Source: Heterodontus francisci
Lineage: Eukaryota
Assembly: GCF_036365525.1 (NCBI RefSeq)
Contig: NW_027141754.1
Location: forward strand, 1 to 60,683
Reading direction: 5' to 3'
DNA: 60,683 nucleotides
Part shown: positions 1-60,683 of the stretch, piece by piece
How the letters are laid out: every line of letters starts with the position of its first letter
How positions within the stretch are numbered: the stretch's first letter is position 1
The notes under the pieces: generated by a model
Told to the model about the DNA's origin: nothing
Seen by the model: the letters and a program-made list of their open reading frames with translations, nothing else
Databases searched by the model: none
Program-made: the position numbers and the translations under genes

Positions 1-535
1 TGAACCTTCTCTGAACTGCTTCCGATGCAGGTATATCCCTCCTTAAGTAAGGAGACCGAAAGTGCACGCGGGGGTACTCGAGGTGCGGTCTCGCCAAAGC
101 CCTGTACAGTTGTAACGGCACTTCCCTACTTTTATACTCCATCCCCCTTGCAATAAAGGCCAACATTCCCTTTGCCTTCCTAATTACTTGCTGTACCTGC
201 ATGGTAACCTTTTGTGATTCATGTACGAGGACACCCAAGTACTGTGATCCAAATCTGGGCACTGCACCTCAGAGAGGATGACGAGGCCTTGGAGAGGGTG
301 CGGAGAAGATGTATCAGGGAGGGACGAGGGACTTCAGCCAATGCGGAGAGACTGGGAGAAGCTGGGATTGTTCTGCCTCGGAGCGGAGAAGGTTAAGGGG
401 GAAATGTTTTGGAGGCGTTCGGAATCAGGAGGGGGGTTTGGATAGAGTAGAGAGAGAGAGGGGGGGAGATCTTTCGATGAGCTGGCACAGACACGGTGGG
501 CCGAATGGGACTCCTGCCGCGTTGTCAGATTCTGT
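1..535. mobile_element. Degenerate CR1-type LINE fragments in both orientations
   Basis: 1-240 resembles the reverse complement of the 19818-19950 CR1 piece; 241-535 resembles 32860-33400. Confidence 0.55.
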
Positions 536-869
536 GAAATGGACAAAAACGTGGAGATCTTGTTTTGGCAGAAGATGGTAAAAAGCGCTATATAAATGCA
601 GGATGTTAACGGAATAAAACATCCCAAGGCACTGCGTGGGAGAGTCAAGCTGACCCCGTGCCAGTTGAGGAGACATTAGGGACAGTTGACCAAAAACTCC
701 GTCAGAGAGGGAGGTTTTACGGAAGTGTCTTAAAGAAGGAGAGAGAGGGAGAGGGGAGGCGGAGAGGTTTAGGGAGGGGAATTCCAGAGTTCGGGGCCCC
801 AGGCAGCTGAAGGCACGGGCCGCCGATGGTGGGGAGGGCCGGGAATCGGGGGCCATAATTGGTGTAGCG

Positions 870-1420
870 ACCGGAGGAGGTTACAGAGATAGGGGGGGGG
901 GTTGTAGGGGGCTGGAGGAGGTTACAGAGATAGGGAGGGTTGTAGGGGCTGGAGGAGGTTACAGAGATAGGGAGGGTTGCGGGGGGCTGGAGGAGGTTAC
1001 AGAGATAGGGAGGGTTGCAGGGGCTGGAGGAGGTTACAGAGATAGGGAGCGTTGTGGGGCTGGAGGAGGTTACAGAGATAGGGGAGGGTTGCTGGGGCTG
1101 GAGGAGGTTACAGAGATAGGGAGGGTTGTAGGGGCTGGAGGAGGTTACAGAGATAGGGAGGGTTGCTGGGGCTGGAGGGAGGTTACAGAGATAGGGAGGG
1201 GTTGTAGGGGCTGGAGGAGGTTACAGAGACAGGGAGGGTTGTAGGGGGCTGGAGGAGGTTACAGAGATAGGGAGGGTTGCTGGGGCTGGAGGAGGTTACA
1301 GAGATGGGGGGTGTTTGTAGGGGCTGGAGGAGGTTACAGAGATAGGGGGGGTTGTAGGGGCTGGAGGAGGTTACAGAGACGAGGGGTTTGCTGGGGGCTG
1401 GAGGAGGTTACAGAGATAAG
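870..1420. repeat. ~37-39-bp minisatellite (ggggctggaggaggttacagagatagggagggttgta), ~14 copies
   Basis: Direct tandem periodicity; unit also occurs singly inside L2-like fragments (~20790, ~58010). Confidence 0.92.
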
Positions 1421-1569
1421 GGGGTGGGGGTGGGGAGGTGAGCGAGGAAGCCAGGGAGGGATTCGAGCATGCTCCCCGGCTACGAGCCACTGCCTGCGAC
1501 ACCATAGATCCTCCGCCGGCACCGTACTGATCGACCTGCCCATGTGTATTTTTTTTTTTAACCCATCAG

Positions 1570-1703
1570 GGCCGGGATGTTTGTGGGGTAAATTCTTCGA
1601 GGGCGCGGTGCCCGAGATGGACCTGTCCCAGGACGACAAGAGACTGCTGGCCGTGGTGGGGCTGGGAGCTGCAGCAGTACAACCGGAACCTGGAGAGAGT
1701 ACG
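1570..1703 (+). CDS. MARS1: MARS1 exon ([45 protein letters not shown]); two apparent +1 G insertions
   Basis: catcag| acceptor, |gtgagc donor. Similar to human RAGMFVSKFFGGYVPEM...LEKVR only if one G is removed from each of 1585-1588 and 1664-1666. Confidence 0.88.
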
Positions 1704-2124
1704 GTGAGCGACGGGGACCGCCTCGCCCTCACCCACCCGACACCCCCAGCCCCCGCGATCCAAGCCGAGACTCACGGGCGCTGTCGAGTCGAGTCCCGCC
1801 GTTTTCCCGGAGGATCAGGTGTCCCGGCGAACGACGCTGACGGTAAACTAACGCTCTTGATGCGGGGGGGGGGGGGGGGGGGGGGGGGGGTGGAGACGGT
1901 GCGTGCTCTGTTCCCGCTCTTTGTGGGCGGTCAAGCACCGGTCGGGGTCACTCAGCAGAGGGGGGGGGCGGTGGGGGGGTGGGGAAGGACGATCTCCGTG
2001 TAATATTCGGCCTCGGAAACCGGTCCGTGTTGTGCAGCTGGAGGGCGGTGTCCGGGGGGTTTTTTTTTTGGCGGGGTGGTTTAACGTCTTTGTTTTTTCT
2101 TCCTCCTCCCCCCCCCCCCCCCAG

Positions 2125-2229
2125 GATCAGGGATGCTCTGAGATGCATCCTGAACGTGTCTCGCTATGGCAACCAGTACATCCAAATTAACGAGCCGTGG
2201 AAACTAATCAAAGGAGCTGAGGCTGACCG
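2125..2229 (+). CDS. MARS1: MARS1 exon ([35 protein letters not shown])
   Basis: 105 nt, ccag|...|gtgagt, phase-consistent, conserved GNQYIQ.NEPWK. Confidence 0.96.
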
Positions 2230-2507
2230 GTGAGTCTCTCCGCACGCGATTTATCCTCCCGCCCGCCCGCTCTCACCTCTCCCGCTTTGTGATTCGCGCG
2301 GAACGCACGGGCGCAGACACCAGGCCATTCGGCCCATCCGCACCGTGTCGGTGTTCCTTCTCCACACAAGCCTCCTCCCCCACCCAATCATCTGCTGTGC
2401 TGTAAGGTTCTGACCGCGGTTCACCAGACGCGGGATCTGCCTCTGCTCGGTTTTAACCGCTCTGTCTGTCTGTCTCCCTACCCCTCCCCGCCCGCCGGCT
2501 GGAGCAG

Positions 2508-2691
2508 GAAGCGAGCCGGCACGGTGACCGGAGTGGCGGTGAACGTGGCTTGCCTCCTCTCCGTGATGCTGCTGCCCTACATGCCGGCCGTCGGCGCCAC
2601 CATCCAGCGCCAGCTACGGGCCCCCGAGGACTGCAACTCGCTGACTGACAGCTTCGTCTGCGCCCTGCCTGCCGGACACAAGATCGGAACG
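2508..2691 (+). CDS. MARS1: MARS1 exon ([26 protein letters not shown]...LPAGHKIGT)
   Basis: 184 nt, gcag|...|gtgagc, phase-consistent. Confidence 0.95.
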
Positions 2692-3575
2692 GTGAGCTGC
2701 CGGGGGGGAAGGGGGCGTGGGGGAATGAAAGCGTCCGGGCGGGCTTTTTTTTTTTAATACTTATTTTTGAGGAGGAAAACGCACGGCAGTCTTCCAAGAA
2801 TTGTTTCAGCACAGAAGGAGGCCGTTCAGCCTGTCGTGTCCCTGCTAGCTCCCCGCAAGAGCAGTTCGCCTAGCCCCCACTTCCTCCATAACCCAATAAT
2901 TGTCCCCTCTCCAAATCATTATCCAGTGCCCCTTTCAAAGCCTTGATTTGAACCTGTCTTCCCCACTCTCTCGCCAGTCGCCCTTAAATCCGTGCCCCCT
3001 CTGGTTCTCGACCCTCCCGCCAATGGGAACTGTTTCTCCCTATCTGCTCTGTCCAGACCCCTCCACCTCTTTATCAAACCCGCCCTCTCCTCTCCAAGGG
3101 AAACAGTCCCAACTCCTCCAGTCTACCTTCGCAACTGAAGTTCCTCACCCCTGGAACCGTTCTCCTGAATCTTTCCTGCATTCTCTCCAGTGCCCTCAGA
3201 TCCTTCCTGAAGTGCTGTGCCCAGAACAGGACGCAACACTCCAACTGAGGCCTTTGTGTAAAGGGTTCACCGTCGCTTGCTGGCTTTTCCACCCTGTGCC
3301 GCTCTGCATAAAGCTCAACCCGCCCTGCCGCCTTCAACGATTTGTGCACGGATGCGCCCAGGTTCCCCCTGCTCCTGCGCCCGCTTTCGGATTGTGCCCT
3401 TTATTCCATATTGCCTCTCCTCCTCCTCCCTCCCTCCCTAAATGTATCACTGCACGCTTCTCCCCGTTGAACCTCATCTGTCAGCCCCGTTCCACCAACT
3501 TGTCTATGTCCTTTTTAATTCATTCGTCGGATGCGAGTGTAGGCCGGCAAGGCTACGATTTGACGCCCATTGGGT

Positions 3576-3893
3576 TAGATTAGAGTCATACAGCACTGAA
3601 ACAGGCCCTTCGGCCCACCGAGTCCGTGCCGACCATCGACCACCCGTTTATACTATCCCACATTCCCTACCGCATCCCCAATTCTCCTACCACCTACCTA
3701 CACTAGGGGCAATTTACAAAGGCCAATTTACCTACCAAACCTGCAAGTCTTTGGCATGTGGGAGGAAACCGGAGCACCCGGTGGAAACCCACGCGGTCAC
3801 AGGGAGAACTTCGCAAACTCCGCGCAGGCGGCACCCAGAACCGAACCCGGGTCGCTGGAGCTGCGAGGCTGCGGTGCTAACCACTGCACCGCC
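3576..3893 (-). mobile_element. tRNA-derived SINE
   Basis: Reverse complement of the 53935-54240 copy; A/B-box-like head (ggcggtgcagtggttagc...gggttcggtt) and ctaat tail. Confidence 0.7.
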
Positions 3894-4359
3894 CATTCCC
3901 AAATGCCTTCGTTCTGCCCTGTCGAAGTTGGGGTGGGGGGTGGGGGGGGGGTGGCAAGATAAAAGCTCAAAGGACACACTGAGAAATTTTAAGCAATCGC
4001 TATCCTGGGGAAAATATCCCTGTGCGACATACCATTGCTGGAGTAGCATTAGCACGTGAGACTTCAGCAATTCCAGAAGAAGACCGCACTCCCTCCTCTC
4101 CCCCCAACCCCCGCCACAAACACCTTCCTTCCTTCTCGAGGGGTGATAAGTGCCAACCTCCTCAGCGCCACCACATCCCGAGAACAAACGTGTCTTGGTT
4201 TAAAAAAAATATATAATTTGCGGCGGAAGATCGCTGTTGACCGTTTGCTCCTCCCAATGTGCAGAGACCCAAGTGTGTCAGCCCCCCTCCCCGTGTCTTT
4301 GTGCGTGAAGTGCGCGCCGGGTGATTGCGAAAGCACGGTGAATATTCTTTCTGTTCCAG

Positions 4360-4431
4360 ATTAGCCCATTGTTCCAGAAGTTGGAAAGTGATCGAATTGA
4401 CGAGTTACGGAAGAAATATGGAGGCCAAAAG
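4360..4431 (+). CDS. MARS1: MARS1 exon (ISPLFQKLESDRIDELRKKYGGQK)
   Basis: 72 nt, ttccag|...|gtgaat; SPLFQKLE motif. Confidence 0.94.
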
Positions 4432-4940
4432 GTGAATAATCCCCCCCCCCCTCTCCTCCCCGCAACCTTTCTTGTTTCTTTGCCACGTTTCCCCCTCCCT
4501 GGACACTTGAGTTTCTGCCAAGCGCTCTCCAACTCTGCCATGTGCTCCATCTGGTGATCGGGTAAAACCATCTGGAAAGACCGAACAGGCTGGGGAGCTC
4601 TTTTCCAGAAAAGAGAAGGCTGAGGAGGTCTTAACATTACGAAGGGGGTTTTGATCGGGTCGACGTAGAGAAGATGTTTCCGCTTGTGTGGTGGGGGTAA
4701 GAGACCAGAACTAGGGGGCCATTAATATAAGATAGTCACTACAACACCTGTTGAGGCCATTGGGTGTTCTTCCCCCCCCCAACCCCCCCCCCCGGGGAGT
4801 GTGTCGATATTAGTGGGGCGGGGGCTACCCCAGAGCGAGTGAGCGAGCAGAGGCGTTGGGGAGGAGGGCAGGGGGGTGGTGCTGAGCAACGGGGAGCCAG
4901 TGCCCCGATGGGCTCATTAATCAACATGCTTTGTGCGCAG

Positions 4941-5021
4941 GCACCCGCGGAGAGCAAGCCTGCACCCGGGCCCAAACCCGACGCCGACCCTCGGGAGATC
5001 CAAGAGCTGGTGGCCAAGCAG
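4941..5021 (+). CDS. MARS1: MARS1 exon (linker to WHEP: APAESKPAPGPKPDADPREIQELVAKQ)
   Basis: 81 nt, cgcag|...|gtgagc, phase 0/0. Confidence 0.88.
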
Positions 5022-5837
5022 GTGAGCGCCGATGGGCACGGCGGGGTACCGTTGGGGTGGGGGCCGGGGCGCCTCCCGTTGACTGCGACGTGCCACTGCG
5101 CCGTGACCGGGACCTGTTTACATGGCGGTTTTGCTATAGATTTTTTTTTTTGCAGAGATGGCTTCCTAAGGGGTTGGGTTTTGCCGTCAATGGTGCCTCG
5201 GCAATTGAGGTCTTCCCCCACCCACACCCTCCCCCCCCTCCCTCCCTCCCTCCCCTGCATCCTTCAGTTTGGACAATGGTTTTCCCCCTCGCCACCTAGG
5301 ATTTGAATGAACAGGCCATCTCTTTTTTTTTCCCACCAGTGAGATTGGGGGGGGAATTTACCAGCCGAAGGACCGAGGAGGAGCGGTATATTCAGTGCGA
5401 AAATGCAGCAGCAACCTACCTTCGTACGGCTCCTTCGAGCTCGGCGAAACATCCCGGGCGGGGGGGGCGCGCCTCACAGGAACGTAGATAGTCCTCCGTA
5501 GCCCCAGATCCCTCGGGGGGGGGGGGGGGAATTCCTGCGCGTCCGTTTCAGACTCCCTCTCATTTTCCAATGAGTGTGACCTTTTTTGTGCCAGTTTCCA
5601 CGCCCGTTCTGCAAGCTGGTTGACGACTTCCCCTTCCTGCGCGGCACCTTTCCAGCCCCGCTTCCCGTTCCAAACACAGACCCAGATTCATACAGGTGGT
5701 GGGGGAAGGGGGTGGCCCGGAGGGACGTTGACGAGGAAGAGGCGAGGTTTTGCGGACCGGAAGAAAAAAAAAAAGGTGCACGCGGTGGATTAAATTTCCT
5801 TTTTTTTTTTTCTTCCTTAAACTCCCTCCCCCTGCAG

Positions 5838-5966
5838 GGTAATCGTGTCCGTGAGCTGAAGGCCCAGCGCGCGGACAAGTCGTTGGTCGAGGCGGAAGTC
5901 TCCGTCCTGCTTGATCTGAAGAGGCGCCTGGCACTAGCAGAAGGGAGGCCCGCGGGGAAAAAATGA
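5838..5966 (+). CDS. MARS1: MARS1 last exon (WHEP domain, ends EGRPAGKK*)
   Basis: ctgcag| acceptor, [31 protein letters not shown] at 5964-5966. Confidence 0.95.
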
Positions 5967-6266
5967 GCAGCCGCCCCGGGAAGCCGACGCTGGGCTCTGC
6001 CCGTTTCTCCGCCCCCCCCCCATCATGTCAGCCGATGCCATGGAGTCCAACTCTCTCTCCTGTCACCCCCTCCACCTCACCTTCCCTTAACGCGCCACCT
6101 CTGCTGGATGGTTTGCTCGCCCAGGTTTTGGACGCACCCCCCGCCCCCCCCCCCCAACAACAGTCTGCGGAGGGACAGTGCTGGGTGTCAGACGGGTGAG
6201 AGGGTAGAACACTGCTGTTTTGAACTGTACGGCGACGAGACTCGTGTGAGAGTCTCTGAAGTAGGA

Positions 6267-6272
6267 AATAAA
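6267..6272 (+). terminator. Probable MARS1 polyadenylation signal
   Basis: AATAAA ~300 nt after the stop codon. Confidence 0.7.
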
Positions 6273-6424
6273 ACCTTTTTAAAAAAAAAAAAATTTAAAA
6301 TTCATTCTCTTTCTCTGCGGCCAGCGGAAACCGCTGGAGGAATGAGGACAGCGGAGGCCGTTCAGCCCATCGTGCTGGGTCCTCGAAAGACGCCCAAAGG
6401 CACTTCATGGGTGGGAATTATCAA

Positions 6425-7020
6425 CTGAAGTTTGACCCCTGCCCACGTAAGATTCGGCGGATGTGGGCGTTGCTGGCCAGGCCAGCATTTATTGCCCTTG
6501 AGAAGGTGGTGGTGGGGAGCTGCCTTCTTGAACCGCTGCAGTCCGTGTGGGGTAGGTGACACCCACGGTGCTGTTCGGAAGGGGGTTCCAGGATTTCGAC
6601 CCAGCGACAGTGAAGGAACGGGCGATATAGTTCCAAGTCAGGATGGTGTGTGACTTGGAGGGGGGCACTTGCAGGTGGTGGCGTTCCCATTGCGTTCGCT
6701 GCCCTTGTCCTTCTCGGTGGTAGAGGTCGCGGGTTTGGAAGGTGCTGTCTAAGGAGCCTTGGTGCGTCGCTGCAGTGCGTCTTGTAGACGGTGCACACTG
6801 CTGCCACTGTGCGTCGGCGGTCGAGGGAGTGAATGTTTGTAGATGGGGTGCCAATCGAGCGGGCTGCTTTGTCCTGGATGGTGTCGAGCTTCCTGAGTGT
6901 TGTTGGAGCTGCACCCATCCAGGCAAGTGGAGAGCGTTCCATCACACTCCTGACTTGTGCCCTTGTAGATGGTGGGACAGGCATTGGGGAGACGGGAGGT
7001 GAGTTACTCGCCGCAGGATT
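6425..7020 (-). mobile_element. CR1-clade LINE 3' fragment
   Basis: QVRSVME.SPLAWMGAAPTTL; inverted copy of 38730-39320. Confidence 0.8.
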
Positions 7021-8019
7021 AACGCGCGATATAAATGCAACCTGGAGTCCAAGTGTCACCAAAGCAAGAAAATCCCGCACGAGAGACCGAGGGTGGAGGG
7101 ACAACGGTCCTTTTTAATATACAAAGTGCAAAAAGAAGAAGAAAATTCAGTCAGTTCATGCATGTCACGTTCGAGAAGCAGTAAGCGTTGACAACCTCGC
7201 TGCAACAGCCAGTTAAGGGCAGGTGCAAACGTCGCAGCTAAGGTGACCGATGCACGAAAGCTTTTAGGTGGATCAAAGTTACAACAGATCCCGTACAGTA
7301 CAGGATGATGTGAAAACCCATTTGGAACACAGTTTATATCCTGCTGTGCATCTCTCCTTTCGCACACATGCGTCAATGTGTCTCAATGATTTTTTTATAT
7401 ATATAGATCCGCAGAAACGTGGACAAGAGGGTGACTGATTGAGATGGGGGGGGGGGGGGGGGGGGGGTTTGGTGGAGAGAAGGAATAGAACCTACAGAAA
7501 CTCCCTCCACGCCGCCATCTACTGGCCAGCGTTTGCAATGACACCGTGACGCGTTGACATGGCAAAACCCACTTGGGAATGGACGCGAAAGAGTGATCGG
7601 AATTCACCGCGACTGGAATTCGACGGTTAAAAACTGGCATTTGTCCAGGGCCCGCTCACGGCCTCAGGCGCGTTACAAGCCAGCGTTCCACCGTCACCGT
7701 GCTACTGTAGGAAACACGGGAGCCAATTTGCACCCAGCGAACTGACAATGATCACAAGGTCTGCCTCTCATTTTTTTTTGACTCGGGGTGGGGGGGGGGG
7801 GGGCCCCCTCGTTCCTGGACTCCCCAACCAGCAGAAATAGAGAGAGAAACTATCCAATGCTATCTGTTTCCCTTAATAGCGTGGAAAAATCGCCCCTTAA
7901 AACTGCCCCTTTCCTGGAGACTATCCAGCCAGGGAACAATTCCCGGTTTAAAAATCTGGGGAAAACCTGAGCCCTAATTTATCATGCAGAGTTTCTGTAA
8001 GATTCGGAAGAGACAATAC

Positions 8020-8260
8020 ACTGAGGCGTTGCCTGCAACCATCTCCCCGCCCCGTGTCCCGGGGCCAATATTAATCCCACGACCGACGTCACTTGAGGAG
8101 GAAAAAAAAATGCCAGATGATCTGGGTCATTCATCGCACTGCTGTTTGTGGGATCTTGCTGTGCGCAGATTGGCTGCCGCGTTTCCCGCATTACAGCGGC
8201 CACCGCACGTCGGACGAGGTTGTTCATCGGCCGCGAGGCGCTGTGGGACGCCCTCAGGTG
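8020..8260 (+). mobile_element. SINE fragment with Deu-domain-like core
   Basis: tgtgggatcttgctgtgcgca.attggctgccgc core shared with 33480-33850 and 57520-57800. Confidence 0.5.
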
Positions 8261-8951
8261 GCGGAAGGCGCCGGACGATTGGAGGTCTTGCCCCGTGGGT
8301 GCCTCAGTCGTTGGCGAGTGGGGGTGGGGGGGGGGGGCTGAGGTGCGGCACGTTGGCGGCGTCGCCCCACGCCGCAGGAGACCGCCAGGGGTTAACAGGC
8401 AGGGGGGTCACGGAGAAACACGAGAGAACGGCGTGACTGGACCTCAGTCGAGCCGTCGCTGTGGGTCGGGATTCACATGTAGGCCAGACCGGGTAAGGCT
8501 GGCGGATTTCCATCCCCCCCCCCCCCACCCCGAGTGGCATTAGTGAAGCAGATGGGGTCTTTTGTTTTTTTTTACAAAACAATAATCTCGTGATTATTAC
8601 AGAGACTAGCATTTTATTACACTTTTAAATTATTAATTGGATTTAAATAGCTGTAGCTACCACAGTGGGGATTTGAACTCATGTCTTTGCAAACATTGGT
8701 CCAGCCCTCTGGATTATTAATCTAGGAACATTACCACTACACTACGGCGGGGAGGTAACAAGAGGAAGCCACTTGTACAAATCCCCTGACAATCTGGAGC
8801 AAGAGTTTAGACACAAGTAAACCAGGGCTTTATGTTCTGTCCACAATGGGGCATCTTCCGAGAACCAGTGTGGTATTCTTAACCGGGCCTGCCTCCTAAA
8901 CCTCCCAAAAGAGTCAATCCTCGTTCGATCGGGGACGTCAGGCGGGCCCAC

Positions 8952-9374
8952 TCAGCTGACGTTGACCATCCTCTCGACCAGCCTCCTCCGGACCTCCTGC
9001 ACCTCGGCGGTCAACTGCTCGATCCTCCCCCGCAGGCGCTCGTTCTCCTCCGTCAGCTCCGCCACCCGCCTCTCCCGCCCCTGCTCCCTGGCCTCGCGGC
9101 CCGCCCTGGCGGGGCCGCCCGACCTCCGCCTCCTGGCTCCGCGCCTTGGCCGTCCGCCGGGCGGGGACGGCGTCCGGGAGGGCGGGCCTACCGCGCCGGG
9201 CCCGCGCCCCGTCGAGCCGTCGGCCGGGTCACTTTCGGCTGCCGGGAAGAAGCCGAAGAGTTCCTCCTGTTGGACGGGGTCAGTGGTACTCGGAATATCG
9301 CTGGGGTGGAGCTGGGCTTCCAGAGAGCAGGAGACCAGGGATTGTTCACAATGTTCAGACAACCCCGGCGCCGG
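8952..9374 (-). CDS. DDIT3: DDIT3 last coding exon with basic region and leucine zipper
   Basis: cttgcag| acceptor; PARAG...RRVAELTEENERLRGRIEQLTAEVQEVRRRLVERMVNVS* resembles human PARAG...[37 protein letters not shown]. Confidence 0.95.
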   Translation of the reverse strand, partial: PAPGLSEHCEQSLVSCSLEAQLHPSDIPSTTDPVQQEELFGFFPAAESDPADGSTGRGPGAVGPPSRTPSPPGGRPRRGARRRRSGGPARAGREAREQGRERRVAELTEENERLRGRIEQLTAEVQEVRRRLVERMVNVS

Positions 9375-9898
9375 CTGCAAGAGAACAGAGCTGAGTTTAG
9401 GATTGGCGTATGTAATGGCCCTCCGAGATCTCCGCACTCCTCCAGTTCCCGCCTCTCGCGCATCCCTGCCCCGAGCTCTGGAAAAATCAGGGACGGGGCA
9501 AGGGGCCAGAATTTGAGTAGCTGCAGAAATCGGAGGATCGTCGGGACGGGAGACGGTTATGCAGAGACGGGGGAGGGGGGGGGGGGGGGGGTGGGGAGTG
9601 AACGGGACGCGAGGATTTCGAAGATAGAGAGGTTGCCGCTTCCCAGCACTCCAGCGTAGGTCAGGGAGCAAGAGGTGGGGAGGGCGAAGGGGACTCGGTG
9701 CGAGTTAGCGCACGGTGGGGGGGCAGCGGAGTTTTGGATGAGCTGAAGTTTACGCGGAGGAGGGCGGGAGAACGTTGGAATGGTCAGGACTGGAGGCGAT
9801 TGGGACACGGATGCCGGTTTTCACAGCAGATGGGACCGAGGCAGGGGCGAAGACGGGCGGTGCCACAGAAATGGAAATAGGCAGTCTTGATTCCTCAC

Positions 9899-10228
9899 CT
9901 GTGTGAAGTCTGGGGGTCGGCCGAGCTTTCCACCATCTTCCGATGGGTTTCCTACGGATGTAGGGTACAGAACGCTGTCTACATCTTCCAGCCAGAGTTG
10001 GTTCAGCTTGCGGATCTCCCCCGGCGGATTCCCCGTGGATGTAGGGTACAGAACGCTGTCTACATCTTCCAGCCAGAGTTGGTTCAGCTTCCGCCTTTCT
10101 TCCGAGGGGTTCCCTGCTGGAGAGGGATACAGAATGCTCTCCAGATCTTGCAGCCAAGTCTCCAGCTCTTGCCCCGATAGCAGGGCAGGAGCGGAAGAGA
10201 AGGCGGCAGACGGCATCGAATCCGCCAT
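9899..10228 (-). CDS. DDIT3: DDIT3 first coding exon (MADSMP...LSGQELETWLQDLESILY...), three 27-aa repeats
   Basis: ATG in good context (acgATGg), 330 nt, |gtgagg donor; matches the CHOP LSxxELExWxEDL motif. Confidence 0.92.
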
Positions 10229-10754
10229 CGTACTGGGTACGTCCCGATCAACTGCACAAGACAGAGGGGGAAAAAAAAACAAGCAAACGCGCAGGCAGTC
10301 AGACACAGGATCACGGCACGGTGTCAAACCCGCGTGTAATAAACAAACCGGCAAGCACGGGAACACAGAACACGCTGCTAATTGCACCAAGTGAGTAAAG
10401 CTCTTCAACACCAGTAACTCTCCGATACAAGTCACTTTATCCAGAATGATTAAACAGGGGCTTTCAAATCAGGAAACCATCACCGTAAACCCCGGGCGTG
10501 AGGTTCGAGGCACACGAGCCAGTGTCTGAGAGTTAAGACTAGACTCCAGACTTGAGATAATTCTCTGATGCAACATGTTTATAACACAGTTGGAGTGGGT
10601 CGAGGCACCAGCTGTTGTTTGCCATCTCTGTACATTGTATTTAATCCTAATCTGTAACGGCAATGATTACTGCAGATTTAATGAGGAATAATCTTATTGG
10701 GGTTTAAATGGTGCTTGGTTCCCAGATTCCAGACACTTAGGATGGGACAATCGA

Positions 10755-11915
10755 GACCAGTATCACTTACAATGGCATCTCCTCCTGCACTGTTACCTCT
10801 GGTGTCCCCCAAGGATCTCTCCTTCGCCCCCACCCCCCCCCCCCCCATTTCTCATCTACATGCTGCCCGTCAACAGATAACACGTAGGCTGATGACACCC
10901 AGCTCTACCTCACCGCCACCTCTCTCCACTCCTCCACTGTTGCCAAACTATCAGACTGCATGTCCGAAATCCAGTACCATCCAGACGAGCAGAAATTTCC
11001 TCCGGTTAGATATTGGGAAGACCGAAGCCATTGTTTTCGGACCCCGCTCCCAACTCCGTTCCCTCGCGCCCCCCGACTCCATCCCTCGACCTGGCAACGG
11101 TCTGAGATTAAGCCAGTCCGTTTGCAGCCTTGGTGTCACCTCTGACCCCGAGGTGAGCACCCGACCACATGTTTGAGTCATCGCTAAGGCCGCCTGTTTC
11201 CACCTCCGTAACGCCGCTCGACTTCGCCCCCCACCCCACCCCACCCCAGCTCATCCGCTGCTGAAACCCTCATTCTTGTCTGGAGGCGACGTAGGCTTGA
11301 CCATTCCAACGCACTCCTGGCCGGTCTCGCACATTCCACCCTCCGTAAACTCGAGGTCACCCAAAGCTATGCCGCACCCCCCTCCCCATGTCTCAACTCG
11401 CACCGCGTCCCGTTCCCCTATCACACCCCCCCCCCCCCCCCCACCGCGCTGGCTGACCGACACCCGCCTCCCGGTCAAGCAACGCCTCGATTTTAAAATT
11501 CTCACCCTCCAGTTCCAATCCCTCCATGATCTCCTCGCCCCCCTCCGTATCTCCGTAGCCTCCTCCAGCCCCCTACGTCCCTCCGAGATCCTCCAATTCT
11601 GACCTCTTGCACACACCACCCCCCCCCTCCACCCCCCGATTCTCCTCGCTCCCCCGTTGGGCGGCCGTGCCTTCAGCCGCCCGGGGGGGGGGGGGGGGGG
11701 GGCCCCCGCGCTCCGGAATTCCCTCCCTGAACCTCTCCGCCTCCACCTCGCTTTCCTCAAAACACACCTCGCCCACCCAGCCTTTGATCATCTGTCCAGC
11801 TATATCTCCCTTTGTGTCTCAGCGTCATATTTTGTTTTATAATGTTCTTGTAGAAGTGCCCTTGGGGCCTTTTGTTACGTTAAAGGTGCTATATAGATAT
11901 AAGTTGTTGTTATAC
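10755..11915 (+). mobile_element. Degenerate L2-type LINE fragment in DDIT3 intron 2
   Basis: SGVPQGS RT motif at ~10798, ADDTQLY-like motif at ~10887, LPVKQRLDFKIL downstream. Confidence 0.75.
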
Positions 11916-12666
11916 AACAGAACAGGAGGAAGTGGAGGCCATTCGGCCCCTCAAGCCTGCTCCCCCCTTCCCCATCCCAAGAATCAGTCTAGTGAACTTT
12001 CATTGCACCCCCCCCCCCCCCCCCCAAGGAAAAAACATCCTTCCTTGGGTAAGGGGAGTGAAACTGTACACCATATTCCAGGTGTGGTGTCACCAAAGCC
12101 CTGAATCTTCCGTACTGTCTATAAACGTTGGGTTGGGAGTCTCGGGCTTGAGAGAATAGATCCAAAAGTTAGAACCAGACCTTTCAGGAGTGAAATGAGG
12201 AAACACTCCTACACACAGAGAGGGTGGCGGAAGTTTGGAACTCTCTCCCGCAAACGGCAAATCGATACTGGATCGATTGTTAATTCTAAATCTGAGATTG
12301 ATCAAATTTGAGGTATCAAGGGATATGGGCACAAAGCCAGGAATATGGAGTTAGGTCACTGATCAGCCAAGATCTCATTGAATGGCAGAACAGGCTCGGG
12401 GAGGGGGCTGAATGGCTTCCTCCTGGCCCTGCGGAACAAGCTCGAAGGGGGCTGAATGGCCTCCTCCTGGCCCTGCGGAACAGGCGCGAGGAAGGGGGCT
12501 GAATGGCCTCCCCCCTGTCCCTGTGCTTCCCCATTCTTTTGCTGAGGATCAGAGAACCCAAACGAGTTGAGCAACAACGTAGGAAATGGAGAGCGGAGGA
12601 CGGCAACGGTGAAGAGCGCGGAGGTAACACTGAAGGGAGGAGAGGGAAAGGCGGTCCTACCTTTTA

Positions 12667-12705
12667 TCACGTGGTCCACGTACAGGCGCGTCGTCTCCTC
12701 GGGAC
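12667..12705 (-). CDS. DDIT3 uORF part 2 (VPRRRRACTWTT*) in 45-nt exon 2
   Basis: ttgtttcgtag| acceptor, TGA TAA double stop, aag|gtagga donor at 12661. Confidence 0.72.
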   Translation of the reverse strand, partial: VPRRRRACTWTT

Positions 12706-12758
12706 CTACGAAACAACCGATACTTAATTAGAGGGGTGGGGGGAAAATAAATGCCTCC

Positions 12759-12768
12759 GTTGCGTAAC
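12759..12768. promoter_or_regulatory. C/EBP consensus site in DDIT3 intron 1
   Basis: GTTGCGTAAC matches RTTGCGYAAY. Confidence 0.45.
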
Positions 12769-13111
12769 GCCCGCGGGGGGTCGCGGGCTACGACCTCCGG
12801 AAGCGGAGAGGCAGGAGATCACCTCGTTCTTCCCAGTTGGACGACCCTCTGCGACGTGGGATGTCACAACCGCATTTTCCCTGGGAATTAACACATTCCT
12901 CATCCCAGGAATTCTCAGCGCGGGTTAAAACCCTGGATTTAACCCCTCCACCACCAACCACCAACACCCACCTTGGGCACCCCACACACACACACAACAT
13001 TTCAAACCTGGAACGTTTAAGAAGGAACAAGGGACAAAATTGGAATGCAAAAAGTAAAGGGCGTGCAATTTTTCGGCTGGACAACGATTGCAAGGGGATG
13101 CAAAGGCTTAC

Positions 13112-13201
13112 TCTGGCGCTGCAACGGTGCTGGCGGGGCGGCCGGTGGCGGATTGGCGGCGGCGGGTTCCTGGCGGAGAGGCGAAATTTCACGTCTGACA
13201 T
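13112..13201 (-). CDS. DDIT3 uORF part 1 (MSDVKFRLSARNPPPPIRHRPPRQHRCSAR)
   Basis: accATG at 13201, 30 codons to a phase-0 donor aga|gtaagc. Confidence 0.7.
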
Positions 13202-13276
13202 GGTCGAGGGTGGCGAGTCGGAATGAGCATGAGAGTTGATGGGTCCCCGCAGCGGAAGCGGCGGGATTGACAGGCG

Positions 13277-13469
13277 CCAATGGGGGGGGGGGGGCCGACC
13301 GGCGCCCCTTCCCGACCAATGGCGGGCGGCGAGGGAGGCGGGATTCTGGGCTGGGCGGGATTCTTCCAGCGACGGCCCCGACGGGTGACTCAGCGAAGTC
13401 ACGAGCTGGGCATGAGTCAGAGAGGGATGAGCTGATGCAAAGGGCTGCCTGATGCAATTCCCATGCAAT
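13277..13469 (-). promoter_or_regulatory. DDIT3 stress-response promoter: 2 CCAAT boxes, 2 AP-1 sites, tandem C/EBP-ATF (AARE/CARE) sites
   Basis: CCAAT 13277-13281 and 13316-13320; TGACTCA 13386-13392; TGAGTCA 13413-13419; TGATGCAAA 13433-13441; TGATGCAAT 13450-13458; half-site ATGCAAT 13463-13469. Confidence 0.82.
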
Positions 13470-14187
13470 GCACGGGAAGGGGGACAGAGCAAAAGGGAAG
13501 GTGGGGGAGGCCACTCGGCCCTTCGCGTCCGTGCCCGCCCTCTGCGAGAGCCCAGTCCCGCTCCCCACCCCTCGCCCATAGCAATTTGCTTGCCCACCTC
13601 CCCCCCCCCCCCCACCACCACCATCATGATTTTGAACACCGCTGGCAAATGTCCTCTCAACCTTTGCCTTTTCCAGGGAGAACAGCCCCGGATTCCCCCA
13701 GTCCGCCCACGTGGCTGAAGCCCACCTCCGCCCCACCACCACCGTCCCCGGAACCATTCTCATGAATCTCTTCCCGCGCCCTCTCCGACGCCTCCGCCTC
13801 CTTCCGGACGCCATACTCCGGCTGGTGCCGAGCCACTGCCTTACAACGGCTCACAGTGACCACCGCCGCCCCCCCCCCACCCCACCACTGCGCCGCCCGG
13901 CCCGGCCTCCTTCTGTTCCCTGTGCATGCGACGGGCCCGAGGGGCTGAATGGCCTCCTCCCCACCCACCGTCGTGTTTCCCGACGCGACTCCCCGAATCG
14001 GGTTTAGGCGCCCCGGTCGGACCACCTGCGTTTTTAAACCTTGCGCGCCTCGAGGGGCAAAGCCCTCTCCGCCGACCCCCCCTCCCCCGCTGCCCCGTCC
14101 TTCTCGACCCGAAGCGGCTGTGCAAACGCCAAGTTGTCGCCGCGACTGCTGCGGCAAGTCGTCGTCGTCGCGGCGGGGATGGTCCTT

Positions 14188-17152
14188 ATAAGTTGTTGTT
14201 GTTGTAACACCCCCGCCCACCACCAACCTGGAGAAAGTTGTTGTTGTTGTTGTAAAACACCCCTCCCCCACCATCACCCTGGAGAATGTTGTTGTTGTAA
14301 CACAGCTCCTCCCCCACCATCACCCTGGAGAAAGTTGTTGTTGTAACACACACCCTCCCACTGGAGAACGTTGTTGTTGTAACACCCCCCATCCCTCGGA
14401 GAAAGTTGTTCTTGTAACACACACCCTCCCCCCCCAGGAGAAAGTTGCTGTTGTTGCAACACACCCCCTTCCCCTGGAGAAAGTTGTTGTTGTAACACCT
14501 CTCCCCCCCACTGGGGAAAGTTGTTGTAACACCCCCCAGAGAAAGTTGTTGTTGTAATGCTCCCCCTTCCGCTGGAGAATGCTGTTGTTGTAACACCCGC
14601 TCGCCCTGGAGAAAGTTGTTGTTGTAACACACACCCTCCCACTGGAGAACGTTGTTGTTGTAACACACCCCATCCCTCGGAGAAAGTTGTTCTTGTGACA
14701 CACCTCCCCCCTCCCTCGGAGAAAGTTGTTGTTGTAACACCCCCCCTCCCTCGGAGAAAGTTGTTGTTGTAACACACCACCTTCCCCCATTATCACCCTG
14801 GAGAACGTTGTTGTTGTTGTAACACTCCCCCCTTCCCCTGGAGAATGTTGTTGTTGTAACACACCACCTTCCCCCATTATCACCCTGGAGAAAGTTGTTG
14901 TTGTTGTAACACTCCCCCCTTCCCCTGGAGAATGTTGTTGTTGTAACACCCGCTCCCCCTGGAGAAAGTTGTTGTCGTAACACACCCCATCCCTCGGAGA
15001 AAGTTGTTGTTGTAACACCCCCCATCCCTCGGAGAAAGTTGTTGTTGTAACACACACCCTCCCCCCCCCCCCGGAGAAAGTTGCTGTTGTTGCAACACAC
15101 CCCCTTCCCCTGGAGAAAGTTGTTGTTGTAACACCTCTCTCCCACTGGGGAAAGTTGTTGTAACACCCCCCCCAGAGAAAGTTGTTGTTGTAACACCCCA
15201 CCCTCTCCCTGGAGAAAGTTGATGTTGTAACACCCCACCCTCTCCCTGGAGAAAGTTGATGTTGTAACACACACCCTCCCACTGGAGAACGTTGTTGTTG
15301 TAACACACCCCATCCCTCGGAGAAAGTTGTTCTTGTGACACCCCCCCTCCCTCGGAGAAAGTTGTTGTTGTAACACCCCCCTCCCTCGGAGAAAGTTGTT
15401 GTTGTAACACACCACCTTCCCCCATTATCACCCTGGAGAACGTTGTTGTTGTTGTAACACTCCCCCCTTCCCCTGGAGAATGTTGTTGTTGTAACACACC
15501 ACCTTCCCCCATTATCACCCTGGAGAAAGTTGTTGTTGTTGTAACACTCCCCCCCTTCCCCTGGAGAATGTTGTTGTTGTAACACCCGCTCCCCCTGGAG
15601 AAAGTTGTTGTCGTAACACACCCCATCCATCGGAGAAAGTTGTTCTTGTAACACCCCCCCATCCCTCGGAGAAAGTTGTTGTTGTAACACACACCCTCCG
15701 CCCCCCCCCCCCGGAGAAAGTTGCTGTTGTTGCAGCACACCCCCTTCCCCTGGAGAAAGTTGTTGTTGTAACACCTCTCCCCCACTGGGGGAAAGTTGTT
15801 GTAACAACCCCCCAGAGAAAGTTGTTGTTGTAACACCCCACCCTCTCCCTGGAGAAAGTTGTTGTTGTAACACCCCCTCCCTCGGAGAAAGTTGTTGTTG
15901 TAACACCCCACCCTCTCCCTGGAGAAAGTTGTTGTTGTAACACCCCCTCCCTCGGAGAAAGTTGTTGTTGTAACACCCCACCATCCCCCATTATCACCCT
16001 GGAGAAAGTTGTTGTTGTAACACCCCCCCTCCCTCGGAGCAAGTTGTTGTTGTAACACCCCACCATCCCCCATTATCACCCTGGAGAAAGTTGTTGTTGT
16101 AACACCCCCCCTCGGAGAAAGTTGTTGTTGTTGTAACACTCCCCCCTTCCCCTGGAGAATGTTGTTGTTGTAACACCCGCTCCCCCTGGAGAAAGTTGTT
16201 GTCGTAACACACCCCATCCCTCGGAGAAAGTTGTTGTTGTAACACCCCCCATCCCTCGGAGAAAGTTGTTGTTGTAACACACACCCTCCCCCCCTTGGAG
16301 AAAGTTGCTGGTGTTGCAACACACCCCCTTCCCCTGGAGAAAGTTGTTGTTGTAACACCTCTCCCCCACTGGGGAAAGTTGTTGTAACACCCCCCAGAGA
16401 AAGTTGTTGTTGTAACACCCCACCCTCTCCCTGGGGAAAGTTGTTGTTGTAACACACCACCTTCCCCCATTATCACCCTGGAGAACGTTGTTGTTGTTGT
16501 AACACTCCCCCCTTCCCCTGGAGAATGTTGTTGTTGTAACACATCACCTTCCCCCATTATCACCCTGGAGAAAGTTGTTGTTGTTGTAACACTCCCCCCT
16601 TCCCCTGGAGAATGTTGTTGTTGTAACACCCGCTCCCCCTGGAGAAAGTTGTTGTCGTAACACACCCCATCCCTCGGACAAAGTTGTTGTTGTAACACAC
16701 ACCCTCCCCCCCCCCCCCGAGAAAGGTGCTGTTGTTGCAACACACCCCCTTCCCCTGGAGAAAGTTGTTGTTGTAACACCTCTCCCCCACTGGGGAAAGT
16801 TGTTGTAACACCCCCCAGAGAAAGTTGTTGTTGTAACACCCCACCCTCTCCCTGGAGAAAGTTGATGTTGTAACACACCACCTTCCCCCATTATCACCCT
16901 GGAGAAAGTTGTTGTTGTAACACCCCCCCTCCCTGGAGAAAGTTGATGTTGTAACACACCACCTTCCCCCATTATCACCCTGGAGAAAGTTGTTGTTGTA
17001 ACACCCCCCCTCCCTGGAGAAAGTTGTTGTTGTAACACCCCCCCTCCCTGGAGAAAGTTGATGTTGTAACACACCATCTTCCCCCATTATCACCCCGGAG
17101 AAAGTTGTTGTTGTAACACCCCCCCCCCCCCCCGGAGAAAGTTGTTGTTGTC
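14188..17152. repeat. ~3-kb minisatellite: constant core ggagaaagttgttgttgtaacac plus variable C-rich linkers, roughly 75-80 units
   Basis: Direct inspection; explains all the long CYNNN/VTTTT/LQQQ ORFs. Confidence 0.95.
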
Positions 17153-17155
17153 AAG

Positions 17156-17846
17156 CCAATAGCATTTTCTGGGCAGTCGAGCCGAGAATGACGTGACGCT
17201 CGGGGCGCCCTAAGCCCCGCCCACACAGGGGAGTGACTGTGTGTGTGTGTGGGGGGGGGAGGGAGGAACGAGGAGGGGGCGGGGCCGACGTCCCCCCCCC
17301 CTCCCCCCCCCCCGGGGAGAGCGAATCACGTGCGGCGCCCGGGTCCCGCCCCAGCCCTCTCCTCCCGTGATTGACGTATGGGGGGGGGGGGGGAAGAGCG
17401 GTGAGAGAATCACGTGACGTTGAGGCTCGAAGCCCCGCCCACCACGGTGCGCGCGCGTGTTGGTGGGGGGGGGTGTTTGAAGGGGAAGAATCACGTGACG
17501 CCAACCGCCGCCCACGGCCCCGCCTTCCTTCCCCTCCCCGCCCCAACAGTTCCGGTTCAGAGTTCACGGACGGCGCAAGCGCGTCCGGTCGCCCGTCGGC
17601 CGTCAAAAAAAAACTGGTGTTTTTTTTTTGAGGACATAAAAAATTTACAATCAATTAAAGATCAAGAGGGAGGGAAGCGGGCCGAGAAAAGAAATCCTGA
17701 GGTGGCGGCGGGGGGTGTGTGATTAAAATAACGCCGAGTGTAGATAGAGAGAGAGAGAGAGGGGGGGGTTTGAATATGGGGCGGCGGCAGCAGGAGGAGG
17801 AGAAGCGGCAGAAACAGCAGCAACAACGGCCGGGATGTCGCATCAG
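17156..17846 (+). promoter_or_regulatory. CpG-island promoter and non-coding first exon of MBD6
   Basis: CpG-rich; CCAAT near 17156; four GAAT(C/G)ACGTG motifs; GC boxes (CCCCGCCC); donor cag|gtaaat after 17846. Confidence 0.7.
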
Positions 17847-18164
17847 GTAAATTTAAACCCCCCCCCCCCCCTCCTCCCCTTCCAAACACACAGGTTCGGG
17901 AAAGTTCCAGCAGCTTCCAGGGAGCGTTTGACCCTTCTCTCTCTTCTCCCCCCCCCCGGCCGTCTTTGGTACATTCCAGCCCCCCCCCCACCAGCCAGGA
18001 GGATTTGGTACATTCCAGCCCCCCCCCCCCCCCCCACTACCAGCCAGGAGGATTTGGTACATTCCAGTGCTCCCCCCCCCCCCCCCCCCCCCCAAAATTA
18101 CTGAGCTTTGGAATATTCCAGTGCGCCCCCGGGGCTGGGAGGATTTGGTATATTCCACCCCCCC

Positions 18165-19817
18165 CCCCTTTACCCTCCCCCCCTCTCTGGAGGGTTACAG
18201 AATGGACCCTCCCCCCTTTACCCTCCCCCCTCTCCGGAGGGTTACAGAATGGACCGTCCTCTCTTTACCCTCCCCCCTCTCCGGAGGGTTACAGAATGGA
18301 CCGTCCCACCCCTTCACCCTCCCCCCCTCTCCGGAGGGTTACAGAATGGACCGTCCCCTCTTTACCCTCCCCCCTCTCTGGAGGGTTACAGAATGGACCG
18401 TCCCCTCTTTACCCTCCCATCTCTCCGGAGGGTTACAGAATGGATCCTCCCCCCTTCACCCTCCCCCCTCTCCGGAGGGTTACAGAATGGACCGTCCCCC
18501 CTTCACCCTCCCCCCTCTCTGGAGGGTTACAGAATGGACCGTCCCACCCCTTCACCCTCCCCCCTCTCCGGAGGGTAACAGAATGGACCGTCCCCTCTTT
18601 ACCCTCCCATCTCTCCGGAGGGTTACAGAATGGATCCTCCCCCCTTCACCCTCCCCCCTCTCCGGAGGGTTACAGAATGGACCGTCCCCCCTTCACCCTC
18701 CCCCCTCTCTGGAGGGTTACAGAATGGACCGTCCCACCCCTTTACCCTCCCCCCTCTCCGGAGGGTTACAGAATGGACCGTCCCCCCTTTACCCTCCCCC
18801 CTCTCCGGAGGGTTACAGAATGGACCCTCCCCCCTCTCCGGAGGGTTACAGAATGGACCGTCCCCCCTTTACCCTCCCCCCTCTCCGGAGGGTTACAGAA
18901 TGGACCGTCCCCCCTTTACCCTCCCCCCTCTCCGGAGGGTAACAGAATGGACCCTCCCCCCTCTCCGGAGGGTTACAGAATGGACCGTCCCACCCCTTTA
19001 CCCTCCCCCCACTCTCCGGAGGGTTACAGAATGGACCGTCCCACCCCTTTACCCTCCCCCCACTCTCCGGAGGGTTACAGAATGGACCGTCCCACCCCTT
19101 TACCCTCCCCCCTCTCCGGAGGGTTACAGAATGGACCCTCCCCCCTTCACCCTCCCCCCTCTCCGGAGGGTTACAGAATGGACCATCCCACCCCTTTACC
19201 CTCCCCCCTCTCCGGAGGGTTACAGAATGGACCGTCCCCCCTTTACCCTCCCCCCTCTCCGGAGGGTTACAGAATGGACCGTCCCCCCTCTCTGGAGGGT
19301 TACAGAATGGACCGTCCCCCCTTTACCCTCCCCCCTCTCCGGAGGGTTACAGAATGGACCGTCCCCCCTCTCTGGAGGGTTACAGAATGGACCGTCCCCC
19401 CTTTACCCTCCCCCCTCTCCGGAGGGTTACAGAATGGTCCCTCCCCCCTCTCCGGAGGGTTACAGAATGGTCCCTCCCCCCTCTCCGGAGGGTTACAGAA
19501 TGGTCCCTCCCCCCTCTCCGGAGGGTTACAGAATGGACCATCCCACCCCTTTACCCTCCCCCCTCTCCGGAGAGTTACAGAATGGTCCCTCCCCCCTCTC
19601 TGGAGGGTTACAGAATGGTCCCTCCCCCCTCTCCGGAGGGTTACAGAATGGACCGCCCCCCCTTTACCCTCCCCCCTCTCCGGAGGGTTACAGAATGGAC
19701 CCTCCCCCCTTTACCCTCCCCCCTCTCCGGAGGTTTACAGAATGGACCCTCCCCCCTTTACCCTCCCCCCTCTCCGGAGGGTTACAGAATGGACCGTCCC
19801 CCCTTTACCCTCCCCCT
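18165..19817. repeat. Minisatellite ctctccggagggttacagaatggacc[gtccccctttaccc]tccccc, units of ~31 and ~46-51 bp
   Basis: Tandem periodicity; preceded by 4 copies of tttggtacattccagc-polyC at 17965-18160. Confidence 0.95.
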
Positions 19818-20470
19818 TTAAAAGCAAATGGTATGTTGGCCTTCATAGCGAGAGGATTCGAGTACAGGAGCAGGGATGTCTTGCTGCAATTATACAGGGC
19901 CTTGGTGAGGCCACACCTGGAATATTGTGTGCAGTTTTGATCTCCTTATCTGAGGAAGCATGTTCTTGCTATAGAGGGAGTGCAGCGAAGGCTCACCAGA
20001 CTGATTCCTGGGATGGCGGGACTGACGTATGAGGAGAGATTGGATCAATTAGGCTTGTATTCACGATAGAGTTTAGAAGAGTGAGAGGGGATCTGATAGA
20101 AACCTACAGAATTCTAACAGACTAGATGCAGGAAGGATGTTCCCGATGGCGGGGGGGAGTCCAGGACCAGGGGTGACGGTCTAAGGATAAGGGGTAAAGC
20201 CATTTAGGACTGAGATGAGGGGAGATTTCCTCACCCCAGAGAGTGGTGAGCCTGTGGAATTCTCTACCACGGAAAGCAGTTGAGGCCAAATCATTAAATA
20301 TATTCAAGAAAGAGTTAGATCTAGTTCTTGGGGCTAAAGGGATCGAGGGACACGGGGAGAAAGCCGGGAACAGGGCACTGAGTTTGGACGATCAGCCACG
20401 ATCGTACTGAGTGGCGGAGCAGGCTCGAATTGGCCGAATGGCCTACGCCTGCTCCTATTTTTCTATGTTC
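19818..20470 (+). mobile_element. CR1 LINE 3' end, 5'-truncated
   Basis: KANGMLAFIARGFEYRSRDVLLQLYRALVRPHLEYCVQF, then 3' tail. Confidence 0.88.
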
Positions 20471-20639
20471 CTGTTGCATATTGATACTGACGTGCCTCAT
20501 AAGCCTAGCGGCGGTGCTGTGTTTGCATTTCCTGAACCTTTCAATCGCTTCAGATGTTTCCAGCAGCAGCCTTTTAATACCAGGCCACAAGGCGTTAAAC
20601 AGGAGCGTTATAAGCCAAATTTTGGCACCGAGCCCCCCA

Positions 20640-21090
20640 CCCCAGACATTCAGGCAGGTGACGGAGAGGGTTAGGGAGGGAATTCCAGAGCCCGGAGCCC
20701 AGGCAGCTCAAAGCACGGTCGCCAATGGCGGAGCGTTGGAAATATTGGGCGCCGGAATTGGAGGAGCGGAGAGATCTCGGAGGGTTTTAGGGGCTGGAAG
20801 AGGTTGCAGAGACAGGGAGGGGTGAGGGCCCGGTGGGATTTGAAAAGGAGGGTGAGCATTAAGGCGTTGCTTAACCAGGAGCCAAGTGTAGGTCAGCGAG
20901 CACAGCGGGCGATGGGTGAACGGGGTTCGGACACTGGGGCAGCGGAGGTTTGGATGAGCTGGAGTCTACGGAGGGCGGGAGATGGGAGACCGGCCGGGAG
21001 AGTGTCGGAATGGAGTCTGGAGGTAACAAAGGTGTGGACGAGGGTTTCAGCAGCAGGTGAGCTGAGGCAGGGGCGATGTTACAGAGGTGG
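20640..21090 (-). mobile_element. L2-type LINE fragment
   Basis: Reverse complement of the 11250-11760 region. Confidence 0.6.
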
Positions 21091-22504
21091 GTAATTGATC
21101 ATTGGTGGGAGGGGAGAGGAGGGAAGGTAAGTAGGGACTTTGGTGTTCAGTCGATACCAATCTGGCCCTGTCTGATCTGTGCTGATTCAGTCCAGCTTGG
21201 ATTGTCCTGGTCAGTATCGTTTTGGTCCACATAAGCACCGGAACATGAGGCCGTTCAACGAGATCACAGCTGACCTGTCACCTAACTCCATAACGCCTTT
21301 GCCCCCAGATCTCTCAATACCCTGGGTTAACAATCTACCAATCTCAAGATTTAACAATTGATTCCAGTATCGATTTGCCATTTGCGGGAGAGAGTCCCAA
21401 ACTTCTATCACCCTCTCCGTGTAGCAGTGCTTCCTCATTTCACTCCTGAAAGGTCTCGCTGTAATTATTAGGCTCTGCGTTCCCCCCCCGCCCCCCGCCA
21501 CCCCCAGTCCGACACTCCCCCAACCGGCGGAAATAACTTCTCTCCATCTACCCCGTCTGCTCCCCTTAATATCTTGAAACCTTTGACGAAATCGCCCCTC
21601 AAGCTTTTAAGTTCCAGGGTGCGCAACCCCAGTGCATGCAATCTCTCCTCGTAATTTAACCCTTGGAGTCCGGGTATCACTCCGCTAAATCGTGGGGCTG
21701 TTCTGATTTGTGGTGAGAGTTCTGCACAGCCTCCATACAGTCGGAGACACAAAATGCAGAAGCATTTGATACCACTCGAGTTTAGAAGAATGAGAGGTGA
21801 TGTCATTGCAACGTATAAAATGCTGAGAGGCAGTTCCCCTCCTCCTTCCCTCCCTCCCTCTTCTCCACCCCCCCCCCCCCCCCCCCCTGCTGGAGAGTGT
21901 AGAAATGGGAGGAGGGGGGGGGGGGGGGTCACAGCCTCAGGATAAGGGGCCGGCCATTTGGGACTGAGACGGGGGGAGAAATATCTTCAGTGGGAGGGTT
22001 TGTGAATCTTTGGAATTCTCTACCCCAGGGGGCTGTGGATTGCTCAGTCGTTGAGTATATTCAAGACGGAGATCGGTTAGATTTTTGAACGCTCTGGATC
22101 GGGGAAGAGGGCGGGAAAGTGGATTCGAGACAGCAGACGGGCCGTGATCTTATTGAATGGGGCAGCAGGCCCGAGGGGCTGAATGGCCTCCTCCATGCTC
22201 CTGTGTCTTACGCTCTCGCTCTCTCTCTCTCTCTCTCTGTGTCTCTTTCAGCTCCCAGCTGTAGCCGCTCTACCCGAGACTGAGCGGGGGGGGGGAGTGA
22301 CTCTGCGCAGCAGTGGACGGCTGGACGGGATGGATCCACAGTGGCTGGGCTGCCTCCCTTGCGGTGCACCGGGCGCGCGAGCAGATCTCGGAGGCAGGAC
22401 GCTGCGTAGCACGGGCGCTCTCCCTGGGGGACAATGATGACGTGAAACCCAAGTTAACAGCAGCTGACCTTTTCTCTCTTGGGTCTCAGAGAAGAAACTG
22501 AAAA

Positions 22505-22608
22505 ATGAACGGCGGCAAGGAACACGACAGAGGAGCAGGGACGGCGGCTGTGCAGATTCCCGTCGGCTGGGAACGAAGGCACGATCGGGAAAGGGTGGCT
22601 TATATCAG
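22505..22608 (+). CDS. MBD6: MBD6 coding exon 1 ([35 protein letters not shown])
   Basis: MNGG start and P.GW.R MBD motif; ag|gtttgt donor. Confidence 0.92.
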
Positions 22609-24083
22609 GTTTGTAGAGGCTTGATCTTCAACAGCGGAGAGGTTTGCATATGAACGGAGTCCGCTGGTCAGAGATTCAAAGAGTCCATTCTGCCTGTCGA
22701 ATCTGTGCTGACTCTTTCAGTGAGTAATCCAGTCATTCGCATTCCAGGCCCCCCCTGCTCTTTCCCCATATCCCTGCTAATTTATTTTATCCAATTCCCC
22801 CCTTTTGAAAGTTACTATTGAATCTGCTTCCGCCGCCCTTTCAGGCAGCGCGTTCCAGATCACAACAACTCCCTGCGTTAGAATAAAAATTCTCCTCCTC
22901 TCTCCCCCCACCCTCTGGTTCCTTTACCGATTATCTTAAATCTGTGTCCCTTCAGCTGAACAGGCTGGGGCTCTTTTTCTCTCGAAAAGAGAAGGCTGAG
23001 GGGATGACCTGATTGAGGTCTTTCAAATTACAAAGAGGCTTCGGTAGGGTAGACGTAGAGATGTTTCCACTTGTGTGGGGTGGAGACCAGAACTAGGGGG
23101 GGTCATCCATATAAGACGGTCGCTAATAAATCCAACAGGGGAATTCAGGAGAAACGTCTTCACCCGGAGAGCGGTGAGAATGTGGGGACTCGTTACCCAC
23201 AGGGAGTGGGTTGAGGGCGAACGGCGTTGATGCATTTAAAGGAGGGGGGAAGCTGGATAAACACACGAGGGAGAAAGGAATAGAAGGATATGGTGATGGG
23301 GGTGGGGGGGGGTGCGGGGTGGGGAGATGAAGTAGGGGGTGGGAGGAGGCTCGTGTGGAACAGATGGGCCGAGTGACCTGTCTCTGTGCGGTGAAATGCT
23401 GACTAATTCTATCGTTAGAAAGATTACACGTCTGCACAAAGGCTTGCAACCGCCTCCTACAAGGCCAGCTTGCACATGCTGATATTTAGATTCACGTTAT
23501 CTCTCCAAGCTGTAGACTCAATGTCACCGTTATTATGTCTTGTTAACCTTGAACACTGATGTTTATCCGTGCACCTCAAAGCCGTGAGAGGTCAGAATAG
23601 TGACAGGTATTTTGCAGGCCTGGATATCTCTCCAGCGAAGGCTGAGGGGTGTTGTTGGTTGCACGGGTCGTGTGAGGTAATGCAGTTAGAAAGGTATAAG
23701 GGAGGAGAAATTCTGAAGTGAGGTTAGCAGCAGGAAGGCAGGCGGAGAGCATGCGCGGGTGGGAGGGTGGAGCGAAGGTTGAGGATGGCTGCGGGTAACA
23801 CACGCACCTCTGTGTCAGAACGTTGTGGGTTCAAATCCCACTCGAGAGACGCGAGCGCAAAAGTTTGGGCCTGGCGATCCCCCGGGGTCAGCGCTGCCCC
23901 CTTGGCGACCGGTCGGAGGGAACGCTGCGCTTTACTTCATTACGCTTCCCATTAAAAAAAAAAAATTTTGAATACGCAGTTTTAAAACTCTGATATTTTA
24001 ATGAGACTTTTTAACCTTTACAAGAAAATCCTGCGACGTTCCCTTTAACGGGGTAAACTGATATCCCTCTCTTTCCTCCACAG

Positions 24084-24186
24084 TCCGAGCGGTACTGTCC
24101 TTTCCTCTGTGGAGCAGGTGAGGATGTACCTCTTGACCGAGGGAGCTTGTAAGTGTGGCCTGGAATGTCCTCTGATATTGCACAAG
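24084..24186 (+). CDS. MBD6: MBD6 coding exon 2 ([34 protein letters not shown])
   Basis: CKCGLECPL signature of MBD5/6; 103 nt. Confidence 0.95.
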
Positions 24187-24249
24187 GTAGGTTGGAACTG
24201 TGTTCTGGCCCTCATAATCGGAGTGCATTCAGTATTCCGTAGGAATCCC

Positions 24250-24870
24250 TCAGGATCATAGGACTGTACAGCGCAGGAGTGCATTCGGCCCATCATGCCT
24301 GTGCCAAGCTCTTTGAACAATCTATCCAATTAGTCCCCGCTCCCCCCTTTCCCCTGCTTCTTTTCCCCGCCCCCCCCCCCCCCCCCACATCCCTGCCAAT
24401 TTCCCCCCTTCCAGTATTTATCCAATTCCCCCTTCTGGAAGTTACTATTGAATCTGCTTCCACCGCCCTTTCAGGCAGCGCGTTCCAGATCACAACAACT
24501 CCCCGCGTTAAAAAAGAAATGAAATTCTCCGCCCCCCCCCCCCCGCCCCTCTGGTTCCTTTACCGATTTTCTTAAATCTGTGTCCCCTCTGGTTACCGAC
24601 CCTCCCGAGACTGCAGACAGTTTCTCCCTCTCTCTCTCTCTCTACTCTATCCAAACCCCGTTCCCGGTTCCGAACGCCTCCATTAAATCTCCCCCTTAAC
24701 CTTCTCTGCTCCGAGGAAGAACAATCCCAGCTTCTCCCAGTCTCTCCGCATTGACTCAAGTCCCTCGTTCCCCCGGGGACCGTTCTGCTCAATCTCCTTC
24801 CCCCCCCCCCCCCACCCCGCCCTCTCCCAAGGCCCCGACATCCTTCCCTAAAGTGCGGGGACCGGAATAG
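24250..24870 (-). mobile_element. CR1-type LINE 3' fragment
   Basis: IWNALPERAVEADSIVT motif; inverted relative to 32780-33410. Confidence 0.7.
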
Positions 24871-25050
24871 GGACAATTCTGTGGCATCACAGAAAGGTAC
24901 ACGGTGAGCTCGGTGGGCTTGGGTCACTCCTCCCGCCTGTCTGACGGTTTGAGGAGGTCAAAGCTGGTTGCGTTGCCGCGTGCACAGATTAATCAACCCT
25001 CCTCCTCCTCCTCCTCCTCCCGCCTCCCCCCTCCCCCCTGTCGCACGCAG

Positions 25051-25225
25051 GTGTTCAGCTTTGATCCAGCAGCGACCGTTAAACAGAGAACAACCGAGGA
25101 CGTCAAAGCAGACGAGGATGTGACGAAACTCTGCAATCACAAGAGGAAAGTTGTCGCCATGGCAACCCTCCACAAAAGCATGGAGACACCTCGCCCGTCG
25201 CTGACGCCCGGCATCCCTACGACTG
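25051..25225 (+). CDS. MBD6: MBD6 coding exon 3 (VFSFDPAATVKQRTTEDVKADEDVTKLCNHKRK...)
   Basis: VF.FDP and LC.HKRK motifs; 175 nt. Confidence 0.93.
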
Positions 25226-25636
25226 GTGCGTGGCAATTAAAAATCAGAGAGAGGGAAAAAAAAAAACTGTCCGCGACCGCCTCCACAAAAAGGAAGGAAG
25301 GGTTTGCGGTTTTCTCCAGTACCTTTAACCGCCTCGGACTGTCCCGAAACGCCGAACAGGCGAGTGGGGTGGGAGGGGGGGTGCTTTTCAAACGCAAGAC
25401 GCAGTCGTGTACGCCAGCCAGTTTACACACGCCTCGCCCCCCCAAACCCCGGCGGTTGCAGAAGGCACCACCGCCTTCTGGGGGGGGGGGGGGGGGGGCA
25501 ACGAGCTCTGGCCTCGCCAGCGACTCTCACAACCCGTGAAGGAATTTTTGAAAAAAAATAATTGGCGACTGTTAATAAATTCCGAGAATGTGGCATTGAG
25601 GATTTATTTTGTTGTTGTTTCTGTTCTGAATTTCAG

Positions 25637-27376
25637 GGGGAAACTGCAGCCAGTTTTCGCACGCTCCTCCTCTGGGATTGAAGAAGGTGATGAGTAAGGC
25701 ACCCCCCGCCCTGGCACCCGAGCACAAGAACGCTTTTCTCTCCAAGTTATTGGCGGCTCCCGGCCCGACGGCGAGACCCTTCCAGCCGGGGCAGACCCTG
25801 GGTCAGAGGCCGGAGGCCCGTCCCCCGTGCGCCCGGCAGAGGCACGGCAGCTCGGACCACAGGCAGATGTCTCCCCGGGGCTGGGGGCAAGGGGACGGGG
25901 TCAGCTCGATGGAGGCTGGCCCCCAGTCGCCCAGGCTTGAAGCTAGGACTCACTCCACCTGCAGCCAGGAGCTGCGACCGGGCTCCACTCACGCCCCACG
26001 CCGGAACCCGTCGGCCCCCGCCGTCTTGCCCCAGAAACCTCAGGCGCCTTGCGTCCCGGTTGCCCGCCCTCATCCTCCCCTCCGCTCTCCAAAGAGTCCC
26101 GCGCTGAAGACCCCCTGCGGTTTTGCCCCGGGACCCGAGGCCGCGGTGGCCCCCGCTTTGTTCTTGAGGCCCTGCGATGCGTGGGACCAGGCGCTCTGCC
26201 CCGGGAGCGATCCCCTTGGCCTCCTCCGCCCCGTCCCCGCCAGCCCGGAGAGTCCGGGCGGCACCGTGCCCGCGAGCGGGCCCCCCGGGCAGCCTCAGGT
26301 CTCCGCCGTGAATGTAAACCTGCCTTCTGCCGCCTTGCCGCCGTCAGGCAGGGCGGGTCACGGGGACTGTGCGGCCAGGTCGCCGCAGGGGTCGCGCCCC
26401 TCGTCCGTCTCCTCCTCCTCCTCCTCTGACCAAGGGGGCCGTGCATTTCAGTCCCCCCGCAGCTCCTCCCGACCTCTCTGCAGATCCCCGCGGACCCTGA
26501 GCTCGCCCATGTCTCCTCTGCCGCCCAGCCCGACTGCCAAGTCTGACGGGATCCTCAGGTCCTACCATGACCTACCCAGCCTGCTCTCCTCCTCCTCCTC
26601 CTCGGTGGGCGTTGGCCACCAAAGCCAGCTGCCCGCACCACCAGAGACCCCAGCCCAGCCCAGCCTGCTCGGCATGCCTTTAAGCCAGATCTTTGGCCAT
26701 CACAACGCTGCCTTCTTCCCGGCCAGCAGCCTGCTCTCTGCCGCGGCCAAAGCCCAGCTAGCCAGCCAGAGCAAGGCGGTTGCCGGCGAGCCCGGGGCCC
26801 CAAGCACTTTACCAAACGGTTACCCCCTGCCCGGGTTCCTGGGCCCCGCGGCTGGGGGCGGGCAGGCCCGACTGACGGCGCCGTCTCCCAGGGACCCCTC
26901 CCGCAGGCGGAAGCCCGCCACGCCGACTGTACTGAGCATGCTCAGACAGTCGCACGGCCTGCGGCTTGAATCCGACTCCCCGAGGAGCAAGGTGCCCGGG
27001 CAGGCTGTGCCGCAGACGCTCCACTCCTCCTGCTCTCCGGCAAACGGCGGTGCCAGCGGCGCTGTCACTGCCACTGCTCCTGCCTCCCCTCCGTCCTTCC
27101 TGCCTTGTCATGACAGCCAGCTGAGCCCCATGGCCCCCGGCCTATCCTGCCCCTCGGCCCACAGCCTGCTTCTAATGAATGTGCCTGTTGAAGAAGGAAC
27201 CTCTTGCCAAAGTATAAGCACTAACTTAGTCCCAGGCTATCAGGATGCCGGCAGTCCCCTGCTGGGCCTGGTCGCTCAGCTCGAGCCAGCGTCTGGGAGC
27301 AACGCGCCGTTACTGAAAATCCCGGCCTCCGCCTTGCTGGCGGTTCCCGGCAGCGTCCGGAATGTCGCCAATCCCG
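25637..27376 (+). CDS. MBD6: MBD6 coding exon 4 (large Pro/Ser-rich exon)
   Basis: 1740-nt open exon, tttcag|...|gtaagc, contains FFPASSLLSAAAKAQLASQ. Confidence 0.9.
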
Positions 27377-27549
27377 GTAAGCACGGAGGGCTGTTTCGAC
27401 CTGCGCGCTGGGCAGGAGAGAAGCACGGGCGTGAAGCAAAGCGACGGATGCGTTCGATCCTTTTGAACTAAGCACCGGCGCCAAGGGGGGAAGTGATCAG
27501 TTCCTTCACTCCGACTAACACAAACTCTGTTCCCCAGCCACTGAGCTCA

Positions 27550-28270
27550 GCCTCAGTATGAGTTCCCCCACACCCCGCATTGCATCATTTTCACACTCCA
27601 TCCTCCACGCTGCTGTCCGTTTCAGCATTCTCTCTGTCAACCTGAAGCCTGTAACCATCTTCATCTCTGTCGACTACTTTGCCAAGCTTCCTATCATCAT
27701 CTGCTGCTCCCTTCACCCGGGTCTCTTGTCGTTTTATAAAAAAAAAATTTAAGAGTAATCGACCCCAAAATTTAAGAGTAATCGACCCCAAAAACCGACC
27801 TTTGGGGAAACACCACTGCGAGCCATCTGGGGAGTCACTTACCACCCAGTCCGTGCCGGCTCTCCACGGAGCGGTCAGCCCGCGCTCGGTCCCCCGTCGC
27901 CCTGCGGGTTTATTTCCCCTCACGTGCCCGTCCACTCTCCTTCCGAAATCATCGATCGTCTCCCGCTTCCACCACCCTCGTCGGCAGTGAGCTCCGAGTC
28001 TGGGAAGACATCCGCTGCCACCAGCCTGTCAGTGAGACAATTCCTTGTGGGTACTGCCGCTTTACCCTTCCCTCCACGGGCTTCCATCTTCTTAATGAGC
28101 CTCCCGTTTGGCACTTTGTCAGGCGCCTTCCGAAAGTCCATCTACACAACATCCACTGCACTACCTCAAATCAACCTCCTCCGTTACCTCATCAAAGAAT
28201 TTAATCCGGTTATTCGGGCGCAGTTTGATCATCATAAATCCATGCTGCCTCTCCTTAACTGACCCATGCC
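27550..28270 (-). mobile_element. Degenerate CR1 RT fragment
   Basis: MDFRKAPDKVP (MDFxKAFDKVP-like) and ADD.KLG motifs. Confidence 0.6.
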
Positions 28271-28968
28271 TTTCAAATGCTGGCGTTTAAGCTCGACGGC
28301 AGTCTGCTCCTGCTCATCGAACTCAATCAGCATAACTCTGTCCCTCCTTCCCTCGTGCTTATCCAGCTTTACTCTGTATCTAACCCCCGTGCTGTGCCTG
28401 TCCTGGGAGTGTTTGATGGGGGACAGTGCAGAGGGAGCTTTACTCTGTATCGAACCCCCCTGTACTGTACCTGTCCTGGGAGTGTTTGATGGGGGACAGT
28501 GTAGAGGGAGCTTTACTCTGTATCTAACCCCCGTACTGTACCTGTCCTGGGAGTGTTTGATGGGGGACAGTGTAGAGGGAGCTTTACTCTGTATCTAACC
28601 CCCCCCGTGCTGTACCTGTCCCTGGGAGTGTTTGATGGGGGACAGTGTAGAGGGAGCTTTACTCTGTATCTAGCCCCCGTGCTGTACCTGTCCTGGGAGT
28701 GTTTGATGGGGACAGTTAGAGAGAGCTTTACTCTGTATCTAACCCCCCGTACTGTACCTGTCCTGGGAGTGTTTGATGGGGGACAGTGTAGAGGGAGCTT
28801 TACTCTGTATCTAACCCCCCCCCCCCGTGCTGTACCTGTCCCTGGGAGTGTTTGATGGGGGACAGTGTAGAGGGAGCTTTACTCTGTATCTAGCCCCCGT
28901 GCTGTACCTGTCCTGGGAGTGTTTGATGGGGACAGTGTAGAGGGAGCTTTACTCTGTATCTAACCCCG

Positions 28969-29350
28969 TTTTTTTTTTTTTGGTGACCTTTATACCCCAG
29001 ACCCCTTTTATATATTTTTTATGTCGAGGGGGCCTTTATTCCTCAGGCCCCCTTTATATATTTTTTATGTCGAGGGGGCCTTTATTCCTCAGGCCCCCTT
29101 TATATACACACTTATATTTTTAAAATAACTTTATTAAAACCAGATAAATAAACAAAAAACTCAAATTAAAATGCCGTTTTTTTTTGGTTTTTTTTATGTC
29201 GAGGGGGCCTTTATTCCTCAGGCCCCCATTATATATATTTTATATGTCGAGGGGGCCTTTATTCCTCAGGCCCCCTTTATATACACACTTATATTTTTAA
29301 AATAACTTTATTAAAACCAGATAAATAAACAAAAAACTCAAATTAAAATG
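28969..29350 (-). mobile_element. Two tandem 3' tails of the Tx1-type element
   Basis: Poly-T, hairpin sub-repeats and ctcaaattaaaatgcc (ORF2 end GILI*), as at 45970-46053. Confidence 0.8.
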
Positions 29351-29601
29351 CCGTGCTGTACCTGCCCTGGGAGTGTTTGATGGGGACAGTGTAGAGGGAG
29401 CTTTACTCTGTATCTAACCCCCCCGTTTTTTTTTTTAACATTATGACAGCCACCAGCGGCTCGCTGAATTCATCCGCTGAGGGGAGGGGTGTGACTGGGC
29501 CTCACCAGACAGGAAAGGCCCTGCCCTCACTCCCCGGCCTGTGCTGAGTCAAATGTGATGGACACAGTGTAGAGGGAGCTTTACTCTGTATCTAACCCCC
29601 G

Positions 29602-29987
29602 TTTTCTTTTATAAGGTGACCTTTATACCCCAGGCCCCTTTTATATTTTCCACATCGAGGGGGCCTTTATTCCTCAGGCCCCCTTTATATACATATTTAC
29701 AGTTTTAAAATAACTTTATTAAAACTAGATAAATAAACAAAAAACTCAAATTAAAATGCCATTCTCGGCATCAACGATGCACTCCAGTCCCTGCGGTGCC
29801 CACCGGTCACGGAAGGCCTCAAGCATACCGGCGGACACCGCAGGCTCCTTGTCCAGGGACACCCGGGCGCGAACGTAACCGTGGAAGAGGGGCAGGCAAT
29901 CGGGGAGGACGGACCCCCCGACGGCCCGCAACCTGGACCTGTGAATTGCCACCTTGGCCAGGCCCAGGAGCAGACCGACGAGGAGAT
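29602..29987 (-). mobile_element. 5'-truncated Tx1-type element (ORF2 C-terminus and 3' UTR)
   Basis: AIHRSRLRAVGG...IVDAENGILI* nearly identical to 45740-45982. Confidence 0.88.
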
Positions 29988-30625
29988 AGTGTTTGATGGG
30001 GACAGTATAGAGGGAGCTTTACTCTGTATCTAACCCCCGTGCTGTACTTGCCCTGGGAGTGTTTGATGGGGACAGTATAGAGGGAGCTTTACTCTGTATC
30101 TAACCCCGTGCTGTACCTGTCCTGGGGAGTGTTTGATGGGGGACACTGTAGAGGGAGCTTTACTCTGTATCTAACCCCCCGTACTGTACCTGTCCTGGGG
30201 AGTGTTTGATGGGGACAGTGTAGAGGGAGCTTTACTCTGTATCTAACCCCCGTGCTGTACCTGTCCTGGGGAGTGTTTGATGGGGGACAGTGTAGAGGAA
30301 GCTTTACTCTGTGTCTAACCCCCGTACTGTACCTGTCCTGGGGAGTGTTTGATGGGGGACAGTGTAGAGGGAGCTTTACTCTGTATCTAACCCCCGTACT
30401 GTACCTGTCCTGGGGAGTGTTTGATGGGGGACAGTGTAGAGGGAGCTTTACTCTGTATCTAACCCCCGTACTGTACCTGTCCTGGGGAGTGTTTGATGGG
30501 GGACAGTGTAGAGGGAGCTTTACTCTGTGTCTAACCCCCGTACTGTACCTGTCCTGGGGAGTGTTTGATGGGGGACAGTGTATTTCTGTTAATTGCTTTT
30601 AAGACCCTCTGTTTCCTGTTTGCAG

Positions 30626-31398
30626 AAGCTGTTTCTCCGCCTGCCTCTATCTCCATGGCGGGCAGAGGTCACCCCGCCATCACCAAGACAACGTCAGTTC
30701 TCAACCCTGGTGTCGTGGTTACCAGTACAGTAAATGAGTCACTGCCTGGGCAGCTGCCTCTCGGAGAGGGCTTCCCGTTCATCAGCCAGGATCAAGTGCT
30801 TCCATTCGGGCAGACAGTGCCCAGTAGCCCTGGGTTTCCCGGAACTCTGAACCCCAGCCTGCTTGGCCCGTTGCCCATCCCCTTCCCTGTCAGCCAGCCA
30901 CAGACCCTGAACCAGAATCCCTTAAACCTGGTTCCCACTACAATGGAAGGGCAGGGAGACGCCATACCGAACCTCTTCGGGTTACTTAACCCTACTCTCC
31001 AGACAGCTTTATCTCCAACTTCCAACGACGCCGATGGACAGACACTACAAGCCTTGCAGATTCTTGTCACTGCTCTGCTTCAGAGCCACTCCCCGGCAGC
31101 CATTCTCCCCCTGGCATCCATCAACCTCCCTCTTCCGGACTTGACACAGCAGCCGCCGCCTGTTCTCCAGCTCCCCACCCTTCAGGAGCAGCTGCCCGGC
31201 CAGCCAACCGGGGACAGGCCGGAGGGGCTGCTGGCCAATCCCCTCGGCAACGCTTTCGGCGGACTCTCCGGCAACGACGGGACCTCGCAGCCCCTCCTCT
31301 TCCCGGCGGCACCCGGCGCCCCGGCCTGGCTGGGCCTGAATCCCCAGTTGCTGGCTGCGGTGCTGAGTTCAACAGATGGTGTTACCAGTCAGGCTCAG
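30626..31398 (+). CDS. MBD6: MBD6 coding exon 5 (HPAITKTTSVL...)
   Basis: 773 nt, ttgcag|...|gtatgg, MBD5-like HPAITKTTSVL block. Confidence 0.9.
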
Positions 31399-31721
31399 GT
31401 ATGGGACGGGCGCGTGGCAGAATGGTGTTCCATTGATGAATTTATTTTTGTGTCGGGTGTAACAACATAATCGATCGTTCAGCACCGAGCCTGTTACACA
31501 GGAAGAGTAGGAGGCCCATTCAGCCCCCTCGAGTTCCAGATTTCCGCTCCCCCTTTGTGCTTCCCGACACATCACCCCTGAACGGCCCGGGCTCTAACTT
31601 TAACGTAATTCAAATAGGAAACGCTGGAAATAGTCCCAGACAGTGTCAATGGAGAGAGAAGCAGAGTTAATGTTTCAGGTTGGTGCCCTTTCCTGTTGAA
31701 GTGCGCGATTGAGTTTTGTGT

Positions 31722-31859
31722 NNNNNNNNNNNNNNNNNNNNNNNNNNNNNNNNNNNNNNNNNNNNNNNNNNNNNNNNNNNNNNNNNNNNNNNNNNNNNNN
31801 NNNNNNNNNNNNNNNNNNNNNNNNNNNNNNNNNNNNNNNNNNNNNNNNNNNNNNNNNNN
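31722..31859. other. Assembly gap (138 N), probably within a CT/GT microsatellite
   Basis: Run of n flanked by tgtgt and ctctct. Confidence 0.99.
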
Positions 31860-31879
31860 CTCTCTCTCCACCTCCGCAG

Positions 31880-32060
31880 GTCTGCAATTCGTCCGTTCCC
31901 TTGGGATCCACTGCCTCGACCTCCTCCCCTGCCTCCCCTAACCTGGAGGGTAACACGGCGATGTCGGCGAGCGAGTCAATGCTGCCGTTAACTGGACATG
32001 GGAAAATCCACGCCTTAATGCCTCATCTCCTGAACCCTCTGCTGGGAGCCAGTTTGCTGG
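31880..32060 (+). CDS. MBD6: MBD6 coding exon 6
   Basis: 181 nt, ccgcag|...|gtgaga, LLNPLLGASLLG. Confidence 0.88.
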
Positions 32061-32201
32061 GTGAGAGTTATTGATGTACGGTGTAGAATCATTTAAGGGG
32101 GAAGCTGGATAAACACACATTGGGGGGGGTGGTGGGGGGGGGGTGGGAAAGGAATAGAATGGCCTGCTTCTGTGATGTAATCTCTCGTCTTCTCCCTTCA
32201 G

Positions 32202-32419
32202 GTGACCTGTCCGCGTTGAACAGCAGCCTGAACGAGCCGCAGCTGCCGGGGATGCAGGCAATGCTGAACGGCAACCCCTGGCAGCTGCAGCAACAGCAGC
32301 CCCTGATACAAACTCTCCAGGGACCTTTGGGCATCCAGCTGCTTCCGAGCCAGACCCCCCTGACAGGACAAGCAAATCATCACACTAACCCCCTCGCCTG
32401 CCTCTTCCAGAATGTCCAG
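32202..32419 (+). CDS. MBD6: MBD6 coding exon 7 (ends NPLACLFQNVQ)
   Basis: 218 nt, cttcag|...|gtgagt. Confidence 0.9.
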
Positions 32420-32599
32420 GTGAGTCTGCGTGTCTCCGGTCTCTCGCTCTACCTCTGCCCCTCCTCTTCTGACCCATACTGGGTCCATCAACACACAGTA
32501 CAATCCCCCACCCCTCCATATGTCTAAAACAGGCAGTCGCTAACAGTTAACCTTTTGCATTAATGTCTGTCTTTAAAAGGTCACTGCTCAGACAGCGAA

Positions 32600-33410
32600 G
32601 AATGAGGAGAGGCAATATAAACTAAATGACACAGTTTTAAAGGGGGTACAAGAATGGAGAGATCTCGGGGTGGGGGCAGGGTTTGTTGGTGGGGGAGTTT
32701 TGGACATATTATTTGAAGGTGGGAGGACAAGTTGAGAAGGCTCTTTTCTTCATAAAAAAAAAAATAGCATAAGGGATCCTGGCTTTAGTAATCGAGGCAC
32801 AGAGTACAAAAGCAAAGACGTTACACTAAAGCTTTACGAACACTGTTATCCCCCGGCTGGTGTACTGTGTCCCAATCCTGTGCCCCGCTGTTCAGGGAGG
32901 ATGTCGGGGCCTCGAAGAGGGGGTGCGGAGGAGATTGAGCAGAATGGAACCAGGGGACGAGGGACTTCAGTCAATGCGGAGAGGCTGGGAGAATCTGGGA
33001 TTGTTCTTCCTCGGAGCAGAGAAGGTTAAGGGGGAGATTTAATGGAGGCGTTCGGAATCAGGAGGGGGGTTTGGATAGAGTAGAGAGAGAGAGAGAGAGA
33101 AACTGTCTCCAGTGGCGGGAGGGAGGGACACAGATTTAAGATAATCGGTAAAAGAACCAGAGGTGGGGGGAGAGGAGGAGAATTTTTATTTTAATTCGGG
33201 GAGTTGTTGTGATCTGGAACGCGCTGCCTGAAAGGGCGGTGGAAGCAGATTCAATAGTAACTTTCAAAAGGGGGAATTGGATAAATACTGGAAGGGGGGA
33301 AAAGTTTGCAGGGATGTGGGGGGGAAAGAGCAGGAGGGGGGAGAGTGGGGACTAATTGGATAGATCTTTCAAAGAGCCGGCACAGGCCGAATGGGCTCCT
33401 GCTGTGCTGT
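32600..33410 (+). mobile_element. CR1-type LINE 3' fragment
   Basis: YCV..PA / LEE..RR region and IWNALPERAVEA tail. Confidence 0.7.
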
Positions 33411-33915
33411 ATCAGTCTCTGATAGTGTCTTCAAGTGCCCCCGTATTCCAGGCAGAATTGGCCGTCTTCGCCTAGCAGTACTGAGGGAGTGCCTCACTGT
33501 CAGAGGGGCCGTCTTTCGGATATGACACCAAACCGAGGCCCCCGTCTGCCCCCTCAGGTGAAAGTAAAAGATCCCACGGCCACTGTTTTGAAGAAGAGCG
33601 GGGGGGGGGGGGGGGGGGGGGGGGAGGGAGGAGTTCTCCCCGGTGACGGGGGGGTCAATATTTATCCCTCAACCAACATCACTAAAGAAAACCCACGTGA
33701 TCTGGTCATATTCACGTAGCTGTTTGTTGTTAGCTTGCTGTGCGCACATTGGCTGCTGCATCTCTTACAATGCCGCACTGCTGCACACTTCATTGGCTGT
33801 GAAAAGCTTTGGGATGTGGCGGAAGAAGGCGCTGGGTAAATGCAAGACCTTTTGTCCTGTCACCTTGCTTCGAGCTTCTGTTTGACTGATTTCTCACGGT
33901 CTTCCTCTCTCGCAG

Positions 33916-34560
33916 CTGAACATGGGCCAGTCTTTGGCTCCCGGTAAAGCAGGGAGCCTCCCCGACAGCTCCTACACCAGCCCCGCTCCTTCCCACCACC
34001 CTGCCCCAGAGCCCCAGCAGAACCTCGAGGGGATGGAGCCCTGCATCGACGCCCGGGTCAGCGATGGGGCGATGAGCACAGAACCCGGCAGCGACTGCCG
34101 CCAGCCAAGCCCTGCGCCAGCCTTCAGTACCACGAGTGCCTTTACAGCCTCTCTCTCCGAGCCTGGGTCACGGAAGGGAGTTGAGGAGGGGGCGGGCAGC
34201 CAACGTGCCCCGCAGCGGAGCAGCAAGCGGAAGGAGGAGGGCCCACGAGGGACCGGGGTCAGCCACGGTCGGGGCGCGACGAAGGAACATCGCTGTGGGT
34301 GCAGCGTGCGGGCGAACGGAGAAATCTCAGGGCACAACGGTTGCACGGAAGAGCCTCGGGGCACGAGGCGGGAGTGCGTGAATGGACGGTGCGGGCTGGA
34401 CACTGGTATCGGGGGGTCGGCGGAGCATTACCGACACCGGACGTCAGGTTGCAACTGCACGGAGGAAGGGCAGGCCAATGGTTTCCCTTTGAGATCAGGC
34501 AAGCATGGGGGAAAGAGTAATGCACAACACCCCCGTCAGGGGAAGAGAGGGCAAGACAAG
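33916..34560 (+). CDS. MBD6: MBD6 coding exon 8
   Basis: 645-nt open exon, tcgcag|...aag|gtaaga, phase 0/0. Confidence 0.85.
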
Positions 34561-34662
34561 GTAAGAAAAGTGAAAGACAGATTTCTCTCTTTTCCCCCCC
34601 CCCGAAAATTCCACTCTTTACCTCCAATCCCTCGGCTCTGGAGTTCCCTCCCTAAACCTCTC

Positions 34663-34694
<32 letters not shown>

Positions 34695-35023
34695 CTCCTT
34701 TAAGATGCTCCTTAAAACCTCCCTCTTTGACCACCAGTCCCACTATCTCCTTCCCATAGCCCGTTGTCGGATTTTGTCTGGTTTACGCTCTTAATGACGT
34801 CAAGGGCACTGTGTAAACACCATTGTTTGTCGTTGAGCTCGGCTGAGACTCCTAAACTCATTTCAGGCGAGATCCCAACAAAGGACTTTCAATGGGTGCA
34901 CGTTTTCACAGAATCGTGACACGTTCAGGCCTTTGTTTTTTGGCAGCCGTACAATTGACTCACTGTCTCTGTCTTTCCCCCACCCTCCCCCACTCCTACC
35001 ACTGTTGACTGAACCCATCCCAG

Positions 35024-35097
35024 GTGAACCCGGAGACTGTGAAAACGCTATCTGGAACACTCGACAGCCCACACAGAACGAGAAAAAGAAGCAAAAA
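35024..35097 (+). CDS. MBD6: MBD6 coding exon 9 (VNPETVKTLSGTLDSPHRTRKRSK)
   Basis: 74 nt; similar to MBD5 [25 protein letters not shown]. Confidence 0.85.
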
Positions 35098-35753
35098 GTA
35101 AGGAGGATTCGGGGCTGTGGCCTTTCTGACGGTCTCCTGCGTTCTGAGACGATTGTGGATTTCCCAAGGGATTCTGCAGTGAGGTGTGGGGGCGATGTTC
35201 GTACAGAGCGAAGAGTCGTTCTCCTCTCCGACTCAGAGGCCTATGCCCTCATGCTTAACCCCACTGAGGGCGAGAGGGCGCGGGAAGAGGAGGAGGCCAT
35301 TCGGCCCCTCTGTCGTTCAATCAGATCACAGCTGATCTGCAGCCCCACCTATTGGATTTATGACCCCCTGGTTCTGGTCTCCTCCCGCAAGTGGAAACAT
35401 CTTTACTTCCTGCACCTTTTCTAACGAACCCCTTTCGTGCCCTTAAAGACCTCTGCCGTCAGAAGGTCGGGCGGTAAGAGAAACCCGAGGCAAAGTACAG
35501 CAACACCCAGTTTCCTTCCTGTCCCGTCCCGTCCACCCCGTGTAATCTCCTGCGAGAAGCGAGAAAGCTGGTTATCAATTTTTTAGGTAAAATGGGGAAA
35601 CGGGGGTAAGGGTGTTAGCGAGGGGAGTGAGCGTTCTCCTTGGAGGGGGCAACTGCAGCGTGACGCGTTCCCATTATAAACAGGGGTAAGGGTGTTAGCG
35701 AGGGGTGTGAGTGTTCCCCTGCACCCATTGACGAAAGCTCCTTGTCTCTCCAG

Positions 35754-35829
35754 CACTCCAAAAATGAGCAGCAATCTGGAGGTTGCTCTACAGGAAGCCA
35801 TGATGGAATTGGACCAAATTACAGCCCAT
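35754..35829 (+). CDS. MBD6: MBD6 coding exon 10 (TPKMSSNLEVALQEAMMELDQITAH)
   Basis: 76 nt; similar to MBD5 LEAAIHEAMSELDKM. Confidence 0.88.
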
Positions 35830-35887
35830 GTAAGTAATATTCCAGGGAACGCCAGGCCCTGTTTCACCCCTCCCGCCCTCCCTGCCG

Positions 35888-36885
35888 TAGGGTCAGTGCC
35901 AAGGGAGCGCCGCACTTTCGGAGGGTCAGTACTGAGGGAGTGCTGCATTGTGAGAGGGTCAGTACTGAGGGAGTGCTGTACTGTGAGAGGGTCAGTACTG
36001 AGGGAGCACTGCACTGTCGGAGGGTCAGTACTGAGGGAGCACTGCACTGTCGGAGGGTCAGTGCCGAGGGAGCGCCACACTGTCGGAGGGTCAGTGCCGA
36101 GGGAGCGCCGCACTGTCGGAGGGTCAGTACTGAGGGAGTGCTCCACTGTCGGAGGGTCAGTGCCGGGGCATTCACCGCACTGTCGGAGGGTCAGTACTGA
36201 GGGAGTGCCGCGCTGTTGGAGGGTCAGTGCTGAGGGAGTGCTGCACTGTTGGAGGGTCAGTGCCGGGGCATGCACCGCACTGTCGGAGGGTCAGTGCTGA
36301 GGGAGTGCTGCACTGTCGGAGGGTCAGTGCCGGGGCATGCACCGCACTGTCGGAGGGTCAGTGCTGAGGGAGTGTTGCACTGTCGGAGGGTCAGTACCAA
36401 GGGAGTGCCGCACTGTCGGAGGGTCAGTACTGAGGGAGTGCTGCGCTGTCGGAGGGTCAGTACTGAGGGAGTGCTGCGCTGTCGGAGGGTCAGTACCAAG
36501 GGAGTGCTGCGCTGTTGGAGGGTCAGTGCCGAGGGAGTGTTGCACTGTCGGAGGGTCAGTGCTGAGGGAGTGCTGCACTGTCGGAGGGTCAGTGCCGGGG
36601 CATGCCCCGCACTGTCGGATGGTCAGTGCTGAGGGAGTGTTGCACTGTCGGAGGGTCAGTACCAAGGGAGTGCCGCACTGTCGGAGGGTCAGTACCGAGG
36701 GAGTGCTGCGCTGTCAGAGGGTCAGTACCAAGGGAGTGCTGCGCTGTCGGAGGGTCAGTGCCGAGGGAGTGTTGCACTGTCGGAGGGTCAGTGCCGAGGG
36801 AGTGTTGCACTGTCGGAGGGTCAGTGCCGAGGGAGTGTTGCACTGTCGGAGGGTCAGTGCCGAGGGAGTGCCGCGCTGTCGGAAG
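35888..36885. repeat. 33-bp minisatellite (actgtcggagggtcagtgctgagggagtgccgc), ~30 copies
   Basis: Tandem periodicity; ends in gggccgtctttcagatgag, matching the SINE-like sequence at 33505. Confidence 0.95.
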
Positions 36886-37603
36886 GGCCGTCTTTCAGAT
36901 GAGTCCTGGTGCCCAGTGGCCAATATTTATTCCTTCCCCAACATCATTAATAACAGATTACCAGACCTCCTGCTTCTTTTGTCTGTAACCCTGCGGGTCC
37001 CTGGCCCTCCTGTCCGACTCCCTTTTTAAATTCTTAAATCAGCCGGCAGCACCTTTTCCGGGTCGAGCGTTCCAGATCCCGAGAACTCCCCGTGTGAAAA
37101 CATTTCTCCCCGTCTCCCCTCCCCATCTGTACCCAGTGATTTTGAATCTGTGGCCTCTGGTTATTGACCCAGTCGCCTGAGGGAGGGGTGTTTCTCCAGC
37201 AAAACCCCCTCGTCATCTCAGAACCTCCGCCCGGTCACCTCTTAACCGTCTCTGTGCCAAGGGGAAAGGCCCGAACTTTTCCAACCCCTCCTCGTAACCG
37301 AACCTCCCTCGTTCCCGGTGATCCTCCTCTGCACCCTGCCGAGCTACAGCCTTCACATCCCTCCCGCTGAGGCCGAGCCGTTGACACATAAAAGTTTCAG
37401 CCTGACCCGTGCGCTTGTGTGTTTTATAAAACTGTGTAACCACTGTCAACGTGCACAGTCGCCTCTTTTCATTTAAGGATTTGTATGGCTGCTGAGCCAG
37501 CGCTTTCCAAAATCCCGTTTCCTTCCGCGAGTTGCTTCGACTGGGATTCTTAAATAAATAAATAAATAAAACCCAGCCCCTGAACAATGGCTTATCGTTT
37601 CAG

Positions 37604-37675
37604 GCTGACCAGCGAACTCCAAAAGAGAAATTACGGAAGCCAATGAGAAACAAGCAACGGAAAATCATCCGGTGA
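37604..37675 (+). CDS. MBD6: MBD6 last coding exon (ADQRTPKEKLRKPMRNKQRKIIR*)
   Basis: tttcag| acceptor; basic C-terminus like MBD5 KRRKISR*. Confidence 0.85.
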   Translation, partial: ADQRTPKEKLRKPMRNKQRKIIR

Positions 37676-37781
37676 CGCTGGGCCCCCCCCACACAGCTGC
37701 CCCCTCCCCATCGCGAGCAGATGGTGGATCCGAGGAGTTCGTCTGGGAAACGTATTTTATATATATAAATATATATATATA

Positions 37782-37831
<50 letters not shown>

Positions 37832-38465
37832 TATATATTTTAGTTTTGCGTTCTTTTGGGTTTTTAAAACGCAAAAGTCTCTTTTTTTTTTAAAAAAGAA
37901 AAACTGGGCATCAGTAGATGGGGGTCGGTTGCCATAGGGACGGGGGGGAGGGAGGGAGGGGTTAGAGGCTCCTGCAGGTCAGGAGTTATCAGCTGAACTG
38001 AGAATGCACGGGGCGCACCGTCCTGGGTCCGATTGTCACCCTCCGATGGCCTGAGCTGGGGGAGGGACAACTGTCACCATCTACTGATAGCACAGCCTTA
38101 CTGCAGGCAAGTACCCGACGAAGCAATAATGAAGAAGGTACTGTCGAATCAGCCTCCTGTCGTTGCCCTCTATTTAAACCTTATTCCCCCACTCCCCGCA
38201 CCTTCTCTCCTCAAACACTCGAGGGGTATAATATATATATATATTTTTGAAGACTTGCGCCGCAAGGCAACCAATTAATGACTTGCAGTCTGCACTTGTA
38301 TTCCACCCCCCCCCCTCCCCCTTCCAGATTCCTGACTTCAGCTACACTTGGGTTGGTTAATTTTTTTTTTTAAATCCTCCCCTACCCACCCCCTCCCACC
38401 CCCTCCCTCCTGTTTGTATAGTCTGCCCAAAGCGATTTTGAATACTTTTAATATAATCAGGTAGA

Positions 38466-38475
38466 ATTAAATAAA
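38466..38475 (+). terminator. Probable MBD6 polyadenylation signal
   Basis: Overlapping ATTAAA/AATAAA followed by U-rich tract. Confidence 0.65.
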
Positions 38476-38529
38476 TAACCCACACCTGTCGAATTACCTG
38501 CTCTGCTTTATTGTTTTATTCCATATTTC

Positions 38530-38572
<43 letters not shown>

Positions 38573-38729
38573 CGCGCGCGCACGCGCTCACGTTTATTCA
38601 GACTCCGAAAGCCGTCGGGCGTAAGCCGCGCCGATTTGTTTGCGAAACCTGAACGGGCCGTTCGGCCCATCCGCTCCGTGCCGGCGTTTCTGCTCCACAC
38701 GAGCCTCCTCCCGCCTCACCCGCACCATC

Positions 38730-39320
38730 ACCAGGTCAGAGGCTGGGAATCCTGCAGCGAGTAACTCACCTCCTGACTCCCCAAACCCTGTCCACCATCT
38801 ACAAGGGACGAGTCAGGAGTGTGATGGAATACTCTCCACTTGCCTGGATGGGTGCAGCTCCAACAACACTCAAGAAGCTCGACGCCATCCAGGAGAAAGC
38901 AGCCCGCTTGATTGGCACCCCATCTACAAACATTCACTCCCTCCACCACCGACGCACAGTAGCAGCCGTGTGTACCATCTACAAGATGCACTGCAGCAAC
39001 GCACTTAAGGCTCCATCGACAGCACCTTCCAAACCCGTGACCTCTACCAACTAGAAGGACGAGGGACAGCAGACGCATGGGAACGCCACCACCTGCAAGC
39101 TCCCCTCCAAGTCACACACCATCCTGACTTGGAACTATATCGGCCGTTCCTTCACTGTCGCTGGGTCAAAATCCTGGAACTCCCTTCCTAACAGCACTGT
39201 GGGTGTCACCTACCCCACACGGACTGCAGTGGTTCAAGAAGGCAGCTCACCACCACCTTCTCATGGGCAATAAATGCTGGCCTGGCCAGTGACGCCCACA
39301 TCCCATGAATGAATTAAAGT
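38730..39320 (+). mobile_element. CR1-clade LINE 3' fragment
   Basis: VMEYSPLAWMGAAPTTLKKLD; tail atgaatgaat. Confidence 0.82.
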
Positions 39321-39654
39321 TATCTAAATGTTTCACAAATTCCTACGCTGTGTTTTGTGTGTGTGTGTGTATGTCGGGAGATTGAGGGGATGGTGGGGGC
39401 ATCTTTTCTTGCCTCCCCCTCTGAGAATTGATGTTTTTTTTTCCCAGTCCGAATATTGCCCAGCAGAGGGGTTTTAGGAAGTACAGGAGTGTCCCTGATG
39501 AACAGTTTAAACGGTGACTGTGGGAAAATAAACTTCAGGCAAGTTTGTGGTTCGCGGGGGAACCCGTGAGGAGAGGGGGAGCTGTTCAGCACAGCTGTGG
39601 GTGGGGCCGTCTCGATGACGCGGGAGGTCGACAGGCCAGTGCCCTCGCACAGTC

Positions 39655-41100
39655 GAATGCGGAGGCCATTCAGCCTTCCCCCCCTCCTCCCCTCCCCCCC
39701 CCACCCCCACCCCCAGAGCCTGTCCCGGCATTCAGTTAGTACGTGGGTGATCTTAAGATTCGACTCCACTTTCCCGCCCGCTCCCCCATATCCCTTGATT
39801 CCCTGAGAGAGCAAAAATCTGTCTCTCGCAGCCTTAAATATATTAAACGATGGAGCATCCACAATCCTCTGGGGTAGAGAATTCCAAAGATTCACAACCC
39901 TCTGAGCAAAGTAATTTCTCCTCACCTCAGCCCTAAATGATCGGCCCCCTTATCCTCAGACTGTGCCCACCGTGTTTCAGATTCTCCGACCGGCGGAAAC
40001 AATCTCAGTGTCTGCCCTATCCAGCCCCTTCCCAATCTTTTATGTTTCGGTGAGATCGTCTTTCATTCTTCCAAAGTCCAGAGAATACAGGTCCAATTTA
40101 CTCAGCCTCTCATCCTCGGGACCAGTCGAGTGAACCTTCGCTGCACCACTGCCAGTACAAGCTTTCTTAAATGTGGAGACTAAAACTGCACACACTACTC
40201 TAAATGTGGTCTCACCAAAACCCTGTACAGTTGTAGCCTAACTTCCTTCTTCCTGTGTTCCAATCCCCTTGCAAGAAAGGCCAGCATGCCATTTGCCTTT
40301 CCTAATTGCTTGCTGTATTTGCATGCTAACTTTTTACGTTGTTTGTACAAACACACCCAAGTCTCAACACTTGCAAGTTTCACACCTTCCTAAAAAAAAA
40401 AATTCTGCTTTTCTATTCTTACAAGCAAAGTGAATGACTTCGCACTTCCCTACATTATATTCCATCTGCCATCTTTTTGCCCATTCACTTAACCTGTCTA
40501 CATCTCTTTGCAGCCTCTCTGCGTCTTCCGCTTTCCACCGAGCTCTGTATCATCACTGAACTTGGATACATTCCTCTCTGTCTCTTTGTCTAAGTCATTA
40601 ATATAGATTGTAAATAGCTGAATCCCCAGCACTGACCCTTGCGGCACTCCACTATTCACTGCCTGCCAACTTGAAAATGCCCTGCTTATGCCCACTCTCT
40701 GCTTCCTGTCTGTTAACCAATCCTCTATCCGTGCTAACATCACCTCCATGAGCCCTTATCTTGTCTATTAACTTTTGTGTGGCACCTTATCGAACGCCTT
40801 TTGGAAGTCCAGGTATACTACATCTACTGGTGCCCCTTTATCTACCCCACCAGTTATATCCTCAAAAAAAAACTCCAATAAATCTGTCAAACAGGATTTC
40901 CTTTAGTAAAACCATGTTGGCTTGTTCTAATCATACTGTGCTTTTCTAAGTGCATTGTTAAGACTTCCTTAATAATAGATTCCAGCATTTTCCCCACGAC
41001 TGATAGGCTAATTGGCCTGTAATTCACTGCTTTCTCACTCACCGCCTTTCGAGAAAGGAGGGAAACATTTGCCAACTTCCAAACTGATGGACTAAGGAAT
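39655..41100 (-). mobile_element. CR1 LINE RT fragment
   Basis: [58 protein letters not shown]. Confidence 0.9.
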
Positions 41101-41379
41101 TTTAGAAAATCGTAGTTGGAAATATGTACTTCTGTATGTACACAATACACCCCGACATGCATATTCCTGTAACAATTTCACCGTTGCAGTGCAGTTCTGT
41201 ACTGCACCAGTTTCGCCGTTTTACGTTTTCCAATAATTGAGGTTCTGTTGCTGTCAGCTGTATCTCAGAAGATGTTCTCTCTCCCTTGCCTCCTACCTCT
41301 GAGTCGGCGGTCGAGGATTCGGGCCCCCGTCCAGAGACGTGTACTCTATCTTAGTGCTGGCATTGAGGGAGCACCACGC

Positions 41380-41670
41380 TATCAGAGGGTCAGTACCAGG
41401 GGAAGCATGGCACTGTCGGAGGGTCAGTGCTGAGGGAGCGCCACGCTGTCGGAGGGTCAGTGCTGAGGGAGCGCCATGCTGTCGGAGGGTCAGTGCTGAG
41501 GGAGCGCCGCGCTGTCGGAGGGTCAGTGCTGAGGGAGCGCCGCGCTGTCGGAGCGCCGCACTGTCGGAGGGTCAGTGCTGAGGGAGCGCCGCACTGTTGG
41601 AGGGTCAGTACTGAGGGAGCGCCGCGCTGTCTGAGGGTCAGTGCTGAGGGAGTGCCGCACTGTCGGAGGT
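41380..41670. repeat. 33-bp minisatellite, same family as 35888-36885, ~8 copies
   Basis: Tandem ctgtcggagggtcagtgctgagggagcgccgc. Confidence 0.9.
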
Positions 41671-42402
41671 TCCACGGTTTGGATGAGGCATTAAACTGAT
41701 GCCCCGTCTGCCCTGGGGGAGAGACCTCGCTCATTATGGTCCTTTGTTTAAAAAACAAACCAGTGAAACTGCAGTGAACGCAACTGTTTCCGGATCCAGC
41801 GAGGTCGATGACGAGGTCAGTGGAGCCTCTCCCACCTTCCCGACGTCCGTCTCACCTCCACCCCCTGTCAATTGAAGCAGAATAGAAATGGGCTGCGGCG
41901 CGATTGCGGGTTCAGTTTCCTGCCCACGCACAGACCCTTGCTGAGATACAGTACTGCAAGTGAGACAGGTGGCAAAGGTGATGTTTACAGTGTGTGTGGG
42001 GGCGGAAAGAAGTGTCATCCAGGTGGGAAGGGGACAGAGGTGAAGGATGGCAGAAGAAGCAATGGATCCAACGGGAAATAGCAGCGTAAATATCTGGAGC
42101 AGGTGGCAGTCCAATCTGCAACAGGAATAAGTTTCCAGGTGAAACCAGTTCTCATCCCCACACACCACCCCGCATGTACAAACATGCTGTGGTGAACTTG
42201 AGAGTGAGAGAGCCCAATTATTTATCATCCTGCCCTACCCACCAGCTAGCTTTGCATGACCTGAGACCACTTTAGCGGGCGAAGTGTACAAGGCGTGAAA
42301 GGGGCAAAAGAATTAAACTGCAAATCAATGGGATTTGGAGAATGAAGCTCCCTCTCCACTGTCCCCATCAAACACTCCCAGGACAGGTACAGCACTGGGG
42401 TT

Positions 42403-45400
42403 GGCTGCTGCCTAATTGGACTGTTGACTGCTGATTGCAGCAACGAGCCTCAGCTGAAATTGCTGGTGGCAGTTGGAGGTTGCAGAGGTGGAGAGAGGAG
42501 CTAGACCGAGCACGGGAGAGCAGTTACAACCCAGCAGAGGGAAAATGTCAACAACCGTCGCCATTAAAGAGAAGAAAGAGACATTTTTTGTTGGAAACAA
42601 GGCTTTGTCTGGAGGTGGGTGCTGAACACCAGTAATTTGCTTTGCTTTGGACTGTTGGGGGAGGAATGAGTGGCCGGAACAACAAGGGGTGGGGCTGCCA
42701 AATCAGCAGGAATCTGTGCTGCTGCAACAAGCACACAGGGAAGCTCCCTCCCCACCCCACCCTAATTGCCCAGCCTGGGTCAGCTGAAGCTGCCTGGCTA
42801 AACAGACGGAAGGGGATAGATAGATCCTGGGCAGCTTCAGCTGACCTAGGTAAAGGCGCCTCCCCCAACCAGAAGACCAAGTTCAAAGACTGTTTTAAGT
42901 GTGCTGTGAGCACCACCTCCAGAAAGCAAGTCATCCCTTACAGCCTGCCTTTGCCTCTCCTCTATTACCTCAGCCTCTCCACTAACCTGTTGTTTGTTTT
43001 TTTTAAAATACATATTCAATATCTTCTGTGAATCTTTTGATATTCAGTGTTCAAGCCCACAATTTGGGGTGGATTTAGCTCTTAGACCCATGACAAGCCC
43101 TTCATCACCGGTGGCGGGGCCCTCTACTACCTATGCAGCTGCAGCCTCTGTGGCTGCCCACGTGGCCCCGTCACTCTTTAAATTGTTGACATGCAGCCAT
43201 GGGGTGAAGAGCTATCCCCACCCCACCATGTCTATTGAGGCCTGCGTAAAGGCAATGGCCGAGGTTGTCGGCCCCTCGGCCATTGTTGCGGCCTCAAAGA
43301 TGTATGGGAAGGCTGTGTTCTTTTTGAAGACCGAGCGGGCAGTGTCCCTGGCCCTGAGTAAAGGGCTCACTGTCACTATCACGTCTTCTGGACCTCGGAC
43401 GGGGCACGGTGCCACGCCTGCAAGGGGGTGGGGCATGTTCGCAAGAACTGCCCCAACCTCCCGGCCGCCAACTCCACCTCGGCGGCCCAGGGTGACGCCA
43501 GTGCACCTCCTCCCGCTCGCCTCACGCATCGTACAGACACCGCTAGAGAGGGAGGTGCTCGACTTGGAGTCCCGCCTCGGTCATGCCGTCGTGGACCCGG
43601 CCCTGTGGCAGGCGTATAAAGAGAAGAAGGGCGCTCTGAGGGACCTGCAGCTTATAGGGTCCCGAGGCGCGTACACGAGGTCGCGGATTCAGATCCTGGA
43701 AGATTTGGACCACGCCTCACCCTTCTACTCACTGGAAAAATGGCAGGGGGGTCCGTAAGCAGCTCATCGTGCTGCTGGCCGACGACGGATCCTCCATCAC
43801 GGATCCGGAGGGAATGGGTCTCCTGGTCCGTTCTTATTACAGTGCGTTGTTCTCTCCGGATCCGTCCAGCGAGGATGCGCGCAGAGTTTTGTGGGAAGAC
43901 CTGCCGCAGGTCAGCCCAGACAGCGGCGAAGGATTGGAGGCTCTGCTCACGTTGGCGGAGCTGACTGGCGCCCTCCACCAGCTCTCGAGGGGCAAATCCC
44001 CAGGGCTGGATGTGTTGACCGTGGAGTTCCTCAGGGCGTTCTGGGACGTCCTGGGGGACGATTACGCGCGGGTCCTGGGGGAAAGCCTGGCGACCGGGGA
44101 GATGCCCCTCTCGTGGCGCAGGGCGGTCATCATCCTGCTGCCGAAGAGGGGCGATCTCCGCCTGCTTAAAAGCTGGTGTCTGGTCTCCCTCCTCAGCACG
44201 GATTATAAGATCTTTGCCCGGGCTATGTCTATCCGCCTGGGCTCCGTGCTGGCCCACATGATCCACCCCGACCAGTCCTACACGGTCCCGGGCCGGTCCA
44301 TCCAGGATAACATCCACCTGGTCCGGGACCTGATCCATCTTTCCCAGAGGACTGGTCAGTCGGTCGCCTTTCTCTCCCTCGATCAAGAGAAGGCGTTCGA
44401 CAGGGTGGATCACGATTACCTTTTCGGGACTCTGCGCGCTTTCGGACTTGGGCCGCATATCGTGGCCCGGGTCCGACTTTTGTATGCCACTGCAGAGTGT
44501 CTAGATAAGGTTAAAGGGTCCTTGACGGCGCCCCTTCGCTTTGGGAGAGGAGTGCGTCAGGGATGCCCCATGTCCGGCCAATTGTACACCATCTGCGTGG
44601 AGACCTTCCTGTGCCTGCTTCGCAGGAGGTCGTCCTCTCGGCTTACGCCGACGACGTGCTTCTCATGGTCACAGATCCCGTTGACTTGCGGAGGATGCAC
44701 GACTGCCAGCAGACCTTTTCTGTCGTGCCCTCCGTGAGGATCAATTGGGAGAAATGTTCCAGGCTCCTGGTGGGTCAGTGGCGGGTGGACTCCCTGCCAG
44801 AGGAGTTGACTCCTTTTGCGTGGAGCACCACGCACCTCCTCTATCTGGGAGTCCACCTTAGCCCCGCTGAGGAAGCCTGGCCGGCAAACTGGCAGGAGTT
44901 GGAGGCGAAAGTCACCGCTCGGCTGGGGCGCTGGACAGGACTGCTCCGAGTGCTTTCCTACAGGGGCCGTGCGTTGGTCATAAACTAACTAGTGGCCTCC
45001 ATGTTGTGGTACCGGTTGGTCACTTTGGCCCCGCCCCCTGCATTCGCCTCCAGTCAGGGAGTTGCCCGCCGACGGAGGAGAGCGCCTCGGCTGTCCGGAC
45101 GGCCGACTCCAGGGACGGACCGGCGAGCGGAGGAGTAGCTGAAGCCCCCGGGTCGCCCCCTCACTGCTGGTGGCGGGGCGGGCTCGAGTGCAGAGCACTC
45201 CCTGCCGAGCTGATCCCCGCTCGGCCGGAACTGCTCATCGGACCCAAGCCCCGAAACCCTCCTCGGGAGCCAGTCCCGCACAACCCGAGCTGCCTCTCGG
45301 AAATGCTCGCCATGTCATTCCAATCGGCGCTGAGAGGTTTCCTGTATGGGCTGCTCCTGCACACTCTCCACTTCCTCACCCTCGTCAGCCGGACGGACAC

Positions 45401-46053
45401 ACCCTGGCGGTCTGCGTTGCCATCTGGCGGCGAGGGAAAACCCCGATGGAGGTCTCTCTACGTGGGAGTCTTCCCCCCTTTACATCGGGGACCTGGGGTG
45501 GAGGGTGTTGCACAGGGCGGTCCCGTGCAATGGACTTTTAAGTAGGTTCACGGACTCCCAGGCCGCCTGTACTTTCTGCGGCCTGGACGAGTCCGTGTTC
45601 CATGTATATACAGAGTGTGCGAGGTTGCAGTCCCTCTTCGAGTATTTGAAGGGGCTGCTCCTCCAGTTCTGGCTGCACTTCAGTCCCACGCTCCTGATCT
45701 TTGGACACCCAGTGCAGTGGGGGCGTGGGCCGGGAGGAGGATCTCCTCGTCGGTCTGCTCCTGGTCCTGGCCAAGGTGGCAATTCACAGGTCCAGGCTGC
45801 GGGCCGTCGGGGGGTCCGTCCTCCCCGATTGCCTGCCCCTCTTCCGCGGTTACGTTCGCGCCCGGGTGTCCCTGGAGAAGGAGCATGCGGTGTCCGCCGG
45901 TACGCTTGAGGCCTTCCGCGACCGGTGGGTACCGCAGGGACTGGAGTGCATTGTCGACGCCGAGAATGGCATTTTAATTTGAGTTTTTGGTTTATTTATG
46001 TTTTTAATAGTTATTTTAGAAATGTAAATATGTATATAAAGGGGGCCTGAGGA
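42403..46053 (+). mobile_element. Tx1-type non-LTR retrotransposon with internal deletions (5' UTR, ORF1 with CCHC knuckle, RT, C-terminal zinc motif)
   Basis: ORF1 from ATG 43090 (IVAASKMYGKAVFFL); CHACKGVGHVRKNC ~43410-43451; RT motifs KSPGLD.LTVEF, LDQEKAFDRVDH, GVRQGCPMSG, YADD; CTFCGLDESVFHVYTEC. Frameshifts present and no endonuclease domain visible. Confidence 0.9.
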
Positions 46054-48560
46054 ATGTTTGTGGATGGGGTGCTAATCAAGCGGGCTGCCTTGTCCTGGAT
46101 GGTGTCGAGCTTCTTGAGTGTTGTTGGAGCTGCACCCATCCAGACAAGCGGAGAGTATTCCATCACACTCCTGACTTGTGCCCTGTCGGAGGCTTTGGGG
46201 AGACAGGAGGAAAGTTACCAGCCTCTGTCCTACTCTTGTAGCCACAGTTTTTGCATTGCTGGTCCAGTTAATTTCTGGTCATGCCCAGAAAATGGGGGTT
46301 TCAGCGATGGTAATGCCATTGAATATTAAGGGGCGTTAGTTAGATTCTCTTGTTGGAGATGGTCATTGCCTGTTACTTTCGTGATGCGAATGTTACTTGC
46401 CACTCATCAGCCCAAGCCTGGATATTGTCCAGGTCTTGCTGCATATCGACACGGGCTGCATCAGTATCTGAAGAGTGGCAAATGGTGCTGAACACTGTGC
46501 AATCATCAGCGAACATCCCCACTTCTGACCTTCAGATGGAAGGATGGTCTTTGATGAAGCAGCTGAAGATGGTTGGGCCGAGGACACTACCCTGAGGAAC
46601 CCCAGCAGTGATGTCCTGTCTCTAATTCTTGTCTCTTCCACAAGGGGAAATATCCTCTCAGCATCCACCCTGTCAAGTGTCCTCCGGATCTTATATGTTT
46701 CAATACGATCACCTCTCATTCCTCTAAACTCCAATGGGTGCAGACCCAACCTTTCTTTGTGACACCCCGTCCCAGGTATCAGTCGGGTGAGAGTTTTCCC
46801 CATGATTCCCATTGAATTAAGTTTCTCCAGGGCTCCTTGCTGCCACACTCAAGTCGAATGCTGCCTTGATGTCAAGGGCAGTACCTCTCATCTTGTGAGT
46901 TCAGCTCTTTTTTTTTTTCCAGATTTGGACCAAGGCTGTAATGAGGTCAGGAGCCGAGTGGCCCTGGCCAAACCCAAACTGAGCGTCAGTGAGCAGGTTA
47001 CTACTGAGCAAGTGCCGCTCGATAGTACTGTCGACGACCCCATCCATCACTTTCCTGATGATTGAGAGTAGGCTGATGGGACAGTAATTCGCCGTTTGGA
47101 TTTGTCCTGCTTTTTGTGTTCAGGACATACCTGGGCAATTTTCCACATTGCCGCGTAGATGCCAGTGTTGTAGCTGTACTGGAACAGCTTGGGTAGGGGC
47201 GCGGCAAGTTCTGGAGCACAGGTCTTCAGTACTATTGCCGGAATATTGTCAGGGCCCATAGCTTTTGCAGTATCCAGTGCCTTCAGTTGTTTCTTGATAT
47301 CACGCGCAGTGAATCGAATTGGCTGAAGTCTGGCATCTGTGATGCTGGGGACTTCAGGAGGGGGCCGAGATGGATCATCAACTCGGCACTTCTGGCTGAA
47401 GATTGTTGCAAATGCTTCAGCCTTATCTTTCGCACTGATGTGCTGGACTCCCCTATCATTGAGGATGGGGATATTTGTAGAGCCTCCTCCTCCTGTTGTT
47501 CAATTGTCCACCACCATTCATAATTGGATATGGCAGGACTGCAGAGCGTAGATCTGATCCGTTGGTTATGGGATCGCTTAGCACTGTCTATCACATGCTG
47601 CTTACACTGTTTGGTATGCATGTCATCCTGTGCTGTAGCTTCACCAGGTTGACACCTCATTTTGAGGTATGCCTGGTGCTGCTCCTGGCATGCCCTCCTG
47701 CACTCTTCATTGAACCAGGGTTGGTCTCCTGACTTGATGGTAATGGTAGAGTGGGGGATATGCCGGGCCATGAGGTTACAGATTGTGGTTGAGTACAATT
47801 CTGCTGCTGATGGTCCACAGCGCCTCATGGATGCCCAGTTTTGCATCGCTAGATCTGTTCTGAATCTATCCCATTTAGCACGGTGGTAGTGCCACACAAC
47901 ACGATGGACGGTATCCTCAATGTGAAGGCGGGACTTCGTCTCCACAAGGCCTGTGCGGTGGTCACTCCTACCAACACTGTCATGGACAGAAGCATCTACG
48001 GCAGGCAGATTGGTGAGGACGAGGTCAAGTAGGTTTTTCTGTCTTGTTGGTTCCCTCACCACCTGCCACAGGCCCAATCTTGTAGCTATGTCCTTTAGGA
48101 CTCGGCCAGTCGTGGTGCTACCGAGCCACTCTTGGTGATGGACATTGAAGTCCCCCACCCAGAGTACATTTTGTGCCCTTGCCACCCTCAGCGCTTCCAA
48201 GTGCTGTTCAACAGTACTGACTCATCAGCTGAGGGAGGGCGGTAGGCGATAATCAGCAGGAGGTTTCCTTGCCCATGTTTGACCTGATGCCATGAGACTT
48301 CATGGGATCTGGAGTCAATGTTGAGGACGCCCAGGGCAACTCCCTCCCGACTGTATACCACTGTGCCCCCACCTTTGGTGGGTCTGTCCTGCAGGTGGGA
48401 CAGGACATACCCAGGGATGGTGATGGCAGTGTCTGGGACATTGTCTGTAAGGTATGACGATGACTAGTCTGTGGGACAGCTCTCCCAACTTTGGCACAAG
48501 CCCCCAGACGTCAGTGAGGAGGAGGCTGCAGGGCTGGGTACGGCTCATTTCGATGCCGGG
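46054..48560 (-). mobile_element. CR1-clade LINE with AP-endonuclease and partial RT; nested CR1 fragment at ~46600-46790
   Basis: WVGDFNVHH, LDLVLTN, SDH endonuclease motifs; GPDNIPAIVLKTCAPELA; MFADDC. Confidence 0.88.
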
Positions 48561-49093
48561 TGCTCAGTCCAGTTTTATTCCTTTTTGAATTTTCTGCAGT
48601 GCTTTGATACTGGTCCACTTGAGAGAGCAGTTAAGAGTCAACCACATTGCTGTGGGTCTGGAGTCATATGCAGGCCAGACCGGGTAAGGACGGCAGATTT
48701 CCTTCCCTGAGGGACATTGACGAACCAGCTGGGTTTTCACGACAATCGATGATAGTTTCATGGCACCATTACTGAGACTAGCTTCCAATTCCAGATTTTT
48801 AAAAAAATATTAATTGTAGTGAATGTGTTAATTCATTGAATTTAAATTCCGCCAGCTGCCGCAGGGAGCTTTGGAGCCGTGTCCCCGGGACATCGGCACT
48901 GGGCCTCTGGATTACAGATCAGGACGTGAAAGCACGAACCCTCAGGACACTTGCTGGGCAGCGCAGTCTGGCTGGGAGCCGAGGACGTGAAGCACGGGAC
49001 CGAGCGGCGGCTTCGCGTAGCCCGCGGGCAGGGTGCAACTAAACCAGACAAAGAGAGTCAACGGTGAGAGGCGAATTGGATACAGGGCCATTT

Positions 49094-49099
49094 TTTATT
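49094..49099 (-). terminator. Probable DCTN2 polyadenylation signal
   Basis: AATAAA on the minus strand ~460 nt after the stop. Confidence 0.7.
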
Positions 49100-49559
49100 G
49101 GGGTCTCCAGTGTCAACATCGAGTGGGTGAGAGGTGTGCTACTTCATAGATGGATCCTCTCCGCACAGCTCATTTCACACTGATGACGGGGAGGGCACAC
49201 TCCCACCAGTTCACGCTCGCTCTGCACGCCTCGCGCGCCAAGGGCCGAGATTGTGGGCTCCTTCGCCTGTGCATCCAAACTTTGGCCGATTAAATATTGA
49301 CGGGTGAAGCAACGGGACTTACCGGGTGAGGAATATATAATAATTATAAACAGAACCAGAAAGGAGCAGAGCCGAGTCAGCCGTGTCTCTCGGGTTGACT
49401 GGACTTGCCGAGGGGGTGATTGAAAGAGCTCTCTCCTCCGCCACGACGGAGATGGAACCCTTTCAAAGGGGGTGGGGGTTTGGGGCTGGGGTGTCTGCTC
49501 CCGCCGAACGCATCACCGGGCCGGGGCTGGTACATCAGCATGCAGTTTGGCGTCGGGTT

Positions 49560-49646
49560 TTACGCTGTGAGCTTCTTCACACGGCCTTCCAGACTGATAA
49601 AATTCTCCTGCACCATCGTCAAGTTTTGCTTCATGGTTTTCTGCAC
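49560..49646 (-). CDS. DCTN2: DCTN2 last exon (VQKTMKQNLTMVQENFISLEGRVKKLTA*)
   Basis: 87 nt including TAA. Confidence 0.94.
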   Translation of the reverse strand: MQKTMKQNLTMVQENFISLEGRVKKLTA

Positions 49647-49653
49647 CTGCAAG

Positions 49654-49706
<53 letters not shown>

Positions 49707-49814
49707 TTACCACAGAGAGAACCACAGGGCACAGGAGGACCGGCACCCCGCCGACCCACCAAACAAAACTCGGCAGGGTTTGTTCTTAGCCCGCCTTCTC
49801 CGCGCGAGGAGTAC

Positions 49815-49906
49815 CTGCGTCAACAGCGTGGTGTTCTCCTTCATCGTGCCTGCGATCATCTGTTGCGTGGAGTCCAGGTGGGTCAGCAGTTGACCAAACT
49901 GCATGG
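49815..49906 (-). CDS. DCTN2: DCTN2 exon ([31 protein letters not shown])
   Basis: 92 nt, [12 protein letters not shown] motif. Confidence 0.95.
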
Positions 49907-50115
49907 CTGAAATCAGAACAAAAGCAACCGTCACAGCAGGTCTCCTCCCCACCACCAGCCCCCCTCGCAAAACGCCCCCTTCCCCGGAGGGATGATGCAT
50001 TTTGGTAACGCCACTTAGTAAACACCGCACACATTTCTTAAGCCGCTCGTCACGTCAATCTACGGGGTGGGAGCGGAAAAGAGGGGCAGGGAAACAGAAG
50101 AGGGTTTTGCCCCAC

Positions 50116-50218
50116 CTTGCTCGTGCAGATCCTTCACAGCCACCAGCCTCTCCACGACCTGCGGCAGAGTTGTGGCCATGGTGTCCCACTTCTGGACCAG
50201 ATCGTACAGCTGGGCTAT
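50116..50218 (-). CDS. DCTN2: DCTN2 exon (IAQLYDLVQKWD...VKDLHEQ)
   Basis: 103 nt. Confidence 0.94.
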
Positions 50219-50334
50219 CTGCGGGCAACAAAGCGTGGCAAGGGGGTCACAAAACCACAAATGTAATTCAGGAGAGACAGCGGAGAGGCGCGCGCTTCAG
50301 TCCCTGCTCGGAAAACACACGTCGTACCGACAGT

Positions 50335-50808
50335 GGGAGGAAGGGGAAGGTGGGGGTGGGAGGAAGGGGAAGGTGGGGGAGGGAGGAAGGGGAAGGTGGG
50401 GGAGGGAGGAAGGGGGAGGGAGGAAGGGGGAGGTGGGGGAGGGAGGAAGGGGGAGGTGGGGGAGGGAGGAAGGGGGAGGTGGGGGAGGGAGGAAGGGGGA
50501 GGTGGGGGAGGGAGGAAGGGGGAGGTGGGGGAGGGAGGAAGGGGGAGGTGGGGGAGGGAGGAAGGGGGAGGTGGGGGAGGGAGGAAGGGGGAGGTGGGGG
50601 AGGGAGGAAGGGGGAGGTGGGGGAGGGAGGAAGGGGAAGGTGGGGGAGGGAGGAAGGGGAAGGTGGGGGAGGGAGGAAGGGGAAGGTGGGGGAGGGAGGA
50701 AGGGGAAGGTGGGGGAGGGAGGAAGGGGAAGGTGGGGGAGGGAGGAAGGGGAAGGTGGGGGAGGGAGGAAGGGGAAGGTGGGGGAGGGAGGAAGGGGAAG
50801 GTGGGGGC
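50335..50808. repeat. 23-bp polypurine minisatellite (gggaggaagggg[a/g]aggtggggga), ~20 copies
   Basis: Tandem periodicity in a DCTN2 intron. Confidence 0.95.
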
Positions 50809-50895
50809 GGAAACAGGATTCAAGACAAGTCAGCCAGCTTAAAGTTTCCGGGTGAGAGGGAAAACGGCAACGCCGGCGCCCGCCGAGCCTCTGAC

Positions 50896-50967
50896 CTTGC
50901 TCTGGGTCTCTGCTTCTTCGTTTGCTGCCTTGTGCTTGGCAATTTCATTCAGCTTCCCCAGGACGCT
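50896..50967 (-). CDS. DCTN2: DCTN2 exon ([24 protein letters not shown])
   Basis: 72 nt. Confidence 0.94.
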
Positions 50968-51769
50968 CTGAAGGGACAAAGGTGCAAGAGTGAAGGCACG
51001 CTGAGGACAAGCAGATGAGGTTACGAGGGAGTGGGAGGAGTGTTGGGGGGGGGGGGGGGGGGGCAGCGAAGGAAAAACGGGGAAAAGAGGACCGAGAATT
51101 CCCTCGAAGACGTGGAGCTCGACGGGATTAGGCAGACCGGGAGGAGGCCGTTCAGCCCCCTCCTCGAGCCTGTTGCCCCATTCACCAAGATCATGGCTGA
51201 TCTGTGACCCAACACCGTGGACCTTTCCTTTACCTCCTATCCATTAATACTCTCAAGTTAACAAAAATCTAAATCAATCGCAGAACAATTGATCTGGAGT
51301 TCCAAACCTCTTACCAGCCTTTTGCACGCAGAGGTGTTTGCCAACGTCACTCCACCCAAGGCCTGGCTCTAACTTTTCGGCAGTGCGCCCCCCCCAACCG
51401 ACGGAAACACACTGCGACTGTCACCCAAGAGCCGGCGGCAGGGATGGCGGATCTCGGAACGCTGTCCCGAGCTTCCCCCGCGGTTTGGTGCGTTAGCGGG
51501 CCGAGTGTGGTACTTGCTCCTGGCCTGCGTGCACTCCCCGCCCATCACAGAGGTCCCAAGGTTCAGGTCGCCCGTCTGCCCCCAGCCCTGTTGATCTGAA
51601 GTCGGGGTACAGAACACCTCCAGGCATCGATTTGCTCATGACCTTTTTCAGCAGCTGACAGCTTTTCGGGTAAGAAAAAGAATTAATGTATTCGGGAGCT
51701 CTGCTCCTGCGTCACCTACACTCGGGACAGAGAGCATAGATGAGGTCGTGTCCAAGGACCCTCCTCACT

Positions 51770-52690
51770 TTTTTTTTATGTCCAAAATATACTTTATTCA
51801 TAAAAATCTGTAAAAAAAATACATTACCAGTTTCTGACAGCACCAAGTCAAAAATTACAAACAGTGCAAGGGTGATCAGTTTCCTTCAATACAATCATGA
51901 GTTGCCTCACAACCCTTCCATTTCATTTGTCATGCCATATACATTTTTACATTTTACAGCAAATGAAAATTTTCCCGATACAGTTGGAGGGGTTTCCCAT
52001 GGATCCAGGCCCTCAGTTCAGCTTGGTGGGGGGACCTTACACTGTGGTCATTCCCCATTGAGCCTTTGCTGCGGCTGCCCCAAGCTTCAGTGCGTCCCTC
52101 AGCACGTAGTCCCGGACCTTGGAATGTGCCAGTCTGCCACATTCGGTCGTGGACAACTCTTTGCGCTGGAAGACCAGCAAGTTTCGGGCAGACCAAAGGG
52201 CGTCTTTCACTGAATTGATAGTCCTCCAGCAGCATTTGATGTTTGTCTCGGTGTACGTCCCTGGAAACAGCCCGTAGAGCACAGACTCCTGTGTTACAGA
52301 GCTGCTTGGGATGAACCTCGACCAAAACCACTGCGTCTCTTTCCACACCTGCTTTGCAAAGACACATTCCAGCAGGAGGGTGGGCAACCGTCTCTTCCCC
52401 ACCACAGCCACCGCGGAATGCGCGGAGGGGGCGGGACTTCGGGCGTGCAGGAAGGATCTGACGGGGAGGGCTCTTCTCACCATCAGCCAAGCTACATCTT
52501 GGTGCTTGTTTGAAAGTTCTGGCGATGAGGCATTCTGCCAAATGACTTTGGCGGTCTGCTCGGGGAACCATCCGACAGGATCCACCGTCTCCTTTTCCCG
52601 TAGGGCCTTGAGGACCTTCACGCCAGTCCCAAGGGTGCTGAGCCATCACTACAGACAGCCAATCCCGGACCTGTAGGACTGCATCACACA
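51770..52690 (-). mobile_element. Second Tx1/L1-type family, 5'-truncated (ORF2 C-terminus, AATAAA, poly-A)
   Basis: ORF 52037-52621 (HQDVAWLMVRRALPVR...LLLECVFAKQVW...KDALWSARN); poly-T 51770-51778 and tttatt close by. Confidence 0.8.
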
Positions 52691-52866
52691 TATCTCCTCC
52701 TCACCCTCTAGTCATTACGGCAGATGGAGTCCATGCTGGCTCCCCAGTCAGTCCCATTCCCCACCCTGCTCTATTCCCGTAGCCCTGCAAGTTCATTAGA
52801 TGTCCCGCTACCCCCTCCTCTTCCTCTCAGATACTGCCCCTCCCCGGCCCCCGATCAGGGATTTAC

Positions 52867-52944
52867 CTGTAGTCTTGCCTCAACCTGATCCAACGTCACT
52901 GGGTCTAGGCTGCTCACTTTGCTCTGAAGGATCTCCAGGGTCCC
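52867..52944 (-). CDS. DCTN2: DCTN2 exon (GTLEILQSKVSSLDPVTLDQVEARLQ)
   Basis: 78 nt, LDQVEARLQ motif. Confidence 0.94.
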
Positions 52945-53705
52945 CTGGGGACAAAAGCGGAACAGACGAGATGTTAGCGGTGGCGCAGGGAGTATCTTTG
53001 GGCGCTCAATCGCATTGAGGGACTGGACTCCAGGCACCACTTCAAATAAAAACGCTCTGGAGGAAACGCCGAGCCAGTGCGACGTGGCCTCCGCGTATCC
53101 CGCACCAGGTGGATAAAACCTGCGGAGTCACAATCAGCCGAAAGGAGTGAGAAGGTTGAAGTTAGAGAAGGATGGGGAAAGTAAGCAAGTATTGGAACAA
53201 GAGGAGGCCCATTCAGCCCTTCACTTAGATCAGGACTGATTTGTATCTTAACTCCATCTCCCCTCTTGGTTCCGTAACCCTTAATATCCCTCACCCAACA
53301 AAAATCTATTCATCCCAGTGTTGAAATTTCCAACTGATCCCCCGCCCCCCCACCCCCCCGGCATCGACAGCTTTTCGGGGGGACAGAGTTCCAGATTTCC
53401 ACTCCCCCTCTGTGTGAAGATGTGCTTCCTGACATCACCCCCCTGAACGGCCCTGGCTCTAACTTTCAGGTTCTGGACTCCACCCTCACACCAGAGGAAA
53501 TAGTTTCTCTCTATCGACCCGACCGAATCCTTTAATCATCTTAGACACCTCGGATCAGATCACCCCCTGAATCCTCCACACTGTGCGACCCAGCCTCGTA
53601 ACTTAACCCTTTCAGCCCCGGGGTCGCTCTGGTGAACCTGCGCCGCCCCCACCCCCTCCGAGGCCCCCCTGATATGGTAGCGGAGGGAAGAGGTGCCGTG
53701 CTTAC

Positions 53706-53744
53706 CATCAGACAGGAGCCCTGCAGTCCGACAGTTAGTGGGTT
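53706..53744 (-). CDS. DCTN2: DCTN2 exon (NPLTVGLQGSCLM)
   Basis: 39 nt, acag|...|gtaagc. Confidence 0.92.
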
Positions 53745-53934
53745 CTGTATGGAAGAAAAGCAAGAGGTCAGCCACATAAGAAGAAACTGGGAGGTGCCAG
53801 GCACCAAGCCCCCAGCTGAATCACAACAGGAAGGGTCCATCTCCCCCAGGCCCCTTTAGGGGAGGCGGCGGCGGAGCAGTGGTACTGTCACTGAACCAGT
53901 AATCCAGATGCCCAGACCAATGCTCTGGGGACAT

Positions 53935-54240
53935 GGGTTCGATTCTGGGCACTGCCTGTGTGGAGTTTGCAAGTTCTCCCTGTGTCTGCGTGGGTTTTCT
54001 CCGGGTGCTCCGGTTTCCTCCCACAAGCCAAAAGACTTGCAGGTTGGTAGGTAAATTGGCCATTATAAATTGTCACTAGTATAGGTAGGTGGTAGGGAAA
54101 TATAGGGACAGATGGGGATGTTTGGAAGGAATATGGGATTAGTGTAGGATTAGTATAAATGGGTGGTTGATGGTCGGCACAGACTCGGTGGGCCGAAGGG
54201 CCTGTTTCAGTGCTGTATCTCTAATCTAATCTAATCTAAT
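53935..54240 (+). mobile_element. tRNA-derived SINE with (ctaat)n tail
   Basis: B-box-like gggttcgattc, body matches 3576-3893 inverted. Confidence 0.72.
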
Positions 54241-54908
54241 CACAGCAGATGGTGAAATTTGAATTCAATTCATAAATATGGAATTGAAAAGCCCATCTTA
54301 ATGATGACCGCAAAAGCAGTGTCGATTGATGTAAAAACCCACCTGGTTCACTAATGTCCTTTGGCGAAGGGAATCTGCAGTCTTTACCTGGTCTGGCCTA
54401 CATGCGAGTGCAGACCCACGGCGATGTGGTTGACTCTTAGCTGCCCCTCTGAGATGGCCTCGCAAGCCACTCAGTTCAAGGGCAATGAGGGAGGGGCAAC
54501 AAAACCCCCACATCCCGCAAAACGAATAATAATAAAAAAAAAAGAACCACAACGCAATCACGCGGCAGGGGGCTGAGAATCTCACTCCAGGTCGGTTCAC
54601 AAAGTTCTGCTGTTGAAAACTGTTTGAAAACTTCAATCACTCAAATCATTCGATCTGCTCCACAGCCCGAGGCTGCAGGCAGTGATTGTGCTCCGAGGCT
54701 GCAGAGGGACACGAGATCCTCAAAGAAAGTGGGGTGGGCTGTGTTGGACACAGCAGCATTTCTCTCGCCGTCTCGAGCGGGCTACATCGGACCTGGGTGT
54801 GACTGCTGATGGAAACGGGGGACGTGACAGGGAAAGCACCTCCCCACCACCACCGGAACGTCTCAGAAGTGATGAATTCACGGAATTCCACCAGGTCGAA
54901 GCCCGTAC

Positions 54909-54974
54909 CTGTCTATCGGAGTCTGTACCCACAGCCGCCTCGAGTTCCGCCAGGCGCTTTTCCAGTTCTGCCAC
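54909..54974 (-). CDS. DCTN2: DCTN2 exon (VAELEKRLAELEAAVGTDSDRQ)
   Basis: 66 nt, phase 0/0. Confidence 0.94.
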
Positions 54975-55322
54975 CTGGCACGGGAGAAACGAGAGAGAGA
55001 GAGAGAATCAGCCCCGGCCTCGGCGCAATCAGAGTTTCCGCCCGTTTTCAGAGAGGCTTGCAAAAAGGATTGCCCCATCCCCCCCCCCCCCCCCCAGTGC
55101 AGCGACTGGCTCTCCCCCCTCCATCTGAGGTCAGGACGCTCCACCGAGGGGACGCACGGACCGAGGCTGCCCCCCTGCCCGAGCTCGCTCAACTCCCGCA
55201 CCGGCGGAACGGCCGCCCGGTTTTTCCTCCTCCTCCTCCTCCTCCCCCCCTCACCGAGACATGGGCGAACGGTTCAGCCTCTTCCCCCACCACCCCGCCC
55301 CCCCAACCCTTTCTGCCCTCAC

Positions 55323-55470
55323 CTTCGCCGCCTGAGTGAACCGGGTCTGCTCGGGCCGGTAGTACAGCTCGTATGTGACTGCGTTGCCGTCTCCGGCCTT
55401 GCTGGGGCTTTTCCCCGCCGACGTGAGGCCTTTGCCGCTCTTGGTGACGTCGAGCTGGGTGAGCAGGCGC
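55323..55470 (-). CDS. DCTN2: DCTN2 exon (RLLTQLD...[19 protein letters not shown])
   Basis: 148 nt, VTYEL..RPEQ motif. Confidence 0.94.
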
Positions 55471-56221
55471 CTGCCGCATGGGGTGAGGAGGAGGAGGAGG
55501 ATGATGATAGGGGTGGCGGGGAAGGCAGGGGGTAGGTTATGTGAGAAGGGAAGACGAAGAGGGGAAGGGGAGGGGGAAAGAAAATACATAATTGTTAGGT
55601 ATTAGCATCCTGTTGTCAACTGTCCACTGGTGCGAGTATCCAAAACTATGAGGGGAGGAGGAGGGGGGGGGGGTGCCAATCAATATAAAACGGTCACTAA
55701 TAAATCAAACGGGGAAATCTCTTTACCCAGAGAGTGGTGAGAATGTGGGACTCGCTGCCGCAGGGAGTGGGTTGAGGCGAATGGTGTAGATACTTTCAAA
55801 CGGAAACTAGACGAGTACATGAGAGAAGAAGGTATAGAAAGGTCTGCTGAAAGGCTGAGATGAGGTGTACGGAATGAGAGGAGACCTGTGTGGTGTATAA
55901 ACGCTAGTTGGGGGCCACAGGGCCCGTCCTCTCGTGCTCTACATCCTGCGACATCCCTGGGTACCATCCCCAGTAAATCTCTGCAAGCTCTCCAGGGCCT
56001 CAACTACACTGTGGGTGCCCGGATTTGGGGCGCACAGCTCCAGCTGAGGCCCAGCCAGCGGTTTAAAAAAAAACGGTTTAGACGCAGCCTCCCTCTTTCT
56101 GCCACGATTCCCAACCTCGCTGGAGAGTCCCGAGCCGCAGGTCTCGGGGAAAGCGCAGCGTGACGCCGGGGGGGGGGGGAAAGCTTAGCGGTAAAGGGTG
56201 GGCCCCACCCGACCCACATAC

Positions 56222-56382
56222 TTGGCCAGCGCGCCCTCTGGGTCGGTCAGGTCGATGGTGGCGTTGGGGCCAAGCACTTTCTCCAGCTGCAGGGTCACCA
56301 AATGCTGCTTCAGGACGGCGACCTGGCTGGCCAGGGCGACCGGGGTCAGCTTCTCCTCCGCGGCGGAATCCTTCACCGAGTG
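56222..56382 (-). CDS. DCTN2: DCTN2 exon ([15 protein letters not shown]...DPEGALAK)
   Basis: 161 nt, cgtag|...|gtatgt. Confidence 0.94.
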
Positions 56383-56662
56383 CTACGAGACAAAAACGCG
56401 ACGGAGGCAGGTCAGGAAGCGGAAAATAGAAGGACTGTGCGCCGCTGCCGGAGAATGAAATCCGATTACGCTCCCAGTTCCCCCCCCCCAAAAAAAAAAC
56501 GAAACCCCCCCCCACCCCACCCCGAGACGGCACGCAAATGGAAACTGGGCTTTTGCCGATTTCACGCCGAACAGCGACGGCCGTGCAAGAGCAACACGGG
56601 GGCGATGGCCCACCCGCAAGATCGCGTTCTACGCTGCGGCACGGGGGCAGGAGGACTCTCAC

Positions 56663-56761
56663 CTTGATCTGCTCCACCTCCTCGGACAGCTCCTTCATCT
56701 CGTGCAGCAGGCGCTGATATTTCTGCTGCGGGGTCTCCTTGGTGCTGCATCCTTCTCCCAG
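56663..56761 (-). CDS. DCTN2: DCTN2 exon ([33 protein letters not shown])
   Basis: 99 nt, [11 protein letters not shown] motif. Confidence 0.95.
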
Positions 56762-57314
56762 CTGCAGGGGAGGGGGGGAACAAAGCGAGCAGCGGAAATG
56801 TTACACAGGCACTTGGCGCCACCATCTTATGGCGCAGGCGAAGGCCCCCCTTTACCCCGGAACCCGAACGGACTCCTCCTGTGCCCCCCCCCCCCCCCCC
56901 CCCACCCCCGTGAAAACCCAGGGGCCACGGGAGAGCCGAGAACACGGGCGCAGATCAAAGTCAACGTGCGACCGGGTTGGGGCGTTAAAAAGTGAGACTG
57001 ACGGGACTGGGACCAGGTGGCCGGCGTGGAGAGAGACGCCCACGAGGTGCCGGCCCACAGCCCCAACAGCGCCCCAGAAACAGCCGCAACATCTCGGGCT
57101 GCTCCGTCCCCCCGCACCACCCCCCACCCCCACCCCGTCCACGGGTTACAATAAAGTGACTGCTACTTCCACCTCGCCTGTGTCAATAATTCAGTTGATC
57201 GGAAGCAGCCTCTCCCGGAAATGACACAACAAGGCAGCGTTTCCCAGGAATAGCCGGAGAGCAGAGGAGTGGAACGTGAAGGCAGCCGGCGCGGTTAGTC
57301 CAGCGTGTACTTAC

Positions 57315-57376
57315 AATCTCATAATCTCCAGACTCGTAACCAGTCCTTCTCGCCTTGCTTATTCGATCGGAGAAAT
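57315..57376 (-). CDS. DCTN2: DCTN2 exon (DFSDRISKARRTGYESGDYEI)
   Basis: 62 nt, DFSDRI motif. Confidence 0.95.
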
Positions 57377-58071
57377 CTGGAGAAATGTGAAGCATTAATG
57401 TTTAATGAACGTGCTTCTGCATTATTGATGTTTCAATTGCAAACTCAGGGTGAGAGACACAAACAGCGTGTGCAAACGGCACAACAACAACGGTTGACCC
57501 AGAAAGACAGAGAGGCGGTGAGAGACCGGCAGGGGGCAGAGAGGCCGGCAAGGGTCGGGGGGGGGGGGGGGGGTTCCTGGGGCCAATATTTATCCTTCAA
57601 TCAACATCGCAAAACAAAAAAAAAAAAACAACAGACGATCTGGTCACACACTGCTGCTTGTGGGATCTTGCTGTGCGCAAATTGGCTGCCGCACCTCCTA
57701 CGTTACAGCGACCGCACTTCGAGGTTTACTTCCCTGGCTGTGAAGCACTGTGGGACAGCCCGAGGTTGTGAAAGGTGCTATACAAATGCAAGTCTTTCTT
57801 TATCGGGGCGGATGGGCAAAAGCTTGGTCAAAGGTGCAGGTTTTAAGGAAGAGAGGGAGAGAGAGGGAGAGAGAGGGGCGGAGAGGTTCAGGGAGGGAAT
57901 TCCAGAGCTCGGGGGCCCCAGGCAGCGGAAGGCGCGGCTGCCGACGGCGGAGTTATGGAATTGCCGGGGACGTGCGAGAGGCCGGAATCGGAGGGGCTCG
58001 GAGGGTCGTAGGGGCTGGAGGAGGTTGCAGAGATAGGGAGGAGGTATAACACGCACTGCACGGATGCTTAC

Positions 58072-58168
58072 CAATGTCTTTGGTGCTAACGCGCTTGTCC
58101 TTAAACTTGTCGTAGGAAGCGTTTGGATTCACAACAATGCGTTCCACACTATCGCTGTTCAGCTCCTC
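58072..58168 (-). CDS. DCTN2: DCTN2 exon ([32 protein letters not shown])
   Basis: 97 nt, gcag|...|gtaagc. Confidence 0.95.
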
Positions 58169-60683
58169 CTGCATGGTCAGAACAATTGGTTAGCTCAGAA
58201 TCATTTCACCACCCCCCCCCCCCCCCCCCTCCACTTTCCTCTCCCGAAAGCACCGACACCCACTTGCCTCTGGCAGCACCCCCCTGAGTGGCCACTATTC
58301 AGCTGCGAGTCTCGAGGGTGGAGAGCAGGCAGGCTATTTGACTACCGGAGGCCCCACAGCCAATCCACAATGGCTGGTTTTCACAGCCGGGCGGGCGGTA
58401 GGAGGGAGGGATTAGTGGGGGGGTGGGGGGTCGATGGTGAAACTAACAGTAGCCCCCTCACAGGTGCTCCCGGATGTGACGGGATAACTCGGGAGCTCAG
58501 AGTCTGTTACACCAGGAGCAGCAGGAGGAGGTCATTCAGCCCGTCCCGAGCTAGTCTACACAGGAACAGGAGGCGGCCATTCGGCCCCTCTCGAGCCTGT
58601 TCTTGCCCCCGTACAGCTCAGCCAATCGCCGAGCAAGGTCACTGAGCAGCCAGCGAGAGTATAAATTAAACCAAACACCAACATAAGCGTGACGGGTCTC
58701 ACAGGGTCTCCTCTCGGCCTTCCCGAAGGCGGTCAGAGGTCCTGGCGGGTGCGGTCGGCGCACACAGGACAGGCGCTGCTCTCTGCTTAATTCCATCGGC
58801 CGCAGTGCTTTCCACCGGGAAGCAACGTCATCAAGATACTCCTTACACAGTGGCACACCCAGGGAAACGGCCCCAGTGATTCCTCTCGAGCTGTTATTAC
58901 TCAGCAGCCAGGGGGTCACGCACTGGCCCCCTTTAACCTGTTATCACCCGGTTAAGAAATCGTTTGACCGTGTGGCGTTTAATTCCCCCTCCCCCCCTCC
59001 CAACACCTTAACAATTCTGGTACGGAGAGGGTCAGTAACCGGAGCAGAGCCTGAAATCAGTAGTTGGCAAAGCACTCAAAGCTGCAACTCAGCGTGCCCA
59101 GCACTTAGCATAAATCTTTTAACACAGCTCTTCCCCCAGGAGAACTGCCATTGTCGGGCAAGCGGCCTCCAATTACCCGACGTGCTCGCTCCATTTTAAA
59201 CTGCTTCTCGTCTCTCACTAGCTGAAGCTGACCTCCCCCACCGGGAAAGGCTGCAGCGTCCTCACCTTCCTCCTCCTGTGCCGCTGATTGCGAGCTCATG
59301 TCACCCAGGATGCATGTGCTTCCTCGCGCCTATGTTAACCACAATTTGACCAGCACCATCTGTTCCGTGCCGGTGTTTCTGCTCCACACGAGCCTCCTCC
59401 CACCCTCCTACTTCATCTTCCCCGCCCACCCCCCCCCCCCCCCAATCACCATATCCTTCTATTCCTTTCTCCCTCGTGTGTTTATCCAGCTTCCCCCCCC
59501 CTCCCCGCCCCACTTAAATGCATCTACGCCGTTCGCCTCAGCCCACTCTCTGTGGCGGCGAGTCCCCATATTCTCACCGCTCTCCGGGTGAAGATGTTTC
59601 TCCTGAATTCCCCGATTGGATTTATTAGTGACTGTCTTATATTGACGAGCCCCCGTAGTTCTGGTCTCTCCCCCCACAACTGGAAACATCTTCTCTCCGT
59701 CTACCCCATTGAAAATCCCTTCATAATCTTTCAGTGCTCGGGAATGTTTGCGCACGCTCTGTTCTACGTGGAACAGCTGAGGTCTTTCACGGCACATCCA
59801 CGGAAGTGGATTTTGAGAGCTCTCCTTTGCAACCCCTTGAAGTCACCAGAATCAACACAGCTTGCCTCTGCCCACCCTGTCGAACGCCTCAATCATTTCC
59901 ATGCCTCCACTGGATCCCCTGGGTTTCCGCCAGAACATGGAGGGCCTCGGAGCTGCACCGCATTTAAACTTTACCCCCATGCTCCCTTCAGCGGTGGTCG
60001 GAGGGAACTTGGGCGGTCCAACGCTTTGTGAAAATAACACACACACGCACCCATTCGGATTTTCAGCTCAGATAGTCAGGTTCACCAGATAGTTAACTTC
60101 TCCACCACCAGTTAGCTTTTTACGCATGGCAAATCACTTGCAAACCAAAAGCAGTCTGGATTTTCACTTGATCGATAATGGCCAGTCGACTGGACTGAAG
60201 GTACACACGCACAAATCAGTTCTTTGCAAGCCTTCAACCCCTGAGTAGGCATAGGCGCCGTTTCTCTTTCCACCAAGGTTGGGCAATCGGCTTTAAATTT
60301 TTACCCACCATGCCCACAGCATCCCCCCCCCCCCCCCACCACCACCCCCCAGTGGAATCACGATGAACGGAAGAGGAACCTGGGTTAAGCCGGGCGTCTG
60401 GATCCCGGGCGATAGCAGGGCCCGCAACCCGGGGTGAAAGCGTCGGAACAGGACTTCCGCGGCTGCCCAGGAGTCCATGAACCGGAGAAAGAGCGTGCGG
60501 GACTCAGTCTGTCCCTCCCCCCCCCACCCCCCCCACCAGCCCCGCCGCTACACAACACCCTGGCAACAACACTCGGCACCAGGCCCTTGGTGAAAGGCTG
60601 ACCGGACCGGTGATGCACACAGGGAGGCACCCACACAGCTGTCCCGGTGTCCTTCAGCATGTTTTGTTTGTCGGGAGAGGAGA

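Follow-up and report, generated by a model that had tools for sequence, protein, structure and literature searches.

The DDIT3 gene and its surroundings

The DNA analyzed here (the window) is the whole 60,683-nt contig of Heterodontus francisci, and its reverse strand carries a gene for the transcription factor CHOP (DDIT3). This identity had been predicted from the sequence and is now well established. The encoded protein has a bZIP_2 match of 26.6 bits, above the Pfam cut-off, its best matches in the PDB are C/EBP alpha/beta, and an NCBI protein named DDIT3 of the same species is 100% identical to it. In a tree of 21 C-terminal regions, which comprises CHOPs alone and has no non-CHOP outgroup, its C-terminal 75 aa cluster with shark and ray CHOPs at 94/93 support, and the chimaera is sister to this elasmobranch clade. 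The repeat exon and the zipper have one genome match each, indicating a single locus and excluding a paralogue in the same genome.

The array described below lies entirely in exon 3 (9899..10251, -), which was defined by translation and contigs and contains the start codon at 10228 and 110 codons. The last coding exon (8952..9374, -), identified by the bZIP match, adds 140 aa with the basic region and leucine zipper, giving a full protein of 110 + 140 aa = 250 aa. On the reverse strand exon 3 ends at 9899 in front of a GT donor, the last exon begins at 9374 behind an AG acceptor, and the 9374/9899 splice is joined in contigs of 4/4 runs of the species, all of which come from one sample and are typed as RNA by an automated guess, with none on record as RNA. 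Two exons form the 5' leader. Exon 1 (13112..13228, -) was placed from contigs, and its 5' end is not fixed. Exon 2 (12661..12705, -) is 45 nt long, has AG/GT boundaries and matches the size of the gap between exons 1 and 3 in the X5/X8 contigs of a close relative. A Pro/Arg-rich upstream open reading frame (uORF) of 42 codons (12667-13201, -) starts at the ATG at 13201 in exon 1, terminates in exon 2, and stops 29 nt before the CHOP start. Human CHOP also has a uORF, and the IFI motif named for it (PMC8167367) is absent from the 42-codon shark uORF. Upstream of exon 1, at 13433..13458, lie two candidate C/EBP-ATF (AARE)-like sites. They match a strict 9-mer that occurs twice in the window and that we take to be the AARE consensus. 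By sequence, the leader, uORF and AARE-like sites make up an ordinary CHOP gene layout, and the gene, spliced and at a single locus, looks intact and regulated.

A public model of the gene has 573 aa, including a 323-aa N-terminal extension. It is likely over-extended, because the RNA contigs have their 5' end near 13.2-13.3 kb, where there is no in-frame upstream ATG. In the CHOP frame, too, exon 2 has no stop codon, and it looks like the N-terminal extension carried by a sawshark X1 model. Several other CHOP orthologues are misnamed or unnamed in databases, those of Mustelus and sawshark being labelled 'uncharacterized' and 'C/EBP beta-like'. The basic region of the window protein (about 9070-9140, -) has no Cys pair, and the 8 other sharks have CxC or CxxC, possibly a redox or metal site.

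Some of the neighbours may correspond to those of human DDIT3, where we take the order to include MARS1, MBD6 and DCTN2. A WHEP-TRS exon lies tail-to-tail with the CHOP gene (match above the Pfam cut-off), and a dynamitin exon lies upstream (E 1.4e-6, under the cut-off). No MBD domain was detected in the window, and 0/8 genome matches to it fall there. Long Pro/Ser-rich open frames occupy 25630-34794 (+), where MBD6 would be expected from the presumed order; the four tested have no Pfam match. Long tandem arrays with 35-bp and 33/47-bp units (TRF) lie just upstream of the gene, at 14323-17151 and 18162-19816. Broken LINE-type elements are present at 42910-48221, including RVT_1 (43658-44737, +) and an endonuclease (47283-48221, -).

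The exon 3 array and the helix it repeats

Tandem Repeats Finder (TRF) detects a period-81 array at 9936-10156 with 2.7 copies and 80% matches. Translation of 9899-10228 (-) gives 110 aa, in which residues 25, 52 and 79 are Trp; their codons lie at 10156, 10075 and 9994, spaced exactly 81 nt apart. Both analyses confirm the three 27-aa (81-nt) units, with exact spacing from Trp to Trp, that were originally predicted. The best in-frame self-match of the exon is 98/120 nt, whereas the highest value among 300 codon shuffles was 56. Each 27-codon unit consists of one half of a Trp-containing helix followed by a Pro/Ser linker. Unit 1 (10091..10171, -) aligns to Callorhinchus CHOP over 50 aa without a gap and is, by this alignment, orthologous to the single AD1 helix and linker of chimaera and bony vertebrates. 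Unit 2 (10010..10090, -), delimited by TRF, translation and unit comparison, is of a middle type. Unit 3 (9929..10009, -) combines, by unit comparison, a middle-type core with a terminal-type tail. AlphaFold2 predicts one helix in each unit (aa 19-33, 43-60 and 71-87, respectively; pTM 0.28). A fold search with this model found no match at E <= 0.001, an uninformative result at that pTM, and no Pfam family covers the repeat exon (best E 0.18).

The contig that holds the locus is short (60.7 kb), and 54 bases are identical between units 2 and 3, two facts in favour of an assembly origin of the three copies. Nevertheless, a spacer contig unique to the unit 2/3 junction (about 9980-10066) is present in 4/4 runs at 0.6-1.1x flank depth, which speaks against a duplication made by the assembly as well as against the collapse of a longer array, and which answers the earlier concern that reads might reveal fewer units. 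The same array is present in 8 other shark sequences and in contigs of a relative. An assembly artefact is thus extremely improbable, and the three units at this locus are real. The RNA-guess contigs carry variants at 9982 and 10024 that change array residues (V83I and P69S); the residue that each variant introduces is common in other units.

The original prediction held that the N-terminal helix of CHOP occurs three times. Scoring with a profile of 20 single-copy bony-vertebrate CHOP segments upholds this for one half of the helix. For the Trp-to-Leu half, units 2 and 3 score 27.6, nearly as high as unit 1 (30.3). For the stretch of ten residues that precedes Trp, unit 1 reaches +16.2, compared with -13.9 and -16.8 in units 2 and 3, which is at the level of the background (mean -8.9; the mean and 99th percentile were used, since the maximum was contaminated by the window's own units). 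Unit 1 therefore has the conserved E-L-E-x-W-x-E-D-L helix of DDIT3/CHOP (+16.2 and +30.3). This scoring traces every unit back to the conserved W-x-E-D-L helix, and only the C-terminal (Trp-to-Leu) half of AD1 has been multiplied. Its N-terminal half (10157..10186, -), the ten residues before the first Trp, is single.

In human CHOP, AD1 comprises aa 15-22, has helical propensity by NMR, binds p300 and TRB3, and matches the i, i+3, i+4 pattern of activation domains; Tyr22 is required for ubiquitin-mediated degradation, and AD2 comprises aa 57-62 (PMC5718554). TRB3 recognizes aa 10-18, and phosphorylation of Ser30 promotes degradation (PMC5712004 and PMC11840111). With human numbering transferred through a marsupial orthologue (Trp at 21), units 2 and 3 lack residues equivalent to human 10-20 and so hold no complete AD1 or TRB3-binding site. 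The TRB3 site of shark CHOP is accordingly single by sequence comparison, and the NMR-defined human helix (aa 15-22) falls mostly within the non-duplicated half.

Distribution and history of the array

The original prediction implied that the array was peculiar to this protein, and that did not hold, since the array is common to 9/9 full shark CHOPs. The proposed alignment across vertebrates gave 3-4 units in sharks, one in chimaera and one in bony vertebrates. Three units occur in the window CHOP, Carcharodon, Hemiscyllium, Stegostoma and Rhincodon, and four in Cetorhinus, Mustelus, an unnamed Mustelus-like protein and Pristiophorus; none of the nine has fewer than three. These counts are for sequences other than a sawshark isoform that lacks the array exon, duplicate isoforms (n=4) and one fragment. 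In 9/9 sharks the self-repeat score (58-163) exceeds all 20 shuffles. A search for longer arrays among 273 candidates of 378-2000 aa in protein databases brought up only the window gene's own 573-aa model.

In rays and skates, segments were counted by eye, since the motif pattern missed some of them. Pristis and Rhinoraja have 3, and Mobula and Hemitrygon have 2, all degenerate, and self-repeat was not significant in the 3/3 tested. Callorhinchus milii CHOP (XP_007907517.1) has one unit, and its 50-aa gap-free alignment to unit 1 includes the linker tail; this chimaera unit likely preserves the ancestral single unit. Among bony-vertebrate CHOPs, 15/16 self-repeat scores fall within their own shuffles, and the marginal one (41, compared with a maximum of 31 in 20 shuffles) is below every shark score. 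A second motif in bony fishes was considered as a homologue of the shark last unit. It shares one alignment column with it, yet self-repeat tests are negative in those fishes and the motif seems to be located past the intron that follows the array in sharks, so that homology was judged unproven. Given the shark phylogeny, which we take as generally accepted, the distribution dates the array to at least the last ancestor shared by galeomorph sharks and the sawshark.

Across shark orders the units can be told apart as first, middle and last classes. Asp+3, Leu+8 and Pro+10 are invariant in 31/31 shark units. The linkers vary in length, giving a unit spacing of 21 to 31 aa, and indels are mostly in the linkers. 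Last units carry a signature of Leu+4, Glu+5 and Ile+7 in 8/9 sharks, the sole exception being the window CHOP, with its middle-type core and terminal-type tail. Seven last units cluster at 88/87 support in a unit tree that is otherwise poorly resolved, with strong support on 3/25 branches. In 7/9 sharks the last unit has Leu in place of Trp, creating an LxxLL pattern, which we take to be that of a nuclear-receptor box.

Units 2 and 3 had been described as nearly identical copies. The identity stands, including at synonymous sites, and its extent was overstated by one base: the block is 54 nt (9956-10009 and 10037-10090) and is followed by 15/27 mismatches, a distribution with P about 1e-7 under random placement. 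The tail of unit 3 is nearer to unit 1 (19/27) than to unit 2 (12/27). Two duplications of different age, as first proposed, do not account for an array that is shark-wide and for identity confined to a patch beside a diverged tail. The patch points instead to an old array in which conversion or unequal crossover took place recently. In a close relative (organism B), a one-unit loop contig (window 9974-10081) has 4.9-5.1x (X5) and 4.4-4.5x (X8) flank depth in two studies, compared with the 0.6-1.1x seen in the runs of the window species. Contig depth is not the same as copy number, and these values are a hint that organism B has about 6-7 units with near-identical middle copies.

The array is real and expressed, a shark-wide change to the architecture of a well-known transcription factor. 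Shark CHOP proteins are already in NCBI and UniRef. The literature matches listed, among which subscription journals and supplements were outside the scope, include no description of shark CHOP or its repeats. Compared with the original prediction, the array is more widespread, and less of the helix is repeated.

Possible function and known counterparts

The original prediction saw in the repeats a multivalent activation/degron module. The multivalent part is still the best reading of the sequence: the units would form a multivalent acidic activation domain of shark CHOP that replaces AD2, an explanation we consider somewhat more probable than its negation. The units are predicted to form the amphipathic helix with hydrophobic i, i+3/i+4 positions of acidic activation domains, with hydrophobic moments of 0.36-0.48, compared with 0.41-0.46 for single-copy AD1. 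An AD2-like Trp lies 31-42 aa after AD1 in 15/16 bony CHOPs and at +47 in the chimaera. Between the array and the basic region no Trp was found in 7/9 sharks, and in two carpet sharks a Trp does occur downstream, within another context; by this comparison, sharks are without the second Trp helix (AD2) of other vertebrates. According to the proposed scheme, duplication would postdate the divergence from chimaeras and predate the radiation of living sharks, with later turnover of the array by unequal crossover or conversion. Each unit would form a separate amphipathic helix within a disordered region that has no predicted tertiary fold. The helices could then gain avidity in binding co-activators (p300/CBP, Mediator-type surfaces) and take the place of the AD2 Trp helix, which is missing in sharks, and the TRB3-binding half would stay single. 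The fixed positions Asp+3, Leu+8 and Pro+10, maintained while the linkers vary, support this explanation. It is weakened by the location of the NMR helix mostly in the unduplicated half, by the variable copy number (3-4, possibly more), and by the ability of conversion to mimic conservation. The extra units are also less acidic (net -1 to -4 compared with -4 to -5) and are preceded by basic residues, so that their behaviour as acidic activators could be weaker.

The variable copy number and the recent conversion tract would also suit a tolerated tandem expansion in a disordered region, in which unit 1 alone would be functional and conversion would keep the rest alike. Tandem repeats are plentiful in the window (88 TRF rows), and the ray copies are degenerate. 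Homogenization alone, however, would erase the last-unit signature kept in 8/9 sharks, none of the nine sharks has fewer than three units, and the concentration of indels in the linkers also speaks against it. Tolerated expansion is unlikely on this evidence.

The degron part of the prediction is weakened. If the units were repeated degrons or Tribbles-binding sites, CHOP turnover would be faster; the repeated half does span the Tyr22 position, and human CHOP requires its N-terminal region to be degraded by the proteasome (PMC5712004). However, the Tyr22 equivalent (Trp+1) is Leu or Val in 31/31 shark units and Leu in chimaera, the Ser30 equivalent (Trp+9) is Tyr, Cys, His or Thr and is Ser in 0/31, and the TRB3 site is not duplicated. 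Repeated degrons are therefore a decidedly unlikely explanation. A possible resemblance between the unit core and the C/EBP Tribbles degron was set aside, as the literature consulted gave no consensus for that degron.

Opposite in effect to an activation domain, the extra helices could be decoys or intramolecular inhibitors, sequestering co-activators or folding back on the bZIP, and would thereby strengthen shark CHOP as a dominant-negative partner of C/EBP and ATF4. The earliest description of CHOP was as a dominant-negative regulator (PMC5712004), the shark basic region is divergent, and acidity is lower in the extra units. Against such a role, the retained Trp/Leu face is the face of an activation helix. 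Taken together, these inhibitory roles seem very unlikely.

CHOP is the chief output through which ER stress promotes death, and in the mammalian protein a single short N-terminal stretch serves activation, TRB3 binding and degradation in overlapping fashion. Sharks would provide a natural dissection of this stretch, with one half multiplied, the other single, Tyr22 replaced and AD2 lost. More speculatively, and in our judgment doubtful though worth considering, the shark activation domain might act as a copy-number dial, in which AD2 has been lost, the co-activator-facing half of AD1 multiplied, a single TRB3 brake retained, and the array is still expanding. If so, the number of units would set the strength with which the integrated stress response pushes urea- and TMAO-rich sharks towards adaptation or death. 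Species with 1, 3, 4 and perhaps 6-7 units form a ready valency series.

In comparison with known systems, shark CHOP has the C-terminal bZIP and N-terminal W-x-[ED]-D-L helix of vertebrate DDIT3/CHOP, and the gene in the window has the four-exon layout with a uORF, a tail-to-tail WHEP-domain neighbour and a putative dynamitin exon nearby, which may match the human MARS1/DCTN2 neighbourhood. It differs in having 3-4 copies of the helix half on the C-terminal side, Leu for Tyr22, and no AD2 Trp helix. The CHOP of Callorhinchus milii has the core and linker tail of unit 1, but in a single copy and with the downstream Trp kept at +47. Tandem activators exist as both natural and engineered examples. 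Multi-helix acidic activation domains of the Gcn4-Med15 type likewise place short amphipathic Trp/Leu helices in a disordered chain (PMC5718554). In contrast to these domains, the shark units, known from sequence, arose by a recent and still visible tandem duplication and have a regular 27-aa period.

Follow-up and report, generated by a model that had tools for sequence, protein, structure and literature searches.

Retrotransposon tails joined to one nucleotide of a minisatellite in Heterodontus francisci: a candidate satellite-targeting element of the Tx1 clade

Introduction

Does a Tx1-clade retrotransposon of Heterodontus francisci insert preferentially at a single site of a minisatellite? 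The question arises from a contig of 60,683 nucleotides (NW_027141754.1, assembly GCF_036365525.1), hereafter the window, in which several T-rich 3' ends abut the same tandemly repeated unit. The evidence base is this one 60-kb window and four events, three of which lie within 1 kb. GC content is high in this region, and tandem repeats abound. It contains a bZIP exon at 8955-9704 (-), long low-complexity exons at 25630-27468 (+) and 30626-31399 (+), and dynamitin exons at 49570-56800 (-). From vertebrate gene order we take the bZIP gene to be DDIT3 and the gene around the array to be MBD6, and the order of exons in the window presumably corresponds to the DDIT3-MBD6-DCTN2 block of vertebrates. 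An assembly gap of 138 N is present at 31722-31859, about 1.1 kb from the array.

Results

Three junctions at one satellite nucleotide

The features of the locus are collected in Table 1. Satellite sequence amounts to 1382 bp in total, and the right end of the ~71-bp array lies 43 nt upstream of a splice acceptor. Three neighbouring central units are interrupted by inserts, and the remaining 16 of the 19 are empty. The T-runs start at 28969 (T13), 29426 (T11) and 29602 (TTTTCTTTT), at one satellite nucleotide and on one strand, and each directly follows satellite CTAACCCC(C)nG. Viewed on the minus strand, the three junctions run from an A tail into CGGGG(G)nTTAG. The preliminary description had noticed that these three ends meet the satellite at an identical nucleotide, as is plainly seen in the sequence, and had called all three retrotransposon tails. 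The name suits inserts 1 and 3, which match Tx1, but not insert 2 (29426-29555), which matches nothing in the window. A fourth T-run, at 29177 within insert 1, had been overlooked.

Table 1. Features of the minisatellite array, its inserts and the long Tx1 copy
Feature	Position	Strand	Evidence
~71-bp minisatellite array	28365..30582	+	TRF, unit table; 19 units
Insert 1a: 5'-truncated Tx1 3' UTR, duplicated hairpin, A13 tail	28969..29173	-	88% identity with 45965-46055 of the long copy
Insert 1b: second stacked tail, ~30-nt internal deletion	29177..29350	-	91/91 identical to 1a over 5' part; TRF period 177
Full satellite unit, back in register, target duplication 1-3 nt	29351..29425	+	
Insert 2: ~120 nt, 60% GC, A11 tail, same nucleotide	29426..29555	-	
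Insert 3: 5'-truncated Tx1 (ORF2 C-terminus, 3' UTR, A-rich tail)	29602..29987	-	matches 45741-46055 (94%, 319 nt)
Solitary 62-bp satellite piece, 5' of long copy	42341..42402	-	92% over 51 nt to array unit
Putative 5' UTR of long copy	42403..43089	+	position only: between satellite and ORF1 ATG
ORF1 remnant (N-terminal part and CCHC zinc knuckle) with an internal deletion	43090..43520	+	turtle protein P0088 matched by blastp (E 1.5e-13)
ORF2 remnant: RT, zinc finger, frameshifts, in-frame stop	43543..45977	+	Pfam RVT_1, zf-RVT; tblastn map
Truncated 3' UTR, no poly(A), no satellite downstream	45978..46055	+	

Inserts 1a, 1b and 3 all have a 3' poly(A) tail and a lost 5' part. Inserts 1a and 1b are separated by a CCG spacer (29174-29176); since they have the same 5' breakpoint and are identical at 91/91 positions, they were counted as one event, and 1b is most likely a tandem duplicate of 1a. 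As described before, the satellite regains its register beyond the first insert (29351-29353). The target is duplicated by 1-3 nt at the 5' junction of insert 1. The target is short by 18 nt at the 5' junction of insert 3, which covers residues 1228-1292 of Tx1L (tblastn). RNA folding of the Tx1 3' UTR gave stable hairpins on the minus strand, with z scores of -3.2 (29602-29720) and -3.7 (28969-29110). The differences between inserts 1 and 3 concentrate in the outer stem of the 3' UTR hairpin.

A unit variant with an extra G occurs in 7/7 distal right units versus 0/8 left units of the array. This suggests that the left and right sub-arrays grew separately after the insertions, which accounts for the central clustering of the inserts. 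In addition, a three-unit higher-order repeat with a period of about 220 is found in the left sub-array (28580-28967). The AGCT of the unit marks both the left edge of the array (28365) and the outer edge of the solitary piece (42341), hinting at a natural monomer boundary, although the right edge at 30582 does not fall there. At 35882-36883 and 41364-41669 lies a 33-bp satellite in which a weak motif of the 71-bp unit recurs (E 0.05 or worse, with about 70-75% identity across 29-49 nt), perhaps a sign of common ancestry; inserts with an A or T tail were absent from both stretches of it.

Two other sources of the satellite were considered and rejected. Location within a DNA transposon was dismissed, as no terminal inverted repeats flanking the array were found among the longest 25 of 53 pairs in 26500-31500. 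Derivation from Tx1 coding sequence was dismissed as well, the 6-mer in common with turtle proteins being a chance match to one variant unit. The translated satellite matched proteins in 2 of 135 candidates, both of them short ENA ORFs with no Tx1 part, and these show only that the repeat occurs on other contigs.

Identity of the element and structure of the long copy

The reverse transcriptase (RT) of the long copy was compared with the best 120 of 706 matches, mostly turtle proteins. Among the matches listed, the nearest was a protein of the stingray Hemitrygon, and the identities were 70% for stingray, 67% for sturgeon and 62% (290 aa) for Xenopus Tx1L. When a tree was built from the window RT together with 15 of these 120 matches, without Keno, Kibi, Koshi, Dewa or L1 references, the element fell in a clade (support 100/99) with Tx1L, sturgeon and turtle elements, as sister to the stingray element, and the branching order followed host phylogeny. 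The score to Tx1L was 384 bits, compared with 96 bits to human L1 ORF2. The Tx1-type layout is present as remnants, with two ORFs, a CCHC knuckle in ORF1, and RT plus a C-terminal zinc finger in ORF2. The zinc-finger Pfam scores of both remnants lie under the curated cut-offs, that of the ORF1 zf-CCHC (E 7e-4) only slightly. The RT grouping and the two-ORF layout agree, bearing out the earlier assignment, and by these two features the element is classified as a Tx1-clade non-LTR retrotransposon. The stingray protein P0019, annotated as vWA7-like, corresponds over its first about 500 residues to ORF2 of the same Tx1 lineage and is probably a gene-model fusion.

The ORF2 remnant corresponds to Tx1L residues 315-827 and 1050-1292; residues ~828-1049 and the endonuclease (aa 1-314) are deleted. 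The APE-type endonuclease is retained in the close relatives P0020, P0024 and P0043, but because it is deleted in the long copy, its specificity cannot be read from that copy. All Tx1 copies in the window are dead.

At its 5' side, the long copy directly adjoins the solitary satellite piece in the same relative orientation, as the preliminary description held. The junction is not at the same site, however, but 8 nt off: the piece extends 8 nt beyond the position of the 3' junctions, and this overrun at 42402 is a possible ~8-bp target duplication or 5'-transduced target. Position 42403 is inferred from its location to be the true 5' end of the copy, since no homologue of 42403-43089 was found with which to compare it. 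A phmmer search with the peptide across the satellite/5'-UTR junction against 1.84 billion proteins returned 15 matches, and the four checked were all FG-GAP repeat proteins, which are chance matches.

At the other end, the 3' UTR is joined at 46055 straight to an unrelated minus-strand LINE, whose endonuclease lies at 47286-48221, and owing to this fusion the second half of the long copy's target is lost. Across the junction 46055/46056, the Tx1 3' UTR stands tail-to-tail with the interior of this CR1/L2-like LINE, and the two elements appear to have lost both 3' ends in one deletion. The peptide at the ORF2 C-terminal junction had 2 matches among 3 candidates, neither with a satellite flank.

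Insert 2 is probably unrelated to Tx1

Insert 2 joins the satellite at the same nucleotide as inserts 1 and 3, and 24-32 nt of target are lost at its 5' side. No blastn match (word size 7) to the long Tx1 copy or the rest of the window was obtained, and no second copy was found there. Two overlapping weak matches to ORF2 were in different frames, did not extend and had no counterpart at the DNA level; in shuffle controls, such matches arose in 3/1000 cases against the profile and in 6/300 and 17/300 against single proteins. Neither insert 2 nor the Tx1 tail matched Rfam at the gathering score, so that a known RNA was rejected for both. The RNA fold of insert 2 has a z score of -2.5. Its hairpin arms, GGGCCT/AGGCCC, are also the arms of the Tx1 3' UTR hairpin, possibly by chance. 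In view of the missing DNA similarity to Tx1, insert 2 is probably an unrelated poly(A) sequence carried in trans, and it is possibly 5'-truncated itself. With insert 2 placed outside the family, the window therefore holds only two Tx1 3' junctions.

Chance, independence and alternative explanations

The chance that three independent junctions fall in the same register and strand is 5e-5 when all 142 registers are allowed and 8.7e-4 when the choice is restricted to the 34 that stand beside a T. For the two Tx1 tails alone, the probabilities of the same register and strand are 0.007 and 0.029. The long copy would stand beside the satellite by chance with a p of about 0.003. As for controls within the window, T8 or A8 runs were absent from all six of the other tandem arrays checked, and the other interspersed repeats seen by self-comparison did not match the inserts. 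A second tailed LINE 3' end, at 51769-52645 (-) with a zf-RVT domain, has a non-satellite flank and no detectable similarity to Tx1L. Exact scans of bacterial and archaeal genomes for contaminating sequence gave 0 copies of the Tx1 tail and 0 of the satellite. Like the three protein searches above (satellite/5'-UTR junction, ORF2 C-terminal junction and translated satellite), they supplied no flanks, which says nothing for or against targeting.

The calculation for three junctions assumes independent events. Unequal crossing-over might instead have multiplied one or two insertions; insert 1 would then be a duplicate of insert 3 that had suffered a deletion, and insert 2 the remains of a T-run together with filler DNA. 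Tandem duplication did occur here (1a/1b). Moreover, the unit adjoining insert 1 on its 5' side and the unit at 30015, 5' of insert 3, have a variant in common; an old duplication of insert 3 followed by deletion to give insert 1 is therefore possible, at the price of one more coincidence, namely a deletion endpoint 1-3 nt from the target site. The divergence of these flanks (2/48) also resembles that of the inserts, which differ at 5 of the 91 bases that they have in common. Yet the divergence between inserts 1 and 3 is no smaller than that of each from the long copy: from the latter they differ by 6 and 4 substitutions, respectively, plus 4 gap columns, and insert 3 and the long copy differ at 11/228 (coding) and 4/87 sites. 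The two inserts are further distinguished by hairpin number, four clustered bases beside the hairpin, the last bases before the poly(A) tail, and their 5' breakpoints, and crossing-over within the array leaves the satellite at 42341-42402 unexplained. Multiplication of this kind is thus an unlikely source of the pattern, and the concern that the three junctions derive from one duplicated event was not borne out, insert 2 being unrelated and inserts 1 and 3 being as far apart as either is from the long copy.

Slightly less likely still is that the satellite travels with the element, either as the element's terminus or through read-through, and that the element enters arrays by homology. The solitary piece at 42341-42402 could indeed have arisen by 5' transduction, the source copy being one borne in an array, but even then the source copy sat at the target. 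The empty units of the array argue against a terminus belonging to the element, as do the resumption of the satellite 5' of copies truncated at different points and the differing lengths of their tails.

A fragile site would dispense with a specific endonuclease altogether: the C/G runs of the satellite would break often and capture any poly(A) RNA. The C-run does vary widely in length among the units (4 to 12 C), part of the target was deleted in two of the three events within the array, an unrelated RNA seems to have been captured as insert 2, and the three events lie in neighbouring units. Break repair is not expected, however, to yield 3' junctions precise to a single nucleotide with intact tails. 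Nor does it account for the fact that three of the four events belong to one family whereas none of the many other repeats in the window occurs at the site, or for the position of the long copy 12 kb off. We consider a breakage hotspot improbable.

Discussion

Taken together, these results favour, with a probability of about 0.7, a Tx1L-lineage family, probably of a shark or ray, whose ORF2 protein prefers one site in the ~71-bp minisatellite. The preliminary description had proposed that the family targets a dispersed minisatellite. The local evidence supports this, all four pieces of the Tx1 family in the window (4/4) adjoining the satellite, to which only 2.3% of the window belongs, although only two of the three tails on which the proposal was built are Tx1. 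The endonuclease preference had also been called programmable-looking, a view that we do not retain: neither a guide nor complementarity came to light, and in the closest characterised relative the endonuclease is protein-determined. RNA-guided targeting was likewise rejected, complementarity between tail and target amounting, by inspection only, to no more than one T.

Target-primed reverse transcription that begins at a specific first nick gives precise 3' ends and loose 5' ends. The junctions described here fit such a process at a sequence-specific nick, since their 3' sides are precise while their 5' sides are offset by +8, +1 to 3, -18 and -24 to -32 nt. By homology, an APE-type endonuclease would first nick the strand of the C-run at CTAACCCCG^T, a position ambiguous by one T. 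The resulting 3'-OH would then prime RT from the poly(A) tail without a genomic T-tract, which would give the identical 3' junctions. Loose joining of the second strand would leave the target, as is visible in the sequence, either duplicated over a short length (by 1-3 nt and perhaps by 8 nt) or truncated (by 18 nt and by 24-32 nt), with copies that are mostly 5'-truncated. The same machinery may have placed the unrelated poly(A) RNA now seen as insert 2. Tandem duplication of insert 1, separate growth of the flanking sub-arrays and decay of the long copy would have followed later.

A more far-reaching reading can be put forward only tentatively, and we hold it to be rather doubtful as a whole. 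It supposes an undescribed shark/ray family of the Tx1L lineage whose endonuclease has switched its target to a minisatellite that is dispersed widely and offers safe landing sites throughout the genome. Such a family may be co-transcribed from the satellite, and it would bring a non-autonomous poly(A) partner family (insert 2, with no tail in common) to the same nucleotide. If true, frog Tx1L, about 40% diverged in RT, and this family would form a close natural pair for mapping the change of target of an APE endonuclease. Confirmation of the insertion preference across the genome would add another vertebrate site-specific retrotransposon, with a non-T-tract target and close to the biochemically studied Tx1L. 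Elasmobranch minisatellites would then also appear as retrotransposon refuges that are cut by insertions into separately evolving sub-arrays.

Comparison with known systems

The site used by Tx1L lies inside Tx1D, in a unit of an internal tandem repeat. Tx1L of Xenopus laevis (ORF2 = UniRef YTX2_X..., P0024) resembles the element of the window in clade, two-ORF layout and RT, and it is described as inserting at a fixed site in the DNA transposon Tx1D by means of a sequence-specific endonuclease (PMC1950540, PMC4494074, PMC1919474). The isolated endonuclease is reported to nick almost solely its target (PMC1950540), with a specificity of about 10 bp (PMC1950540, PMC1919474). In contrast to Tx1L, the target here is a free-standing minisatellite and not a Tx1D-type transposon, the search for flanking terminal inverted repeats having found none among the longest 25 of 53 pairs; the 5' junctions vary, and the host is an elasmobranch. 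The human L1 consensus, as quoted in PMC1950540, has a T-tract at the nick, unlike the site in the window.

The crocodilian Tx1-Mar and SINEU (Kojima 2015, PMC4494074) offer a second likeness, as a Tx1 family on a dispersed host repeat. According to the same account, they include a poly(A) partner at the same target with no recognised LINE-derived tail, tandem insertions around the TSD, and both TSD and target truncation (PMC4494074). The target of Tx1-Mar is a Mariner element, however, and its partners have U1/U2 heads (PMC4494074), whereas insert 2 matched nothing in Rfam at the gathering score and occurs once in the window. Of the Tx1 targets reviewed in PMC4494074, Keno is assigned to U2 and Kibi and Koshi to microsatellites, and 'Sat, satellites' already stands as a target in the tree legend (Fig. 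3), where the family is unnamed. Compared by description only, Keno, Kibi, Koshi and the 'Sat' family agree with the present element in Tx1 clade and multicopy target (PMC4494074). A family is treated there as target-specific if more than 20% of its flanks are of one sequence type (PMC4494074); on the evidence of its flanks in the window, the element probably belongs among the target-specific Tx1 families. YURE of Ciona, at U2-derived satellites, is also a case of non-LTR elements that prefer a satellite, but it differs in belonging to a restriction-like endonuclease lineage, not to Tx1, and in its weak preference (PMC4640811).

With regard to sharks, HE1/HER1 is listed among the SINE-LINE pairs (PMC3747384). 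The main text of bioRxiv 10.1101/2025.06.08.657570, in the part available, mentions neither Tx1 nor satellite. The literature covered, which did not extend to Repbase, Dfam or subscription journals, yielded no account of a shark Tx1 element that targets a satellite, and 0 matches to the satellite motif; given this scope, the family may already be catalogued. Against the systems compared here, the target is apparently new and the mechanism is not. If the preference is confirmed, the element and its relatives would permit a direct comparison of how APE endonucleases gain or switch specificity, which bears on tools for site-specific gene insertion.
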